Positions 1 to 64,000 of a DNA stretch of 64,000 bases are shown in pieces. Origin of the DNA: Pseudovirgaria hyperparasitica. Taxonomy: Eukaryota. Both the position numbers and the translations under genes were made by a program. The notes beneath the pieces were generated by a model. That model worked only from the letters and a program-made list of their open reading frames with translations. It was not told the DNA's origin and did no database searches. The stretch is from NCBI GenBank assembly GCA_010093815.1, contig ML996582.1; one strand, given 5' to 3'. How positions within the stretch are numbered: position 1 is the stretch's first letter; each line of letters starts with the position of its first letter.

Positions 1-929
1 GCCGTCTCGCAAATGTTGATCCGCACGGCCCACACATCAACCGCGAAATTGCTGAGATCGAGGAAAAACTTGCTGCAGAACGCGCTGGTGGTGACCATGG
101 AATGATGGAAGTGTTCACTGGCCCTCGAATGATGTATCGCACTCTTTTGGGTATGATCTTACAGGCTGGACAACAACTCACTGGGGGCAACTACTTCTTT
201 TATTACGTCATCACGATTTTCACTGCGACAGGACTGTCAAATCCCTACGTCACCTCAATCATTATCGGCTCCGTTAACGTCGGAGCTACCATTCTGGCTA
301 TCATCTTCGGTGACCGTATTGGTCGTCGAAAGGCTCTTATGGGCGGAGCTGCCTGGATGTTCGTATGCTTCGTAATATACGCTTTCGTTGGTCATTTTAT
401 GCTTAAAGAGGGTCATGGCAATACCAGCACTGCCGGTTCTCTACTCATCGTCTTTACATGTCTCTTCATCGCTGCTTTTGCAACAACTTGGGGTCCACTC
501 GTGTGGAGCGTGGTTGGTGAATTGTACCCCGCTCGCTATCGCGCATGGGGTATTGCTCTTGCAACATCAGCAAACTGGGGCATGAACTTCCTCATCTCGT
601 TCTTCAGTCCCTTCATTACTGGCAAGATTGATTACTATTACGGACTTGTTTTCGGTGTTTGCTGTCTTGCACTGTTCTTCATTGTTTACTTTTTCATGAT
701 CGAGTCTCTCGGCCGGTCCCTCGAGGAGATCGATACCATGTACGTGTTGCATGTCGATCCACGGAAAAGCGCTTCATGGACTGGAGACGATCTTGGCCGT
801 GATGGACCGATTGCCGGAACTGATCAGATGTTTTTGACAAGTGGCGGACGGAACATCAAGAAGGTTACTGAAGGTGGTGACGCAGTGAGGGCTCAGAGTG
901 TTCATCTTGAGGGTTCGTCGAGCACTTAG
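1..929 (+). CDS. MFS sugar (hexose) transporter, 5' end outside window
   Basis: Sugar-porter motifs QQLTGGNYFFYY, DRIGRR, WGPLVWSVVGELYPARYR, ESLGRSLEEID; frame open from the window start. Confidence 0.92.
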   Translation, partial: RLANVDPHGPHINREIAEIEEKLAAERAGGDHGMMEVFTGPRMMYRTLLGMILQAGQQLTGGNYFFYYVITIFTATGLSNPYVTSIIIGSVNVGATILAIIFGDRIGRRKALMGGAAWMFVCFVIYAFVGHFMLKEGHGNTSTAGSLLIVFTCLFIAAFATTWGPLVWSVVGELYPARYRAWGIALATSANWGMNFLISFFSPFITGKIDYYYGLVFGVCCLALFFIVYFFMIESLGRSLEEIDTMYVLHVDPRKSASWTGDDLGRDGPIAGTDQMFLTSGGRNIKKVTEGGDAVRAQSVHLEGSSST

Positions 930-1397
930 CCGCAGAATATTGGATGATTGCCCCGAAAACACGTTTTAGCATGGTATCATATCGGATAGGACGTGATATC
1001 CCCGTCACTGTGTTTCAGCACATGTGCGGGGATCATACCGCTGCATAAGCAGCTCGGGGGTTTCTCAATAATCACTTTCGAATACTCATGTATATTTGAA
1101 CCCAAATGCTCGCCATCTATTGATTCTTGCAAGTCATGATAGGCATCAGTATCCTCTTTCTACGTTTGAGCGGACGAAAAGGCCGTTGTAGCCGGTAACC
1201 AGGGTCTAGAAATGTAGGGGTTTCAAAACGCCATATCTGTTGTACCATGGCTTACCCCTCTTCTTCTAGGTAACACAGGTTACTGTTTCAATGTTTGTCC
1301 TCCCGCATTCACAGTTTGAGCTCGTTATTCATCGCCACCGCAAAAATCCTACAGAGTCACAGGTTCCTTCTAGATTAAAAGCAATAAAACTTTCGCC

Positions 1398-3326
1398 ATG
1401 ACTGAAAGTAGCCCACACGTCGTTACTTCAGCCATAACGTCCTATGGCGGTATTTCCATGCTCACCCAAATCGAGCAAGGTCTTACAAAGAATCCTCATT
1501 CTCTAGCTGTCATATCACAACATCAACTTTCAGGGCATCTGTCTGATATTACCAGTCCTTGTACGGACGAACCAGTGAACAACGGCTGCTTGGCCTGGAC
1601 ATACACTCAGCTCTTCGAAGCAGCCCTAAGACTGGCACTCGGCTTACGCATTCGGAGCATCCCAACTAACTCGGCTATTGTTACATTTATCCCTAACAGA
1701 GTTGAGTGGGCTCTCTTCCTTTGGGCGTCGACCATACATAAGCTGAACTTTGGATCTTTGGATCATACTGCACTCCAATCTGGCCGCCAACAAGAGCTCA
1801 GGGGCTACCTGACAGTACTTCGGCCTACAGTCGCTGTTGTTGTCAGACCTGAAGATTATGGGCAGATATATCGTGCTTGTGATGCTTGCGGGGTGGAGCA
1901 GCCATTGGTGGTCGTCCTTGCGCCCACACAACCAGTATCAGATGAGGCGTCTCGCCCATGGGTATGTATTAGTGAACTAGCAGCGTTTATATCTCCGTCA
2001 GACCAAGAAGATAGATCCATAATTCTTAGAACCGCAAGACGATATGACCCTGAACGCACCGCTGTCACTCTATTCACAAGCGGCACAACCTCTGGCCGGC
2101 CAAAAGGATGTCTGCGCCATGTGCAAGGATCCACATTCGTAACAGACGCTATATCCGACTCATTCAGATTAGCAGAAGACGCATGTCGATTCCTGCACAT
2201 GGGCGTGAACTATCGCGTATCAACGGTCGCGCTGAGTCTATCGACCTGGAAATGTGGCGGGGCGACGGTGATATCTGGCGATGAATTCACCGCGGAGAGC
2301 GCGTTGCGTGCTATCGAGCGCTATGCCATCACGCACATGTTCTGCGCACCGTCTTTGTTCCATGCGCTTGAGGATCATCCCGCTTTTCCGAGAACCAACT
2401 TGACGCCGTTGAGGTATGTGCTCTTGGGAGGTGAGATCATTTCGAAAGAACGGTTCATGCACGCGGCAAAGGTTTTTCCAGGAGCGAAGATCGCGATTGG
2501 CCATGGGATGGTATGTTGCAGTTTCGTTTTCAAGATGTCATCAGAATTACTAATCATATTACTTCGTAGACTGAATGCAGTGGCACGTTCGTATGGCCTT
2601 TCTTCGACTCTGCGATTGAGGATATTCCGTTCAGGGATGGTATTGCGCCTGTCGGCTACGTTTTGCCCGGCCAAGCCATACGGATCTGGGATCTAGCCAA
2701 TGACCGTCTTGCCCAAGCTGATGAAACTGGCGAGCTACAGATTTGCTCTCCCGCATTGATCAAGGACTATGTCGGTGTGGAAACCGTGGGTACGTTCATT
2801 GATGATCCCACTGGTCGTTGGTTCAAAACAGGGGATATCGCAGTCATGAACGAAGTCGGATTGGTGTGGATCCTAGGCCGTCTCAACGACAGTATAATAA
2901 GTCCTACGCTTTGATAGATGCAATATCATTAACACTACTAGGAATCAAACGAGGAGGTTGTTCCATCACACCAGCCGCTATCGAAGCATGTATTGAAGAG
3001 TATGTCGGCACTTCTGTAAGTTCTCGGCGGGGGTGTCCTTCACAAAACTCTTACCTCCATAGGCTTGTGTCTTCGGCATGGAACACGCGACTCTAGGAGA
3101 GGATGTCTACGCAGTAGTCGAGCAGCTCCATGGTAAAACCAGAAAAAATATAGCAGAGCATGTTCTTGTTAATCTGGGCAAGGACTACGCTCTCGGCAGG
3201 ATCTTTATCTTGGAAGAGCTAGGTCTCGACGTCTTTCCGACGAATGCAACGGGGAAGAAGATGAAGGGTGTTCTAAAGTCTGATGTGATGAGATACTTGG
3301 CTAGCAAACTGCCGAGAATGGCTTGA
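1398..3326 (+). CDS. AMP-dependent acyl-CoA synthetase/ligase (ANL family), 4 exons
   Basis: Motifs FTSGTTSGRPKG, GHGM|TEC, WFKTGDIA, IKRGG, PTNATGKKMK; GT-AG introns ~2511-2569, 2892-2941, 3016-3062 join the ORF fragments. Confidence 0.88.
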
Positions 3327-4147
3327 TTAATGTCAATTCGTGATCTCTAAAATATGTTAGAAGCTATATAATAAGGACTGTCATTATATAGTGTGATTTG
3401 AGGACTGATGTTGGGAAAACATCATGATAGTACTAGGAGTCATTGAGTCCAAATTGCTCATATCAACGTTCATGAAGTTTGCGTACCTTAAGACCAGTAT
3501 GGAGGAATTTCTCGGATTAGACTTTTACAAGGACTGACATTGTAAGAGATCCTCCGTTCGACGTTTCCATCTACAAGATAAGACGCTCTCAGTAGAGCCA
3601 GAACACTTAATCGCTCCGTAACCTTCCAAATACGAATGCCGGAGGCGATTGCACGAACTGTGAGCCAAGACGAGGAATAACAATTCTGCGTTTTCAGTCC
3701 TTGGTCCCACGAAAGGTAGGCCTACTCTATACAGCGGAGGAGACGCAGCGGAGAGGCAGATTAGATACCACTCAATGTATACAATGTTATCTCGGGAAGA
3801 TTCGACAGAGGTCATCTCGTGAAATCTGCAGGAGAGCCTAGAAGGCAAAGGATTAAGTTGGGTAGCGTCGCAAGGCTAAGCAGCTGCAGCCCTATTGAGT
3901 CACGAGTTATAGCCTGCATGGAACACGTGATATTGGGTGAGATTCAGACTCTGAAATGGTTATATTAATATCTCTAGTAAAGCCTACGTATAGGCCTGGT
4001 CTTCTTTCACGATTTCTCTTCGTTCGCTTAATGCGAATCTCTGACCAGAGAGGGTATCTTGACAAGCGAATGGTGATTACAAATTATTAATGCGTCTATG
4101 GGCGGAGATCACAGATCTCCTCGCTTATGCTCATGCAAAAATTCGAA

Positions 4148-5149
4148 TCAAGCAGTCTTCGGCTTCTCAATTGGTTTGCCATTCTCGTCTATTAGACCTT
4201 TTGCACGCATGACCTTCAAGGCATCGTGTAGCGGATCCAGGCTTGGATCTGGGGCGCGGTGGCTTCCGAAGTATGAATCGGCGAAGGTAAAATACTGTCC
4301 GTAGTTGACGGTGAAGTACATGTGGTGCAGCGTGTGATGCGCAGGGCTGTTGAGCCACGCCTCAGTCCAATGGCCAGTGATCATATCGCCGTCGTGAATG
4401 AGTATAGTCCAGATCTGGACGGCAACGAAGAGAACGAGGTATAGATAACGCTGCATAGGGCATATGAAGACGACCAGATGATAAGGGACCGATTGAATGA
4501 AGCCGTCGACAGGATGAAAAGCCAGAGCAGCCCATGGTGTGGGCACTATATTGCGTTAATTTACCGGGAGGCGGAGATTGGAGGTCACGTGATACATACC
4601 GATCCATTTGTGATGCGGCTTGTGGACATACTTGTAGACACTTGGATGGTGCTCAAGACGATGAATCCAGTAGATCGCAATGTCATTGAAGGCCATGTAC
4701 AACACAGCGGAGCATACCAGCCACGGCCAGCCGTAGTCGCCCACATTGGAGTATATCAGACTCTTTCCGCGCACTTCAGCCAAGAAAATGGGTAAGGTGA
4801 GGAGGGTGATGAACGGCACAGCGAACATTGAGGATTTTATTTCAAGTTTGACTTGGTTCTTTAAAAAGCGGGGGTGGTATTCGAGACGGCGGTCGAAGAT
4901 GAAGTAGTATGACAGCGCGCTGAATATGAAGTACAACGATGAGGCACCGATTTGCGTGATGGTAAGGATGGAGATGATCTGACGGTATATGTTGTCGCGC
5001 GGCCATTGTGACGAGATCGTTGCGTCTAGTATTGGGAGGTCGGAGTATGAGGTGTTGTTGTTGCTGAAGGAGAGGGCTTGTTGAGGGAGAGCCCAGGCAT
5101 AGGCTTTGTCAAGCACCAGGGGGTCGAGGAACTCCAGAGCCACGTCCAT
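4148..5149 (-). CDS. ERG3: C-5 sterol desaturase
   Basis: His boxes HRLEH, HKPHH, HHTLHH; TPWAALAFHPVDG; intron 4546-4599 (GTATGT...TAG); start MDVALEFLD. Confidence 0.95.
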
Positions 5150-7149
5150 GATGGATGAGGAGGGCGGAGTGACAATAGCGGTTCGTGAGAAGTGCGCAAG
5201 TATACAATCAAACGTCCCTCGATCAGACGCACTATACAAGGCTCGAGGATGGAGTGATGGGACGCGACAATTGGGAAGAAGAAGCTGGAGTTGAAGAAAA
5301 AAAGAGTGGGAGTGCGATCTCTGCTAGTGACATCGGAAGGAGATTTGCCGCTTCCTCCAGCGCCGGCGTCGCCAGGGTCCAAAGTCACACCATTTGGCCT
5401 TCCCAGGTTCCCCACCTGCACTAAGCCTTATTAGCGTCAGGGGCCTGTTGATCTTGTCTCCTTTCGGGGAGGGGCAAAACATCCCGCTCCAGATCATCGC
5501 GTCGCCGCCGGAGGAGGGAGTATTTAAAGTATCTTCGAGCAGGCACTGGACTTTCCAGCTCGCTGAATATTCTCAAGAGACTGTCTAGAGAGTGTCATGC
5601 TCACGCGTATCCTTATGAGAATGCAATCGACCTAGGCGGCGTCTCCCTACTAAAAAAGGTAACTAGTAGAGGAACAAAGACACTTTCCATTTGAAGACTC
5701 GAGACAATTTAAACCAACACTTTTAAAATTGGGACTCTGGCTCGTGTCTCAATGCTGGAAAATGATGCCAGCCCAGCTTTCCGAGTCTCTATCTTATCTA
5801 CTCGTTGGCCAAAATCGCTAGCACGACGTAGGTAATCGCTATATCTGCAGAACGCTGGACCGGGACATGTATATCTGGTGGGACTTTGGTATTCGCCAGT
5901 ATAGTCTTCATCTGAATGATGTACCTTTCGACTCACTGACACTAGCTCTGGCTTACGGAGCCCTCTCCGATATGTCTTCTACACTACTCAAACTGAGTTC
6001 AGTACTAGAGTGATATTCTACTTCGGCAGCGGGCATGATCTCTATACATCAGTTCGCTCGATCTCACCATTGCCATCTCGTCCAGGTATGCCGGTAATGA
6101 CACCAGGTGAAAAGCTAGAAGAAAGCTTGCCGCTCTGCGGCATATGCTCTCATTCTTTTGTTCAAACAATTGCCATAGCTAAGGCTTCTGCCGCGAGAAG
6201 TCTTCTTGACGCTTTCTATGGGCAAAGTATTCTGATTGTTCATGCGCCAGTAAGTGTGAAAACTGACGGAGTACTTGGCGAACTGTATTCGCTTTCAGTA
6301 TCGACTGTCCTCACTTGCTGTCTGGTTCATGGCGAGTTACACACGATTAATCGAAGACGAAAGTAGTGACGTGTTGAACAAGTCCGGCTGCAGCTTGAGC
6401 CTGGTGACTGGGTGCTATCAAGATTAGGATCAGCCACCGAGCCCCCCGTCCACTAAACCGCGGAATCGGTTACGCTGAATTCATACAACTTCAGTATCGA
6501 CGAACAAATCAGGGAAGCAAAAATACTTGCCTTTGCCTCGTATACCTCTATACTTGTGATGAACCATTGGCTCTGGCTCATCTTGCCGGTGTCATGCGAA
6601 ATCAAGTTGCAGACTCGGATCTGTCGTGCCTCAAACGATATGATGAATAGAGGAACGAGAGTTTCTAGATGAAGGCTTAACGTTCGCAGTGATTAGGTCT
6701 GCAGGAGAGAACGTTGAAAGTTTAACGGACGGCAACACAGACATAACTGCTCCACCGCGTAACTAACACTGTCATAACTTTCCACGCAGGTCAACAGTGC
6801 TGAGAAGTGAAAGCATCGCACAGCTTTGTGGTTGAGTGTCAAACCACTGTTCCAGTATCGTACGTGAATATTTGTAACTTTAGCATTCACACTACGTAGC
6901 TACCAGGGTAAGCCATAAAGGGTTTAGTGAACAAAGGCTAATGTATTGTTCCAAGCTATGATCCATAAGCGTAACCTAAACAGACTAGATGCTCTGACGT
7001 GTCTATAAGATGCCCGTACGGTGAAGCACGATTACCTTGAACAATGCAGTGCCACACAGATAGATGCCTATCTTCCGCCCGCGGAATGACACTTCCTCGA
7101 TTCAAGGCCATCTCAAGCAGCTTGGAAGTCTCTCAACGAACCCAACAAT

Positions 7150-7692
7150 CTAAGCTCCACAAAGTGTGTAGCGGATATCACCGCCAGTCCCGGCCACGTT
7201 CGAGTTGGGCTGCTCGGGGGCTGCGGTGGCCTTGGAGTCGTAGTAGACCTGACTGGGGCATTCCTGGCTCGCAGGGCAGGTAAATTTGCGGCAATTGCCG
7301 CTGGCACATACAACACTCAAGCCATCCTTCCATACCGGGCAGTTGGCGCCTCCGGAGGCGGGACCGGTCGCGCAGTCGACGAAGGAGATATCGTACCAGA
7401 TCCTGTTGCCGACAACATCGACAGTATACTCAAGTTGAGTGACTGGGCGCATCGGGGAGCCTGTGTTGGTGGTGCTGAGCTTGATGGAGACTCCGCCGGA
7501 CGACGGTACGCGGATCTCATCGTAGTGGATGGATTGGCGGTTGATAATGTAAGGGGCGGGAGTTCGATGATCGGCGTCAATGGTCCATGCCCAGAGATCG
7601 TAGCCACAGTTGTTGACCACTACCGCATTATTGGCTGATACGGCAGATAGGAGAGCCATAAAGAGGGGGACCAGGATGGTCATGATGAACAT
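7150..7692 (-). CDS. Small secreted Cys-rich protein, Bys1/thaumatin-like
   Basis: Hydrophobic signal peptide then AVVVNNCGYDLWAW, GGVSIKLS, TQLEYT, IWYDISFVDC and C-terminal YTLC, typical of Bys1-like proteins; single exon, ~180 aa. Confidence 0.75.
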   Translation of the reverse strand: MFIMTILVPLFMALLSAVSANNAVVVNNCGYDLWAWTIDADHRTPAPYIINRQSIHYDEIRVPSSGGVSIKLSTTNTGSPMRPVTQLEYTVDVVGNRIWYDISFVDCATGPASGGANCPVWKDGLSVVCASGNCRKFTCPASQECPSQVYYDSKATAAPEQPNSNVAGTGGDIRYTLCGA

Positions 7693-8703
7693 GATGGGGC
7701 TTCTATGTGGAACTAGTGCGCTTTGCAAGGGGATACTGGTTCATAAGAGATTGGTATAGTCTGAGATTGTCGTGAACATTGGCAATGTGTAAGAGGTATC
7801 CGCATTAGGGGATGGTATTTATAGCCATGCTATCAAAGTACGCGTCTCGGAAGAAGATATTAACAGTGGTGCAAGAGACTCGTCACAGGTAAGAATGCGT
7901 TTACTGGGCGGTTTTTTACTGACCTCTGCTTACAGAGGGTGTGCTCATTTGGAGAGGAATCATCCATGTGTGAGCCTTCGTTCACAGATAGGAGTATGCG
8001 GAGACACTCCAAGAGGTCATGGAACTGGTATACTCGTAAGTACCATAACGCTTTACAGTTCTGCCGTGTGGGATACCTCCAGGGCTAGAATGTTACTGCA
8101 AAGCTCTTCAAAAAGTGCCTTGCAAACGACCTTACGCCCAGGACGGAGCCTGAAGTCGCAACAGGCGGCTTGCATCAGCGGAGTTGAGCTACGCTTGAAT
8201 GGTCAAGGAAATTTCATCCCCCACAACTGACACTGTGAATGATCCAAGCAGGCTAAAGAGGAACAAGCAAACCCATTTAGCTGTGTCTTCTATCACATTA
8301 AGTCATTGCGTTTAACATCTTACCACGGATAAAGATGTAACATCATACAGTCCCAAGCCGTCCACAGCGAACGTCCCCTAAAGCCTTTCCACTTCTCACG
8401 CACTTCCGAACCGCCGTGTCATTAGACATTGTCTATAAATCTAAAAATCTCATCACTCTTGCAAAGTCTTCTTCCATGCCATTTTCCACGCCATCGAAGC
8501 TTGTGGAGTCTGCCCGGGGGAAGAGGGGTCAGGGGACATTTTACTTGATAATATCTACGATACATTGCAGGGTCGAATAAAGTCGCCATGGAGTTACCTC
8601 ATTCTAAACCCCTTATATATATACCCCAATCTCCCGCCCGCTACACCCACCACGACCACCAACCCTCTTCGCCAGCACCACTACCACCATCACCACCACC
8701 AGA

Positions 8704-8952
8704 CTACCCCAGCACCGGCGGCCGCGGCGTCGGCGACACCCCCGTAGCAATATCGACAAACACACCCAGCACATCCGACGGCACCTGGGCATACACGTGC
8801 ACGACTTGCAGCGCACAGGGAACCAGGGTATACGTCAGAAACACATCGAAGAAGACATGTGCGGGGACGGGGATCTTGTGTAATAGGCCGAGGTCCTGGC
8901 ATGAGAAAGAGGGTGTCAGTGGGGTTTGTATGGTATGTATAGGAAGGGAGGT

Positions 8953-9017
<65 letters not shown>

Positions 9018-9518
9018 AAGGGGGGAGACGCACGCCGGTGACGTTGAAGAAGGAATGCGTGTCGTCGATGTTCAGATATTTATCCGTGTGCACGTCCGTG
9101 ACGATTTGGTATATAATGGCCAGAAAGCCGATCGAGGTCTGCCGCTCCAGGGAGACGGGGATGTCGCCGATTTCATTGGGGTTTCTGGACGTGCGGACAG
9201 TCGCGGTTAGTTGAATGTGGCGCTGTCTTGTTGGTGTTGATGTTGTTGATATGGACGTCTACATGGACATGGGGGAGTGAGTATTGGACAACAAACGTAC
9301 ATGATGATCCTCGCGTCGGGCGAGAATGCCAATGCCTCGTACGCGGCCGTCGACTCGGCAGCGGTCGGCTTCTGGATTGCGTAGACGGCTTCTTTGGCAA
9401 TCTCGATGCGGCGCTGGGCGTTGCATTGCGCGGCAGCAGGAGACGACAGAGGACCTGCGACGGAGCAATGCAGTATCGCCGCGGCGGCTGCGAAGACTTG
9501 AATTGCTGGGAAGCGCAT
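8704..9518 (-). CDS. Small secreted protein of unknown function (186 aa, 3 exons), candidate effector
   Basis: Signal peptide MRFPAIQVFAAAAAILHCSVA; exons 9518-9301, 9184-9034, 8895-8704 splice in frame via introns 9185-9300 (GTACGT..CTAAC..CAG) and 8896-9033 (GTGCGT..CTGAC..CAG). Confidence 0.75.
8953..9018. repeat. (GA)n microsatellite inside intron 2 of the secreted-protein gene
   Basis: Visible GA run with occasional GAAA. Confidence 0.95.
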
Positions 9519-9867
9519 AATTCTGGTGTGATTCCAGGCAGGGTAGGAGTTTGTTATGACTGTTTGGAGTATAAAAGATGATGAAAAACCTCCACCGAGA
9601 AGAGCCTCGAATATCTGCCGGTGTGGAATTCGATAGAGTTCTCTACAAACAACCACTGTGAGCAAACAAGCGAGCGACAGCGGCTCTGCAATATATATAT
9701 ATATATATCTACTACTACATACATACATGTAGTAATGCTGGGGGCATTATGTCATTTTTTTTCCATCTTCACCACCGACGCATCCACGCATAACATGCAT
9801 ATGCATACGCATACACGATAACAAGCTCCCCACTACATGAATCCGGATGGATACTGCTAGCATCACA

Positions 9868-10000
9868 TGTGGGATTCCTATTAGGTAATCCCCGTTACTT
9901 AGATCTTATTTAGCGTTAGGCTGGTATATATAGCACTTAGATAGACTTAGTAGACACGTTAATTAATTTTTACCACGTCTAATTTACTAAAGTTCCTATA
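9868..10000 (+). repeat. E1 5' LTR (133 bp)
   Basis: Matches 31839-31971 except 6 RIP-type transitions; followed after 2 bp by TAGTAGC (de-RIP TGGTAGC, tRNAiMet-type PBS). Confidence 0.95.
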
Positions 10001-10149
10001 TCTAGTAGCTGAAATCTAGTTTTTATCCTCCTAGGGAGGCTATCGCTTCGGCGATGCCTCCTAAGGGGTAGTTATCTTACCCCTTATATAAGGGAACTCG
10101 TTAAAAACATTTAACGCTTACGACGAACTATATAACTTACTAGATAATA

Positions 10150-13100
10150 ATAAGAACGAACCTAGAGTCTAACACGAAAACCCTTCTCTAAAGTAATATA
10201 TTCTAATTTCGGAGATAGAAATTACGGTAATAAAGCTTAATGACTAAATTCGATAGTCCTAGCGGATAGTAATATATTATAAAATAAGCTAAAAGAGTCA
10301 CGTAAGAAAAATATATATTAACTCCCTCTATATCCGCGATAAATATTCTAGCTACTTATTAATATAAATTAATACCGTAATTCTAACTTAGAAGATAATT
10401 ATTACCCTAGGAAACGCCTTCCTTACCTAAGCTATATTAAGATATCTTCCTTATAGAACCCCGATCGCGATAGCGACGTCTCTATAGAAGGAGCTAATAC
10501 TCCCTAAAATATAGGACGCGCCCGTAATAAGCCGTTAAATACTATTAACGCGCTTACCGCACTCCTTAATACTAACCCGGCTATAAGGGACCTTACTAGA
10601 GACGCTCGTACGTTAGTACTAATTAATATATATACTAATCGACTCGAGTTATAAATAAGGAACGACTATATTACTCGAGAAGAACTAGTAAGAGACTTTA
10701 ATAACCTCCTCCTTAATAACCCTAACCGGGCGAGCCTAGCTATACTAGTAAGAAGAGGCCGTATCCTACTCTAAGCACCTAATATATACTTAGGAGAAAC
10801 TAGAGATAACGCCTACGAGGAATAGTACTTATTAATCTAGAAATGGATTTATACCGTGGAATTAGTAGAGCGCTAGGAAGCTATACCTAAGTTCGAGAAA
10901 CTATAAATCTATAGAATATATATATTAAAGTATATCTATACCCTTTAGTATAGCCTTATAGAAGCCCATAGACGTAATAACCTAGATAGTCCTTAAATAC
11001 TAGACGGCTTTCTAGATATTATACGTTAAACGTATATCTCTACTAATCGCCCCGAATAGCGTAGAAAGAAATAGAAGAACCTTACTTAATATCGTTTCGG
11101 ATCTACCTTAAAGCTTATTAATACTATTATTAAAAAGGCACGACTTCTACGACCCATGCCTTCTAAATATAAGATATAGCGTAGAATTCTAGGCGCCCTT
11201 AAGTCTAAGGTTTAACGTAAGATCGAAAAGTAGCCCTTTTCTTCTATAGGATTAGAAGAGTAGTATCTATAGGTAAAGAGGCTAGAGGAAGCCTTATATA
11301 TCTACTCTAGAAACGAATACTATAGGCGGGAGGCTACTTATTATATTAATACTATATATTACTAAGACGAAGAGGAGGAACCGGAAGAATTCGAACCTTC
11401 TAAGGACTTATATATACGCGAAGATAAATTAGGCGACTACTCTAGAGACGAGGGTAAGCTCCACGCGTTTATAAAGCGTTAATAGAGTAACCGAGGCCGC
11501 GGTAGAGGCTAGAACTAAGGCCGAGGCTATGGTAAATACTAAGGAGGCTCGTTAAGAGCTCTTAATAAAACCCGAGAATACTTTAACTATAAGAAGTTAG
11601 GATATATCTCGAGATTCTACCCCGAAAATCCAACTCTAGGTAAGCTAGTCTATATTACTACTAAGGATGACGCGTTAAGCGTCTTTAATAAAGAGGCCCT
11701 AAAAGCTAGTCGCCCGTAGTAGATATAGAAGATACTACAAGCAACTATAAGAGCTTCTATACTAATAATACCGATAAAAATAAGATAAACACATAGAACT
11801 ATAAACATATTAACGCGCTTTACAAATCGCTAGAGAGTGTCTACTATTATTAAGAGGAGTTAACGGACGTTATCGACGATCGCCTCTATTAACTAAACTC
11901 TATTAGTAGATAGTTACTAGAACTTAAGGCTTACGTAGGGGAAGTCCACCCCTAGAGGGTTTTAGTCCTTATTAACTATAGGGCTAATAGAACGTATACG
12001 TTAACGAAGGTTACTAGGCGTCTAAAGCTAGTACCGTAACCTACCCCCGTAATACGTGTTAAGCTTCCGTTAGGAGCCCTAATAATAAGTTAAGAAGTTA
12101 TAAAAATCCCTCTTTATATGGAAAGCTTTACTTACGAAGTCTCCGCGAGAGTACTTAACCTTAAGGGCTATAATCTAATTCTAGGTTATAAATGGCTTTA
12201 TAAATAGGATCCCGATATATTATAGAGATCCTATTCCCTAGTAATTAGGAGGCTAGTAGCTTAAGGAAGGACTAAGGAGTATCTCCTTAAGGGGATTCCC
12301 GCGTTAATCGATATTAACTTATAAGGAGAATAAGTGCTAAACGTCCTTACCGCTAGCTAAGCACGGAAATAATATCTAAACGGCTATAAGTAAGGTGTAA
12401 TATGGTTCATTAGGAAAGATAACCCTCCTATACCATAGGCACCCGATCTAATACTATAAACGGTTTTAACGGAGTACTAGGACGTCTTTAAAGAAAAGCT
12501 ACCTAAAGGACTACTACCTTTAAGATAATAGGACTATAAGATAGATATAGGAGACGGCCGACCCGTTAATAACGCCGTCTACCGCCTCTCCCTAGAATAA
12601 ATTACTAAATAGTAGAAGTAGATATAGGAGCTTATCGAGCGAGGGCTTATCTAAGAATTAGGAAGTACCTAGGGTAGCCTAGTACTTTTCGTACCTAAAC
12701 CCGGAGGTAAATAGCGAATATATATTAATTATCGAGTACTTAATATACTTACGTATAAGGATACGACCCCTCTTCCGTATATAGATGAATACCTATATAC
12801 CTTCGGCTAGTTAATAGTGTTTAGTAAGATAGACTTAACCTTAGGGTTTTAGTAAGTACGAGTAGCCGACGAAGACGTCCCTAAGACCGCCTTTAACACG
12901 ATTTATAGTAAATACGAGTTTAAGGTAATGCCGTTTAGTCTATTAAACGCACCTACCACATTCTAAAAGATAATAAATCGAGTTCTTTAACCCCTACTAT
13001 ATAAATCCGTGGTTATATACCTTAATAATATTATTATCTTTTCCGAAGATATGGAAGAACACGCTAGAGTACTATTAAAAGTACTTACTCTACTCCGTGA

Positions 13101-14034
13101 ATACCGCTTACTTACTAATCCGGAGAAATATAGTTTTAGCTAGACCGAAGTTAACTTCTATAGACACTACGTCTTATAAGGATAACTTCGCCTAATAAAG
13201 AATAAGATTAAGGTAATTCGCGAATAGCTAGAGTCTATAAACGTTAGCGAAGTCTAATAGTTCCTCGGCCTAGCGAATTATTATCAGAGGTATATCCGGG
13301 GATTTATAAGTATCGCCGCACCTCTAATAGACCTCCTTAAGGAAGTAGACCCTCTTATCCGTAAATAGAAATATAGGCCTATTTAATAGACGCTGTTAAC
13401 GGCGTTTACCTTCAAGACCCTAAAGAATACCCTGTGTTCCGAACCGGTTCTAGCTTAACCTAATAAGACTAAGCCCTTCTATATTAAAATAGATATAAGT
13501 AACTATACGATCGGTATAGTAATCTACTAGGAGAATCCTAGTAAGTAGTATTAGCTAATCGCGTTTAACGGACGAAAGCTTAATAGCGCCGAGCTTAACT
13601 ATCCGGTTTACGAAAAAGAACTCCTTACTATTAAACACGCCCTACGCACTTAGGGATACCTACTAGGAACGAAGAAGACGACGATCCTAACCGATTACTA
13701 TAGCCTATAGTTCCTTAAGTCTATAAAGGAATAAGAAGGCCGTATAGATAGATAGATTGATAAGTTCGGAAGCTTTAATCTCGATATAAAATATCGCCTA
13801 GGATCTAAGGCGGTAGTACCTAACGCCATTAGTAGAAGGCTAGACTTCTAAGGCGAGATCTCCGCGATACCGTTAAGTAAAGTTAATAAACACGTTCTTA
13901 TAGTCTAAATTATTAAGTTCCTAAAAGGAGCCGACCCGATAGAGCATGTACTAAAAGTCTCTCCCGAAATCCTATCTCGACTACGCCTTAACGCCGAGAG
14001 TAAACTTCGATATAAGCTATAGGATTTTAATAAT
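10150..14034 (+). pseudogene. E1 gag-pol remnant (gag knuckle, protease, RT, RNase H); start approximate
   Basis: De-RIP CFNCKKLGHISRFC ~11579; VLIDCGA ~11965; FKVMPF; YLNN (=YLDD) 13018-13029; LNYPVYEKELL ~13594; many RIP stops. Confidence 0.9.
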
Positions 14035-17000
14035 TATAAGAATAGGGTAGTTGGATAGTAGTATAGCTAGATAGAACAATGGGGTGTATTCTATTATAGA
14101 ACGAATTACTACCAAACCCTTTCGGTAGGAATCCGAGAGTATATATATAAAGGGACGCCGATCTATCTAGCACGTAACTATTTACCGCCCTTCACGTTAC
14201 CTCCTAACCCTATTAGCTAAGGTACGTATAGGTCGGGTTCTACCTAAGGCTAAGTCCTAATAATTATTCCTTCTCTCTAGGAAGCTACCCTTAGTAACCT
14301 AGATTATTACCTATCTCTATACCCCTATCCTAAGTCTCGTAAGACCTTAGTTATTCTCTATACTTCGTCTTAGATACTTACCGATATTTACTAATCTAAG
14401 ATTTATATAAGTGTTTTCCTAATAAACTAGATTTTATCTATCTTAATTTCTTACATAGGTAAGATTACCTAATTAGGCCTAGCGTATCACGTGATGTGAT
14501 TAGGTAAGCCCGGGTACTACCTATATTAAAATCTTTTCTTAGAAATATTCCTTTCTTTAAAAAACTTCTTAACTCTTTATAGAGTTTTTTAGATTATTAG
14601 GTATATTACCCGATCCTTATAGACATAGATTTATATAGATTTACTATAATTTAGTGCGATTTATATAATTTACTAATTTTCGTGCTATCCTTAGCTAGTA
14701 ATAATATAATTCGTAATAATCCGTATAAATTAATAATAATTATAATATAGTTTCCCGAAATCTCAACGCTCTAAAGTAATTAGTACGGAAATAGACGCCT
14801 TCGAATAATCCCTGTCTCGCATATATTACCGACATATTAAAAGCTATCGATCTACCTCGACCTAGGCCGGGCTCTAATAATCTAGCTATATATTATTATA
14901 GTTATTACTTTCTATCATATATTACTTACGGCGGTACTAAATCTATAATATACGGTACTTATATAACTAAGAAGCGTTATTACTTATAGGTATTTAAGTA
15001 AGTTCGAAGAACTTTACGTAGATTTACTTATATTAGTATAGATTACTACTAGGCCTCTAGTAACCCCTACCAATAAGGAGCGTAGTACCACCAATCGCAA
15101 CACCTTAGAGAAGGCTTTCTACGAGCTATATACCTAAGGTAAGGGTTACGCCTAGGAGTACGATTCTAATAAGATCTATAAGGGTTTATCGGAATCTACT
15201 ATAGCTATTATTACCGCGATTACTAGGTAATATCGTTTTTCTTAAATCGTTATAGATTCTTACTAATATATATTAATCTCTATAATAGTGCTAAAATCTC
15301 TACTACTTCGGACTTCTTTCTATATACCGGCGATATTAAAATTCCTAGAAAAGGTTCTAGTAAAAAGGCTAAGGTTCCTTCCTCGCGCGTACTAAAGAGC
15401 CGTAAATTTAGGGAAGATAGCTCTAATCTAGAAGTTTCTATACTAAAGGTATATAGTTCTATACCGATCGTTGAATCTTTTCGCTGATTTATGTAATTCT
15501 TAGTATACTTACGCTGGTCTATCCCTCTCTATCCCGGGTCCCGCCGCTCTATAGGTTTCTATAGAGGAGTTTATAGCTATAAGGCGCGCTATATAGAATT
15601 TATAGCGTCGGAACGAAAGGCTAGAGACTTATATTATAAAGCTCTATACTATGCTAAATAAGAACCAGCGGAAGGAATTAGATGGAACCATCGCGGTAAT
15701 TAGTACTTCTACTCCTACTCCGACTTAATCGGTTTAGATCTATACTAATCGGTGCTAATATGTCTCTTTTATCTAGCGTTTTTAGTTTTTTTAGTTTTAA
15801 TTTTAAAGCGATCTTACTTCTTCTAGATAGATTAGTACGAGTTTATATAGATCTATATAGATCTTTATATTTTCTTTTAGCTTTCTTAATTTTATCTTTC
15901 TTTAATAATAACTTCTTTAATCTCTTTAGTAATCTATACTAATCTATACCAATCGGCACTAATTTTCGATGTCCATTTCTCTTAGTAAATTATTTTTCTA
16001 AGTCTCTTTTTTAGTTAAATTTTTAAAGTTCTAAGTTCGAACTTTCTAAGGAAGTTCCTTAATTCCTTAGAATGTTTTAAAGATCTATATCTCTTTCACC
16101 TTCTTCCTTTTAGGCGGCCATCCTTAGCGCCGAACTATACTAAAAAACGTCGAATCGCCATACTTTAGTATAATTCTCTACGATTCCGCGGCTTCCTTTA
16201 CTAATCACTACTTATATACTAATATCGCTACTTTACTAATGTTTATTATAGGTTCCTAAGTATCTTTATTAGGATTATATCCTTTCTAACGAATCTTATA
16301 TAGCTACGTGCCATCTTCGGCGCGTTACTAGCTAAGTATCTACTTAACTTCGTAGATATCCGCACCTCCTTACGTAACTACTTTATATAATGTCTATTCG
16401 GAACGATCCGGTAACGATAAGGCATAGAATGGCTCGAGAAGCGTAATATAGAATACATTATATATCTTTAACGTGGGAGGGAGTTTTAACTTATACGCCT
16501 AGTTATTAATTACACGAGTAACCTTAAATAGACCTATTATTATATAGTTAAGCTTCTTCTTCGGCCTAATACTACGAATATTCTTACTATTTAGTAAAAC
16601 TTTATCTCTAATATTAAAGATCATGGGCTTTCTACCCTTATTATAGTACGATTTACTATAATCTATAGTATCTTATAATAACTTTATAACGCTTCTTTAC
16701 GTTTAGAATAGTTCTATTATAATCTCCGTCGCCTTAACGTTAGGCTACTCTAATTTATACTAAGTTCCTATAAACTACGCTTTATGGTTTCGACCGAAGT
16801 TTACTTCGAACGGACTTACGTAGGTTAACGTATGTCGGCTGTTATTATACGCGAATTCCGCGACATAGACTAACCTTACCTAGTTATCTTACTTATAGTT
16901 ATAATATACGCGTAAATACGCCTTAATTATCTAATTCTACCGCTCTATCTATCTATCTATTTATAGGTAGAACGCGGTACTAAGTTTCCGCTTAATTCCT

Positions 17001-19312
17001 AGCGTATAGTAGAAATCCTTCTAAAACTTAGACGTTATCTACGGACCTCTATCCGAAACTATACTATTTAGTATACTATAGAGCCGAACTACGTCATGAA
17101 GTAGTATATCTATAAGATCCGGTACTTAGATCGTCTTCCTTATAGGGATGTAGTATAATATCTTCGTAAATCTATCTAGAACTATAAGTAAACTATTATA
17201 AATATACCTAAGATACTTACTTAGGGGTAGATCTATAATAAAATCCATCGATAATTCTTTCCATGCCTTATTTAGTATAGGCAATGGCCTTAATTCGCTA
17301 TATGGTAAGTATCTATATACTTTCGTATGCTAGTAAACGTTATACGTTTTTACGTAGTCCTTTATATACTTATAAAGACCTAGCTAGTCGTACGTCCTTC
17401 GGATTAAATCGACCGTCCTTATAACGCCGAAGTGTCCTACTAATGCGTAATCGTACTGTTCCCTTAAAACATTAATTTATAAGCTACCTTCCGGCACGTA
17501 GAGTCGGCCTTAGAAGTAGATCGCGTCCGATCGTCGTTCCCACCTTAATAACTATGGCGGTTCTATAGCGATTCCCTTTATGCTTATGACTTTCTTTACT
17601 AATATATTAGAATTCTAGGTAGATTTAATTAAGTCTTCGAGGATTTACTCTATTTCTTAGACGTTAGTTTAGATTACTTAATACCCGCTCTAATTCCCAC
17701 GGAGAGTCGCCGAAAGTGTCCTAGCTTCCGGCACTCTATTAGATAACTAGTCTTTTAGTATCTATAGTATAGTATAGTCTAAATTACACCGACTATCTAC
17801 GTTATTCTACGACGATTTCTCGTAATCTTCACGCCGTAATAGAGGATCTACTTTATTCTCTCTTCTAGCTTTATATAAGATTTTAAAGTTAAATATTAAT
17901 ATCTACTTAGCCTAACGTACTTATCGGCGATTAAGGACCTTAGTCGATATAAAGTAATATAGATTTACGTAATCCGATAATAATTTAATCTAATATATAG
18001 AGCCTTCTAAATAATGTCGCTATTACTTAAAACTCTTAATAATTATAAGTAGTTCCTAGTCATACGTGTTATAACGCGTCTCTATATCCACTATTTTACG
18101 GGAAAAGAAGGCGACCGGGTGCTATTATACCTTGTCTTTTACATCTTTATACGGTTAACTAATAATTCTAGTAATTACGAATCTAGATACGTCTATTTTA
18201 ACCCGAATATACTTCTCGGGATCGAAATATCTAAGGATTGGTATAGTTATAAAGTAATTCTTTAACGATTAGAACGTATCTCGCGCTTCCGGCGTTAACT
18301 ATATCTTAACTAACTCCGCTTTACGCTGTGCTCGCCCACCTATAGAGATTTTACCGCCATTTTTAGTGAGTTTATTAAGCGGCGCTGTAATTCGTAAGAA
18401 ACCTATAATAAATTTACGATAATAGTTTACGAAACCTATGAACGTCCTAATTTAACGTATAGTAGTAGGTTCTAGCCATTCTATAATGGTCTTAACATGC
18501 TCTGGCTCCATTTTAAGGCCGCCGTATATTATAATAAAGCCGAGAAACCTAACTTCTTATTAGTAAAACTTATATTTAGATAACTTTATATAGAGTTTAT
18601 ACTATCTTAAACGATTTAGCACCGATTTCACGTATTCTTCGTGATCCTATATACTATCGGAGTAAATTAGTATGTTATTAAGGTAAACTACGTAGATTAC
18701 ATTAAGTAATCCTATAAGTATAGTATTAATATATCCTTAGAACGCTCCTAGCGTATTTATTAGCCTAAACGGTATAATAGTATACTTAAAATAACTATAT
18801 CTAGTCCGAAATACGGTTTTCTATTTATCTCCGCGACGGATTCGAAGCCGGTAATATATATCTCGCAAATCTAGCTTTATAAAGTACTTTGCCTTCGTTA
18901 ATTAGTCTAAAGATTCACTAACTAATGGTAATGGGTGACGATTCTTCTTAGTTACTATATTTAGTGCTCGATAGTCGATATATAGACGTAAACTTCCGTC
19001 TTTCTTCTTTATAAAGAGAATAGGTATACTAGCTAATGACGTACTATAACGTATCTAGCCTCTTCCGAGATATTCTTTAATATATTTATAAAGAACTTCG
19101 AGTTCTAGTCTTGAAAGTAGATAAAGTAGACTATAAGGGACGTCTACTCCCTCTTCGAGCTCGATCTTTAGCTTATACAGTCTATGGTCGGGGAGAAGTA
19201 ACGCGTCTTCTACCGAAAATACATCCGTGTACTACGAATATACGTCGGGTAGCGTGTCTTTACCCCGATTGTTACTATCCTCTTCGTCTTCGTCGACGAT
19301 TAATAGAGATAT
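14035..19312 (-). mobile_element. E2: chromovirus (Gypsy with chromodomain), RIP-mutated, 5'-truncated, nested in E1 pol
   Basis: Putative 3' LTR 14035-14262 (TATAAG...CCTAATA) followed by reverse-complement PPT; on - strand RT (YLNN 18674-18685), RNase H, integrase, chromodomain (YEVK.IL...YKIRWKGY....DTWEP ~16230-16360); gag, protease and 5' LTR absent. Confidence 0.88.
14747..15728 (+). pseudogene. E2 antisense accessory gene, 4 exons, ~270 aa, Cys6 zinc-cluster-like motif plus C-terminal coiled coil (RIP-mutated)
   Basis: Exons 14747-14989, 15042-15226, 15289-15448, 15504-15728 join in one frame via GT-AG introns; de-RIP PCLAC...CGTCITKKRxCLQ|I; start ATA read as RIP-mutated ATG. Confidence 0.7.
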
Positions 19313-19550
19313 TATAATAAGTAAAGACGTAGAATAGTAGTCTAATAGTTCATAGAGAGACATAGAAATGTATTTATAGAGTAGTCTTACTCTTATACGA
19401 GGTTGATTCCTAACGAGTAGGAATCGGTTTATACGGTCCACTTATATAGTAACCTCGCTTAACCTAGCTAACTTATTCTAGCTCTAGCCGCTACGTGGCT
19501 ACATGGATTAGAATAGTCTATATAGGTCCGTTAGGGTTCCCGTCCTAATA
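19313..19550 (-). repeat. E3 3' LTR (238 bp)
   Basis: Direct repeat of 27099-27336 differing by transitions. Confidence 0.95.
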
Positions 19551-20029
19551 ATATTCTTCTTCTTTTTATACTTCGCCCCGAAGCACTTAAGTATATATAA
19601 TCCTAAGTCTCTATAATCTACTATATATCTATATATCCGTAACTAAGTTTCTATAACGTTATAACTATTCTTAATATAGGTAAACTCGAGATTCTAGTTT
19701 ACTTTTACTAGTTTATACACGCGCTTATCCCTTACTTTATAGCTACTACCTAGGACACGTAATTACTACTTTAGTTAAGTATATATTTAGCTTCGCTCGC
19801 CTTTGATTTTATTCTCTAGTATATCCACCTCGCTCTTAAGGTAAGTCGTTAATTCATATACTATCTTCTCTAGTTTAGGTTTAGAAGGGTCTATTATGGT
19901 CTATTCTTATTAGAACCGGTCCTATATAACCTATTCGCGTTATTACGGTTACTAATTTAGCTTCGTTAATTACCGTTAAGGGTAGACGAATATTCCTTCC
20001 TTAGATCTCTAGCTAATATATATATATAG

Positions 20030-21345
20030 ATGTCTAATACTAGTCCTATCTCTAAGCCTGCCTCCTCCTCTCGTAAGACTCGCTCTAAAGGTATTACCTC
20101 CTCCCCGGCCACGCTAGCTAAGAAGCCTACCTATTAAGATAGTATAAAGGCGCGCTCTAAGTCGGAGAAGAGGGTAGCTAGGGCTACTACTACTACTTCT
20201 ACCTCTACTACTAATATAGCTACTAGTCGCTCTAATCTAGGTAATCCTAGTACTGAATTTATGGATAAAGCGGTCGTAAGTTCTCCCCTTACTCTAACGC
20301 GTACGCCGCCTACTCTACCTCCTCTAGAGGATAAAGAAGATCTTATTATAGATGATAATCGCGAGCCCTCGCGCTTACCTACGCCGCCGCCTCACCGCTC
20401 TCCCTTCCAGTCTAACATAGACCAATTTAGTTACTCTAGGTCCTTTTAGGACCTTAATATTCGCTCTAAACCCTAGCCTACTAATAATAAGACCTAGGTC
20501 GCTAAGGATACTAAACGTAGTCGCGGTTTACGCCATAGGAAAACAGCGAACTACAGTTTAATATACTATAAGTATATTAAGGGCTATACGGCCGGCTCTA
20601 AATATCTCTTTCGCTCTAACTCTAGTATTAGCTACTACTCTACTAACCGCGACGGGCCTATACACCCTATCTTTACTCTACCTACCCGCTACCGCCACTA
20701 TACCATAACTAGTAAGACTTATCTATAGGTAAGTATAATAGGCTATCTTAGTCTAGTATAATCTAAAGTTATCCACGCTAATACATTCTTAGATTCCTAT
20801 ATATATATAAGATATATATAACGACCTTCGCGTCCGCGAGACCCTCGGGGGTCCTTATAGCTATCTATCTACTATATAGAGGGAGTTTAGAGAGCGCTAT
20901 AAGCTCTTCCTAGAGGTTATTAAAGTATAAGTTATAAACACGTTAATTATTTTTAACACCTATTAATATTTCTAGCCGCCGCGAGATCCCTAGCGCCTAG
21001 GCTACCTATTCTAGAGAGTCTATCCTAGCTATAGAGACCGTAGAGAGGATTCGCTCTATCCCCTCTTATCCGTCTCACGCTACTAACAGATCTTATAAGA
21101 GGTCTACTATTTCTCCCTCTAAGTCGCCTCATAAGAGGGTATATATTCCCTTCTAGATTATTCTAGATCATATTAGCTAACTTTAGACCTAGTCGCTGCG
21201 CTCCGGCGCTTAAGGCTCTTCCCTCTAGGCTCTAACGGATTAGATTATTACTCTAGAGGCTAAGGTCATTACCCTCCACCACTATATCGTGCAGTTAGAG
21301 AGAACTATACTAGAGGTTATAACGGATAATAAGATAGAGGAGTAG
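20030..21345 (+). pseudogene. E3 antisense accessory gene, 4 coding exons, ~384 aa, S/P/K-rich N-terminus, Cys6 motif, C-terminal coiled coil (RIP-mutated)
   Basis: Intact ATG at 20030 directly after a 5'UTR intron 19841-20029 (GTAAGT..GCTAAT..TAG); introns 20729-20792, 20927-20975, 21139-21186 keep one frame; de-RIP CxKC...C...CRHCTMTGKTCLQ|IP. Confidence 0.75.
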
Positions 21346-21899
21346 CTCTATGGTTCTAGCTCTATATATTAGCTCTATATATTCTAGATCTACTATAGAT
21401 AGTGCGCGCCGGCTCTATTTACCTAGCTTTTATCCATTTTAGTCCTTTTTTAGACCATTTAGATACCCGTCGACTAGTTTCTAGTAATTTAATTCTTAAC
21501 TTAACAATATTATATATACGCTCGCTTAGCTTATAACTATCGGTTTCTACATTCTAATTTTCCTTAAGTTACCTAAGTATAGGCACCATATATTAATTAG
21601 TTTATCTCTATAAATTCTATTAGAGTACCCGAACTAGTAGCCTAGTAGTTATTAGTTCGGGTACTCTAACCTTTTATATTTTATATTAAGAGTTTAATTC
21701 TATAGTAGGGTACCTTTTTTAGGTTCTTAGTCCTATATTTTTCTCGTGTATAATAGTCCATATTAGTCTATTCTAGACTCTTCTATTATAGTATATCGCG
21801 TCGCGTTCCTAAAATAGTTACTTACGCTTTCTTCGCGTCTAGTAACCGTATAATACTTAAATTATAGGGCTACCTTATAGAGTTTTCCTAGTACGCGTC

Positions 21900-24800
21900 T
21901 AGATTTCCTAATTAAGTACTTCGTTCTCTACGGCATCCTTCTTCTTTTTATAACGACCGCGACGTCGCTATATTTACATTAATAATACGCTATTCTATAT
22001 CTTTTACTTATACACAGCCATTATAGAACTTAAGATATATACCGCTAGTTCCTAGGTATCCTCGTCCTTAGTGTAGTCCTTCTAATAGATTCTATATTTC
22101 TAAACACCGTCTTTATCAATTCTATATTCGATAATATAGTCCACTTCAAACACGTCTAGTCTATCTTAGGGTATAATAGAGTGTAACTATACGTTCGTGC
22201 GGTTATACACGTTAGATCAAAATCTTTCGAGTAGTAAGACGTGAAACACATTATAGATTCTTATATCGCTTCCTAAGTCGAGCTCGTAGACTCTTATACC
22301 GATATAACGTTTAATTCGGAAGGGACTAGCCATTTTATAATCGAGCTTCTTATTTACTCGCGATATTCATATATTACGGACGTTAAGAAGGACCTCGTCG
22401 CCCTCCTCATACGTCTAATCCTTAGCTAACCTATTATAGTACTTCATATACAAGTCGTTTACTTATTAGATTATAGCGCAATAGTTACGTACGGTTTTAA
22501 AGATTTTAATCACTAATTCCTAAGCGTAGACGTTCACGTCTATTATTCGATTAAATTAGACCGTATAAGGCTTAAAACCTATCCTTAGACTACGTCCGAG
22601 GTTCGCCTAGAAAGGTATAATACTAGTCATACTATAACGACTATTATTATATACGAACTCTACTATACTTAGTAGGGAGGCCTAGTCATCCTACTCAAAA
22701 TTATAGAATACGCGTAGGTAGGCTTCGAGCATCTAGTTCTATCGCTCTATCTAGCTACCCATCTAAGAATAAAATACTATAGACATATTCCTATTTATAC
22801 TTACTATTTCGTAGAATAACGTCTAGAATTTAGACGTAAAGGTACTTCCTCAGTCCATAACGATCCTTTTTAGTATACCATAGACCTTAATAATCTCGTT
22901 CTAGAACACCTACGCTAGTTCTTTAGATGTAATCATCTTCCATACCGGGATATACCTAGATATCTTTATAAGTCTATCCACAATAATAAGAATAGAATTA
23001 TAACTTATTCTAAGTATCTCGCTTAGAGATAAGTTAACTATAAAATCCATAGTAACGTCTTCCTATATAAAGAGAGGGACTAAAAGAGGCTATAAATTCC
23101 TATATAGCTTATGCCTAGGGGCCTTCATTCTTTAACAAATCGGATAAGTAGCTATCTATTCTTCGACGTACTTAGGTATATCTTCCTAAAAATAGTACTA
23201 ACGAATTAAGCTTAGGGTACATATATACCTAAAGTATCCTACTAGGTTAGCGTTATAGTATTAGCTAACTATATTAAATCACGCGTTACCCATCAGCATA
23301 TAGTACTTTCTATTATAGTAAAGTAAGCCGTCCATGAAGGTCTACTTATAGTCTACTTTAGTCCATAATAATCTATCTTACTATATTTTACATAACTTTA
23401 AAACTATCGGGTCTATCTTCTATAGATCCACGATTAACTAGACAAGGTTAATTAGATATTCACGCCGGGTATTATCGCCCTTCCCAATAGCGCTAATAAA
23501 CGGCCTACTAGGGACTTCGGTACCGCGTCTTTAGTTACCGGCTTCGGTCTTAGAGATTCGATTACCGGCATCAACGTTAGTATCTCACTAATCACCTAAT
23601 AACTTAAAATCTAACCTCATCCTCAAGAGTTAGGCCTATAGCTACTCTAGAACCCTATAGCTACTATAATCCTAGGCGCCTTCTTTATAGTTAGGTCTTC
23701 TTAATATTCTATTAGCTAGGTTTATACTTCTAGATCAATAGTAGATTATAAAGTAAAAGTTCGTAAGCTACTTAGCCCATTAAACCTATTAACGGTTTAA
23801 AACCATCATGCTTATAAACCCCTTTAAGTTATAGTAATTAGTTAGTAACTCAACGTTATACATGGCACCTTTAAGATAATATCACCACTATTTAAACGAC
23901 TCTACTATTACTAGTAGCTCTTAGTTATAGATAGTATATCTAGTCTTAATATCGACTATTTTACGCGAGAAGAATGTAACTAGATACCATTAGACCTTTT
24001 TAGACTTAGTTAGTCTAGACTAGAAGAGAATACCTAAGATTATAAATCCTAACGCGTTAGTTTTAACGTAGATAGATTTAGTTAGGTCGAAGTATACTAG
24101 TAATAGGGTAGTAGTAAATACCTCTTTGATTTTCTTAAAGAAGGCCCTTTCGCCTTCCGATAATTCTATAGACTATAATTTAATATTATACTATTTCTAT
24201 CTACCGCGGACCGTAATAGACAAATCTATAGTAGTAGTACACGCGTTAAGCGGTACTACTAGCCGGGAGAAGTACTTAACAAATTTTCAGTAGTAATTAG
24301 CGAATCCAATAAAGACACGTATATCTCGAACCAATTTTAGTTTAGGCTAGTCCACAATAGTAGCAACCCTATCCCTTTCTATAGTTATACCTTAATTAGT
24401 AATAACAAAGCCAAGGAAGTTAACGTAGTCCTAGTGGAACTCATATTTAGATAGCTTAATATATAGCTTATATTTTTCTAGCCTATCTAGGACTACGCGT
24501 ACGTGCTAGATATATTCTTCTTCATTATTAGAGAAGATAAGAATATCATTAAGGTATACGATACACGTCATATCAAGTAGGCCTACTAGCGCGTTATTAA
24601 TATACGCTTAGAAGGTCCCTAGCGCGTTAGTTAGTCTAAAAGAGACCACTATATACTCAAAGTATCCATAACGGGTCCTAAACGCCGTTTTCCACTCATC
24701 GCCCTTCTTAATATATAGGCGGTAGTAGACGTCACATAGATCGAGCTTAGTAAAGATCTTCGCGCGCCCTAGTCTATTAATAGACTCAGAGATAAGAGGT

Positions 24801-27076
24801 AGTAGATAACAATTCTTTCATATAATATTATTTAGGCTACAGTAGTCAATACATAGACAGAGACTCCTATCCTTCTTCTTTATAAAGAGGATTAGAGCTC
24901 CGGCTAGGGATATACTAGACCTAATCTATCCTCGCGTAAGGTTCTTTTCGATATATTCTCAGAGGACCTATAGCTTAGGTTCTAATAGAGGGTAGATAGG
25001 TCCGTATAGGGGTTATTAACTATCCTCAAGGTTAATAGTAAGATCAGTAGATTAGTATTAAGGTAATTCGGACGAGTCAATCGCTAACGCGATATATTAG
25101 TATATTTTATACTAATATAGTAGGTTTTCGTCCACTTTAATACTAAGTTCTCTATTTTAAGTAAGTAAGAGAACGTAGATAGTAGAGATTACCTTTTCAT
25201 AGTCCTTCTAGAATTATTCGTCGTCAACTAGCTATACTAGGTTCTATTATAGTAGGTGCATACGCTAGCCAGCTATTTTCTAGATGAAGTCTAGTTTCGG
25301 GTTATATTTTTCAAGCTACGGTATACTAAGAATCATATCAAAGGGGCTATCTACCACGATAAAGGTTAAGTAGTAGAGTTTCTACTTCCCCCCACTATCC
25401 TAGATACCATATTTAATAGTATAGATACCCTACGATTTAATAGGACCATCAATACTATAGAAGGTAGTATCTATTAGTACTTAAATATCAACATTAAGTT
25501 CTCGTGCTCATTAAGTCGATATAACGTTAGTAGCTAAACTACTATCAAGTATTACAGTCTAATGTTATCCACAGGGGACCTTAATAGGCCTAGCCTATAG
25601 TTTAATATACTAGTTAGCTAGTTATCCCTCTATTTTAGTTACGCCTATAAGTCGCGAGGGTTTCTTATAGGTAGTTAGTTTTTTATATTATATACCGGGT
25701 AGTTAGGCGCGATATATCCTAGCTACTAGCACTTATAGTATATAACTAACTTAGTATCTATATTAGTATTCAGTAGTTTCCTAGAGCGGTACTCGGGTAC
25801 TATATAGCCTATCCTACCATAAGTATAGTAGGTAACTTTAGGTTATTTATACGAGTCGTTTCTCGCGTCTCGATATATTAACCGGTAGGAAGATCTACGG
25901 TACGGGCCTCGTCCTCTTAAGTTCATAGAGTAGTAGTACCCACAAGATATTCCGCGCGATCTATTACTAAACCAGTCCTCTTTAGACGATTTCGTATTAG
26001 ATTAGATTAGTAGGGATAGTCGTGCACCTATACGGCGTTAGTTATTTATTATACGCTAGTATCGTTCTATAAGATTCACGAGTACCTAAAGGTCAGTAGA
26101 GATAGACGTTATAAGATTAATACGTTCTTTTACACTCGGATTAAGGGACCTTTTAAAGTTATCATATTATCAAACCATACAATCTTCCTTAGCTTCTCTC
26201 TAGAGAGGTCGGAGGTATTCAAGGAGTTATAACGGGGATTATCTTTCTCGCTATTAAGTCTTAAAGATATAGCTCTAAGCCTATTCGCGTCGCTCGGCTC
26301 TATCACTAAAGCATTAAAGAAGGAATTCGGTGAACATATCCTAGTTATACACATCCTTAGGGTATTTAATCCAATATACTATCTAACGTTTAGATAGCGT
26401 TAGATCTAGGTAGTTCTATACGAACCTAATCTTATTACTATCGTTCGTAAATAGATAGAAGAATTAGCTATACTAGTAAGCCTATTTATAAAAGCTCTTC
26501 CTAGTTTTACCATCGAAGTAAGGTAGTTTCTTAGGCTAAGGTAACTAGGATAGTAATAGACTTAGTTAGACTATTTCGGCTTAAGTTAGTCTATATTAGT
26601 ATAGGTTAGTTACTACTAGTACTAAAGCGCGTAGTACGGCTTCGAGTCTAGCGGTTTATCCTTATACTTCGTCGAGTTCACGAAGTTACTATTTAAGCTA
26701 AGCCTAACGCTATCTCTCCGCGTGTAGCCTAGTATATATATTATCGTGAGGCGTAGTTAACGTTAGTCGGTTCTAATAAATTAGTTTATTAACGTTAATA
26801 GGGTCTGGTCTTATAGTAAGGATAGGTCTAGTATAGTATAAACTAGACCGCGATAGAGTATAATAGACTCCTTCCTTATTATCTAGGTAGTCTTCCACGG
26901 TTACATGGAATACCGTACTAGTTATTAGTATAATAGCTTATAGGGTATACTTATTAGTAGAGGTGGTCGTAGGGAGACTATTCTCCTCGTTTAGATTTAG
27001 GGAGAGTCTCTCGTAGGAGGTCGTGCCACGGGTATTATAGCGTGTAGTAGGAGCTATCTCTATAAGCTACCGTCAT
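21900..27076 (-). pseudogene. E3 gag-pol remnant; 3' end approximate
   Basis: Probable gag ATG 27076; slippery A AAA AAC 25678-25684 just before the gag stop; pol domains in the -1 frame. Confidence 0.88.
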
Positions 27077-27098
27077 ACTATATAGGGAGGAATTAAAA

Positions 27099-27336
27099 TA
27101 TAATGAGTAAAGACGTAGGATAGTAGTCTAATAGTTCATAGAGAGATATAGGAATATATTTATAGAGTAGTCTTACTCTTATACGAGGTTGATTCCTAAC
27201 GAGTAGGAATCGGTTTATATGGTCTACTTATATAGTAACCTCGCTTAACCCAGCTAACTTATCCTAGCTCTGGCCGCTACGTGGCTATATGGATTAGAAT
27301 AGTCTATATAGGTCCGTTAGGGTTCCCGTCCTAATA
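27099..27336 (-). repeat. E3 5' LTR (238 bp)
   Basis: Repeat of 19313-19550; TATATAAG on - strand at 27227-27234. Confidence 0.95.
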
Positions 27337-29070
27337 GGTATTAACTTTATAGATATACTCCCCACTACGTATAACGGTAATAGTTAGATAATAATAGTAA
27401 TTAACTACGTAACGGGATGGCCTATCGTATAGGTAGTCCCTAAGGCGACCGTAGAGTCCGTCGCGAGGTTTATTTATAAACGAATCTTTATAGATTTTAG
27501 ACCCCCCGCCGCACTAACCTTAGATAACGGTTAGTAGTTTCTATTAAGAGTGGTTAGCGCACTACTACGTATCCTTAAGACGGAATATAAACTTACTACG
27601 CCTTATTACCCTCGTATAAACGGAAAGGTTAAACGCCTTAATAGAACCTTAGAAGGTATCCTTACCCGTATATGTATAGGCGAACTAGTAACTAACTAGG
27701 ATATATACTTACTAGCCGCCGTTTTCGCCACGAGGATCCGACGATATAGAAGTATAGAAGTTAGTCTATATTATCTAGTATATAGATAGTACCCTAACTT
27801 ACTAGGGAATATTCCTAGAGAAAAGGATAAGTTAATATCCTTTAACGAACTTATTAAGTAAGTTAAGAAAGTATAACACGCTAGGACACTAGCGCTAAAC
27901 GAACTACTTATGGAAGCCGCTCGCCGAGACCTTATAGATCCGACTCGGCTTAAACCTAAAGACTAGGCGCGACTACCTATCGGTTAAATCATTTTACTAA
28001 AGAATAAATAGAAAACGAAGTTTAAAACGAACTACTTAGGTCCCTATAAGGTTCATATATAATACCCCTTAGATATATACGCGCTAGAAACACCTAACGG
28101 ACGTATTCTACGATACCTTATATATGGTAATAGACTAATTACGGTAAGAGGCATTAATAAGCTAGATAACTTCTAGACGAGATAGGAGATTAACTTATAA
28201 ATATCTAAGGAAATTAGGAATTAAGTGGCACCTTACTTACTAGATATCGAGAAGGTTTTAGAGAAAGAGAAACCTACCCTATATTAGACGACTCTATCCT
28301 CCCTTCCTAAGAAGGAGTAGAACCGGCTATAGTAGCTACGGAGTTAACGAGAGTTAACGTACGAGGGCGTATATTCGTTCTTAGTAGAGGAGAGCTCGAT
28401 AGACGTAGATATTACGCGTTAAATTAGGCTTACTAATATAAGAAATCGACGTAAACGGAGAGCTACCGTAACTACATTAATCGTACTAGTACTAATCGTT
28501 ATTAACAAACTAAGAAATATACTAGAAGAATAACACGAGAATAGTAGAGTAATATAACTACTAATAATAAATATCGAAGAGAGCTACGATACTCTAAGGG
28601 TAGAGGAAGCCTAAACGATAACTAAGAAACTAATAGATAATCTATTAAACGAGATTAACACGGTAGAGGAAGCCATGATAGAAGCGAGATAGAAAGAATT
28701 ACCTAAAGAAATAAGCTTAGGAGACGAGTTTAATAATACACGAATAGACTTAGATAAGGATGTCTAACTAGAATATAAGAATTCTATAAGTATAGATATA
28801 GACTTAGATATAGAAGAAGTATTAAAGAAGGTTAATAAAGTAAATAAACAACCCCTAACCGACTCGGACTACCCTATATAGAATCTTATAGAAAGCGAAC
28901 CTTATACGCGAAAGAGAAAGCGATTCTATATAGATGAACGTAGTAGAGAAACCTAAGCGGCTATAGCTAGCGCGTTAAGATAAGTTAATAGATTAGAGGG
29001 AGAGAGGTACTCTCTACGGAAAAAGATATTACCTTCGAAGCTATTATAGGAAAGCTTAGAATATAACTAA
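27337..29070 (+). pseudogene. E1 integrase catalytic core and acidic C-terminal tail; end approximate
   Basis: De-RIP GIDF..LPTT, IDY.TGWP, LTSDNG.QF, TTPYHPR.NGKVERLN, YLGPYKV; no chromodomain seen. Confidence 0.88.
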
Positions 29071-29339
29071 CTTTAGTCTTTCCCTAATTATCTCCTTTAT
29101 ATATAGTACTACTAACCCCCTATTTACTTATTTAGAATATATACAGCTATTAAAGAAGATTAACGAGTCTTAGAAATTACTAGGAGGTTAAAGAAAGAAG
29201 ACGTGGACTTATAATAACATTATATAAGTCTAAAATTACTATTTAAGAACCGTAAGACTAAATAGAGATAAAAGAAAGCCGTTAACGCCTTTTAACGCTT
29301 AATAAGATAGAGTATCATTATAAAATAGAAGCCGCCTAC

Positions 29340-31456
29340 TTAGTCCTAGACCTTACGAGTAGAATTTAGTAGATTCTTTATAAATTATACTAATACCTTC
29401 TCGCTCTCCTCGGGCATGCCATCGTTAATTAAGAACTTATATAGTAGCCCTTAAGGCGTGTAGCTAACCTTACTAAACGCGTTTATCGGACGACTAAACT
29501 AATCTTTAACGGCTTCGTTAAGCGGAAGTCCTTTATCTTTAAGGTCCTATATAGAATAAATAGGGATAATACTCGGGTCGGGAGATATAGTATTATTAAA
29601 GCTAGGAACGAGGACCTCCGGACCGCCGTAATACATCTATTCTATTATAGCTATAACCTTTTAATTAGCTAGAGATTATACGAGATATAAATCTAACTCA
29701 CGAGTAAAGGACTAGCCTTAGAGTTTAATCTAGTCTTCTTAAGACCTAATAACTTCTTTTAACGAAGTTTAGTAGCCGAATACTTTCTAGTAGCCTTAGT
29801 TATCTCTATAAATAAAGACTACTCGGTACGTTAGCGCTTTTTAATAATATTACGCTCGCTACGGTATACTATAAGAACGCGTTAAACCTATTAAAAGCCT
29901 TTAACGATATAAAGGAATAACTTATAACGCGATATACTATAGAATTTCCTATTCTCTTAGTGGAAATAGTTTAAATAGGTACCTTTAAATAGTAGGAACC
30001 CGTTAGGAAAAAGCTATATACACTCCCTAAAGATACCTTTACTAGTAGAATAAGAACTATAGGCGCTATCGCTAAAGTACTAGTATACGCCGCGAGCTAT
30101 TATGCCTAGGATAGCCGGAATAGTATAGAGATACGATCTATCTAGGCGTTTCGAAGGATCCCGAAAGATCCCTCCTTCTACTATAATATTCTAAGAATAA
30201 TAGTAGTTACTAAACTTATCCGTTATATAGAACGGAAGTAGATTCTTCGGAATCGAGGCGTGCTAACTACTAGCGTACGCCTTAATAAGGCTATCGATAA
30301 ATTCCTTATAGAGTATTCCGTTAATAGAAGGGTCCGAGAATAGCTACCCTAGGATAAGTTAGCTAACCGTTAAAGATAATTAATAAGATAAGGACTTACT
30401 CTAGTAAGCTAACTACTATATAAACTTAATAGACTTCCCTAAAAAGAAGTAGTAATTAGATCGAACTCGGAGGCCTATATAATCTACTACTTTAATCTTG
30501 GCATTACTATAGCTATTAAGTTTATTTACTATAGGTTACGCTATCGTACTAACCTTATAAGAAGCTATAGACCCCTTTCGCTTTACGGGAGTCTTCTTAA
30601 CGACCTTATTAGGACTTTTAAGGTCTATAATAGCTAGCTTAGAAGTTATAGAGCGAGTTTTAGGGCTATTAAATACCTTTAATAGAGTCCTTATAGTACT
30701 ACGGGTCTTTACTAGAGTCCTAGGTATTCTAGAACGAGAGCCTAGATAAGAATTAGGAACTAGAATCTTAATATAAGACTTAGCGACTTACCTTTCTTAG
30801 TTACCTTAGAAGTAACTATATCGCCGAGCTCGTTAACTTCGATTAACGTATTACTATCGAGGTCTAATAACCTAGAGCTTTCCCTATCTTTATTTTTAGG
30901 ATAGAAAATATTATTAGAGTCTTCCGATAGGTTCGCGAACCGACTAGCTTTTATAGGGGCTTCGAAGGGCTCGTTAAGGGTAATTAATATAGACTCTAGA
31001 CCCGTAACTTTACCTAGAAGATCTATATAGATTAGCGGGATTCTTATGGAAGGGTATATTAAATAAATCACCTTCTACCTTAGGAAGAGGCTCGTTAATA
31101 GCTATTACCGATCCTTAAGAGGCCGGAGCCTTAACTTTAGCCTTAGAGACCTTAGGTTTAAGGCTCTAACCGCCTTCTTCGATTAACTAAGCTAAAGCTT
31201 TATCTTCTAGATCTAGTTCTTAAAAGAATAGCGAACTCTAAGGCCCGTTTAGATATAGATAGCCGTAGGCTATCTTTAAGTAACTCTTACGAACTATATA
31301 GTTAACCTATACTTAAGGAATAAGGTAACTTAACCTACTATCTAGAGTACCTTTATTCGCCGCTAATACTTTATTAAGTAATAACTAGTTAGAATTTCTA
31401 TATAGAGGACCTAAGAAAGCACGACAAAGATCCTCGTTTATAACTATATCCGCTAT
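29340..31456 (-). pseudogene. E1 antisense accessory gene, 6 exons, ~620 aa, DUF3716-like Cys6 domain (RIP-mutated)
   Basis: Introns 31023-31071, 30742-30791, 30349-30399, 29869-29925, 29658-29701, most with GTRAGT-like donors and CTAAY branch points; de-RIP CSSC.TGKGIFRECIQ...KGAC.NCFHQEN.KFCS at 29936-30061; gene ends uncertain. Confidence 0.72.
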
Positions 31457-31838
31457 AGAAAGTTTAAGTTAGAAGGGAAAAAGGTAAAGTTAAAGTTTAT
31501 ATATATAAAATTATAGTATTAATCGGAGTAATTTCTAAGTTTATAGGAGTTTTAGCTATATTATTAGATATTATTAAAAGGAATTAGCGCTGGAAAAACT
31601 AAGGAAAAGATTAAATTAGTTAAGAAATATAAGGTTAAAGGATAGTAGAATATAGGAATAGTAAAGGTAACTATTTAGTACTAAAATAAGCTTAGACTAC
31701 CGCCCTTACGTGACGTATTGCTAATGCGGCCTAGCGCCAAAGAGATTTCACATATCTACCTCCCTATATTATATATTCTAACTCTATTAATCGTCTTTAA
31801 CGGCCTCGTAGAAGCTTATATAATTAGAAGGGGGAAGA

Positions 31839-31971
31839 TGTGGGATTCCTATTAGGTAATCCCCGTTACTTAGATCTTATTTAGCGTTAGGCTGGTATAT
31901 ATAGCACTTAGATAGACTTAGTAGACACGTCAATCAATTTTTGCCACGTCTAATTTACCAAAGTTCCCACA
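31839..31971 (+). repeat. E1 3' LTR (133 bp)
   Basis: TG...CA termini, preceded by PPT, followed by the CACA TSD. Confidence 0.95.
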
Positions 31972-32144
31972 CACAACCCATGCACCCGTCAGCCGCAGCT
32001 ACATTGCCTGTATAAAGCTAGCAGCCGCGCATCGAGATCCCTGCCTGAATGGTTCGATCATTTCCCCTTCTAGACAGTCTAAATGGCACCCTGGGAGGGA
32101 GGGGCCGTCGATCATCATCCACAGTATACGATGCTGACTGCGCG

Positions 32145-33744
32145 CATGCATGGCATGGCATGGCATGACTCGCGAAGCAAAGGCCGTTTCCTTCCGAGGC
32201 CAGGTCGTCGGGACTGAGTGTGGTATGGTTCTATATACCTTAATCCGACGTGGCTGACTGACCGCATTTCTTTCGTCTGTTCATTTAGCATCCATAGAGC
32301 AGCTACCGGCCAATGATGTACTCGGCATCCGTCGATACAGACGTAACGCTGAGCTCATGTTGGCGTGCTTGATATGTTGGCCCAAGCCATGAATGTAGTA
32401 GACTGGCGCCTCGTCGCCAGTAGGTTAGCCATCCATCGAATGGAAGAGCTAGCCAGCATAGAACCACAGTACCGACATCGCAGAAGACAACCATGAAAAA
32501 AGGAAACCCCATGAATCACGAGGGGAGGAGGCACGCCATCCATCCACCCATCTATCCATCCATTCACCACAAAATCCCAGTCAAGCCTAATATCCACCCA
32601 CACACAACACACACACACGCACACACAACACACACACACGCACACACAACACACACACACGCACACACAACACTCACGCGCGCAAACCACAAGATCCACC
32701 CACGCCATGCACAAAAACCCCATCACACCGCAAAACACAAATACACACCTCTCTCAAGCCTGCAGCCAGCCAGTCCATCCATCCATCCTTCATCCATCCA
32801 TACACCCCAAAAGCATAGCTAGCATAGCATAGCATAGCATAGCATCAATCAAACCCGTCCGATTCTCGCAAAACCCGACCGCCAAGCAACACAACCGCCA
32901 AGCAAACCCGCCCCATCTTCCCTCCCTCTCCCCTTCTCTTCTCCGACTCTCCCTACCAAACACCCTACCGAAAAGGGTGGGCGTTCCGGGCAAAAAGCCA
33001 AAAAAGAAAAACATGACAAAAAAGAAACAAATAGTGCACAACCGCGTTTCCGAAGGTATATGTTTTCTTTTTTTTCAATCTCTCGCCTTGGGGATGTGTG
33101 GCTGGCTGGCTGGCTGGCTAGCTAGGGAAGGAGGGTGGAGGTTGGAAAGGATGAGGAAAAAAGAAAAGGATAGAGAATGAGAATGGACTTTTGAAGAGAG
33201 AGAGAGAGAGAGAGGGGGGGGGGGGGGTTCTTTGCCTTGGTTACTTGCGCTTTTGGTACTATGTGATTAATGCTGATTAATGCTAATTAATGCTGCTGCT
33301 GATATTCGGTTTTTCTGTGGTGTTTGTTATAGTTCTTTTTGTGTAGCTCTCTACTTCTCCTTCTCCTTCTCCTTCTCCTTCTTCTTCTTCTCCTTCTCCG
33401 TTCTACATCTTCACCCACCACATAGCATAGTTTTCCCCCAGAGAACAGAGACCACGCACGCCCCAAACACCACAGAGCGAAGTCCGAGACGGCAAACATC
33501 CACCTCTCCTCCTCTCTCTCTCTCTCTTTCTCCCCCAAATAGTACTAACAAATAGGTCGTCGGAAAAGGATAAATCATTTTCTTTTCAAATTCCCTCCCC
33601 CCAAACCCCTACTACCGTAGAATAGTATAAAAAAAAGGGGCCATTGTGCCATGTGTAATTGTATAATTATCATTTGGGTTTCCTTTCTAGCTTTTTTGAT
33701 CGTATCAGTTCAATTCACGCAATCGTTTCTACGACACCATATAT

Positions 33745-33813
<69 letters not shown>

Positions 33814-34000
33814 ACCTGCGTTGCTCGCTACGTCCAGTCCAGCGAGACGCCGAAAAGACACGGTAAGAAAGAAAAGAAAGAAAGAAACCAAGAAAAAAAC
33901 AAGAACGGACCTACCTACCTACCTACCTTTACACCCATCTCTTCTCTACCATCGCCACTTTAACAACCATGCACGGCACGGCACGGCACGCCCCGCACGG
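32145..34000. repeat. Microsatellite-dense intergenic region
   Basis: (GCATG)n ~32150, CA-rich units 32600-32670, (GCATA)n ~32815, (GA)n plus poly-G 33195-33227, (TTCTCC)n ~33355, (AC)n 33749-33812, (CTAC)n, (GCACG)n. Confidence 0.9.
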
Positions 34001-34078
34001 CCAAACGTAAAAGTCAAAACAACGGACTTGCCAGCTACTAGTAGCCACCACCCACCCTATCCGCCCGCCCCAATCAAT

Positions 34079-37000
34079 TCACTCGCCCATCTCCTCATCG
34101 ACCAGAACGCCGCCGCCGCCTTCGCCCTCTCCTCCTCCTCCCGCGCACAACAACCCACCACCACTCCTCCACCCACCAGCCCATCTCCGAAAACAAACCC
34201 GCTTCGCCCACTTCCAAAGCTCGACGCCCAGAAAAAACAGCACCGTCTCGACGAACACGATGCCCCACTCCCACGTAATGCCCGTGTGCTTGAAGACGTC
34301 ATGATTGACGACGGGAATGTAGAGCGTCGGGAAGATGGTCGCGAAGCCTGCGATGATGGCCCAGAAGAGGAATTTGTTGCGTCGCACGTCGTGTATCCAC
34401 TGGGTGAGGAGGTACTTCGTGCTGCTGCTCCTGCCGCCGGGCTGCATGCGGAAGAAGCTGCGGCGCAGGTCCACCATTTCCCAGGCTAGGAAGAGGGCGA
34501 ACCAGGTTAGACAGGCGAAGCAGGTAGCGCGGGCGCGGAAGACGGTGTCGCAGCGGGGGGAGTAGGCGGCGTTGCAGTTTTCGCCGAGGTCGGCGGAGCC
34601 AAAGGCGAAGAGGACGAGGGCGAAGGCGGCGAGACAGAGCGCAGCGATCCAGAGGCCGTAGACGAGCATGTCGAGCAGGATCTCTGGGGTGAAGACGCCG
34701 CGGGTGAGGCGCTGGGGCGGGCGGGCCATGATGTCTGGGGCGGCGCGCTCGAAGCCTAGGCCCATGTCTGGCAGGCCGCTTGTGATCATGATGACCCAGA
34801 TGATTTGGACGGGGGCGAGGGGGAAGACGGAGAGGCCGGAGGAGTCCTTGAATGCGAGGCCGATGAGGAGGGTGCAGGCTTGCGCGATGTTCTCGGCGAG
34901 CAGGTGGAGGATGAATTTCTGGATGTTGTCGAACATGCGGCGGCCTTCTTCGATGGCGTTGAGGATGGAGGCGAAGTTGTCGTCGGTGAGGACGATGTCG
35001 GAGGCGTCTTTGGCGACGTCGGAGCCGGCTTGGCCCATGGCTATGCCTACGTCTGCGCGCTTCAGGGACGGTGAGTCGTTGACGCCGTCGCCGGTCTGGG
35101 AGAGTGAGTGGGTTAGTGGGAGTGCGACAGCAGGAACGGCGGTATAAGACGTACCATGGCGGCAAACTTCTTCCGGCGGTGCAATGCCTCGATCATGCGG
35201 ACTTTTGTGTTGGGGGCACAGCGTGCAATGACGAGAGGTAGGAGTGGAAGAGCATCAATCTCATCGTCAGACAGCCTGTCAAACTCCTTTGCAGTCATGA
35301 CCATCGAGTCTGCAACAGCTCTGGACAGGGATTCCGACCGATGCGGCAGGATCCCAACTTCCATTGCGATAGCTCTGGCCGTCCCGGGATGATCACCGGT
35401 GAGCATGTGCACGTCAATGCCAGCCTTGCGACACTCGCGGACCGAAGCGGCAGACTCCGGTCGTGGAGGATCGTAGAGGCCGATCAGTCCGCGGAATGTG
35501 AGATCTGTTTCGAGTGTGTTGCGGTCAATGTCCTTGTCTGTGTTGATGTCCTGGCCGCAATTACGGCTTGCCAATGCGAGCACGCGGAGCCCCTGGGCTG
35601 CAAGGGCTTCCATGTTTTCCAGGATGTCGTCACGTATGCCGTCAGTCATCTCAGCAGTGCCGTCGGTCTCGTCGGGCATGAACAGAGTGGTGCAAGAATC
35701 CAATAGTCGTTCTACGGCGCCTTTGGTGAACACTGCCATGTCTTGGGTGCTGGTGTCTTGAAACAGGACAGACATCTTCTTGATGTCGGAATCGAACGGA
35801 AACTCTGCAACGCTCTTCCAGCTTGTTGATGATTCGGCAGATGTCAAGGTCGACCTGTTCCACCCGAAACGTGAAGCGAAGACCTGTATGGCAATTTCGG
35901 TCGGGTCACCTCGTGCATGCCACTTGTCCTCGGCGTTCTTGTGGACAGTCGCGAGATTGGCTAGAGATGCGACATTGAGGAATTCTTGCAGATGGATTTC
36001 TGCTTCGACGAAATTCTGGGGTTCGGTGATGTCCTTGCCAGACGCACTGGTCTTTTCGCGCGGTGCCTGTGGAGCGAGAGCGATTGACCCAGCGGTCGGA
36101 TTGTGTGGCTCGCTGGTGTTGTCGATTGAAATGGTGCCGATGGCGGGAATCCAAGCTTTCTTCGCTACCATCTTCCCCTGAGTCAAGGTGCCGGTCTTGT
36201 CGGAGCAGATATCAGTGACAGCACCCAACGCTTCTAGCGACTTGAGGTTGCGAACGATGACATGACGCTCGACCATACGCTTGGTACCGGCGGCCATCGT
36301 GATAGTCAGAACGACAACCAAGGAAGCCGGTATCATACTCAGGCCGGTAGCGACAGCGTAGATGATGACCTCCCGGTTGGACGAGAATCCATTCGCAGCA
36401 AGAACGATGATGGCGCAGATGACGGCAATGCCAAACAACAGGATCGCAAGCCGGGACAGCTTCTTCTGGAGAGGCGTGCCGACGTTGACACCGAGAAAGC
36501 GGCCGACAGCATCGGAAGCAGTCAGAGTGTATGCTTGCGCGAATCGATGAGGGCCAGCTTTGCCCTGGTCATTCCGCTTGACCGGTCGTACTCGCGAGCC
36601 CTTGGCGCGCAGAGCAGCGGCAATTGACCCAATCTCAGTGTGCATTCCGGTGGCAAAAACAATGCCCTTGGCACGGCCTTTGGTCACGGTGGACGAGCTG
36701 TAGGCGACGTTGAGGCGATCGCCAGGGCCGGTGTCGTCGGCAAAGACATCGTGTGCATTCTTTTGAACGGGGAGAGACTCGCCTGTCAGCAGAGCTTCGT
36801 CTGTCTCAAAGTTGAGAGCCTGAACGAGTCTGGGCGTGTGATATATCAGTTCTTGTTCCTGTCAGTCGACTGTATGTCGGGACATGTGCTCACCTGATAT
36901 CGGCAGGAATCGTGTCGCCAGTCTTGAGCTCGACGAGGTCGCCAACGACAATCTCACCGGTCGGAACAACGACGTTCTCGCCCCCTCTGACAGCGCTGGC

Positions 37001-37612
37001 GGTAGGAGAGCTGAGTGATCGCAGCGAGTCCATGGTCTTCTCGGCGTTGAACTCTTGCCAAAAGCCGACGACGACGTTCAGGACGATGACGGCGGTGATG
37101 ACGCCGCCTTCAATGTATGAGCCGATGCCGAAACTGACGGCCATGGCCATAATCAGGACCTAGATGGTTGGATCAGCCCTTCTCTTCAATCGACACCACG
37201 GCAAATGGTACACTGTACTAGAGTCATTGCATTGGCAACCTGCCGGAGCAGGATTTTTGCGGGCTGCACGCCGCCGGCATCGCCCAGTTCATTTCGACCG
37301 TGCTTCTCGAGACGGGTCGTGGCCTCGGTGGGCGACAGGCCGTCGTCTAGGTCGGCCTGTAGTTTGCCTGTGACCTCGTCATAGGTGAGGGCGTGGGCGG
37401 GCCTCTGCAAAGGCCAATTGCCATGGCCTGGGAGTGTGTTTGCAGAGTGCTTTTCTTCAGGCATGAATGGCACTGTGCGATGCTTTTGCTTGGTGTGATG
37501 TGTGGTGGATGAGACAAAGTCAGAGGAGGACGGTACTGCCCACCCACGGCGGGGGCATTACCACTTTTAAATCATTCTCGTCCATATCCGCAGAATCTTT
37601 CGCTCTTGACAT
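34079..37612 (-). CDS. ENA1: P-type IID Na+/K+-exporting ATPase (ENA family), 5 exons
   Basis: DEALLTGES, ICSDKTGTLTQGKM, KGAVER, MLTGDH, TGDGVNDSPSL, TSGLPDMGLG, N-terminal RPAHALT; introns ~37489-37561, 37160-37218, 36830-36893, 35096-35154; first exon less certain. Confidence 0.93.
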
Positions 37613-37625
37613 CTCGATGACGACG

Positions 37626-37740
37626 CTTGGCGTGTAACGATATTCTTGGCGAGTGTGGTCGTGAACGGCTGGACCGGGCGAGAAGGACGAATGGGGGTGG
37701 GCAGGCCAAGGATTCCGCTCGATGTTAGAGGCCTGAGGCG
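37626..37740. promoter_or_regulatory. Clustered putative PacC (GCCARG) and Crz1-like (GAGGC) sites upstream of ENA1
   Basis: CTTGGC 37626-37631 and 37645-37650, GCCAAG 37705-37710, GAGGCCTGAGGCG 37728-37740; ENA genes are known PacC/Rim101 and Crz1 targets. Confidence 0.45.
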
Positions 37741-38182
37741 TCAGAATGAGTGGAGCGCAAGTCTTGAACGGCCCCACCTGAGGTGCCCACATAGTCAAAT
37801 CCATGCCCCCCGCCGCCACTGCAGATCGATCGACATGCAAGCTGCCAAACGGGGGTCTACGTCAGAATAATCTGTTCGGGTAGTAATTATGGCAATAATA
37901 TATAGATCCGTAGCCGGCATCAGGACCGATCGCCACTCATACTAACAGGCATGACCACCTATAATAAAACCTACAGCACACTCGTCATGTTCTAGCAGGA
38001 ATTGGATACAAGAAACACGAGGTAGTCAAAGCTGGTATAGGTCATTGGATCAATGGGTGTGATAAGTAGATGAGATTTTTGAGGATATCACAGTCTAGAC
38101 CACGAGCTAAAGAGGCTGGGAGGAGAAGGCGTACAGCATAGTACAGTACAATACATGTCAACGCAAACAATGATATTCTTCT

Positions 38183-40168
38183 TCATTTGTGATCCCTGCG
38201 AAAGGCACTGAAGAGGCGTCTGATGCTCCCATGCTTTTTCTGACATTTCTCCGCAGCAGGACTACTACTGCTCAGGGGTATCATACTTGTTGGGCGAGAC
38301 TTTGAATTCCTTGGAGTGGTGCAGGCACTGAGTGAAGCGGACAAATCACCCGAATCCCAGAGATTCTTGGTCGATTCGGGCGGGAGATATGCAGAATGTG
38401 CGCGGGGAACGGTCGTTTGGGGGTCTGGTGGCCGATTTGATGGTGTTTGATGATATTTCTCCACCTCTGCCTCTTCATCCTCCTCGCTTGCTGCGGGTAG
38501 CGGGGGTGCAATTGCAATCTTGGGAGTGGTAGTAGTACTCATGGCAGAGGTGTGTTGCTCCTTGTCTGAATCAGTCCCCTCGTCTGCTTCGGCCAGATCT
38601 GGCGGTAAGGATGTCCGCTTCCGTTGCCGTTTACTTGAAGCACGTTGCAGGTAGACCGAGCCAGTAGAGGTTGAGCGGCGCGTAGCGAAGGTGGTGGGAA
38701 GCGTCGAGACTCTGGTAGGGGCGGCAGGCGCAGTCTCTGTTGCAGAATGATTGGTGGCGGTGATGGTCTGGCTGCGCAAGGTCGTGGGTGATCGGAAGAG
38801 GCGTGGAAAGGTTCGGCGTGGCTCTTCCGAGCTTGTCGAGCTGCTCAGAACGCTGGCAGTGTCGGAGATGGGCAGGGAAACTCTGCGTTGCGGCGGCGGC
38901 GACGCAAGCCCAGCAGGCGCGGCGGCTGATCCATCGAGTGTTGTCGTTGAGTCGGCAGCAGCAGCAGCAGGCTGGGCATAGCGGAAAGCTGTTGACCAAT
39001 TCTCGCAAAAGGCAACATAGACGCCCGAAACGATGATGAATTTACGCAAGGCGTCGTCGGTAAAGGCCATGTCTTTGAGATCCAGGTTCTGCGACTCGAG
39101 GTAGCCAGAGCCGGTGTCGAGGAAGGCGGCGGTAGGGGATTCTTGGGGTGTCTGACCCGGCGATGTATCTGCTTTTGCTGGGACTGAATACTGATGCATG
39201 ATTTCCAACTTCTTGGGCGTCATGGAGGCGATGACTGGATGGCGTCTGGAGTCGGCACTGATTGTGCTGAAATTGAACTTTTTCTTCTTCTGATCCGGAG
39301 CGAGCGTCTGTGCCGAGACACGAGCTATGGACTGCGAGGACATCCTGCGCTTCGGGGCACGCACTACCCATCGAGCCTTGAGCTCGAGGCCGTGATGATC
39401 GGTCGAGGTGAACTCGTAATTCCCATTCCGCAGTTGCGTCACATTCCACACCGAGTTGTCATCCATGCATATCTCCGTGCGCGTGCTCTTGCCGTCCTGG
39501 CTCCTCGTCACGCAAACCACACCAACCGGCTCGCCTCCTTCTGGGGTGTCGTCGTCCAAGCTCTCATTATCGTCGATAGGGCCATACGAGTCCGATCGCA
39601 TGACGACGACATCATCGGGCCCAAGCTTTTCTATGGCCTTGAATATACGACCGAGTTTCCGGGCGAATCGAACGGGACAGCGGGTGGAGGGAACGACCTC
39701 GAATTCGGGCCGTGGACGAGAACCGGGCGTCAGCTTGTGTAGCTGTAGGAGCACGCGAGGCCTGACATGGAGCTTCTGTCGCTGGCGAGGGCCTGGCGGA
39801 GGGTGGGCGAGATTGAAGACCGACTTTGAGCGAGAGGAACGAGTCTTTTGTCTTGACGGGTCATCGTCGGCGGTGGAGGCATTGGAGACGACGTCTTCAC
39901 TGGCGTGAGAGAGGGTATCGGAGTCTCTTAGCATCATGCTCTTGCGGGCAGTATGTGTGTGGGATGGATCGGTGTGAAGCACAACCTTTTCTGGGAGGGT
40001 GTCTGGCGGAGGAGGTTTCTGGAAGGAGACGGCAGAGAGGAGGGCGTTGAGGGCGAAGCGATGCAGAGGAATGGAAGGCGAGTCGAGGGACGGAGAGGTG
40101 GAAGTGGGCGTGGAGAACTCGTGGCCGTGCTGTGCAGCGGCGTCGGCAGCCATTGAGGAGAAGAACAT
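38183..40168 (-). CDS. Fungal hypothetical protein (661 aa) with S/T-rich disordered C-terminus
   Basis: Long single-exon ORF with globular core (LAHPPP..RPRVLLQLH..RPRPEFEV; FNFSTISADSRRHPVIASM). Confidence 0.8.
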   Translation of the reverse strand: MFFSSMAADAAAQHGHEFSTPTSTSPSLDSPSIPLHRFALNALLSAVSFQKPPPPDTLPEKVVLHTDPSHTHTARKSMMLRDSDTLSHASEDVVSNASTADDDPSRQKTRSSRSKSVFNLAHPPPGPRQRQKLHVRPRVLLQLHKLTPGSRPRPEFEVVPSTRCPVRFARKLGRIFKAIEKLGPDDVVVMRSDSYGPIDDNESLDDDTPEGGEPVGVVCVTRSQDGKSTRTEICMDDNSVWNVTQLRNGNYEFTSTDHHGLELKARWVVRAPKRRMSSQSIARVSAQTLAPDQKKKKFNFSTISADSRRHPVIASMTPKKLEIMHQYSVPAKADTSPGQTPQESPTAAFLDTGSGYLESQNLDLKDMAFTDDALRKFIIVSGVYVAFCENWSTAFRYAQPAAAAADSTTTLDGSAAAPAGLASPPPQRRVSLPISDTASVLSSSTSSEEPRRTFPRLFRSPTTLRSQTITATNHSATETAPAAPTRVSTLPTTFATRRSTSTGSVYLQRASSKRQRKRTSLPPDLAEADEGTDSDKEQHTSAMSTTTTPKIAIAPPLPAASEEDEEAEVEKYHQTPSNRPPDPQTTVPRAHSAYLPPESTKNLWDSGDLSASLSACTTPRNSKSRPTSMIPLSSSSPAAEKCQKKHGSIRRLFSAFRRDHK

Positions 40169-41908
40169 GTGGTGAAGTGGGTGGGTGAGTGAGTGGTTAA
40201 GGCGAATGGAAGGTGGAGGATGGCAGGCACATGCCGATGGTGGAGGTGGTGAGGTGGTGAGGTGGTGAGGTCAGAGCATGAGTGGGACGAGAAACAGCAT
40301 GAGCGAGAAGAGAGGGAGGGGCAGATGAAGATAATATTATTAGGATTACGGACGGACGAGCTGAGGCAGAGCAGGAATCGGAGGAAAAAGATTGGAGCGG
40401 CGTTCAGCCTCAAAAGGAAGAGCCGGGACTGGCACAAGGCTGGCTGGTAATTAGGGTATTGTTATGAAGGAATGGTAGGAAGCTGGGTGGTGGAAGTCGG
40501 TGTAGCTGACGTGAAGGTGGACAAAGGAGTCGGAGTGTAATGTAGTGGAGTAGAGGGGATTGGTAGTAGGTTGTTAGTTGGTGTTAGGATAGGGATTTTA
40601 GTTTGGCTGACAGGTCTCGCAAGCTGGGCGAGAAGCGGTAAGAGGAATTTGTTAGTAGGAATGCAGTCAAGTGACGGACAGAAAGGAGGAGTTCAGCCAA
40701 GAGCGCGGACGGACGAGAAGAAGATTTCGAGTATTATTATGATTCGGCTTGCCAGACTGGTGAGATGGAGTGATGGATGGGATGATGGGATGGAGAGAGA
40801 GACCGGGGCATGGGTGGTGGTCGGCATGACTCTCCAGCCGGCTCCGGTGATGAAGGTGACTTCTGGATGATGAAGGTGGGCTGACTTTAGTAGGATGGCG
40901 GAATGGCCAGGCTAGGTAATTAAGGTAATTATTAGACAAAGACACTCTACGCAGTCGCAGATTATCCAATCCATCCTCCCTCCCTACCACCACCTCTTTC
41001 GCTTCCACAGTTCCAGGTGGGACATGACGACAAGACGATGAAACCGGGGCCGCCGCATTGGACCTGATCCAGGCAGCGATCACTTTGCTAACCAGTATAG
41101 AACTATAGAAGGACAGTTACGGGCGGGTGGTTCGCAGCGTGCCAAGCCAGCCGACCAGGATGGCGCAGTCGCATCATTACTGGCCCCCCTTTGAAGTCTT
41201 GAGCAGCAACAGAGTTAATGCTCCGGGCGCAGTCGGCGACGTTCGTTCAGGGGGAGAGATGGCTGACTGACTCTGGCTGAGTGGTGACTGGCACCAGGCT
41301 GGGTGTAAGTAGAGTGTATACTGTATAGTTGCAAGTGACGGGTCTGTAGATCTGTCAAAGCCCGGCACTGCTGCTGTGTAGGATCAATAAATTACCAATT
41401 ACCAATCCCTGATTACACATCACCCACACGTTACCCATCGAGGGGCAGCCCGTCAGCCCACCGGTAATAGGAAAATAGCAAGACGTTCGCCGCGTTGACC
41501 CTTCCGCACGCATCCGAGAGAGAGACTACAACATCAGACTGTTGTCCCTTCTATCATGCCTTTTGCTGCGAGTCTTGTCGTCCTCGTCGTCTTGGAGCTG
41601 TGCCATCGCTATCATCACCATTGACCTGCGAGCCTGCCCCTCCCTCGGCCGAATCCTCATTTCTCTTCAAAGAAGGAATCTTCATGCCTGCATCGTGACT
41701 ACTGTCCACCTTACTGCTTCCCTTCCACCCTTAATTACCATCCCACTCTGCTCGCTATAAACAAACACACAATCACTCACTCACTCACTGCTCTTCGTCT
41801 TCATCCCCAACCAACAACCATCCATACTTGCACTCTGGGCCACTTTCATTCTTTCACTCATTCATTCGCTATTATCCATCCATTCTCCCATACACGCCCG
41901 GCCCGCCC

Positions 41909-42098
41909 ATGGATCTGCTCGATCCTCGCACCGGTCCCGACTCTGATACCTTGTCCTATCCAAACCCCTTTCTCAACTACACCGCTGCCAAGGCTTGGTT
42001 CGTCGACAACGGCGGCCGCTTTCATGAGAAATGCTTTCTGGATCGTAGCTCCACCGGCGTCGCTTTGTATGCCCGGCAAGACATCCCTCTTGATCATC

Positions 42099-42131
<33 letters not shown>

Positions 42132-44562
42132 CCACCACTGAGCCAACATCTGACAATGTCATCTGCTACTGTCCCATGAATCTGTCCATCTCCTACCTCA
42201 ACGTACTGCCCCCAGATCACCCACACTTCAAGCTCTCCATCCCGCATTTCTATGATAGTCTGGCTGCCAAGCTCGTTGCCTCCACCCCTCTCCACGTCGT
42301 CTCCTGGTTCTTCTTGGCCGAGCAATATCTAAAAGGCAAGGACTCGCCCTGGTACTACTACATCGCCGCTCTGCCTCCCATCGGTGACATTCCCTGGATA
42401 GACGAGGATTACGTCAAGCCCTGGCTGCGAGGCACAAACCTCTTCCATGCCACCGACGCAAGAAACGTCCTATGGAATTCCTGGATAGAAAAGGCCTTGC
42501 AAATACTGCGCGACGCCGGCTTCCGTCACCTCGACAAGTACAACTGGTCAGCCTCTTCACTCCTTCTTGTGATGCAACAAACGCACACTGGCCGACACTG
42601 CTCCAGCCCCCATACTGACTGGCCCCTCAAGCCGGCTAACTGAGTTGCAGGGATCTCATGCACTGGGCTGCACAGCTCTACTCCTCCAGAGGCTTCACTT
42701 CCACACACATCTTCCCAGACATCACCCCTCCTCTCTCCATCCTCTTTCCCGTCATAGACTTTCTCAATCACAGCAACGATGCAAAAGTCACCTGGGCCTT
42801 CACTCCCCGCGCCAATCCAGACGGCTTCTACCTCGAGACCAACCAGTCGCACAAACGGGGCGACCAAGTCTTTAACAACTACGGGCCAAAGTCTAATGAA
42901 GAATTGATGCTGGGATACGGTTTTTGTATCAAGAACAATCCATTCGATCATGTCGTCATGCGTCCCGTCCTCAGTCACCAGCTCGACCAACTGAGCCTCG
43001 CCTTCAGAGAAGAACTGGCTGCCTGCTCGGGCAGGAACGTGGTCGAACTGCAGGCCGGTGTCGACTTCTTCATCCGCAGAGCTGACCACCCGGCTGGCGA
43101 CTACCGCGCCGCCAACTATCCCACCCTTCTCACCTTCTTTCACCCTCGTCTGGTGAGGATGCTGATCGGGCTCAGCTACGCCACCTCCCATCGCGTTCGT
43201 CGCAACGGCCGGGCCCCCATCGACTTGGGCAAGCCAGACCAGGGTCGTCTCATCCTGCAGGCCTATCGCAACATTGTCAAGTCTCTCGAGGGCCGCGTCG
43301 CCGCTATCCGCCAGAACCAGAGAGAGAATGGCGTGCCAGAGAGCGCGCGCCAGAACTTTGCCGTCATTTACCGCGACTCGCAGCTCGACATTATGCTCGA
43401 CGTCATCCAGCGCTACACCGAGACGGTCCAGTCCCTTCTCGCCGTCGGCCAACGCCCACTTCCAGACCTCAGCGGCAGCTGCGCCATTGTCGACCTGACC
43501 AATGTCATGTACGCCCTGAGGGAGACTATGCCCGACCACTACGAGGACTTTGTCGACGGCATCTCGAATGAGGTGCCCGACACGCGTGATCCGGCCGAGA
43601 TTGTGAGCCACGAGAATGCCGACACCGTCTTTGTCATGCTGCTCGCCTTTATCAGGACGAGCCGGGTCGTGCCCCTGCGGAACGGCCTCATCCTGCTCCC
43701 ACAAGCATGGGTTTCGGACCTCATGGCCTCCTACACCCGTCCCATTGCCGATGCCGTAGACACTGTCAGCAGACCCTTTTGCGAGTCGGTAATCGAGCTC
43801 GCCCGGCATGGCCGCAGCCCGTCCTCGGTCTGGCTGGAGAATGAGCCCGAGAATGACATGGTCGAGAATATGGTGTGGGCCATGTGGGTCTTTGGCCACG
43901 AGGCCTGGCACTGGGAGGGCAGGGACGTTATTTATGTCCGAGATTTGGTTGGCACCGTACCCTTTCATGGCTATGCCAAGGAGGACTGGCTGTGGCCAGA
44001 CTGTCCCGCTCCAGCCGAGGGCGGCGGCGGCGGCGGCGGCGGCAACGTTGACGGCGGCGACGACGACGGCGATTCGGGGGTGACCAGAGACGACGGTGAT
44101 TCGGGGGCGACAGCAGCAGCAGCGGAGGACAATTCGGATCTTGGTTCTTCTGAGGCGGTCGGTGGTGGTGGTGCTGCTGCTGCTGCTCCTAGGCCCATGA
44201 TTCGCGCAAGAGTCTCCTCCGGTCTGGCCCCAACAATGCCGTCGAGAGTGACGGAGAGAATGGCCGAGCAAGCGCCGTCGAGACAGCCGTCGACGGGGAA
44301 CCTGTACACTGCCAGTAATGGTGTCAACGGTCATGCTGCCGACGGTCCTGCTGTCAACGGTCATGCTGCCGACGGTCCTGCTGTCAACGGTCATGCTGCC
44401 GATGGTCCTGCTGTCAACGGTCATGCTGCCGACGGTCCTGCTGTCAACGGTGATGCTGTCAACGGTGATGCTGTCAACGGCCGTGCTGCCGATGGTCCTG
44501 CCGTCAACGGTGATGCTGTCAACGGCCATGCTGTCAATGGATCATCAAGCGGAGCCAACTAG
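41909..44562 (+). CDS. SET-domain protein lysine methyltransferase (Rkm1/SETD3/SETD6-like)
   Basis: [62 protein letters not shown]; intron 42547-42650. Confidence 0.88.
44322..44540 (+). repeat. Coding 30-bp tandem repeat ([10 protein letters not shown]) with 15-bp sub-units at the SET protein C-terminus
   Basis: GTCAACGGTCATGCTGCCGACGGTCCTGCT repeated about 4 times, followed by degenerate copies. Confidence 0.92.
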
Positions 44563-45236
44563 AAGAAAAAAAAAACCTTCGCATCATCAAGGCCAGGAGC
44601 TGCCGTGCTCAAAGTCGCCGCAAACTCCCTTTTATACCATTAGAGAATTGACAATCTAACACCACAACGCCCACTCCCATGATTTTCATCTCCAAAATCA
44701 GGCCCACGCACATCGTCCACACATGCTTCCAAGACAAGCCCCCTTCGTTTCCACTCCGTGCACGGAATGGCCTATCGATCTTACCATACTATTCGTAATC
44801 TTCTGTCTCGTCCGTCAGCAGACAGTTATTGCTGGCAGTCACCTTGCAGTGTGCCACCCTTTGTACTAGCAGGAGTCAAGAGAGATGAACGCCCAGCAGG
44901 TGTGTCACCGCTGAAAGTCATGTAATTGCACACGACTATAATGCGCAGAGACATGTATGAGCATGCTTTTTTTTTTTTTTCATTCGTGATGTTTGGTTAC
45001 CTGTCTTGCCTTTCCGATCCGCCCTTTCTTTCCTTTCTTCCCGAGAATTGAACTTGAATGACTACCATTAATGTGGTCGTTCGAAGCTCGCAGAAAAGCC
45101 GGGCGCGCCAGGGATGGCAGGCTATCGTTCCACACATGAAGTCATGTACTCGGCATGAGCAACCTTTGTCTACGAGCACACCTAGCCCGAGCACACCTAG
45201 CCCTACTCCTTCCAGACCGTTCGAACTTACTCGACC

Positions 45237-48014
45237 TCACAAGCACTATACAAGCACAATTAGCACGCACTCACACACACACGCCCCCGCGAAGCCCAAG
45301 CCACAAACTCACCTGCCCATAATCCGGATTGACAACCACACACACCAGCCCAACCGCACAGAACCGCGCCCCAGCATAACTCCGCCCGGCACACTGCCCA
45401 TACCGCCCCACCGGCCCCGCCACAGCAAGCCCAAGAATCCGCTCACTCGCCCGCTCCGCCACCGCCGCCACCGCCGCCGACGGATTCGAACTGACATGCC
45501 CCGGAAACACACTCGCATCCACCACAAACACATTATCCGTCCCGTACACCCGCGCATCCACATCCACGACCGCCGTCCCGCCCGTCAGCAGCCCATTGTC
45601 CGTGCCCATCTTCGCCGTGCCAATCCAGTGGTTTGCCCGTCGCGCCGCCGGCGTCCGCGGATAGCCTGCCAGGTACGCCTCGACCGAGGTGCCCGGACTG
45701 GGCCGTTCGATTGTGATGCGCTGGTCCGAGGAGGAGGCTGTCAGGGCGGCGAGGATGGTGCGTAGGCTGGATGCTACTGCTGCGTTGTCGGCGGCGGTCT
45801 TGAGGTATGGTGGGTCGGAGACGAGGATGGAGAGGGCGGGCGTGATGGTTAGGGTGCCGCGCGAGGTGGCGCCGCGGCCGAGGTATTGCGAGATTGTCAT
45901 GGATGTGTTTGCCGGGTTGGAGACGTCGAGGGAGGGCTCGACGCGGGCGGTGTATTGGAGTTGGCGGGCGGTGGTGTTGCTATCGCCGGGTATGACGTGC
46001 CAGAAGATGGGGCCGATGTTGGGTGCTGCCTGGGCGAGGATGCCGGTGCGGGAAGTCAGGTAGGCGGATGCGTCTGCGGGGATGGGGTGGTCGTAGGCAG
46101 CGTAGAAGTCGTAGGCTGAGACGTCCGGGTGGCGGATCACGATGTCGGTGTTGGCGTGGTCGTTGAGGTTGTGCCCGACGGGCAGGATGATCCAGTCGGA
46201 TTGGTTGGCGAAGCTTGCGCCGTCGAGGGCGGAGCTGGCGACGGTCTTGAGCTGGTCTGCTGGCCCGATGCCGGAGCGGAAGAGGATCTTGGCTGTGTTG
46301 AAGGTGCCGGCGGAGAGGATGACGCGGCCTGTGTTTGTGGTCAGGTTGACGATGCCGCAGTGTCCGGCCTCGAGCTCGACGCCGGTGGCGTGGCCGGTGG
46401 CGGTGCGCACGACGCGCCGGACGGATGTGTTGGTGAGCAGGCGGAAGTTCTTGCGCGCGCTGGCCGTGACGAGGTATGTAGCCAGCGGCCCGCCGCGCTC
46501 GCCATGCGAGAACATGTACGATGTCTGCGCGAACACTCTGTCCTTGAGGTCCGGGTCCGCGTTGGCGCCGCGCGTCAGGTTCCGCCAGCCGGCTGCGGAC
46601 AGGGCGTTTGCGATGACGGCGTAGCCTTCCTGCTTGTAGAGCCGGTTGTCGGCGGACGGGTGCTCGGTGCCCGGGATGCGGGCGAAGACGCGGGACACGG
46701 GGCGCGCCATGTCGACTGCCTTCCAGCCGGCGGGGAAGTTTGCGTCCCAGTCGGGGGCGGGGGGTTTCCACCAGAGGCCTGCGTTTACGGCTGTGCCGCC
46801 GCCGAGCACGCAGCCGGCCATCTGGTCGATGCCGGTGCAGGCTACGCCCGCCGAGTTGACCCAGATCTCGTTGCAGAGGCCGGGTACGTCGAAGCGCGTC
46901 AGGTTCGTGCCGGCTAGCCAGGTGGGCTTGAGCGTGCCGGCCCAGCGGCCGGAGGATGGCGGGCCTTTTTCGATTAGGAGGACGCTTTTGCCGGCTTCGG
47001 AGAGGCGGTCTGCTAGGGGGATGCCTGCTGCGCCGGCGCCGACGATGATGTAGTCGTATGCTGCCGTTGGTGCCGCGGTGCCTGAGCAGCTTGCGCCTGG
47101 TGGGACGGTCGTGGTCGAGGGAGGTCTTGTTGTTGTTGTTGTTGTTTTCGTTGTTACAGTAGTCGACGGGGGTGTAGGCGTAGCCGACGAAGCCCACGCC
47201 GCATACCCAGCCTGCCGCATACTCGCAATCGGCATGCCAAAGATGCCAATCCCATTATCATGCTCCACGACCACCCTCGCATCATCCGACGTGACCGGCT
47301 CCGGGCTGGCAAACGCCTGCACCCACGCGAGGACCTGCGCGGAATGTGTGTTTGTAGTGATCGGTGGCTGACTCCCTACCGCGCCGTTCTGGTCCCAGTA
47401 CCAGCACCAGCGACAGCGGTACGTGAGGGTGAAGTGCGTGGCATTGACCGTCTCGGCAATCTTGATGAGCGTGGCGTTGCCGGTGTAGGCGTCTGGCTCG
47501 ACGTAGCCGGTTGCGAAGCGGAAGGACGAGCGCACTGTTGTGCCGTCTGCCCATGCGATGAGCAGGAGGGCGTTGGGCATGCTGCCGCCGTGGCTCACGC
47601 CGCTCCAGCCTGCGCCGTTGGTGCGGGCTCCGACCTGTTTTGTTGTGTCCTTGATCAGTGTACGTGCCGTGCCTTTCACGATAGCTGGGACGCACTATCT
47701 GTCCGATATACTCATCGCTAGACCCCGCTGCGTCCTCCTCCGTTGCGGGCAGGGCTAGTCCCCACTGGAACCCGCCTTTGGTTTGGGTATCGGGCCAGGT
47801 CTGACGGTAGAAGGTGATGCCGGTGTCTGGATCTGTGTAGGATTCTTGGGCAAAGGTGCTGGAGAGGACTTTTTTTGTGGCGGATTTATGGTTAGTTCCG
47901 TTGTGCTTATTTATTGGGAGACAAGAGGGGCATGTATGTATACGGACATGTTGATAGCAGGAGCAGTAGTGACAGCGTCGCCGCGTGGGAGATGGGGAGC
48001 TTGGGTATCTTCAT
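45237..48014 (-). CDS. cdh: Cellobiose dehydrogenase (AA8 cytochrome + AA3_1 flavin domain + CBM1), 4 exons
   Basis: Signal peptide MKIPKLP; YTDPDTGITF; heme ligands in GGSM and EHDNG; Thr-rich linker; YDYIIVGAGAAG; ANHWIGT; C-terminal CBM1 YGQCAG...C...NPDYGQ|CL; introns 47869-47947, 47635-47695, 45246-45312. Confidence 0.95.
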
Positions 48015-49692
48015 GTTGGTGATGATGTTGGCGTTGATGTTGATGATGATGTTGGTGATGATGTTGATGTTGGAGATGAATATAACGAAGAATAGGTAGC
48101 CAGCTCAAACGAGACTAGACGAGACGAGAGAAAGAAGAGAAAGTAGTTATAAAGTTGCAAGGAAAATAAAATGAAGTTATGTAACAAAGGGGGACACGAA
48201 ATCAGGAAATCAGCAAGCCCGCCCCAAAAGACAGTCGATAGCTATCATGTTATATAGCCCCCCTCCCTACCTAGCTATCAGAAAAGCCGTCCAGGGTTAG
48301 ATTGACGAGTGTTGTGCCACGAGTTGATAAAAAATAATCTCCCTTACTGCTACTCAAATACCCAACCCAACCCAACCCATCACACGTGGCAGTGACTCAA
48401 CTCTCAACTCAACTCAGTCACTACAACACCAAATAGTAACATCACCTACTTCGCCGAAGTCAGGTCATGGCATGGCATGTCACGCGCGTGCCGGAGAGTG
48501 AGTGTGAGTGTCTGTGTGTGAGTGAAAGTGTTAGAGAGAGGCACGGGGTAATATAATATACGGTTATAATGATGTATATGTATGTGTATGTGTGAGTTTT
48601 GATTGAGGTTGATTACGCCGACAGGGGGAGTTGGGGTAAGCTTGGGGTTTGGCGCGGCACGAGATGCCCCGCATAAAATACTTTAAGCTTTTGATTGTTT
48701 GCTTGGTTTTTTTTTCGGGATGATGTTTTTTGGCTTTGAGTTTATCCGGCCAATGAACGAGCTGTGCAATTTCTTTTAATTCTTTATTTTATTTTAGTTT
48801 TTCCTGGTATTTTTACATTTGGATTGGATTCCGGAGTCTTGCTATGCTATGCTATGCCGTGTTGGAGTCTCGTGTACTTCAGGTGGGTGAGCTTGTTGTC
48901 CTTGTTTGTGGTCCGTGGACCCCGGGCACGCGATCCGGATGACAGGCATCAGGGCCCGACGGCTGTTTACACCTTAGTGCTAGATGTGAGTCCTACTGTA
49001 GCCCTGTATGCGTGTGGTGTCTTCCAATCCTGGTCCTTTGATGTAATACACCCCATGGCCATCGCATGTCGCTTTTCCGGCGTCGTGGTCTTGGTGGTAA
49101 GGCCCAACAAGCCTTCTATATCCATGCGCCGTGGCGATACTGACCAAGCATGCATGTATGGATGCGCTTCGATTCGTCGCTGATGTCTCAATTTTGCAGT
49201 TGGATATGATTATTATTTCGCCAATGGCGACCCTCCACCGGACTTCTGCGCATAAAAGTCTGGTGAGCAACTTGCTCTCCGTGGCCGGAACAAAGCAGTC
49301 GGTCAGCCGTGCGTCCGTCTGGGCGTCGCGGTATCCTCGCAGTCTTGTAGAGACTGACTGAGCACTCATCGTGGTCTCGCAGATTTAATATCAGCCATGT
49401 ACATACAGCCGGAATGAGGCGCATCTTGTATTCTGCGTGCGAGCTCGGCGCGAGTACCTCTGCACATTCCCGTCTCCAAGCCAGTCTGGATGCACGGTGT
49501 CGCTCAGGGGCATACATACCACAGGTACGTACTCTTTTCTCGTTTCAACTGACTCGCGTGCGCGCACGTGTGCGGCTGTGTGCGACTGTGTGCAGCTGTG
49601 TGCAGCTGTGTGAGCAAGGGCGCAATGGAAGAAGTGAAGGCGGTCGGATCAGTGGAAAGCGGAAACTCTAGTATATAATTACATACACTTCA

Positions 49693-50902
49693 TCAGTCAT
49701 CGACCTCTAAAACCTCCGCAACTTTCACCGCACTGCCCGCTCTCTTCTCATTCTTCACTTTCCTCTTGGACACACTTCTGTTCAAAAGTCTCTCTGCGTT
49801 GTCGTGGTACACTGCGCGGATATCTCGCTCGTTGAACCACTTGGTAATGTGCACGTCTTGCCTGGCTTGGATCATCTTTGCCGCAGGCGCAGGTGTATAA
49901 CAGTAATCGGTGCCTAACAGCAGTCTCTCTGCCGGAATAGCCATGCCCTCGACGAGTCCAGCTAGTTGGCCTTTGCCTTCGGTCGAGTTGGGAAACACGA
50001 AGCCGGCCAGATCGAAGTAGCACTGTTCAAGGAGGGTTTTCCGCACGTCGTCTTCGTTCAGAATCACGCCCCCTGGAACGATACGCGAAAAGCCGGTGAA
50101 GCGTGAGAATAGTGGTGGCAAGGCTCCGCCAGCATGCGGAATGATCCATGTGATGTTAGGGTAGCGGGACATGGTCTGCGAGAGGAAAAGGTTGATCACA
50201 GCCCTTGCCGTGTCAAAGAAAAACTCATACCTTGTGCATGGTTTAGCATTTTCCACGCGACAAAGAAAGGGTGAGAAGCTTACATTGGTCTCGGATGATT
50301 TAACAACGGCGCAGCGGCTATAGGCTCGTCGTTGTGGAAAATACAAGGCGTCGTTGGGTGTATCATTACAGTGGCGTACCGTCGATCAAGCTCTGCCATG
50401 ACTGGCTCAAACAAAGGATCTCCGAGATAACGACCATGAGAGTTGGTCAGCGCGAGCACGCCATCTGCTCCTTCGTCGAATGCCACCGCAATCTCCTTGA
50501 GCGTTTCGTTGACAGCAGGAAGGGGAAGACTAGCAAAGTAGCCGAACTTGTCGGGATACTGCCTCTTCAGACCGGCCGCATAGCTGTTCACCGATCTCGT
50601 GATCTTCGCGGCTAATGCATCGTTTCCAGGTACAAGATGAGTACCCGGCGTCGAAATGCTGAGAATGCTCTTGGAGATGTTGGCATCGATCATCAGCTGC
50701 AGATGATCTTCAGGACTCCAGGACTAGGTTTATGGTCAGCCTATCAATTCAACTCATCCACAAAGCTTGTAACATAGTCAATGCGTACCGGGACACCGGG
50801 CATGCCATCTGGATGAGTATGACCATTCTGTTCCAAGGCCTCCCTGTATCCAGGTGGGATATAGTGCGAATGAGTATCGATCTTGGGCGAGAAGGACGAC
50901 AT
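49693..50902 (-). CDS. Amidohydrolase-2 family decarboxylase (6-methylsalicylate decarboxylase-like), 3 exons
   Basis: IDTHSH, ILSISTPG, FGYFASLPLP, MIHPT, EFFFDTARA, IIPHAGG, LLGTDY; introns 50724-50788, 50231-50283. Confidence 0.88.
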
Positions 50903-51866
50903 GTTTGATCGAAGGACGGTGCTCGAATCTACGTGATGTGTGTTTGCGGACCCGAGTAGAGCCAACATCCAACAAGAAGTTATATAAAGGCAACCATGTC
51001 TGCCAGTACCGCTGATGGTTGCCATGTTGAGATGCTGCGCCGTAGTTTCGGGTAACCGTCGGCTCGGAGAAGAGGAGATGAAGTCCGACTCGCGGTGCAG
51101 GATACGATGGAACTGATAGTCGATGCCCTCACTGCCCCATCTCTGTGCATATGCCTACTTGAACGTCTGCTATCTTGAAGGCAGATTATAATCACGCACT
51201 ATAACCGCAACTCGTTATCCGATGAGCCAGGCATCCTAGAAGTCGGTAGACGTGTGTTCATTTTACGGCAAGACATCTAAATTACCCGTTGATGAATACT
51301 CCGAAGGTTGTAATGGATGATGTCACTTCCACTCCTTTAGCATGCATATTGCATACGCCTTCGAGCAACATGCACAGGATCAAGAATCAGAATATACGAA
51401 AAAGCAAGACATCTGATCGTGAAAGTGCATTGAAAGGTGAGATGGGAAGATGAACACGGGAAACCTGAGTCGGGCTCGCTTACTTAGCAAGGATCCTGAC
51501 AGCTCAGCCAATCAGAGAGACCAGAATGATTAAAGCAGATAATGATAGCTACGATCCTCAGGCAGTATCGACGTGCCACTGGGAGTAGTACATTCATAGC
51601 ATTTATGTGATTTTCCAGAATAGTCTGTGCGAATTTCCTTGGTCTATTTTATGATATGAGAATCTCATCTTTCATTCAAGGTCTGCAGCATGACAATGAC
51701 GTGCTCAGGCGTCTATTTGCCGACCGCGCTCGCAGGTACTCCCCGCTCTCCACCAGCCAGAGGGTATAGTGGGCTGCCCGTAATCTTTCTATCGAGCCTC
51801 CATCATGACTGATAGCGACAACAACTCCACGCCTGACGTTCGCGGGCTTCTCCCACGACTTCAGAT

Positions 51867-53937
51867 ATGGAGAAAATCACCGACAAGCTTGCTGCCTTGC
51901 CCAAGGATGGCACATACTTTTCTCTAGAGTTCTTTCCGCCCAAAACCCAGATGGTTCGCTTGATGCATGTTCTACATCCTCCTCCGCTGCATGCTAACGT
52001 GTCTCGTGCAGGGGTTCGCCAACCTGCAGGACCGTCTTCATCGGATGGCAAATGCCCTACATCCACTCTTCGTGAATGTGACTTGGGGAGCTGGCGGCAG
52101 CACCGCCTCCAAATCGCTCGAGCTCGCCGAGTTGACCCAACGACAATTAGGTCTGACCACATGTCTCCACCTTACCTGCACAAATTCGAGCCGCGAATTG
52201 ATTGACAAGACGTTGGAGCAGGCGAAGGCTCTCGGTATCAGAAACATACTGGCGCTGCGTGGAGATCCGCCGAGGAGTGAAGAATACCGCGACGATGACC
52301 AGAAAGAGGACGATGATTCGAACAAGGACTTCACATGGGCTGTCGATCTTGTCAGATACATTCGCAAACAGTATGGCGATTACTTTTGCATCGGTGTGGC
52401 CGGATACCCTGAAGGCCATTCCGACGAGAGCCACCCCGAACATCAAGACCCCAAGAACGATCTGCCCTACCTCGTAGAAAAGACTAAAGCCGGCGCAGAC
52501 TTTATCATGACACAGTTGTTCTTTGACACAAAAGCTTGGGATGACTATGAAGACATGCTGCGGAAGCATGAATCGGGAGTGTTCAAGAACATCCCCATCA
52601 TACCTGGCCTCATGCCCGTGCAAAGCTACCAGATCCTCCGCAGAATCACAAAACTCAGTCATGCCAAGATACCGACAGACACTATGGCTCGCCTCGATGC
52701 TGTCAAGGGCGATGATGAGGCTGTAAAGCAAGTTGGTGTCGATATCATCTGTGAGATCGTGGAACATCTGAAGACTTTGGGTGGCCCAACACCAAGGGGG
52801 TTTCATTTTTATACTCTCAATCTAGAGAGGTCGGTGACTCAAATCGTGGAAAGATGTGATCTTATCGCTGAGGTTGCTGAGATCATAAAAGAGTTGAATG
52901 GTGACACAGGTGCAGTGGTCAACGGTGATACCAATGGAACCGCACCACCAGGTGTTGTCCTCACAAAGGATCGGAGGAGGTTGTCCTCGACAGCGAACTC
53001 AACACCTCGCAACCGATTAGTCGTTGAAAGGCCGTCAAGCTCCAGTCTCGCGAGCTACGAAGCTCTCGACGGTGAGGCCGGCGTGCCAAAAGACAAAATC
53101 AACACAAGAGCAAATGCTTTAGCCATCTCAGAAGGCAAAGATGCGAACTGGGACGACTACCCAAACGGCAGATGGGGTGATGCTCGTTCACCTGGTAAGT
53201 TACAAGGAAACAATTTGCTCCCATAAGCCTAACAGCTTCCAGCCTACGGTGAAATCGATGGCTACGGTCCCTCTTTACATGTCACCCGCTCTCAAGCCCT
53301 CAAATACTGGTCTCATCCTGTCACAAAAGATGACATCTCGTCCCTCTTCCGCGATCACCTCTCTGGCACCCTTGAAGCCCTTCCTTGGAGCGAAGATGCT
53401 CTCAGTCCTGAAACCGCCACCATTCGAAATCAACTCCTCCGTCTCAACGCAAAAGGCTGGTGGACTGTCGCATCGCAGCCTGCCGTCAACGGTTTGCGCA
53501 GTACAGATTCAATTTTCGGCTGGGGTCCGAGATCAGGTTTCGTATATCAGAAGCCATTTGTCGAATTCTTCCTTCCAGCGGCAGACTGGGCGAAGCTACA
53601 GCCGCGACTAGACGATGCGAGCGAAACTATAACATACTTCGCCGGAAACCGGGCTGGTGGATGGGCGGCGACGGATACAGGTTTCGTCACAGCGGTCACA
53701 TGGGGTGCGTTTCACAGCAAGGAGATTGTGAGTCCGACTATCATCGAAGCGGAGAGTTTTCGCGCGTGGAGAGAGGAGGCCTTCCAGATCTGGGACGAGT
53801 GGCAGCGCATATATCCACCTCGGAGCGCATCTAGTGTGCTGCTTGATGGCGTGAAAAATGACGTTTGGTTGGTGAATGTCATTAGCCATGCGTATGTTGA
53901 AAAGGAGGCGCTGTGGGAGTTTCTAGCGCAAGACTGA
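51867..53937 (+). CDS. MET12: Methylenetetrahydrofolate reductase (Met12-like paralogue)
   Basis: FSLEFFPPKT, VTWGAGG, LALRGDPP, VAGYPEGH, FIMTQLFFD, FHFYTLN, WDDYPNGRWGD; introns 51954-52011, 53195-53242; paralogue assignment from N-terminus only. Confidence 0.9.
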
Positions 53938-54387
53938 GCTATCAGAAGGGGATCAGGAGTACGACGGAGGTCTAGGCAAAGACTGGAACATAGGTAGTGT
54001 CGTAGTCAAGGATGGCGTCTGTGAATCGGCGTTTTGATCTGTAGTACAAAAATCAACGGCGTCGGTTCTTGATCAAAGTGCAATATTTTTATCCATTGAT
54101 GACACCAAACTCCTGTCGGTAAGTTTATCGTCGAACGTCAGCCATTCATGTCCAACACCGTAAACCCCAGTCTTTGGCCCTGGGGTCGAAACAACGTGTC
54201 TATCTTTAGTTCGCAAGGAGTTTATAAGAATTTTCATTCTTCTCCTTGTTATTACGTTTAGGCTTGCACGTCTTGCTGTCTTGACTTTGAAAGCGATGAT
54301 GATACAAATATATCTAGTAGTCGGGGACATGCTGTCAAAGAAAAGGAGGGTATCATATTGCAGTCTACCTTGAATTCATCGTTGGTA

Positions 54388-55365
54388 TTATGTCCGCGAC
54401 AAAACGTCAATGATCCAGTCCATGCTCTCGTACCCTTCCTTGACCCCATACTCCCACAGCAGCGGGAACACATGGATCTGCTTGTCCCATTGCAGCCACT
54501 CTCCCTCGACGCCCTGCTTCTCCAACGCCTGCCTGAACAGAATCCCATCTGGCCCAAGTAAATCATAGCCAGCCGTCACGCCATGTATCTTGATAACCCT
54601 ATCCGCGAGCGGCTTCAGATCTGCAAACAAGGGCGACACTCGCGGGTCCTGCGCATCCCATTCTCCGCACCACGCCTTGGCGCTGTTCTTGATTGTGCGA
54701 ATCGTGAGAATCGGATCTTTCTTGTTGATCTCCTTGATCATCTCGTTCTTCCTTGTGAGGTCGGTGGACGGGCAGATGGCCATGACGGCAGCTGGCGCGG
54801 GTACATCGGCATGCGACGCGCCTTCAATCGCAAGGCACAACGCGAGATTCGCACCAGACGAGTCGCCGGCCCAGACCACCGTTTCGCCCGCAGCTGCCGA
54901 TTCATGCATCAGGGCATGGTATAGCTCGTACAGCTGCGGGAGCGCGGTCGGCGCCGGGTCCTTTGGCGCGAGCGGGTGCGAGATGATGCTGACGATTGTG
55001 GAGGGTAGTTTCTCGGCATATCGCGCGCAGCTGGACCATTGCTGCTTGCCGGGCTCCATCTGCCAGGATCCGCCGGCGAAGTAGTAGATGCGGCGCTTGG
55101 CGCATTCTGTTACGGGCGTATCTTTGAGTGTCAGGTCGTAGACGTATATGTCGTTGACCTTGCGCTCCGTGACGGTGCACTTCTTCTTGGCGTTCTTGTG
55201 CGGTTTGAGTTGGGCGGAGCCTGGCGGCCGGGTGCGGTGGGCGGGAAAGAGAATGAGGCCACGAAGGGCGCGCAGGAAGTGACGAAGGAAGGCTTGAAAA
55301 AGGGTATTGTCTGTGCGGTGGGTGAGATGTATTGACGACTTTACTGGTGTAGATGAGTCGGACAT
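54388..55365 (-). CDS. Alpha/beta-hydrolase (HSL-like esterase/lipase)
   Basis: YFAGGSW oxyanion segment, GDSSG nucleophile, DPRVSPL, YDLL, HVF. Confidence 0.87.
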   Translation of the reverse strand: MSDSSTPVKSSIHLTHRTDNTLFQAFLRHFLRALRGLILFPAHRTRPPGSAQLKPHKNAKKKCTVTERKVNDIYVYDLTLKDTPVTECAKRRIYYFAGGSWQMEPGKQQWSSCARYAEKLPSTIVSIISHPLAPKDPAPTALPQLYELYHALMHESAAAGETVVWAGDSSGANLALCLAIEGASHADVPAPAAVMAICPSTDLTRKNEMIKEINKKDPILTIRTIKNSAKAWCGEWDAQDPRVSPLFADLKPLADRVIKIHGVTAGYDLLGPDGILFRQALEKQGVEGEWLQWDKQIHVFPLLWEYGVKEGYESMDWIIDVLSRT

Positions 55366-57388
55366 CGTGGAGGATTGAGGTGTTCGGGCGCCGATACGGC
55401 TCTGTGTATGGAATGAGTGACTTGTATTGAAGACGGTGACAGTCTATCACACGTCGTTATAGTCAATGAGATTGGGTTTATCCCATTACGGGAATTTGTA
55501 CATAAAGATGGGAGGAAGACGTGTTGAGATTGCAAGCTTCTCGGTTGAATGCACGCGTCATGGTGGCTTTGTCATGGTGGATCAACAACGTATCCTTCAA
55601 TAACTTGATGGCTGGGTTCGGGAGGTGAAGATTGAGTGAAGATTGAGGTTGTCAGTCATCTAGAGCTGAATATACACGACGAAAACATGTATGCAACAAA
55701 AATATCAAACACCAGCACGCCGATACTGTCAACCTCTTAGAGCCGATGTCATCGGCGGCCAAAGCTCCACTAGCGCTAAGCTCAATACTCCTTAGCGGCT
55801 GAAGCTGCTGCATTGAGATAAAATTTCTTGTCCGCCTTCCACAACCTTTCTTCTCTACGCGTCCACAAGACAGTATACAACAACGCGCCACGCTCCGCAG
55901 CATTTTGCTGTAGGAGCTCTGGCTAGGCCATCGTTGTTGTGCGATATAGCGACGCGAAGAAGGAACTTCGGACTCCATAAGAACTGGCCGGGCATCATTC
56001 AGTTGCGCGGGCGGTGTCAGAGGAGTCAAACACATCTCCACGAAAACACTAACTTCATCCATCTTATATCCCGTGGCTGCATGGTTTAGAAGAACGGATG
56101 CACGTTTGACGGGAGATGACGAGTCATCTTGATTGATGTTACCACGGCATACCTGGACTCATCGTAGAGCTTGCGAAGCCACATAAATATCTAGCGCTAG
56201 GTTCTCCACGCCTATTCTCACCGTGTCTGCTCGTATTCATACCCACTTCATAGCCAGATCATGATACCTCGAGCTTACTCATTTCTTGCACATGATCATC
56301 ATGTGAAATTTATATATTCTGGTGAAACCGCATGCGATCAGCTTTTCTGAGGTCACCCTCATCCCGGTTCGACCATGTTTTTTTTCGATATCCGGTACAT
56401 TGGATTCATCTCAGCGTATTCGATATTTGTACGTGCCACGCAAACCAGATGCTAGTATGAATGGGAGACTGCTTAATGATCATAAAGCAGTGGGCGAGGG
56501 CGAGCTACCACGGCATCTTTCGTACCTACCTCCTCTTGCAATCATACAGGCTGCCACATCGTGACGGAGAACGATACCTCTGCATCTGACGACTACTTCT
56601 CACTCTTCCGTAACCCAGGTAGTCACACAAATATCTCCTGTGAAAATTTCGAACATCCGTTGCATGCCGGGGGGCATAGTGTGTAATCATGAGCTTAAAC
56701 ATGTGCATCAATGGTACGACAACGCTCTGACTTGCAGTCTCGCTACCATGTGTGATAGCTTTGTTTTGGTAATCAACGAGTATGCTTTTGGTGTTCCGAA
56801 CGCCTCGGTCTGCGGGACTCAAGTGATTCTCAGGGCAGTACAGACTGCTGGATATTCATGCGAACAACGGAAGCCATAGATGGCATAGACCCAACGGCAA
56901 GCGGGTCTTGTTTGCGCATTTATGATGGCCAAGATGCTACATCTGTCGAACGTTACTCTCACTTTTGCTCTTAGGATCAATAGCGAAAAGCTTGGGCTGG
57001 CATACAGTAATATTACTGCAAATACTGGTAATAGTGCGCGTCTTCTAGATTCAAATATCAGTGCAAACGACATCGGTATATTCCAAGCGAAACCGGTCGA
57101 GAAACTGACATGAGCAAAGTTGGATGTTGACGTGTGAAGTTGCTCGATCAGGTGTGATACTCAGCGTATGTAGTGTCATGATTTCTGTTCACGTACTGCC
57201 GCTGCGTAGGGCTTGGAGATCGTTGAGCTACAATCAGTGTCGCAAAATCAGATCATGACATCTGTATATAAGATAATCTTACGTATCTACAAGTACGGGT
57301 CATTAAGCGATCAACATACCAGTCGTGCCTATCAATATACTCGATAGTGCTTGGTTTCAGACTTGTAGTAGGATACTTCGATCTTACC

Positions 57389-57981
57389 ATGGCTCAAGAA
57401 AGCAACCTGCGGGAACCCAAACGCTTCGTTACCACCCATAATCCCGCGGGCTTGGCCATGTTTTCGAATGCGTTGGCTGAGGATGTTTCTCTTACGCCAA
57501 TAAGCTGACAATCCTACAGTCAAGCTTGGACTAAGTTACGTGTGCGAAGGGTCTCATGATGGGGTTGAACTGCGAGGAGGACATCATCAAGACCTACAAG
57601 GGCGACCTTGAGAACGATCCAGGCCTCACTATAGGTAATGGACAAGTACTGCGATACGCTGACTTTGCGGTACGCGCTCTTCGGACTCTCCTCTTGACCT
57701 GCTAAAAGCGACATGCGGGCTTCAAGCACGCTATGCATCGCACTGTATCCATCGACTACGGTGTTGTTCTAGAGGGCGAGATATATTGCGTTCTGGACAG
57801 TGGCGAATAGCGGCATATGAAAAGGGGTGATGTTTGCGTTCAACGATGGACTATGCATCTATGGGAAAATGCAAGCAACACAAATTGGTGCCGCATGATA
57901 TTCGTACTGTCGATGAGTGAGCCCTTGATAGCCGGGGAAAAAAACCTTGAGCTGGACGTGGGCACTACGGCAGAGCAGTGA
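57389..57981 (+). pseudogene. Cupin-domain protein pseudogene
   Basis: RFVTTHNPAG, LRYADFA, MHRTVSIDYGVVLEGE..LDSGE*RHMKRGDVCVQR.TMHLW; in-frame TAG 57808-57810 and frame changes near 57500-57560. Confidence 0.8.
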
Positions 57982-58304
57982 AGTCAATACTCGTCAATAA
58001 TGTGGATGTTGGCAAGGTGTGGTCATGCAGAAGAAGTGAAGTCATGAAACAGGTACTATGGCCCGAGCGCTGAGCTAGGTCCACCGAGGGATGCAGGATA
58101 TGATTGGCATTGTCTTTGCATCGCAGATTGCTTGTCAAAAACAAGATATAGTACTAGGCCATACTGCTACATACGGTGAACATCATAAGTTGACAATTCA
58201 GAATCTTTGGACACGTTCGAGAACCACTTTTGTGTAACCAGAGCATGCCAAGAACTTACTCAATAACCGTCACACCCATCTGAGCTACGCCGCAAACTTC
58301 TTCT

Positions 58305-60044
58305 ATGCGACATACAGCTCATAGGACTGGCCATCGGAAAATACTATTCAAGAGAAGTATGGCGTCATCCACATCGCAAACCGGTCTGCCGGACTTGTAT
58401 AGTCGTATTGAAGAGCTATCTGTGTCCGATGATGGGCAAAGACGCTCGCCCTACCCACCTATTCCAGCACTCTATACATCTCGTCCTATCATCCAAGACT
58501 CCTTATCGACAGAGAGCTCAGAAGTTCAAGATGGTGTGATCAGAGACTGTTTACCATTTCTAGAGGGCAATCCGAACAAGCAACCACTCAATAGCAGAGG
58601 CATCCAAGCGCTGCAGAGAGACAATCATGTGGAATTCCTGAAAGACGCACTGGAAGACTATCCAGCTGGGTTCGTTGCGGTGGACGCAAGTAGACCATGG
58701 ATCTACTATTGGTCACTCTCGGGACTGGCGATGCTTGGTGAGAACCTGGATAAATACAGGCAACGGTAGGTGTCAAATGCTTGCTGTTCGATCACGAAAA
58801 CTCAAAAAGTTATCACTATCTCTTTACCGTCTTTCTGCACATTCGCGTACAGGCGCCAATGGGACGTTCTTGCATGTTACACACGAAGCCCACCTGACAT
58901 CTCTACTAGGCTCATTTCAAATCTACTTGCAGCGCAGAATTCTACGGGGGGGTTCGGTGGTGGGCATGGTCAGTACTCACACGTCGCGGGTTCGTATGCA
59001 GGCGTGTTGAGTCTGGCGATCCTTGGGGGCAAGGAGTGCTACGACATGATCGACCGTAAAGCCATGTGGGAGTTTTTAGGTAACATGAAGCAGCGTGATG
59101 GTGGCTTCACGGTGGCTCCAGGTGCTGAGGAGGATATTCGCGGTGCATACTGTGCCATGACGATTGTGTCGCTGCTCAATCTACCGCTCGAGCTACCCAA
59201 AGGGTCCCCCGCACGCGTTAACGGCGATGAGACGTTCTTCACTGGTCTACCGGAATGGATATCAAGGTGCCAAAGCTTTGAAGGCGGTATAGGAGCCTCG
59301 CCCGGGAATGAAGCACATGGTGCTTATGCTTTCTGCGCCTTGGCTTGCTTGAGTCTTATTGGAGCACCGTATGAGATGATACCCAAGTACGTTGTTGTAC
59401 TCCTTCTTTACGAGACATATGCTGACAGCCTAGATATCTTGATATACACAGCCTGACGGCATGGCTATCGTCGCAGCAACACGCACCCGAAGGTGGATTT
59501 GCTGGACGTACTAACAAGCTCGTGGATGGCTGTTACAGTCATTGGGTCGGTGGCTGCTGGTCAATGCTTGAATGTGCCATATGGGGACCGGATACTCATC
59601 CGAGAAATGGTAAGGAATTATGGAGCAAGAATGGCCTTGCCCGTTGGATATTGTGCTGTTGCCAGGGAAAAAATGGTGGGCTCAGAGACAAGCCAAAAAA
59701 GTATACACCATTTCACGCAATCACGCATGTATCTAACCATTTGCAGACATCCGGATGCATATCATACCTGCTACAACCTAGCTGGTCTATGCGCTGCTCA
59801 GTTTCAGTACGTCTATAGGCCATCTGAACTTAATCCATTCGCCAACGCTCCGTTGTCAGCAGCTTTCAGCTGGACCATTCAAGATTCGAATAGCAATGGC
59901 GTACTGGAAACCTGCCCGGCAACTGACGAGCAATGGTGCTGGGACGAGAAGGATCTGCTTAAGCCGGTCCATCCAGTCTTTGTTATTCCACTTGGGCAGG
60001 CCGATAAAATCAGAGGTTATTTCGAGGCTAAAGGAGCGTTCTGA
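58305..60044 (+). CDS. RAM1: Protein farnesyltransferase beta subunit (start 58305 or 58359)
   Basis: DASRPWIYYW, GGFGGGHGQYSH, EEDIRGAY, NEAHGAYAFC, GRTNKLVDGCYSHW, GGLRDKP, DAYHTCYNL; introns 58766-58909, 59387-59433, 59701-59746. Confidence 0.95.
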
Positions 60045-60153
60045 GCGAGACTGTATCTCAATTCACAAATTCTCAGGGCGGGTGTATCAAAAGCCCATCC
60101 TACACAGACCTCCTGGATACCAATGTGCATATTGAGGTGCAATACTACGCACG

Positions 60154-60539
60154 CTACGATCCGCGGCTCTCTGGTGTTGCATCCATGTACATCATCATCA
60201 TGCCCGACTGCTTTGGTCCAACGACCGCCTTCAATGCTTTATGTACTGCACACTCCTTGTCATAGTATTCGAAGTCTTCCAGCGAGGCAAAGGATGTGTG
60301 TGCACAGATGGAGAACCCCTGGTTGCGTGCTTCAGGATAGGTCCGTTGGGCGTAAGCACGGAGTATGTAGGGCTGGTCGTCCTGTTGCATCAAAGTAAGC
60401 ATTGGATGGCTTGGATGAATGGTTCGCCGTGATTGACCTTAAGAGCTTTTTCTTTGAGCCCTTTGTACTGTGCTAGCACCTCATCAATGTCCTCCTCTGC
60501 AACTTTGAACAGCGTGATGCGGTCGATTGACTTCGCCAT
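60154..60539 (-). CDS. Stress-responsive A/B barrel (Dabb) protein
   Basis: IDRITLFKV, PYIL, RNQGF, FASLEDFEYYDKECAVHKALK; intron 60382-60437. Confidence 0.87.
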
Positions 60540-63500
60540 GGCTTCTCGAAGATCTGTGCTGGTGACAGTTGGTCAATTGGTTTTCGACACTAATTCACCC
60601 AGAAGTTTCCCTAGCTATAGAGGGGCATCGGCATTATTCTAACGCACGGAGGGTCCCCCGCACGACGCAAGGCTCTACTATGCCGTAAATTTCCGATAAT
60701 TACTCCGTAGAGCAGCACGAGTGATTGCATGCAGACCAACATTCTCCCTTGCAGTGTTGATGTATTGCTACTCAGAGTCCACGAATATGCTCAGGCCTCA
60801 AGACATTTTCAGCAATCATTGAGCGAGACGCGTACAGTCAACGCGTGGTAGACAACAAACAAGACGTGTGCAGCGTGTTCGGAGGGGATAACACGCGGGA
60901 TGAGGTGGACGATGTGATTATGGAGTATAGGCGAAGGATGCGGGCGTTGCATCGTCTCTTCCAGCGATGCTCACCGCTTTTTCTTGTTCCTTCGCTGGTT
61001 GGGTCGAGCGAAGGTTACGGCTCAGATAGTCTACCAGACTGGCAGTGAATGAAATGTGGTCTGAATCTCCATACAGCCGGAATGCATAGGCTGCACATGT
61101 GGTGCGTCCTGCGTGTAGCAAGCATTGTGCCGACAAGGGATAGATATATCGTCGGTCTCAACCTCACGTGCACGACAAGACAACAAGGCAAATCTCACTA
61201 CATCATGTCAAATCGTTGCCTTCTCAGGTGGTCAGCAGTCTCAGATATATTGTAACCACATCACGAGAACCTGAAAATGGGACTTGACCAGTGGCTTTGA
61301 CCTTCAGTCCTACTAACGACTAATGATCTTCAGGTGTGATAGTCAGTCTCTCTAGCGCCCGTAACGTGCTGCGCGCGCGAAGACGCAATTTTGATGCCGC
61401 ACCGTAGTGTATACTATGTACCCGTACACCAACACACATCTGACTTTCAACACAAAAGTGACCTCCCGTGTTGCGTCTTCCCCACCAACTGCAAGCCATT
61501 GGCTCAGCCGCCTAGCATGCCAGCATTACAAGCCTCTTCCCTGGCATGCAGGCCGCCTGTCCAAGGAGAGGCGAATCGCTTGCAGATGAGACCCGAGGTA
61601 GACGCGATACCTTGGCCGTTGACTGCTCGTTGCTGCACATCAATTGTGTTGCTGACACGAACGAACCCTGCCGACCTAGCAGCTTTCATGAAGGCTGACA
61701 CCAGCAGCAGCAGCATCAAAGACCATGACGGTGTCCATCTCCAGCCAATGCGTGCCATCATGAGCCTTCCGGCTACTCGTACTCCTATGCACTATGTACG
61801 GGATGCTGTGCTGACAAGATTCGGCCATTGCTATGCCCATCAACACGGAAGAGGATGGCCGAATTATCAATCCCAAAGCGATCATCTGGCCGAATCCAAC
61901 CCAGCGATCGCTCAAGGGGTTCTACAGATTCGCGGAGGAATAACTGCGTTCAAACATTTTTGCATCTGCATCTGATACATAATTGCCAGGAATGCCCTGG
62001 GCCGTCCGCATGTCATGACCCGGCCGAAAGGTATCGATGCGGTCAATGGCTTGACCCCTCATTCGTCAGGTTGTTTTGCATCGACAACAACAACAATTAT
62101 GTCAATAATCACCACAATTGATGAGAATACTCCACGGTCTTGTACCAACTACATCTACAATCGTCAGACTACTATGAGGACGTGTTTCATCACTGCTCCT
62201 GCTCGTTACTGCAAGTTTTGCACAGGCGCTCTCGATGCCATGTTCCTCCTGCGACTCATGCGTCAACTAGCAGCCGTTGGTCGTCGCCCGTTCCTACAAG
62301 GCGCATATTGCCAGCTCATTCGTGCATGACTGGGGTACGACAACACGACAACTCGTGGGTACCACCAGGCCCAGTTCTTCCTTCATCAATCTTTTTGGTC
62401 TTCATTGGCCTCCTCGTGCTGTCGCTGCTCTAGTCGGCGTTAGAATAACACCATCTTCTCGGTGTGTTGTTATACCTGATCAACCGAAGCGTAGTGATAC
62501 GCTCAAGCTCGCTGGAAGCCACCGTCGAACCTACTGCACCAACATCACGGCTGCGTGTCAAGATACTCACCAGTAGTCTCGAGCTTAGGCGCGATGCCCG
62601 CCTCCTCGCTACCGCATCGGGCAAGGCTGCTGGCATTTGATGCGTCCAACATGGAGACATGCCCGTCTCCACGGACGCTCTCGCCAGTTTCGCTATGGTC
62701 TTGCCGCCGGACTACCAAAATAAACAAAGCCTCTGTTTCTCCATCTGACAAGCGTATCCAAGATCTTGAGTGCGTTCCGTGAGTCCGGGGGACGGCTCAA
62801 GATCTTGAATTGCTTTGCTTCCTTCGGCGTTGCCCTCTCAGCAATACCGCAGCATTAGCGGATTTGCGAGAGTACCGCTGGGATAGACATCGTACGCATG
62901 GTCCCGTTAAGGCTGAGGAACTCTATGAATGTCTCCGGTGCTCCGGGGTTCCGGTCAACGTGAATCTCATGTGTACAGCTTTGCCCCAACCTTCCATATC
63001 AGTATCAGTATCAGTCTGTGCGAGCCGCCGATCACAAACGTCAAAAAAAAATTCACAGAGCTTTGACGTACCTACGGCTCGAGACTCGCAGGGTCCAATC
63101 CCGATCAGCGGTCGTTGAATCGCGCTATTGCTGCATAGTAGTGGCGAACCGAGGGTTATGGGGTGCCCTCGAGGAGGGGCTACCGGTGAACTTTTGTGCT
63201 CGTTCGAAATGTCTATCAAAGTAGCTGACATTCTGGAACACACTCCGCTTTTACTGGTAAAGCGAGACGCCAACACATCAATAATGGGTCTCAACTCCAG
63301 AGCCTCAATCACGCCTGCAGATTATTCATTTCTCACAGCCAATACTATACAATCTTGCTACTGGCGGTCGAGATGTGGACGCATATCCAGGCATGCCTGC
63401 TCCGCTCGCTTTTGTCCCATTAAATTACACTCCGTCTCCCACTCGGAGGGAGTAAGATATCCTACCTCCACCCATTCCTTCTTCTGCAGGCCACCTCACT

Positions 63501-64000
63501 CCCTTGCTGTCGACCTCTTAGACAACACTTCGCCAGCAGACACGACAACTGTCACTTCTAACATTAACACATTGTCAAGCCTCCCCACACGCATCTCTCG
63601 GGGTACAGCAGGAGCCTCGCTTGTGAGTGGTCCGTCACCCTCGTCCGAATCGACCGCACAGTGTTTGGGCAGGCCAGAACTCGAGAAAGACATCCGAATT
63701 CGGCCATTGAAGGGAATTTTCAAGCCATTGAGAAAAGAAAAAAAAGTGTTGCCACTGTAATCTGTTGTAACCAGAGGCCCATTGAAGATGTTCTACCACA
63801 TCTACCTTACTGGTAAGACATTCAGATACTCGTTTGACTGCATTCGTGCTTGGTACCATAGCCTTGGAAAGTCTGCAACGATTGTCGTGTTGTATTTCAT
63901 GGGGCTCGATGCCTTGTACAGATCACGTCGACTGGGGGCTTAGTGCTGAAATGCCGAGTCTGACATGAACTACATCTGCAGATGGGCCACGTTGTTATTC

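Follow-up and report, generated by a model that had tools for sequence, protein, structure and literature searches.

In Boty-like chromoviruses of Botrytis and Sclerotinia, an additional antisense gene called brtn separates pol from the 3′ LTR (Virology 417:248, as cited in PMC8365987, PMC7264820, and PMC4227169). In plants, antisense genes of the aORF-3R type are found in maize Grande (gene23), rice RIRE2, Silene Retand, and Phaseolus PvRetro13. They are present in most copies of a family, lack database homologues, and have their own promoter, and a nuclear regulatory or antisense-RNA role is suspected (PMC7264820). The same review cites HTLV, which has an antisense promoter within its 3′ LTR. 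An earlier note on the DNA studied here knew of no characterization of such a system but could not confirm that it was new. However, brtn has been in print since 2011, and PMC7264820 reviews the plant equivalents. Here we describe three extra modules in nested Gypsy elements of Pseudovirgaria hyperparasitica. They are probably lineage-specific, dead antisense extra ORFs of this already known type.

The analyzed window is a 64,000-nucleotide stretch of contig ML996582.1. It contains an AT-rich block (GC of 0.32 to 0.42, compared with 0.45 to 0.68 in the flanks) that looks RIP-like throughout the nest. Three nested Ty3/Gypsy elements had been proposed, and LTR pairs and Pfam pol domains bear this out. 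E1 occupies 9867 to 31967 on the plus strand. Its 130-bp 5′ LTR (9867 to 9996) is 97% identical to its 3′ LTR (31838 to 31967), and all four differences are transitions. The E1 reverse transcriptase and RNase H lie at 12691 to 13767 on the plus strand (Pfam RVT_1, 2.6e-19; RT_RNaseH_2, 1.7e-22; stops read as X). The pol frame loses sense beyond 14229. E1 is interrupted by a 13.1-kb insert (14226 to 27336) that is bordered by a 5-bp direct repeat, GGTAC at 14221 to 14225 and GGTAT at 27337 to 27341. The frame runs on across this repeat, and E1 pol resumes at 27337 to 28160 (plus strand), a part that is integrase-like by eye only. It matches no Pfam family at an E value of ≤0.001, and a contig from run X3, 9,033 nt long, is colinear with it. 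The E1 polypurine tract (PPT), at 31823 to 31837 on the plus strand, is a purine run immediately 5′ of the 3′ LTR and has no second copy.

Two minus-strand elements make up the insert: E2, which is truncated at its 5′ end, and E3, which is complete. The E3 5′ LTR (27099 to 27336) abuts E1 and is 95% identical to the E3 3′ LTR (19313 to 19550). E3 pol, located by Pfam, extends from the protease region to the chromodomain (22001 to 25543, minus strand), with the chromodomain end set by translation. The E3 family is very abundant in this genome. E2 pol, from reverse transcriptase to chromodomain, is at 16229 to 19303 on the minus strand (RVT_1, RNase H, Integrase_H2C2, and SH3_Tf2-1, with rve and Chromo below cut-off). 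E2 lacks gag and protease. Its outer end (14226 to 14746, minus strand), between the E1 break and the module start, is presumably the 3′ LTR; its inner limit is not established, and there is no 5′ LTR to pair with it. On the minus strand, Pfam recognized reverse transcriptase, RNase H, integrase, SH3, and chromo domains in E2 and E3 (RVT_1, 2.7e-40; RT_RNaseH_2, 2.7e-32; Integrase_H2C2, 8.1e-12; SH3_Tf2-1, 1.3e-24), with rve (30.1 bits) and Chromo (23.7 bits) slightly below the curated cut-offs. Matches among PDB sequences were chromodomains (3.5e-06) and Ty3 Gag-Pol (9.7e-14). E2 and E3 have a C-terminal chromodomain and the Gypsy arrangement of reverse transcriptase, RNase H, and integrase, which makes them Ty3/Gypsy chromoviruses. 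All element copies within the window have probably been killed by RIP-type mutation.

Each element has extra DNA behind pol. In E3 this is about 2.4 kb between pol and the PPT (19571 to 22000). In E1 it runs from about 28160 or 29200 to 31822, and in E2 from 14226 or 14747 to 16228, the LTR limit being undefined. The distance from pol to the 3′ LTR had been put at 1.5 to 2.8 kb. Measured to the PPT, it is 2.4 to 3.7 kb in E1 and E3, and it is at most 1.5 to 2 kb in E2 if an LTR with undefined limits is counted. The antisense frames described below take the position of aORF-3R and brtn genes. In E3, the frame (20030 to 20725) is flanked by the end of pol (22001) and the PPT (19553 to 19570); in E1, the frames (29900 to 31074) are flanked by about position 28160 on one side and by the PPT (from 31823) on the other.

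The frames are clearest in E3 and E1. That of E3 is on the plus strand, opposite pol, at 20030 to 20725, begins with ATG, spans 232 codons with four stops, and ends at TAG/GTAAGT. Dinucleotide shuffles of this stretch had 18.6 ± 3.8 stops, and the aligned opposite frame has 10. The product is rich in Ser, Thr, Pro, Arg, and Lys, with a pI of 10.4 and a basic patch of the KRSRGLRHRK type. Immediately 3′ of the frame is a 64-nt intron-like element, GTAAGT..GCTAAT..TAG (20729 to 20792, plus strand). Past this element, the in-phase frame has 11 stops in 120 codons and is thus closed; the most open frame 3′ of it, 20794 to 21153 (4 stops in 120 codons), requires a different acceptor.

In E1, the antisense strand is the minus strand. 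Segment b (30792 to 31074), marked by a low-stop frame and its codon score, is stop free: there are 0 stops in 104 codons (30763 to 31074), compared with 9.8 ± 2.8 in dinucleotide shuffles. Segment c1 (30400 to 30741), found in the same way, has 1 stop in 108 codons (30419 to 30742), compared with 12.4 ± 3.1. The two are linked by a 50-nt intron-like element, GTAAGT..CCTAAT..TAG (30742 to 30791, minus strand), which joins them in phase with a GGC codon at the junction. Segment c2 (29900 to 30348, minus strand) has reduced stops, 6 in 149 codons compared with 12.8 ± 3.1 in shuffles. A second intron-like element, found by pattern match, lies between c1 and c2 (51 nt, 30349 to 30399, minus strand); it may instead be coding, and a weak alignment to yeast SWI1 passes through it. 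The spliced antisense model has 358 codons with 10 stops, and the unspliced one has 391 codons with 29 stops. No canonical intron was found to join segments a and b.

E2 has the weakest of the three frames, recognized by its stop deficit at 15227 to 15705 on the plus strand, antisense to pol. It has 4 stops in 159 codons, compared with 14.3 ± 3.3 in shuffles and 10 in the aligned opposite frame. Its product has a pI of 10.2 and no Cys. No in-frame ATG was seen in a by-eye reading of the translation, and the E2 module has no intron-like element of the GTRHGT..CTRAY..YAG pattern at 44 to 75 nt.

The stop-deficit windows were chosen after inspection, with dinucleotide shuffles as the null. It could be that nothing is there, and that a long 3′ untranslated region with a skewed, RIP-shaped composition produced frames and splice-like signals by chance. 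In addition to the post hoc choice of windows, the intron-like elements on both strands of 9997 to 31837 numbered 7, compared with 4.8 ± 2.4 in simulations (same pattern and lengths); therefore, their count is not above chance. Also in keeping with chance are the missing homologues and the low protein-atlas recognition scores (1077 and 1535). However, none of 2,000 shuffles of E3 20030 to 20725 had four or fewer stops in any of the six frames, and the asymmetry of stop counts across its three frames (4, 12, and 40) is extreme. The 50-nt E1 element also lies exactly at the frame junction, where it restores the phase. We regard a chance origin as improbable.

A second question is which strand was coding. 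An env-like or other additional ORF could follow pol on the sense strand, with the antisense frames as its shadows. Shadow frames in this DNA are nearly as open as true ones: E3 pol has 81 stops, and its aligned opposite frame has 84. Low-stop 100-codon windows are present on both strands of all three modules, and also opposite true pol or gag (13701 to 14033, 22277 to 22585, 26014 to 26400, and 27609 to 27962). Past the integrase-like part of E1, moreover, a sense frame of about 300 codons has 19 stops, compared with 31.7 in shuffles. However, each of the four segments tested has its lowest stop count in the antisense frame, below that of every sense frame; compared with the aligned sense frame, the counts are 4 and 10 in E3, 4 and 10 in E2, and 0 and 3 (b) and 1 and 5 (c1) in E1. 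The E3 stretch read in the sense direction gives an implausible Arg-rich string, and the ATG and the GTAAGT..TAG signals are on the antisense strand. A sense-strand ORF has, in our view, a small chance of being correct.

On a codon model trained on pol, pol frames scored 0.035 to 0.088 in cross-validation. Segment b scored +0.131 (shadow frame, +0.012) and c1 scored +0.011 (shadow, -0.046), whereas c2, at +0.045, was below its shadow frame (+0.068). The E3 and E2 antisense frames were not pol-like (-0.053 and -0.019). The antisense strand of each module shows strong three-base periodicity and few stops. The strand opposite pol looks coding-derived in the modules, but low-stop shadow frames are common in the DNA of this nest, which leaves the choice of strand no more than moderately secure. 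The earlier note saw a gene-like strand opposite pol in every element; for E1 and E3 there is a good case for this, for E2 a weak one. It also saw exon chains joined by introns of 44 to 64 nt. What survives of these is the element at the end of the E3 ORF and the in-phase link in E1; the total is at chance, and the intron pattern had no match in the E2 module. The stops had been said to be all TAA or TAG. This is so in the two translated antisense stretches tallied, the E3 ORF (4 of 4) and E1 29900 to 30742 (12 of 12), but the E2 frame has a TGA.

The earlier note further suggested a zinc protein common to the three elements. On this reading, each would encode a homologue of one DNA-binding regulator or anti-silencing factor that resembles a stretched Zn2Cys6 cluster protein. 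The Zn2Cys6 (Gal4-type) cluster has six Cys residues, C-x2-C-x6-C-x5-12-C-x2-C-x6-8-C. The E3, E2, E1 b, and E1 c1 pieces have no Cys, and the c2 piece has one. The modules resemble Zn2Cys6 (Zn_clus) proteins loosely and solely when Tyr is taken as Cys. Conversion of Cys to Tyr by RIP does occur, since the integrase zinc-finger Cys residues of E2 and E3 read Tyr (by eye, against the H2C2 pattern). Moreover, with Tyr or Cys allowed, the canonical spacing is matched once in six frames of 21.8 kb (0.37 expected), at 14897 to 14983, a Tyr-rich low-complexity stretch in the E2 end region. However, with Tyr read as Cys, the half-motif C-x2-C-x6-8-C occurred 70 times in the six frames of 21.8 kb, compared with 73.9 ± 9.3 in simulations, and the stretched full pattern had 23 start positions, compared with 33 ± 8. 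The pattern is thus at or below chance level. Tyr makes up 7 to 9% of every frame, and in pol-pol alignments it is opposite His 13 times and opposite Cys 4 times; therefore, Tyr is an unreliable marker of a former Cys. In E3, the candidate halves are about 50 residues apart, beyond the range of a binuclear cluster. Pfam found no family at an E value of ≤1 in any of nine antisense frames. Among four ORF pieces, translated as they stand, there was no Zn_clus match, and three had no match at an E value of ≤10; the fourth matched FimV_N (E = 0.23), which is irrelevant. A shared Zn2Cys6 regulator is close to refuted, also because the modules are mutually dissimilar.

Indeed, DNA and protein comparisons among the three modules found no similarity (best composition-corrected E value, 1.6). 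The pol genes, as mutated as the modules, do align: E2 and E3 pol are 40% identical over 1,015 residues, and E1 pol matches those of E2 and E3 with E values of 2e-49 and 5e-35. A single system common to two Gypsy lineages, as had been suggested, is therefore not what we find; rather, each family appears to have gained its own module. The modules appear to belong to their families, because the depth of contigs from public runs over them is about equal to that over pol. In run X1, summed depth was 120,000 to 185,000 over the E3 module and 94,000 to 322,000 over E3 pol, and 2,500 to 5,200 over the E1 module and 2,600 to 4,100 over the E1 integrase. The X3 contig, which is less mutated and comes from another sample, is colinear with E1 from 27337 to 30691. 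Single contigs join the E3 LTR end to 22261 or to 21469, omitting the module.

No convincing relative came out of the database searches. For the E3 ORF, a search that covered proteins of 127 to 406 aa gave 442 word-sharing candidates, with none at an E value of ≤0.01. For E1 29900 to 30742, one protein among 1.84 billion representatives had an E value of ≤0.001. This sole HMMER match, P0005, was discounted, its E value being due to five tandem repeats. No protein named brtn was among the E3 ORF candidates or the E1 29900 to 30742 matches. A Ty1/Copia pol fragment was considered for the E1 antisense strand and rejected: when 438 chunks were scored with a profile of the Copia RT-RNase H region, for which 69 of 119 Copia proteins were used, 30523 to 30428 reached only -1.7 bits (E = 21). 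AlphaFold single-sequence models were unconfident (pLDDT, 34 and 48).

The modules may instead be passenger DNA, pieces of captured host genes or remains of very old nested insertions, which multiplied along with the elements and had no role in their life cycle. The E1 module could then derive, with divergence, from part of a SWI1-type chromatin-remodeller subunit. In a phmmer search of PDB sequences, residues 62 to 183 of E1 29900 to 30742 matched yeast SWI1 with a borderline E value of 0.007 (19 bits), and a TAG falls opposite Gln within a Q-S-K-x-L stretch. Two off-frame controls of the same DNA had no PDB match at an E value of ≤1, and in a positive control, true remote matches (foamy-virus integrases) had E values of 0.007 to 0.03. 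The mutual unrelatedness of the modules also favors passengers, as does the insertion-like bracketing of the E3 module by a duplicated 18-mer that bears the PPT. On the other hand, the SWI1 match is borderline over nine PDB searches, the downstream half alone had no match, and SWI1 has neither Pfam support nor any similar protein at an E value of ≤0.001 among the 1.84 billion representatives. The contig depth, which shows that the modules were kept through amplification, fits retained function and hitch-hiking alike. We consider passenger DNA a serious but rather unlikely explanation.

The reading that we favor, with about an even chance of being right, is that E1, E3, and probably E2 represent Gypsy families in which additional DNA, located between pol and the PPT, holds the relic of an antisense additional ORF of the aORF-3R/brtn kind. 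The layout resembles that of Boty, a fungal chromovirus of the Ty3/Gypsy type, which has gag, PR, RT, IN, and a chromodomain and, antisense between pol and the 3′ LTR, an extra gene. Unlike in Boty, there are three families here with three unrelated modules, all RIP-dead, and the E3 module is bracketed by a PPT duplication. The modules share with plant aORF-3R genes the position between pol and the 3′ LTR, the lack of database homologues, and probably the antisense orientation, and they may also share the presence in most family copies, a promoter of their own, and a nuclear regulatory or antisense-RNA role; the plant genes belong to another kingdom, and no sequence relation is expected.

If these modules were antisense genes, each would have had a promoter of its own near the inner edge of the 3′ LTR and would have been read towards pol. 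Introns of such a gene run antisense in the genomic RNA and would therefore outlast retrotransposition; this part of the earlier argument is sound. The products, which look basic, Ser/Thr-rich, and largely disordered, might be small nuclear helpers that bind nucleic acid or chromatin, or regulators of the element; alternatively, the antisense RNA itself may have damped the element. Plant VANC proteins are anti-silencing proteins. The likeness to these and to the HTLV antisense genes is conceptual, in that a separate transcript would supply a factor encoded by the element; it does not extend to sequence, domains, or known function. A bolder version, in which three unrelated Gypsy families each independently gained an intron-bearing antisense gene between pol and the PPT and that of E1 is a diverged SWI1-type core serving as a decoy or helper against silencing, strikes us as very improbable.

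The E3 module suggests how such DNA may be acquired. The PPT-bearing 18-mer beside the 3′ LTR (19553 to 19570, a minus-strand purine run) has another copy, identical at 17 of 18 positions, about 50 nt beyond the end of E3 pol (21935 to 21952, minus strand). These are the only two matches in the window with ≤2 mismatches (0.00 expected from 100 shuffles). The location of the module between the two copies suggests an acquisition event at the PPT, perhaps aberrant reverse transcription or recombination.

As things stand, the copies in this window are dead, no relatives of their proteins are found, and the idea of a zinc regulator does not hold. Should the modules prove to be genuine antisense genes, fungal Gypsy elements would commonly have extra genes behind pol, and Boty would be no exception; the duplicated PPT that brackets the E3 module gives a hint of how they might be picked up. 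In that case, unmutated copies would be worth seeking, and they could reveal the role of the proteins or of the antisense RNAs.

The AT-rich block between about 10,000 and 32,000 (GC 0.32 to 0.42, versus 0.45 to 0.68 outside) holds the nested Gypsy elements that had been described from the sequence alone, and their nesting is borne out by LTR pairs, pol domains, PPTs, and a frame break in E1. E1, the outer plus-strand element, has LTRs at 9867-9996 and 31838-31967 (97% identity), and the inner minus-strand chromovirus E3 has LTRs at 19313-19550 and 27099-27336 (95% identity). The differences within the LTR pairs are transitions without exception. Pfam placed the E1 RT and RNase H at 12691-13767 on the plus strand. 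With stops read as X, Pfam also found two sets of Gypsy pol domains on the minus strand, in a single frame of 14701-27400; the matches were RVT_1 (2.7e-40), RNase H, Integrase_H2C2, and SH3_Tf2-1, with rve and Chromo just below the Pfam cut-offs. The E1 reading frame is interrupted at 14225/14226 and picks up again at 27337, on either side of a 13.1-kb insert. It contains E2, a second minus-strand chromovirus represented by RT to chromodomain only (19303-16229) and an outer end without a partner LTR, followed by the complete E3 (19313-27336). The left end of the insert is E2 and the right end is the E3 5' LTR; E2 lacks gag, protease, and 5' LTR exactly up to the E3 border. The flanking GGTAC (14221-14225) and GGTAT (27337-27341) resemble a single target-site duplication. 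A PPT lies directly inside the 3' LTR of E1 (31823-31837, plus strand) and of E3 (19570-19553, minus strand). For a Gypsy element of 9.5 kb, E1 has unusually short LTRs, just 130 bp each. About 600 bp beyond the E1 3' LTR, at the GC jump, is a CA-rich tandem repeat (32574-32697; about five copies of a 21-nt unit), and the gene-bearing flank includes a very GC-rich stretch (46001-47000, GC 0.677).

Extra DNA between pol and the 3' LTR, here called the module, had been claimed for all three elements. In E3, the chromodomain ends near 22001, which leaves 2.4 kb to the PPT. In E1, the recognisable part of pol, read by eye, ends near 28160, and the integrase-like part after 27337 had no Pfam match. 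The E1 module measures 2.6 to 3.7 kb, depending on whether a fairly open sense frame to about 29200 is counted. This Lys/Glu-rich frame (28300-29200, plus strand) has 19 stops in 300 codons versus 31.7 in shuffles, and pol may continue through it as a long C-terminal tail. In E2, 2.0 kb separates pol from the outer end, and the LTR must occupy some of it. The extra DNA is confirmed for all three elements.

We placed contigs from four public sequencing runs on 19551-31837 at 80% likeness, including 26,332 records from run X1. Each module is evidently carried along with its family, at depths comparable to those of pol or integrase. Summed X1 contig depth, which is not a copy number, was 120,000 to 185,000 over the E3 module and 94,000 to 322,000 over E3 pol; it was 2,500 to 5,200 over the E1 module and 2,600 to 4,100 over the E1 integrase part. 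Long contigs extending into the unique flank had a depth of about 300. Runs X1 and X2 contain very many contigs of the E3 family and several of the E1 family. Run X3 yielded a 9,033-nt contig (depth 755), which matches E1 colinearly over 27337-30691, module included. It has G/C where the window has A/T at 171 positions, versus 59 in the reverse direction, and this excess indicates a less mutated, module-bearing E1 copy. A 6,345-nt contig from run X4 (depth 412) is likewise colinear with E1 and far less RIP-mutated; the two contigs come from another sample with the species label of the window. Because they are so much less RIP-mutated, both contigs may derive from an active or expressed copy. 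One 30-letter loose end of the X3/X4 contig was identical to the window at 16 positions and had C/G opposite window T/A at 8, a sample too small for use. Among the variant positions listed (40 of 1,141), every other copy reads G at 20139, an uninformative change from Asp to Gly. Single contigs bridge the LTR end to 22261 or 21469 and look like rearranged copies without the module.

Copies of the PPT flank the E3 module on both sides: the PPT-bearing 18-mer occurs at 19553-19570, adjoining the LTR, and again at 21935-21952, about 50 nt past pol (17/18 identical). At up to two mismatches, these are its only matches in the 64-kb window, where none is expected. The arrangement looks as if the module had been acquired at the PPT. 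No duplicate of the E1 PPT was found.

On the strand opposite pol, all three modules contain frames with a stop deficit. True pol frames here have about 3 to 8 stops per 100 codons, and the remaining frames have 8 to 19. Each stretch was compared with 2,000 dinucleotide-preserving shuffles, P being the frequency with which any of the six frames was equally low. The E3 frame (20030-20725, plus strand; 232 codons) has 4 stops versus 18.6 ± 3.8 expected (P = 0/2000), and the E2 frame (15227-15705, plus strand; 159 codons) has 4 versus 14.3 ± 3.3 (P = 0.004). Two E1 stretches on the minus strand have 0 stops versus 9.8 (30763-31074, 104 codons) and 1 versus 12.4 (30419-30742, 108 codons), each with P = 0.0005. 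These P values flatter the result because the windows were picked after inspection; the E3 deficit holds under any reasonable correction. The E3 ORF begins with ATG and its four stops are all TAA or TAG, as had been proposed for the antisense genes in general. A codon model trained on pol scored E1 segment b (30792-31074, minus strand) at +0.131, versus 0.035 to 0.088 for pol frames in cross-validation, and the E3 and E2 antisense frames were not pol-like.

However, an unbiased scan found windows of 100 codons holding at most two stops on both strands of all three modules, and such windows also lie opposite genuine pol and gag. E3 pol itself has 81 stops versus 84 in its opposite-strand shadow. 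Coding frames in DNA shaped by RIP, as here, throw a nearly equally open shadow onto the other strand. Therefore, the strand call depends on stop asymmetry, the ATG, and splice-like signals. The asymmetry is consistent but modest (antisense versus aligned sense stops: 4 versus 10, 4 versus 10, 0 versus 3, and 1 versus 5). E2 is the weakest case of the three.

Intron-joined exon chains were recovered only in places. Two open E1 frames are separated by precisely one 50-nt element (GTAAGT..CCTAAT..TAG), whose removal puts them in phase. Removing it and a second, 51-nt element gives a model of 358 codons with 10 stops, versus 29 stops in 391 codons unspliced. Across 30259-30642, the less mutated contig is 51 nt shorter than the window, a difference that may or may not correspond to the second element. 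Segments a (31470-31012) and b of E1 are not connected by any canonical intron. Immediately after the TAG that ends the E3 ORF comes a 64-nt intron-like element with GTAAGT, a branch-like GCTAAT, and TAG as its acceptor; the in-phase frame beyond it has 11 stops in 120 codons and is therefore closed, and a better frame requires another acceptor. A pattern search of the E2 module found no intron-like element, and the total of 7 such elements is not above simulation (4.8 ± 2.4).

The earlier note read Tyr as pre-RIP Cys and saw a stretched Zn2Cys6 product in each element. This reading is not supported. The ORF pieces of E3, E2, E1 b, and E1 c1 (30400-30741) contain no Cys, and E1 c2 (29900-30348) contains one. 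Tyr makes up 7 to 9% of every one of the six frames and true Cys 0.4 to 0.7%; the E3 frame has 13 Tyr codons. With Tyr or Cys accepted at each Cys position, the half-motif C-x2-C-x6-8-C occurred 70 times (simulated, 73.9 ± 9.3) and the stretched full pattern at 23 start positions (simulated, 33 ± 8). Canonical Zn2Cys6 spacing occurred once, in a Tyr-rich stretch at 14897-14983 (simulated, 0.37). RIP does change Cys to Tyr in these elements; in the E1/E2/E3 pol alignments, Tyr lies opposite Cys 4 times, His 13 times, and Phe 20 times, so a free Tyr-as-Cys reading is unjustified. None of the nine antisense frames matched a Pfam family at E ≤ 1, and none of four ORF pieces matched a zinc cluster at E ≤ 10. 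Among the papers listed in our literature search, none concerned a Zn2Cys6 protein encoded by a retrotransposon.

The E3 frame is rich in Ser (15%), Thr (13%), Pro (9%), Arg (9%), and Lys (8%), with a pI of 10.4. Single-sequence AlphaFold models of the two main pieces had pLDDT values of 34 and 48 (E3, 48), with nothing confident. The E3 ORF had no match at E ≤ 0.01 among proteins of 127 to 406 aa in a word-indexed set of 5.8 billion, and two uninterrupted ORF pieces had no usable match in a protein atlas. Among 1.84 billion representatives, E1 29900-30742 found one protein, a plant Ty1/copia fragment, whose E value of 1.4e-7 arises from five tandem repeats of a 57- to 67-residue match. A nested Copia was considered for this stretch and rejected: profiles from 21 full-length proteins (a poor alignment), from 3, and from 69 RT-RNase H regions all stayed within noise, the last scoring the site at -1.7 bits. 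Against PDB sequences (phmmer), the same stretch on the minus strand matched yeast SWI1 chains 7egm_B and 6uxv_B (E = 0.007, 19 bits), with a TAG opposite a Gln. Two off-frame control readings gave nothing, and an equally long stretch of E2 integrase-chromodomain, used as a positive control, retrieved Ty3 at 1e-13 and distant integrases at 0.007 to 0.03. The SWI1 match was absent from the Pfam and large-database results and was lost when the second half was searched alone; its alignment passes through the 51-nt "intron". We keep this possible likeness as a weak lead.

A single system common to the three elements is not supported by the modules themselves. They share no DNA similarity, and the best composition-corrected protein match between modules in any frame pair had an E value of 1.6, whereas the equally mutated pol genes align readily (E2-E3, 40% over 1015 residues; E1 pol versus E2 pol, 2e-49, and versus E3 pol, 5e-35). 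The original observation holds in part, and the Cys6 and shared-system interpretation is not supported.

ORFs that lie antisense in the interval from pol to the 3' LTR have been described for Boty of Botrytis and Sclerotinia (PMC8365987 and PMC7264820, both citing Zhao et al. 2011) and for the plant elements Grande, RIRE2, Retand, and PvRetro13 (PMC8365987, PMC7264820). According to these papers, such ORFs are carried by most copies, mostly lack database homologues, and in some cases are nuclear; a protein or antisense RNA role has been proposed, and their actual function is unknown (PMC8365987, PMC7264820). A third paper describes a Boty-like element that has both the antisense gene brtn and a chromodomain (PMC4227169). 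Among the papers listed in our literature search, none reported antisense ORFs in fungal chromoviruses besides Boty. By its published description, Boty brtn occupies the same slot as the modules here, in the orientation proposed for their frames. The modules are best read as dead additional ORFs on the antisense strand, specific to their lineages, in three Gypsy families. Antisense additional ORFs at this position are already a known kind, in Boty and in plants, and the modules of P. hyperparasitica would add a new member.

What the first reader, a model, noticed from the sequence alone, without database searches (positions are those of the whole stretch)
14813..21345. E2 and E3 antisense genes look homologous, with conserved intron positions and phases
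Seen: E2 reads TAC GGT ACT TAT ATA ACT AAG AAG CGT TAT TAC TTA TAG|intron 14990-15041|ATT. E3 reads TAC CGC CAC TAT ACC ATA ACT AGT AAG ACT TAT CTA TAG|intron 20729-20792|ATT. Both de-RIP to C-x2-C-x6-C-L-Q|I with a phase-0 intron at the same position. Both then have a phase-2 intron, a 160 vs 163 nt S/K/R-rich exon, a phase-0 intron and a last exon with a heptad-like helix (E2 MRRAMQNLQRRNERLETYIMKL; E3 LTDQIITLEAKVITLHHYIVQLERTM). Their LTRs are not obviously alignable. Inference: an old gene family kept by selection inside chromoviruses, with a zinc module plus dimerisation coil as in a transcription factor.
Basis: partly seen in the sequence, partly recalled or inferred. Interest (0 to 1): 0.85.

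Follow-up and report, generated by a model that had tools for sequence, protein, structure and literature searches.

The report
Antisense zinc-cluster gene in fungal retrotransposons
Two mutation-riddled fungal retrotransposons each carry, on the strand opposite their own genes, the remains of a small intron-bearing gene for a cysteine-cluster protein whose intact relatives in other fungal retrotransposons look like Gal4-type DNA-binding dimers.

Summary
The quoted strings are on the + strand at 14951-14992 and 20690-20731. That exact pattern occurs twice in the window against about 0 expected.

Both sites lie antisense in the spacer after pol of two RIP-mutated Ty3/gypsy elements, 1219 and 1276 nt from the pol end.

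Whole-region DNA and protein alignments of E2 against E3 do not beat shuffles, so the two are not shown to be homologous over their length.

Independent support came from 79 un-RIPed metagenome chromovirus loci:
- Six carry an antisense gene with C-x2-C-x5-7-C, exactly two codons, then a phase-0 intron. This matches E2/E3.
- Six more carry other antisense six-Cys genes.
- Predicted folds of two such families match Zn2Cys6 DNA-binding domains followed by a long helix.
- dN/dS in one family is 0.14-0.19.

E2 exon 1 has full Zn2Cys6 spacing, read as RIP-made Tyr. It is the best profile hit in the RIP block, and 0 of 40 shuffles reach its score.

Not confirmed:
- E3's first half-cluster.
- Intron 2, whose frames do not close.
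- The coiled coil in E2/E3.

An antisense gene (brtn) is already known in the Botrytis chromovirus Boty; the zinc-cluster reading appears unreported. Both window copies are dead.

The parts
19313..27337 (-). E3: complete Ty3/gypsy (chromovirus-like) element, about 8025 bp, RIP-mutated
   Evidence: RVT_1, RNase H and SH3_Tf2-1 lie in one minus frame. Terminal repeats are 95% identical and 100% identical in R/Y space. Flanks GATAT/GGTAT act as a target duplication, and a purine tract lies next to the 3' LTR.
19313..19551 (-). E3 3' LTR (the 5' LTR is 27099-27337)
20030..20728 (+). E3 antisense gene, exon 1. It has an intact ATG at 20030, an S/T/P-rich N-terminus and an acidic patch, followed by a Tyr-rich (RIP-mutated Cys) region.
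   Evidence: 5 stops in 233 codons (2.1%), all TAA/TAG. This is the lowest of the six frames (4.3-21%) and below the pol frames (6.3-6.7%). The architecture resembles L057 exon 1.
20690..20728 (+). E3 motif TAC-x2-TAT-x6-TAT-CTA-TAG, read as C-x2-C-x6-C-L-Q
20729..20792 (+). E3 intron 1 (phase 0, 64 nt): GTAAGT, CTAAT branch, TTCTTAG
   Evidence: The position matches the introns of 6 un-RIPed loci.
20793..21345 (+). E3 downstream part: putative exon 2 from 20793, a 163-nt exon at 20976-21138, an intron-like stretch 21139-21186/21192, and a last segment to 21345. The structure is not verified.
   Evidence: No frame stands out here (stops 6.5-14%), and the intron 2 junction does not close in frame.
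16208..19195 (-). E2 pol (RT, RNase H, integrase zinc domain, integrase core, SH3_Tf2-1). E2 is a 5'-truncated fragment.
   Evidence: No LTR pair, gag or protease was found.
14795..14989 (+). E2 antisense gene, exon 1. It is open for 64 codons, with a possible RIP-mutated start (ATA) at 14834.
14897..14983 (+). E2 six-Tyr pattern Y-x2-Y-x6-Y-x7-Y-x2-Y-x6-Y. This is Zn2Cys6 spacing if each TAY was TGY before RIP.
   Evidence: It is the best of 2874 windows against a RIP-mapped six-Cys profile (16.2 bits). 0 of 40 shuffled blocks reach that score (maximum 15.0).
14990..15041 (+). E2 intron 1 (phase 0, 52 nt). The donor GTATTT is weak; a GTAAGT lies 8 nt downstream.
15042..15729 (+). E2 downstream part: exon 2 from 15042, a 160-nt S/K/R-rich exon at 15289-15448, intron 15449-15503 (GTATAT, CTGAT, TAG), and a last segment to 15729. 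Partly verified.
   Evidence: In the exon 1 frame the stretch 14987-15224 is stop-rich (10 stops in 80 codons), and the frame reopens at 15227. A TGA at 15485 lies inside the proposed intron 3. The donor at 15227 closes the frame; the one at 15139 does not.
9869..31972 (+). E1: the outer element that holds E2 and E3. Its LTRs are 9869-10001 and 31840-31972.
   Evidence: Its integrase core resumes at 27340, right after E3.

Best explanation
E2 and E3 are RIP-inactivated Ty3/gypsy retrotransposons. Each carries, between pol and the 3' LTR and on the opposite strand, a dead copy of an accessory gene.

SHOWN
- Position and strand of the gene.
- A Cys-cluster motif read through RIP as Tyr. It is complete in E2; in E3 only the last C-x2-C-x6-C is clear.
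- A phase-0 spliceosomal intron exactly two codons after the last Cys. The same junction is found in six intact elements from other fungi.

INFERRED
- The protein is a small nuclear factor with an N-terminal Zn2Cys6-like zinc cluster, a basic Ser/Lys/Arg linker and a C-terminal self-associating helix. It would bind DNA as a dimer in the manner of Gal4.
- It is transcribed from its own promoter near the 3' LTR.
- The antisense orientation explains how introns survive. The element replicates through its sense RNA, on which antisense introns are not recognised, so they are copied rather than spliced out.
- The likeliest role is control of the element's own or host transcription or chromatin. This role is a guess.
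For: - The exact 42-nt pattern occurs 2 times against an expectation of about 0.
- The looser pattern Y..Y.{5,7}Y.. followed by GTA occurs 6 times in all six frames of the 21.8-kb RIP block. Two of these are the E2 and E3 sites. They sit at matching distances from the pol end.
- The E2 six-Cys profile hit is the best of 2874 windows at 16.2 bits. 0 of 40 shuffled blocks reach it.
- E3 exon 1 starts with an ATG and has 2.1% stops. Pol frames have 6.3-6.7% and other frames in the same stretch 4.3-21%.
- Six of 79 un-RIPed loci have the motif, then two codons, then a canonical intron of 44-50 nt, with the reading frame continuing. All six are antisense and downstream of pol. The strict scan found 4 on the antisense strand and 0 on the sense strand.
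- Other antisense six-Cys genes occur in L012, L039, L056, L061, L068 and L014.
- All 10 profile hits with E<1 in six-frame loci are antisense. Four of these are training members.
- AF2 models of the L014 and L039 families have mean pLDDT 76 and 80. Their Foldseek hit lists are almost all Zn2Cys6 DNA-binding domains.
- A self-association model of the L014 protein scored 0.32, with the best of 3 controls at 0.00. That mark was reached by 21 of 30 proteins solved as pairs and 0 of 23 solved as single chains. The runs agree in at least 60% of contacts and partner pLDDT is at least 69. The pass may reflect likeness to solved coiled coils.
- dN/dS is 0.14-0.19 in the antisense frame of L068/L061/L056, and 0.31-2.2 in the other five frames.
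- A precedent exists: the antisense gene brtn in Boty (passages in PMC8365987 and PMC7264820).
Against: - E2 and E3 are not significantly alike outside the motif.
- The six-Tyr pattern alone is expected 0.43 times per RIP block. A second, presumably chance, instance lies at 18620-18721.
- The E3 motif region scores only 5.3 bits against the six-Cys profile, rank about 29. Its first half-cluster has irregular spacing.
- A profile of the L014 family alone does not single out E2 or E3.
- Pfam Zn_clus is not reached by any relative: L014 scores 13.6 bits against a cut-off of 21, and the rest score nothing.
- The L014 and L039 families are not demonstrably homologous to each other (hhalign probability 4%).
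- Fold matches are weak in E-value (0.2-10).
- Fold, dimer and selection evidence comes from sister classes, not from the class that shares the E2/E3 intron.
- Intron 2 does not close in frame.
- The dimer model is antiparallel, unlike Gal4.
- Nothing bears on expression.
Confidence: 0.78

Rival explanations
1. Chance plus reader's freedom. In RIP-saturated DNA, Tyr, Leu, Ile and stop codons and GTA/TAG strings abound. Any frame can be 'de-RIPed' open and any stop skipped with an 'intron'. On this view the shared motif is a coincidence.
For: - Tyr makes up 8-10% of codons in every frame, and the six-Tyr pattern is expected 0.43 times per block.
- Intron-like signals occur at 1.4-2.1 per kb per strand.
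- Whole-region alignments are at noise level.
- Real pol frames still carry 6-7% stops, so stop counts discriminate poorly.
- The intron 2 frames do not close.
Against: - The exact pattern occurs 2 times against about 0 expected.
- Only 4 other motif+GTA hits exist in roughly 39,000 codon positions. By my rough estimate from those counts, both spacers being hit, within 57 nt of the same relative place and with the same two intervening codons, has a probability of order 1e-5 to 1e-4.
- The same junction is present in six intact elements found independently.
- 0 of 40 shuffles reach the E2 profile score.
Confidence: 0.07
2. A real antisense gene with a simpler structure than the reader drew: two exons with only the first intron, as in L047, L021 and L057. 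The later 'introns' would then be RIP-era frameshifts or non-coding tail.
For: - Class-A relatives mostly show one intron followed by a single open exon of 76-190 codons.
- Intron 2 does not close in frame.
- In E3 no frame is clearly open after about 20925.
Against: - In E2 the exon 1 frame reopens for 86 codons at 15227-15482. A TGA and a TAA fall exactly inside the canonical-looking intron 15449-15503.
- Exons of 160 and 163 nt with the same entry and exit phases occur in both elements.
- L002 appears to have a second, phase-2 donor (GA|GTAAGT).
Confidence: 0.3
3. The conserved thing is not an antisense protein gene. It would be a sense-strand ORF (env-like) or a cis-acting RNA/DNA element of the 3' region.
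For: Minus-strand frames are also fairly open in part of the E3 spacer: 20391-20139 and 20130-19971 are open, and stops are 4.3% in one minus frame.
Against: - The lowest stop density is in the + frame, which has an ATG.
- Splice signals and the motif read only on the + strand.
- In intact relatives the open frames, introns and dN/dS minimum are all on the antisense strand.
- The DNA is not conserved between E2 and E3.
Confidence: 0.04
4. Fragments of a host Zn2Cys6 transcription-factor gene, into or next to which the elements inserted. On this view they are not element genes.
For: Zn2Cys6 factors are very numerous in fungal genomes (established knowledge, not from a call).
Against: - The E3 copy lies inside E3's LTRs and target duplication.
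- Two elements with about 65% pol identity have it at the same internal place.
- Pfam Zn_clus is not matched in any frame.
- The same arrangement is seen in 12 of 79 unrelated loci.
Confidence: 0.02

Closest known systems
[quoted passage not shown] 2011, Virology 417:248)
   Same: Both are an extra gene in a fungal chromodomain-bearing gypsy element, between pol and the 3' LTR, on the antisense strand. My sources are passages in PMC8365987, PMC7264820 and PMC4227169. PMC5987419 reports a Monilinia transcript similar to BRTN.
   Different: I could not obtain the paper or any BRTN sequence, so homology, intron structure and any zinc motif of brtn are untested. The review PMC7264820, section 7 (read whole), says no similarity to known proteins has been described for any such antisense ORF. 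The window copies are RIP-dead and come from a different fungus.
Plant antisense aORFs between pol and 3' LTR (Grande gene23, RIRE2, Retand ORF4, PvRetro13 ORF2)
   Same: The same place and orientation in Ty3/gypsy elements. Some localise to the nucleus, and a regulatory role is suspected (PMC7264820 sections 5 and 7).
   Different: These are plant, mostly non-chromovirus lineages with no reported Cys-cluster. No sequence relation was tested here.
Fungal Zn2Cys6 binuclear-cluster transcription factors (Gal4, Ppr1, Put3, Leu3, Hap1, Pho7, AlcR; Pfam PF00172)
   Same: - E2, L012, L014, L039 and L068 have the spacing C-x2-C-x6-C-x5-12-C-x2-C-x6-8-C.
- Predicted folds of the L014 and L039 families have two short helices and then a long helix.
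- PDB fold hits are almost only these domains.
- Cluster, then linker, then coiled coil is the Gal4 layout (established knowledge, not from a call).
   Different: - These are host genes, not element genes.
- The Pfam score is below cut-off or absent.
- The class that shares the E2/E3 intron has variable loops (x10-x21) in its first half.
- The proteins are short (about 150-350 aa) and lack the fungal-specific middle homology domain (no Pfam hit).
- The modelled dimer is antiparallel.
Antisense accessory genes of complex retroviruses (for example HBZ of HTLV-1, a bZIP factor; recalled, no call)
   Same: An antisense-encoded, spliced, dimerising nuclear regulator expressed from the 3' LTR side of a retroelement.
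   Different: A vertebrate retrovirus and a bZIP protein, not a zinc cluster. This is an analogy only.

Membership tests
Antisense aORF of Ty3/gypsy elements (aORF-3R; brtn type) | Lies between the end of pol and the 3' LTR | tested here: met
   E3: the gene at 20030-21345 lies between the pol end (22004) and the LTR (19551). E2: it lies downstream of the pol end (16208), but the 3' LTR was not identified.
Antisense aORF of Ty3/gypsy elements (aORF-3R; brtn type) | Reads on the strand opposite to gag-pol | tested here: met
   Pol is on the minus strand. The motif, ATG and splice signals are on the plus strand.
Antisense aORF of Ty3/gypsy elements (aORF-3R; brtn type) | Sequence homology to BRTN | not testable with these tools
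   No BRTN sequence or Boty DNA could be reached. The paper is not held. E3 exon 1 found no protein at E<=10.
Antisense aORF of Ty3/gypsy elements (aORF-3R; brtn type) | Own antisense transcript | not testable with these tools
   No RNA holder is listed for this DNA.
Intron-marked antisense Cys-motif gene (class seen here in L001, L002, L005, L021, L047, L057) | C-x2-C-x5-7-C, exactly two codons, then a phase-0 GT...AG intron | tested here: met
   E2 at 14951-14989|14990 and E3 at 20690-20728|20729, with Cys read from RIP-mutated TAY.
Intron-marked antisense Cys-motif gene (class seen here in L001, L002, L005, L021, L047, L057) | Sequence similarity of exon 2 (the R-x-x-N/D-V-L-D/M region about 12 residues after the last Cys) | tested here: inconclusive
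   By eye, E3 has N-D-L-R at the same offset (12) and E2 has N-T-L-E at offset 22. The class members themselves align poorly. No statistic was computed.
Pfam PF00172 Zn_clus (fungal Zn2Cys6 binuclear cluster) | Six Cys spaced C-x2-C-x6-C-x5-12-C-x2-C-x6-8-C | tested here: met
   Met for E2 as RIP-mutated Tyr (14897-14983). Not met for E3, where only the last half is regular and the first half reads Y-x3-Y-x5-Y.
Pfam PF00172 Zn_clus (fungal Zn2Cys6 binuclear cluster) | Profile score at or above the gathering cut-off (21 bits) | tested here: not met
   No hit in any frame of the window. L014 scores 13.6 bits (E 0.077), L039 nothing, and 8 further relatives nothing.
Pfam PF00172 Zn_clus (fungal Zn2Cys6 binuclear cluster) | Fold: two short helices around a two-zinc cluster | tested here: inconclusive
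   AF2 models of the L014 and L039 families show the two short helices. PDB hits are nearly all Zn2Cys6 domains, but at E 0.2-10, with rmsd 1.8-3.6 over 30-45 columns. The models are of relatives, not of E2/E3, and zinc is not modelled.
Pfam PF00172 Zn_clus (fungal Zn2Cys6 binuclear cluster) | Zinc-dependent binding to CGG-type DNA sites as a dimer | not testable with these tools
   Only a self-association model of L014 was made: 0.32 against a best control of 0.00; mark reached by 21 of 30 pairs and 0 of 23 single chains.
Chromovirus (Ty3/gypsy with integrase chromodomain) | RT, RNase H, integrase and a C-terminal chromodomain | tested here: inconclusive
   RT, RNase H, integrase and SH3_Tf2-1 are found. 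Pfam Chromo is not detected in the RIP-mutated copies. The closest database Pol proteins nearly all carry PF00385, and E2 and E3 align to each other for about 200 nt past the SH3 domain.

The most novel reading that the evidence does not exclude
Fungal chromoviruses of both Ascomycota and Basidiomycota carry retroelement-encoded, Gal4-like Zn2Cys6 transcription factors. These are antisense, spliced genes under purifying selection. Their protein dimerises and binds DNA, perhaps the element's own LTR or host chromatin targets. The introns are kept because the genes lie antisense to the replicating RNA. If so, mobile elements have been spreading and diversifying the DNA-binding fold that is the hallmark of fungal gene regulation.
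Probability: 0.3. Interest if true: 0.8.

Novelty: new variant of a known kind. Interest (0 to 1): 0.62.

Why it matters
Extra antisense genes in LTR retrotransposons are known, but no function or protein family has been assigned to any of them (PMC7264820, section 7).

This work gives one group of them three concrete features:
- a zinc-cluster fold;
- a probable dimerising helix;
- an intron junction that can be used as a search key across fungal genomes, even in RIP-mutated copies.

That makes the open question of what these genes do directly testable, through zinc and DNA binding, target sites in LTRs, and effects on transposition or silencing.

It also offers a clean natural example of why intron-bearing genes in retroelements must lie antisense.

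The two copies in this window are themselves dead and of no functional consequence.

Tried and rejected
- No whole genome is held for the window.
- The look-up of sequencing runs listed 2 DNA holders from one study and no RNA holder, so I laid no reads.
- E3 exon 1, read with X at stops, found no protein at E<=10.
- A RIP-mapped profile of the L014 family alone did not pick out E2 or E3. Searches failed on a wrong option and were rerun.
- A search for E2's LTRs by transition-tolerant alignment stayed at shuffle level. E3 gag-protease matched nothing in 27338-31838.
- A direct regex for C..C.{6}C[LIVMF][QW] in the 79 loci gave only 2 irrelevant hits. The wider search worked only after allowing any two residues before the intron.
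- The loci are all about equally far from E2/E3 in pol, at 31-50% identity in RIP-saturated space. No close un-RIPed relative of E2/E3 was obtained.
- The ESM Atlas look-up of L047 exon 2 gave only a 0.77 lead to an unrelated family, which I discarded.
- hhalign of the L014 family against the L039 family gave probability 4%.
- PDB sequence searches with both families found nothing relevant.
- Earlier-findings look-ups returned nothing.
- Literature searches for a zinc-cluster antisense retrotransposon gene found none in the held library. Zhao et al. 2011 is not held, and supplements were not consulted.
- The stop-density argument is weak on its own. Open runs of 45 codons or more occur in all six frames, and true pol frames carry 6-7% stops.


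Full report
SETTING

Window 10-32 kb is an AT-rich block (GC 0.33-0.39 against 0.47-0.64 outside) with a strong TpA excess (TpA/ApT 1.4-2.5). This is the signature of RIP, the repeat-induced point mutation of fungi. No whole genome is held.

I read all six frames with X at stops and scanned them against Pfam. This gave three elements:
- E1 on the + strand, with RT at 12691-13158 and RNase H at 13408-13767. Its integrase core resumes at 27340.
- E2 on the - strand, with RT at 19012-18530, then RNase H, the integrase zinc domain and the integrase core, and SH3_Tf2-1 at 16606-16427.
- E3 on the - strand, with RT at 24883-24401 and SH3_Tf2-1 at 22402-22220.

Two repeat pairs differ only by transitions:
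- 9867-10001 / 31838-31972. A polypurine tract lies before the right copy, so these are E1's LTRs.
- 19313-19551 / 27099-27337. The flanks GATAT/GGTAT suggest a target duplication, so these are E3's LTRs.

E3 is therefore a complete element of about 8 kb, sitting in E1's integrase. E2 is a 5'-truncated fragment: I found no LTR pair, gag or protease for it. E2 and E3 pol are 65-68% identical in DNA. Their homology ends at 16208 and 22004.

THE OBSERVATION

Both quoted strings are present on the + strand, which is antisense to pol, and each is followed by GTA.

How unusual this is:
- The exact degenerate pattern occurs twice in the window against 0.00 expected. It was defined from the data, so this overstates the case.
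- The looser pattern is three Tyr/Cys/His-class codons spaced x2 and x5-7, then two codons, then GTA. It occurs 6 times in all frames of the RIP block, and 2 of these are the E2 and E3 sites.
- The two sites lie 1219 and 1276 nt from the pol end.
- From these counts I estimate (my inference) a chance probability of order 1e-5 to 1e-4. That covers both antisense spacers being hit, at the same relative place, with the same two intervening codons.

Against this, the two spacers as wholes are not alike:
- A transition-tolerant DNA alignment of the gene regions scores 46, against 50-84 for shuffles of the two spacers.
- The best protein alignment after in-silico RIP saturation scores 60, against shuffles up to 57.

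IS THERE A GENE?

Stop counts are a weak guide here. True pol frames still carry 6.3-6.7% stops, and open runs of 45 codons or more occur in every frame. Two observations still point to a gene.

- E3 has an intact ATG at 20030. It is followed by 233 codons with 5 stops, all TAA/TAG. This is the lowest density of the six frames.
- In E2 the frame of exon 1 is open over 14795-14984. It is stop-rich over 14987-15224 (10 stops in 80 codons). It reopens at 15227-15482 and 15497-15656. The only TGA falls inside a canonical-looking intron at 15449-15503.

Intron-like signals, however, arise by chance at 1.4-2.1 per kb per strand.

In E2 the donor at 15139 gives phase 1, and in E3 the donor at 20925 gives phase 0, whereas both acceptors need phase 2. 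A weaker donor at 15227 does close the frame in E2.

The 160-nt and 163-nt exons exist, and both end in phase 0 before GTATAT.

INDEPENDENT EVIDENCE FROM INTACT ELEMENTS

E3 pol found over 1200 chromovirus Pol proteins. I aligned 25 of the 120 listed and used the alignment to fetch 79 metagenome loci with pol on the + strand. 51 of these have at least 600 nt downstream of pol. None is close to E2/E3.

Twelve of the 79 loci carry an antisense Cys-cluster gene just downstream of pol. They fall into three classes.

Class 1: L001, L002, L005, L021, L047, L057
- Each has C-x2-C-x5-7-C, exactly two codons, then a canonical intron of 44-50 nt. The donors are GTGAGT, GTAAGT or GTAGGT. Four have a CTRAC/CTRAY-type branch signal.
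- The frame continues afterwards for 76-190 codons.
- This is the E2/E3 junction (C-L-Q|GTA).
- The strict scan found 4 such junctions on the antisense strand and 0 on the sense strand.

Class 2: L012, L039, L056, L061, L068
- These have a canonical Zn2Cys6 spacing.
- In L012, L068 and L056 a phase-2 intron splits the loop between the third and fourth Cys.
- L039 has an intron upstream of the cluster instead.
- The L039 family has 64 representative clusters at E<=1e-3. They include hypothetical proteins of Melanogaster, Astraeus and Pisolithus.

Class 3: L014
- This gene has no intron.
- It has 40 unnamed metagenome relatives.

The intron position is therefore conserved within the class that includes E2/E3, but not across classes.

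THE ZINC MODULE

In E2 the Tyr codons at 14897-14983 spell Y-x2-Y-x6-Y-x7-Y-x2-Y-x6-Y. RIP turns TGY (Cys) into TAY (Tyr), so this is a full Zn2Cys6 spacing.
- The pattern alone is expected 0.43 times per block, and a second instance exists at 18620-18721.
- I built a profile from 36 six-Cys regions of classes 2 and 3, mapped to a RIP alphabet. It ranks the E2 site first of 2874 windows at 16.2 bits.
- 0 of 40 shuffled blocks reach that score; the maximum was 15.0.

E3 is weaker. It scores 5.3 bits, at about rank 29. Its first half reads Y-x3-Y-x5-Y, with a long loop before the regular last half. Class-1 relatives also have long and variable first-half loops.

Pfam Zn_clus is not reached by any sequence tested.

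AlphaFold models of the L014 and L039 families have mean pLDDT 76 and 80.
- Each shows two short helices at the Cys pairs, followed by a helix of 54-71 residues.
- Their Foldseek hit lists in the PDB consist almost entirely of Zn2Cys6 DNA-binding domains: Pho7, Put3, Leu3, Ppr1, Gal4, Hap1, AlcR and Cep3.
- E-values are weak at 0.2-10, as expected for a domain of about 35 residues.

THE HELIX AND SELECTION

A self-association model of the L014 protein scored 0.32, against a best control of 0.00.
- That mark was reached by 21 of 30 proteins solved as pairs and by 0 of 23 solved as single chains.
- The runs agree in at least 60% of contacts, and partner pLDDT is at least 69.
- Contacts run from residue 71 to 109 with 3-4 spacing, in antiparallel register.
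- The pass may reflect likeness to solved coiled coils. It supports self-association but does not show it.

Among L068, L061 and L056, dN/dS in the antisense frame is 0.14-0.19. In the five other frames it is 0.31-2.2.

These results concern sister classes. For E2/E3 the basic exon and terminal helix fit the same layout of cluster, K/R/S-rich linker and helix, but they are not statistically tied to it.

WHAT IS KNOWN

An antisense gene, brtn, between pol and the 3' LTR of Boty-like gypsy elements of Botrytis and Sclerotinia was described in 2011. I saw this only as passages in PMC8365987, PMC7264820, PMC4227169 and PMC5987419. The paper itself is not held.

A 2020 review states that no similarity to known proteins has been described for any antisense extra ORF (PMC7264820, sections 5 and 7 read whole).

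Five full-text searches found no report of a zinc-cluster antisense gene in a retrotransposon. The held library lacks most subscription journals.

Whether brtn belongs to one of the classes seen here is the main open point.

VERDICT

The motif, its place, its strand and the first intron are real and homologous to a gene class present in intact chromoviruses.

The reading as a zinc-cluster protein is well supported for E2, and for relatives by fold.

The three-intron plan, the coiled coil in E2/E3 and overall E2-E3 homology are not established.

Both window copies are RIP-dead. The kind of gene (an antisense accessory gene in a fungal chromovirus) is known. The Gal4-like nature and the conserved junction appear to be new.

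Noticed in passing
window 9869-31972: The whole AT-rich block is one outer gypsy element (E1, + strand, 133-nt LTRs, PPT AGAAGGGGGAAGA). E3 is inserted in its integrase and a 5'-truncated E2 lies upstream of that. The RIP block ends exactly at E1's LTRs.
   Followed up: partly
window about 28100-31826: E1 has about 3.6 kb between its integrase SH3-like part and its polypurine tract. There is no Pfam hit and no Cys-motif-plus-intron signal on its antisense (minus) strand. Its content is unexplained.
   Followed up: partly
window 18620-18721 (+): A second six-Tyr pattern with Zn2Cys6-like spacing lies antisense to E2's reverse transcriptase. It scores 10.5 bits against the profile, within the shuffle range, and is taken as chance.
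   Followed up: partly
window 20185-20223: A TAC/ACT low-complexity run inside E3 exon 1 reads as poly-Thr/Ser in the gene frame. It gives a spurious poly-Tyr profile hit in another frame.
   Followed up: yes
L012 5295-5258; L068 about 4578-4543; L056: In a second class of antisense genes, a phase-2 intron splits the zinc cluster itself, between the third and fourth Cys. It sits at slightly different codons in L012 than in L068/L056.
   Followed up: partly
L039 13716-14276 (-) and proteins P0161-P0224: This antisense-gene family is annotated only as 'hypothetical protein' in the Boletales genomes Melanogaster, Astraeus and Pisolithus. Full-length forms are about 300-350 aa, with a K/E-rich N-terminal part.
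   Followed up: partly
L001-L079: Many metagenome contigs begin and end with the same 99-184 nt. They look like circularly permuted assemblies of one LTR plus the internal region, so linear 'downstream of pol' distances can wrap around, as in L005.
   Followed up: no
window 32607-33011: Short inverted repeats (62-79 nt in purine/pyrimidine space) lie just outside the RIP block, in the GC-rich flank.
   Followed up: no

Follow-up and report, generated by a model that had tools for sequence, protein, structure and literature searches.

Element E1, a Ty3/gypsy LTR retrotransposon rendered inactive by repeat-induced point mutation (RIP), very probably carries the wreck of a spliced accessory gene of ~620 codons that encodes a DUF3716 domain and lies antisense to the element, between pol and the polypurine tract (PPT). 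The element is located in a 64,000-nt stretch of contig DNA, hereafter called the window. DUF3716 occurs widely in ascomycetes and has had no role assigned to it; an antisense gypsy gene supplies a testable context for the domain, that of a possible zinc-binding nuclear factor of mobile elements. A tie between DUF3716 and mobile elements is supported by sequence comparison, and E1 and a metagenome element, L001, are the only two gypsy elements that we found to have such a gene.

Structure of the E1 retrotransposon

The window is fungal. Common ascomycete genes are found in its flanks, where the GC content is normal, among them those for a cellobiose dehydrogenase with CBM1, a P-type ATPase, MTHFR and a sugar transporter. 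Across positions ~10000-32000 the G+C content is 0.32-0.39, except for one 1-kb bin at 0.415. The translations of this block contain many TAA and TAG stops and many tyrosines; over 43,598 codons, tyrosine makes up 7.7%, cysteine 0.5% and histidine 0.8%. The low G+C content, the TAA and TAG stops and the excess of tyrosine over ~10000-32000 therefore point to RIP. The process converts C to T and G to A, and never turns a purine into a pyrimidine. Two zinc motifs, the gag zinc knuckle of E1 and the integrase zinc finger of the insert nested in it, served for calibration: tyrosine stands at every cysteine position of both, and also at one histidine position at least.

E1 is a RIP-inactivated Ty3/gypsy LTR retrotransposon on the plus strand, with LTRs, a PPT, and the domain order reverse transcriptase, RNase H, integrase. 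The 5' LTR (9867-10001, plus strand) is ~135 nt long and starts with TGTGGG, and its terminal CA reads TA in the E1 copy. The 3' LTR (31838-31972, plus strand) is a direct repeat of the 5' LTR; segments 9867-9996 and 31838-31967 are 97% identical, and alignment extends both repeats to ~135 nt. The PPT (31825-31837, plus strand) is a stretch of purines that immediately precedes the 3' LTR. The RIP-damaged reverse transcriptase and RNase H are encoded at 12691-13767 on the plus strand, where the frame translated with X at stops matches the Pfam families RVT_1 (E 9.1e-19) and RT_RNaseH_2 (E 4.3e-22). The integrase core at 27352-27612 gives a weak match to Pfam rve (E 0.009) when translated in the same way. 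It is followed by a long acidic C-terminal extension of pol, and together they span 27352-29050 on the plus strand, with an approximate end. Frame +1 is open after the core, and the codon model described below picks it up to ~29000-29050.

The integrase of E1 is split by a nested insert at 14300-27336 (minus strand, left edge approximate), which is composed of two Tf2-like chromovirus pol sets. The minus frame of the insert matches RVT_1 (E 3.1e-40), Integrase_H2C2 (E 9.3e-12), SH3_Tf2-1 and Chromo in Pfam, and 238-nt repeats are located in this region at 19313-19550 and 27099-27336. Without nested insertions, E1 is ~9 kb long. Of 2198 candidates, 339 pol proteins matched the reverse transcriptase-RNase H query of E1 at E<=1e-5; the top match has E 6.7e-101 and 46-47% identity. 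The nearest pol relatives of E1 contain neither a Chromo nor an SH3_Tf2-1 domain, and the long acidic extension after the integrase is present in all six relatives that were inspected. E1 is assigned by pol similarity to a chromodomain-less clade of fungal Ty3/gypsy elements.

Exons and introns of the antisense gene

The antisense gene extends from 31456 to 29340, between the integrase core (27352-27612) and the PPT (31825-31837). The six exons that a sequence-only reading of this DNA had proposed add up as claimed (385+231+342+423+167+318 = 1866 nt) and form a single frame once joined. The frame is not open, with 28 TAA or TAG stops in 622 codons. These stops and the tyrosine codons at five of the six cysteine positions make the gene dead in the E1 copy. 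Introns 1-5 are 49, 50, 51, 57 and 44 nt long, and their donors (GTGATT, GTAAGT, GTAAGT, ATAAGT and GTGAGT) include GTAAGT twice and GTGAGT, as had been reported. Introns 1, 2 and 5 had been considered necessary to restore the frame. The frame preferred by the codon model does switch at these three introns, but the support for intron 1 is moderate, and the acceptor that fits the intron pattern gives intron 5 a length of 51 nt, not 44.

Exon 1 (31072-31456, minus strand) contains 10 stops in 128 codons and has a possible start at the ATA at 31456; its frame, -1, is the best of six in the codon model. Exon 2 (30792-31022, minus strand) consists of 76 codons without a stop in frame -0, the best of six, and lies within the longest stop-free run of the region. 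Canonical intron 2 (30742-30791) links it to exon 3 (30400-30741, minus strand), for which frame -1 is the best of six. Exon 3 encodes a basic, S/T/P-rich, NLS-like tract, in which the string KKTPVKRKGS of the sequence-only reading can indeed be read. Canonical intron 3 (GTAAGT..GCTAAC..TAG) precedes exon 4 (29926-30348, minus strand), which holds the DUF3716-like domain and has an ambiguous strand signal in the codon model. Exon 5 (29702-29868, minus strand), with frame -1 as the best of six, is followed by intron 5 (GTGAGT..CTAAT) and by exon 6 (29340-29657, minus strand), with frame -2 as the best of six. The support is moderate for exons 1 and 6 and for introns 1 and 4. The 346 codons of 30739-29702 include 18 stops, all of them TAA or TAG; in-frame introns 3 and 4 contain 5 stops in 36 codons, compared to 13 in 310 codons of exons 3-5. 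Terminal repeats were looked for around the 29.2-31.5 kb stretch, and none were found.

Evidence for the minus strand

Intron patterns, the longest open runs and a codon model provide three independent lines of evidence that favor the minus strand. The pattern GT[AG]AGT..CTAA[CT]..YAG occurs six times in 43.6 kb of RIPed DNA (21.8 kb on two strands), and three of the six occurrences are introns 2, 3 and 5 of the antisense gene. The two longest stop-free runs of 28900-31850, at 30762-31077 (315 nt) and 30538-30790 (252 nt), both belong to the minus strand; they are read in different frames and meet at intron 2.

The codon model is invariant to RIP, since it is built on purine/pyrimidine triplets, and was trained on the four pol segments of the window. 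When each segment was left out in turn, the model named the true frame in four out of four cases. It ranks the proposed minus frame as the best of six for exons 1, 2, 3, 5 and 6 (five of the six), and for four of the six when the stop-containing class is omitted. In exon 4, the coincident plus frame (+2) scores slightly above the minus frame. A sliding scan returns frames -1, -0 and -1, an ambiguous +2/-1 stretch, and frame -2, with the changes located at introns 1, 2 and 5. The summed log-likelihood, computed by hand, is higher for the minus frames than for the coincident plus frames by ~13 nats. Stop density alone cannot tell the strand, since frames +2 and -1 are equally free of stops over 30000-31200; pol shows the same mirror effect.

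The DUF3716-like domain of E1

The RIP-damaged, cysteine-rich, DUF3716-like domain is located at 29933-30061 on the minus strand, as delimited by a RIP-aware alignment to the domain of L001. The sequence-only reading had described a motif C-x2-C-x9-C-x14-C-x2-C-x8-C at 30061-29936. The spacing of this motif is as stated, but the six cysteine columns consist of one TGT and five TAT codons, the latter encoding tyrosine. A TAT codon may descend from TGT, and also from CAT or CGT; histidine and arginine are thus further possible ancestors of tyrosine in RIPed DNA. The Y/C spacing alone is not significant, with 17 matches observed and 9.4 expected from shuffles.

The raw translation of the antisense gene, read with X at stops, matches no Pfam family at E<=10 and stays below the 22-bit cut-off of PF12511, as is expected with five of the six cysteine codons altered. 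A HMMER search with exons 3-5 among 1.84 billion representatives yielded no credible homolog. Its single match, a copia-like protein with five repeats of 29 bits each in pairwise comparison, was rejected as repeat-inflated. A word search with the domain alone returned three candidates, none of them at E<=10.

The 63-residue domain of L001 was aligned to all six frames of 10000-31800 with a RIP-aware score, which is a log-odds summed over all codons from which C>T and G>A changes can produce the observed one. An earlier score that took the maximum over ancestors was dropped as too permissive, with background blocks averaging 101. The best site, with a score of 78.3, is 30061-29933 on the minus strand, and the next best site scores 44.3. 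Under three assumed mutation rates the best score is 73.7-78.9 and the next best 41-45. None of 500 shuffled L001 queries reached 78.3, the shuffle maximum being 65.0, and five of the 500 had their best match in the domain region. The alignment spans 43 columns, of which 14 are identical and 15 RIP-reachable. Raw BLASTP of E1 against the core of the L001 domain gives 8 identities in 15 residues, with E 0.031. The non-cysteine residues common to both domains are G.F before the third cysteine, FKGT before C.NC, F after it, and the CS end. The alignment to this Pfam-validated domain finds exactly the site at which the sequence-only reading had recognized a DUF3716-like signature.

An intact relative with an antisense DUF3716 gene

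An alignment of six pol relatives led to 79 metagenome loci, which include L001. L001 is a 7475-nt contig, the ends of which overlap by 127 nt, and therefore represents a closed 7348-nt unit with an LTR, gag (931-2268) and pol (2247-6380). The unit holds nothing besides the element. A minus-strand ORF at 6625-7320, directly after pol, matches PF12511 (DUF3716) with E 2.6e-16 and 59.7 bits (cut-off 22), over profile positions 1-59 of 59. A Pfam scan had been suggested as a check of the DUF3716 reading of E1; the raw E1 translation has no match, but the antisense ORF of the intact relative is identified as DUF3716. The antisense position between integrase and 3' LTR, which had also been claimed, agrees with the coordinates of E1, and L001 has the same arrangement.

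The antisense gene of L001 starts with an ATG at 7469 on the minus strand and is composed of three exons and two canonical introns, placed between pol and the LTR. Intron 1 (47 nt, GTAAGT..CTAAC..TAG) is followed by the domain exon, and intron 2 (59 nt, GTACGT..CACTAAC..AAG) by the last exon. The spliced coding sequence of 804 nt has one terminal stop and encodes a protein of 267 aa with an RGG-rich N-terminus, an acidic tail at the end of the last exon, and six cysteines, all inside the domain. Of the 30 clusters nearest to this protein in a protein atlas, 19 are ascomycete DUF3716 clusters. An AlphaFold prediction of the domain made without an alignment had a mean pLDDT of 44.7 and was unusable.

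L001 resembles E1 in belonging to the same large pol clade and in the presence, between pol and the LTR, of a DUF3716 gene that is antisense and has introns. However, the L001 gene has 267 aa and three exons, whereas that of E1 has ~620 codons and up to six exons. Outside the domain, the two genes have no detectable similarity: 62, 38 and 99 of 100 shuffles matched or beat the scores of three query parts. In a reverse transcriptase tree (FastTree, 88 rows), E1 and L001 share one well-supported clade of 74 rows, where they fall into different subclades and are not sisters. The placement of E1 in this tree is weak, on a long branch.

Distribution of the gene among relatives and copies

An antisense DUF3716 gene is present in one of the 43 related loci that were scanned with Pfam, namely L001, in addition to E1, and the other 42 scanned loci have no DUF3716 gene. 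Only 31 of the 79 loci extend at least 800 nt beyond the pol match. A phmmer search with the L001 ORF against the 5769 ORF pieces of all 79 loci returned only the query itself, and a screen of the loci for the cysteine motif likewise found L001 only. No Pfam family at all was detected in 134 minus-strand ORFs of 15 close loci; 144 ORFs had been listed, and the scan covered all but the 10 from L010, which almost duplicates L008. The 100 ORFs of 27 distant loci contain no DUF3716 match in Pfam. Transposase_28, an antisense domain of plant type, was found by Pfam in seven of these 27 distant gypsy loci; therefore, the scan can detect antisense genes. Two complete relatives in which the Pfam scan found no DUF3716 gene are L002, where over 2 kb separate pol from a neighboring hAT element, and L003, a complete unit of ~5.4 kb. 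Viral contigs that were scanned with pol contained no relatives.

Two runs of one sample contain 322 and 134 contigs that match 29200-31600 at 80% likeness or more, and these contigs cover all 30 bins of the stretch. In run X1, the differences comprise 47 A>G, 67 T>C, 62 C>T and 60 G>A changes, compared to 3 transversions. Nearly all of the differences are thus transitions, and they run both ways; the contigs represent independently RIPed copies. Relatives differ in length by 51, 105 and 21 nt, each of the three a multiple of 3. A GC-rich relative, a 9033-nt contig from another sample with the same species label that is also present in the first sample, matches the window in three patches only. 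In a hand comparison, 9 of the 30 letters beside one patch differ in the RIP direction, and an in-frame TAG in exon 6 of the window is CAG in this relative. Beside another patch, also compared by hand, the exon-3 frame of the GC-rich relative encodes a string rich in lysine and arginine. One relative, viewed in part, has CGT at a position where the window has TAT. The antisense gene may be present in every copy of E1.

Alternative explanations

The region might contain no gene, so that the open stretches, the intron-like strings and the tyrosine spacing would be by-products of TA-rich RIPed DNA or the mirror image of a plus-strand ORF. Such an origin would fit the openness of frame +2, which equals that of frame -1 over 30000-31200, the preference of the codon model for frame +2 over exon 4, and the frequent occurrence of the Y/C spacing by itself (17 seen, 9.4 expected). 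It is nevertheless highly improbable, and already close to refuted, given that canonical intron patterns are enriched in this stretch, that the frame switches exactly at introns, that the minus frames lead the coincident plus frames by ~13 nats, and that the match to a real DUF3716 domain is order-specific, with 0 of 500 shuffles reaching it. The least probable of the alternatives is that a different zinc-finger family, such as the fungal Zn2Cys6 cluster, accounts for the cysteine-rich stretch, which would merely resemble DUF3716. Six cysteines in a CxxC...C...CxxC...C layout would be in keeping with this, but the residues between them match those of the validated L001 domain, and no Zn2Cys6 match was found by Pfam in the raw antisense translation of E1. 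To our knowledge, the Zn2Cys6 consensus calls for a spacing other than x2, x9, x14, x2, x8.

A different question is whether the gene serves the element. It is improbable, if less so than the absence of a gene, that it is a passenger, a host gene or a transposon piece acquired separately in the lineages of E1 and L001, with no role in retrotransposition. Separate acquisition would explain why the two genes have only the domain in common and differ in size and exon number, and why E1 and L001 belong to different subclades while gene-less elements are found elsewhere in the same large clade; according to a passage in PMC8232023, DUF3716 genes also reside on a class II transposon of Zymoseptoria. 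Against a passenger speak the identical position and orientation in two elements, the lack of terminal repeats around 29.2-31.5 kb, and the recurrence of the stretch across many RIPed copies. The length differences, all multiples of 3, are those expected of a frame under selection, and the gene of L001 is fully intact in a 7348-nt unit that consists of the element alone. We therefore retain the reading of the E1 gene as an accessory gene of the retrotransposon.

Proposed function of the antisense gene

We take the position, strand, introns, domain kinship and decay of the gene as established, and keep the following mechanism separate from them, as one that we infer. The gene product would begin with a basic tract resembling an NLS, followed by a DUF3716 domain with six cysteines and by an unclassified C-terminal part. 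Because the genomic RNA is the other strand, reverse transcription does not remove introns that lie on the antisense strand. The gene being antisense to the genomic RNA, its introns would remain unspliced in the RNA that is reverse-transcribed and would be copied along with the element. A promoter of its own, in the ~370 nt that adjoin the 3' LTR, may drive its expression. The product could act as a nuclear, zinc-binding, nucleic-acid-binding factor that serves the element, for example in the choice of targets or the control of expression.

The NLS-like tract, the six cysteines, the RGG-rich start of the L001 protein and a report on a Neurospora crassa protein, cited below, suggest that the product is nuclear and binds nucleic acids in a zinc-dependent manner. 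Its exact role, be it targeting or regulation, is a guess on our part. A broader proposal, which we consider possible although rather doubtful, is that DUF3716 is a nucleic-acid-binding zinc module carried repeatedly by both classes of fungal mobile elements, and that it steers integration in gypsy elements that lack a chromodomain. On that view, many 'hypothetical' DUF3716 genes of ascomycetes, perhaps including that for the host protein that binds telomere sequences, would belong to transposons or descend from transposon genes that were domesticated.

The two gypsy elements with an antisense DUF3716 gene offer an explanation for the presence of a spliced gene in a retrotransposon. They also provide a warning for genome annotation, as part of the DUF3716 'host genes' may in fact be carried by transposons.

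Comparison with known systems

Antisense genes are known from other LTR retrotransposons. Boty, or BcGypsy1, of Botrytis cinerea and Sclerotinia carries the antisense gene brtn, described by Zhao et al. 2011 as cited in passages of PMC7264820, PMC8365987 and PMC4227169. Like E1, Boty is, according to these passages, a fungal Ty3/gypsy element in which the space between pol and the 3' LTR holds an extra gene on the other strand. However, the same passages describe Boty with a CHROMO domain, which the relatives of E1 do not have, and the likeness is one of position and strand. In plants, the elements Grande, RIRE2 and Retand contain antisense ORFs between pol and the 3' LTR that are conserved within families and have an unknown function, as stated in part of PMC7264820. 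These ORFs share the position and orientation of the E1 gene as outlined there (PMC7264820), but differ in the encoded protein; in our own scan, seven of 27 distant gypsy loci had Transposase_28 at this position and none had DUF3716.

DUF3716 genes have likewise been reported outside gypsy elements. The Zymoseptoria tritici transposon REP9 (class II, IS3EU) carries two DUF3716 genes, according to a passage in PMC8232023. By that account, REP9 is similar to E1 in that a fungal mobile element has accessory genes for DUF3716 proteins, but it is a DNA transposon, whereas E1 is an LTR retrotransposon (PMC8232023). The DUF3716 host protein NCU05718 of N. crassa is called a telomeric sequence-binding protein in a passage of PMC10776026. 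A link of DUF3716 or PF12511 to LTR retrotransposons was not found in the full-text literature, the coverage of which mostly excludes subscription journals. Antisense retrotransposon genes and transposon-borne DUF3716 genes are thus both already known, and what appears to be new is the presence of DUF3716 genes in antisense orientation in gypsy elements.

Organization of the E1 pol region and its nested elements

In E1, the RIP-degraded Ty3/gypsy retrotransposon of the window, the integrase core of pol is followed by a further 450 codons or so that form an acidic tail rich in lysine (27613-29050, plus strand). The AT skew within this tail reaches +0.25 in 28001-29000. A similar long, low-complexity pol tail is present in all six E1 relatives examined. 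The codon model favours frame +0 at 28020-28650, which may reflect a frameshift in the tail.

The E1 integrase is interrupted by two Tf2-like chromovirus pol sets, arranged in tandem on the minus strand (14300-27336). The nested sets contain reverse transcriptase (RT), RNase H, integrase zinc finger, SH3, and chromodomain segments. Recognisable LTRs, 238 nt long, flank only the second set (19313-19550 and 27099-27336). The 5' part of the first set seems to have been lost, since its RT starts about 300 nt from the neighbouring LTR of the second set.

The end of exon 3 of the decayed antisense DUF3716-like gene (30400-30520, minus strand) bears a weak resemblance to the copia RNase H motif, scoring 29 bits in pairwise alignment with a protein made up of repeats. 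No copia domain was identified by Pfam, and the resemblance was therefore regarded as chance.

Open reading frames to the right of E1

A 695-codon ORF on the minus strand (38183-40270, in the region 38183-41000) has no Pfam family. Beside it, the 1-kb bin 40001-41000 displays a very strong GC skew of +0.48. Further to the right, a 60-nt tandem repeat with about 91% identity between copies (44315-44540) is located within long overlapping ORFs (42526-44541, minus; 42640-44562, plus), for which Pfam gave no match.

Relatives of E1 and antisense genes in metagenome loci

Matching contigs of sequencing runs X1-X4 to window 29200-31600 identified a GC-rich E1 relative of 9033 nt, about the length of E1 itself, in the window's own sample and in another sample with the same species label. 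This relative is apparently un-RIPed, and the E1 family may have been active recently.

Among the retrieved metagenome loci, a hAT-type transposase with DUF659 and hAT dimerisation domains adjoins a gypsy element (L002, 7993-9788). Minus-strand ORFs of distant gypsy loci carrying Pfam Transposase_28 served as the positive control. Such an ORF lies downstream of pol in L024, L034, L035, L036, L039, L042, and L073, and is the known plant-type antisense gene.
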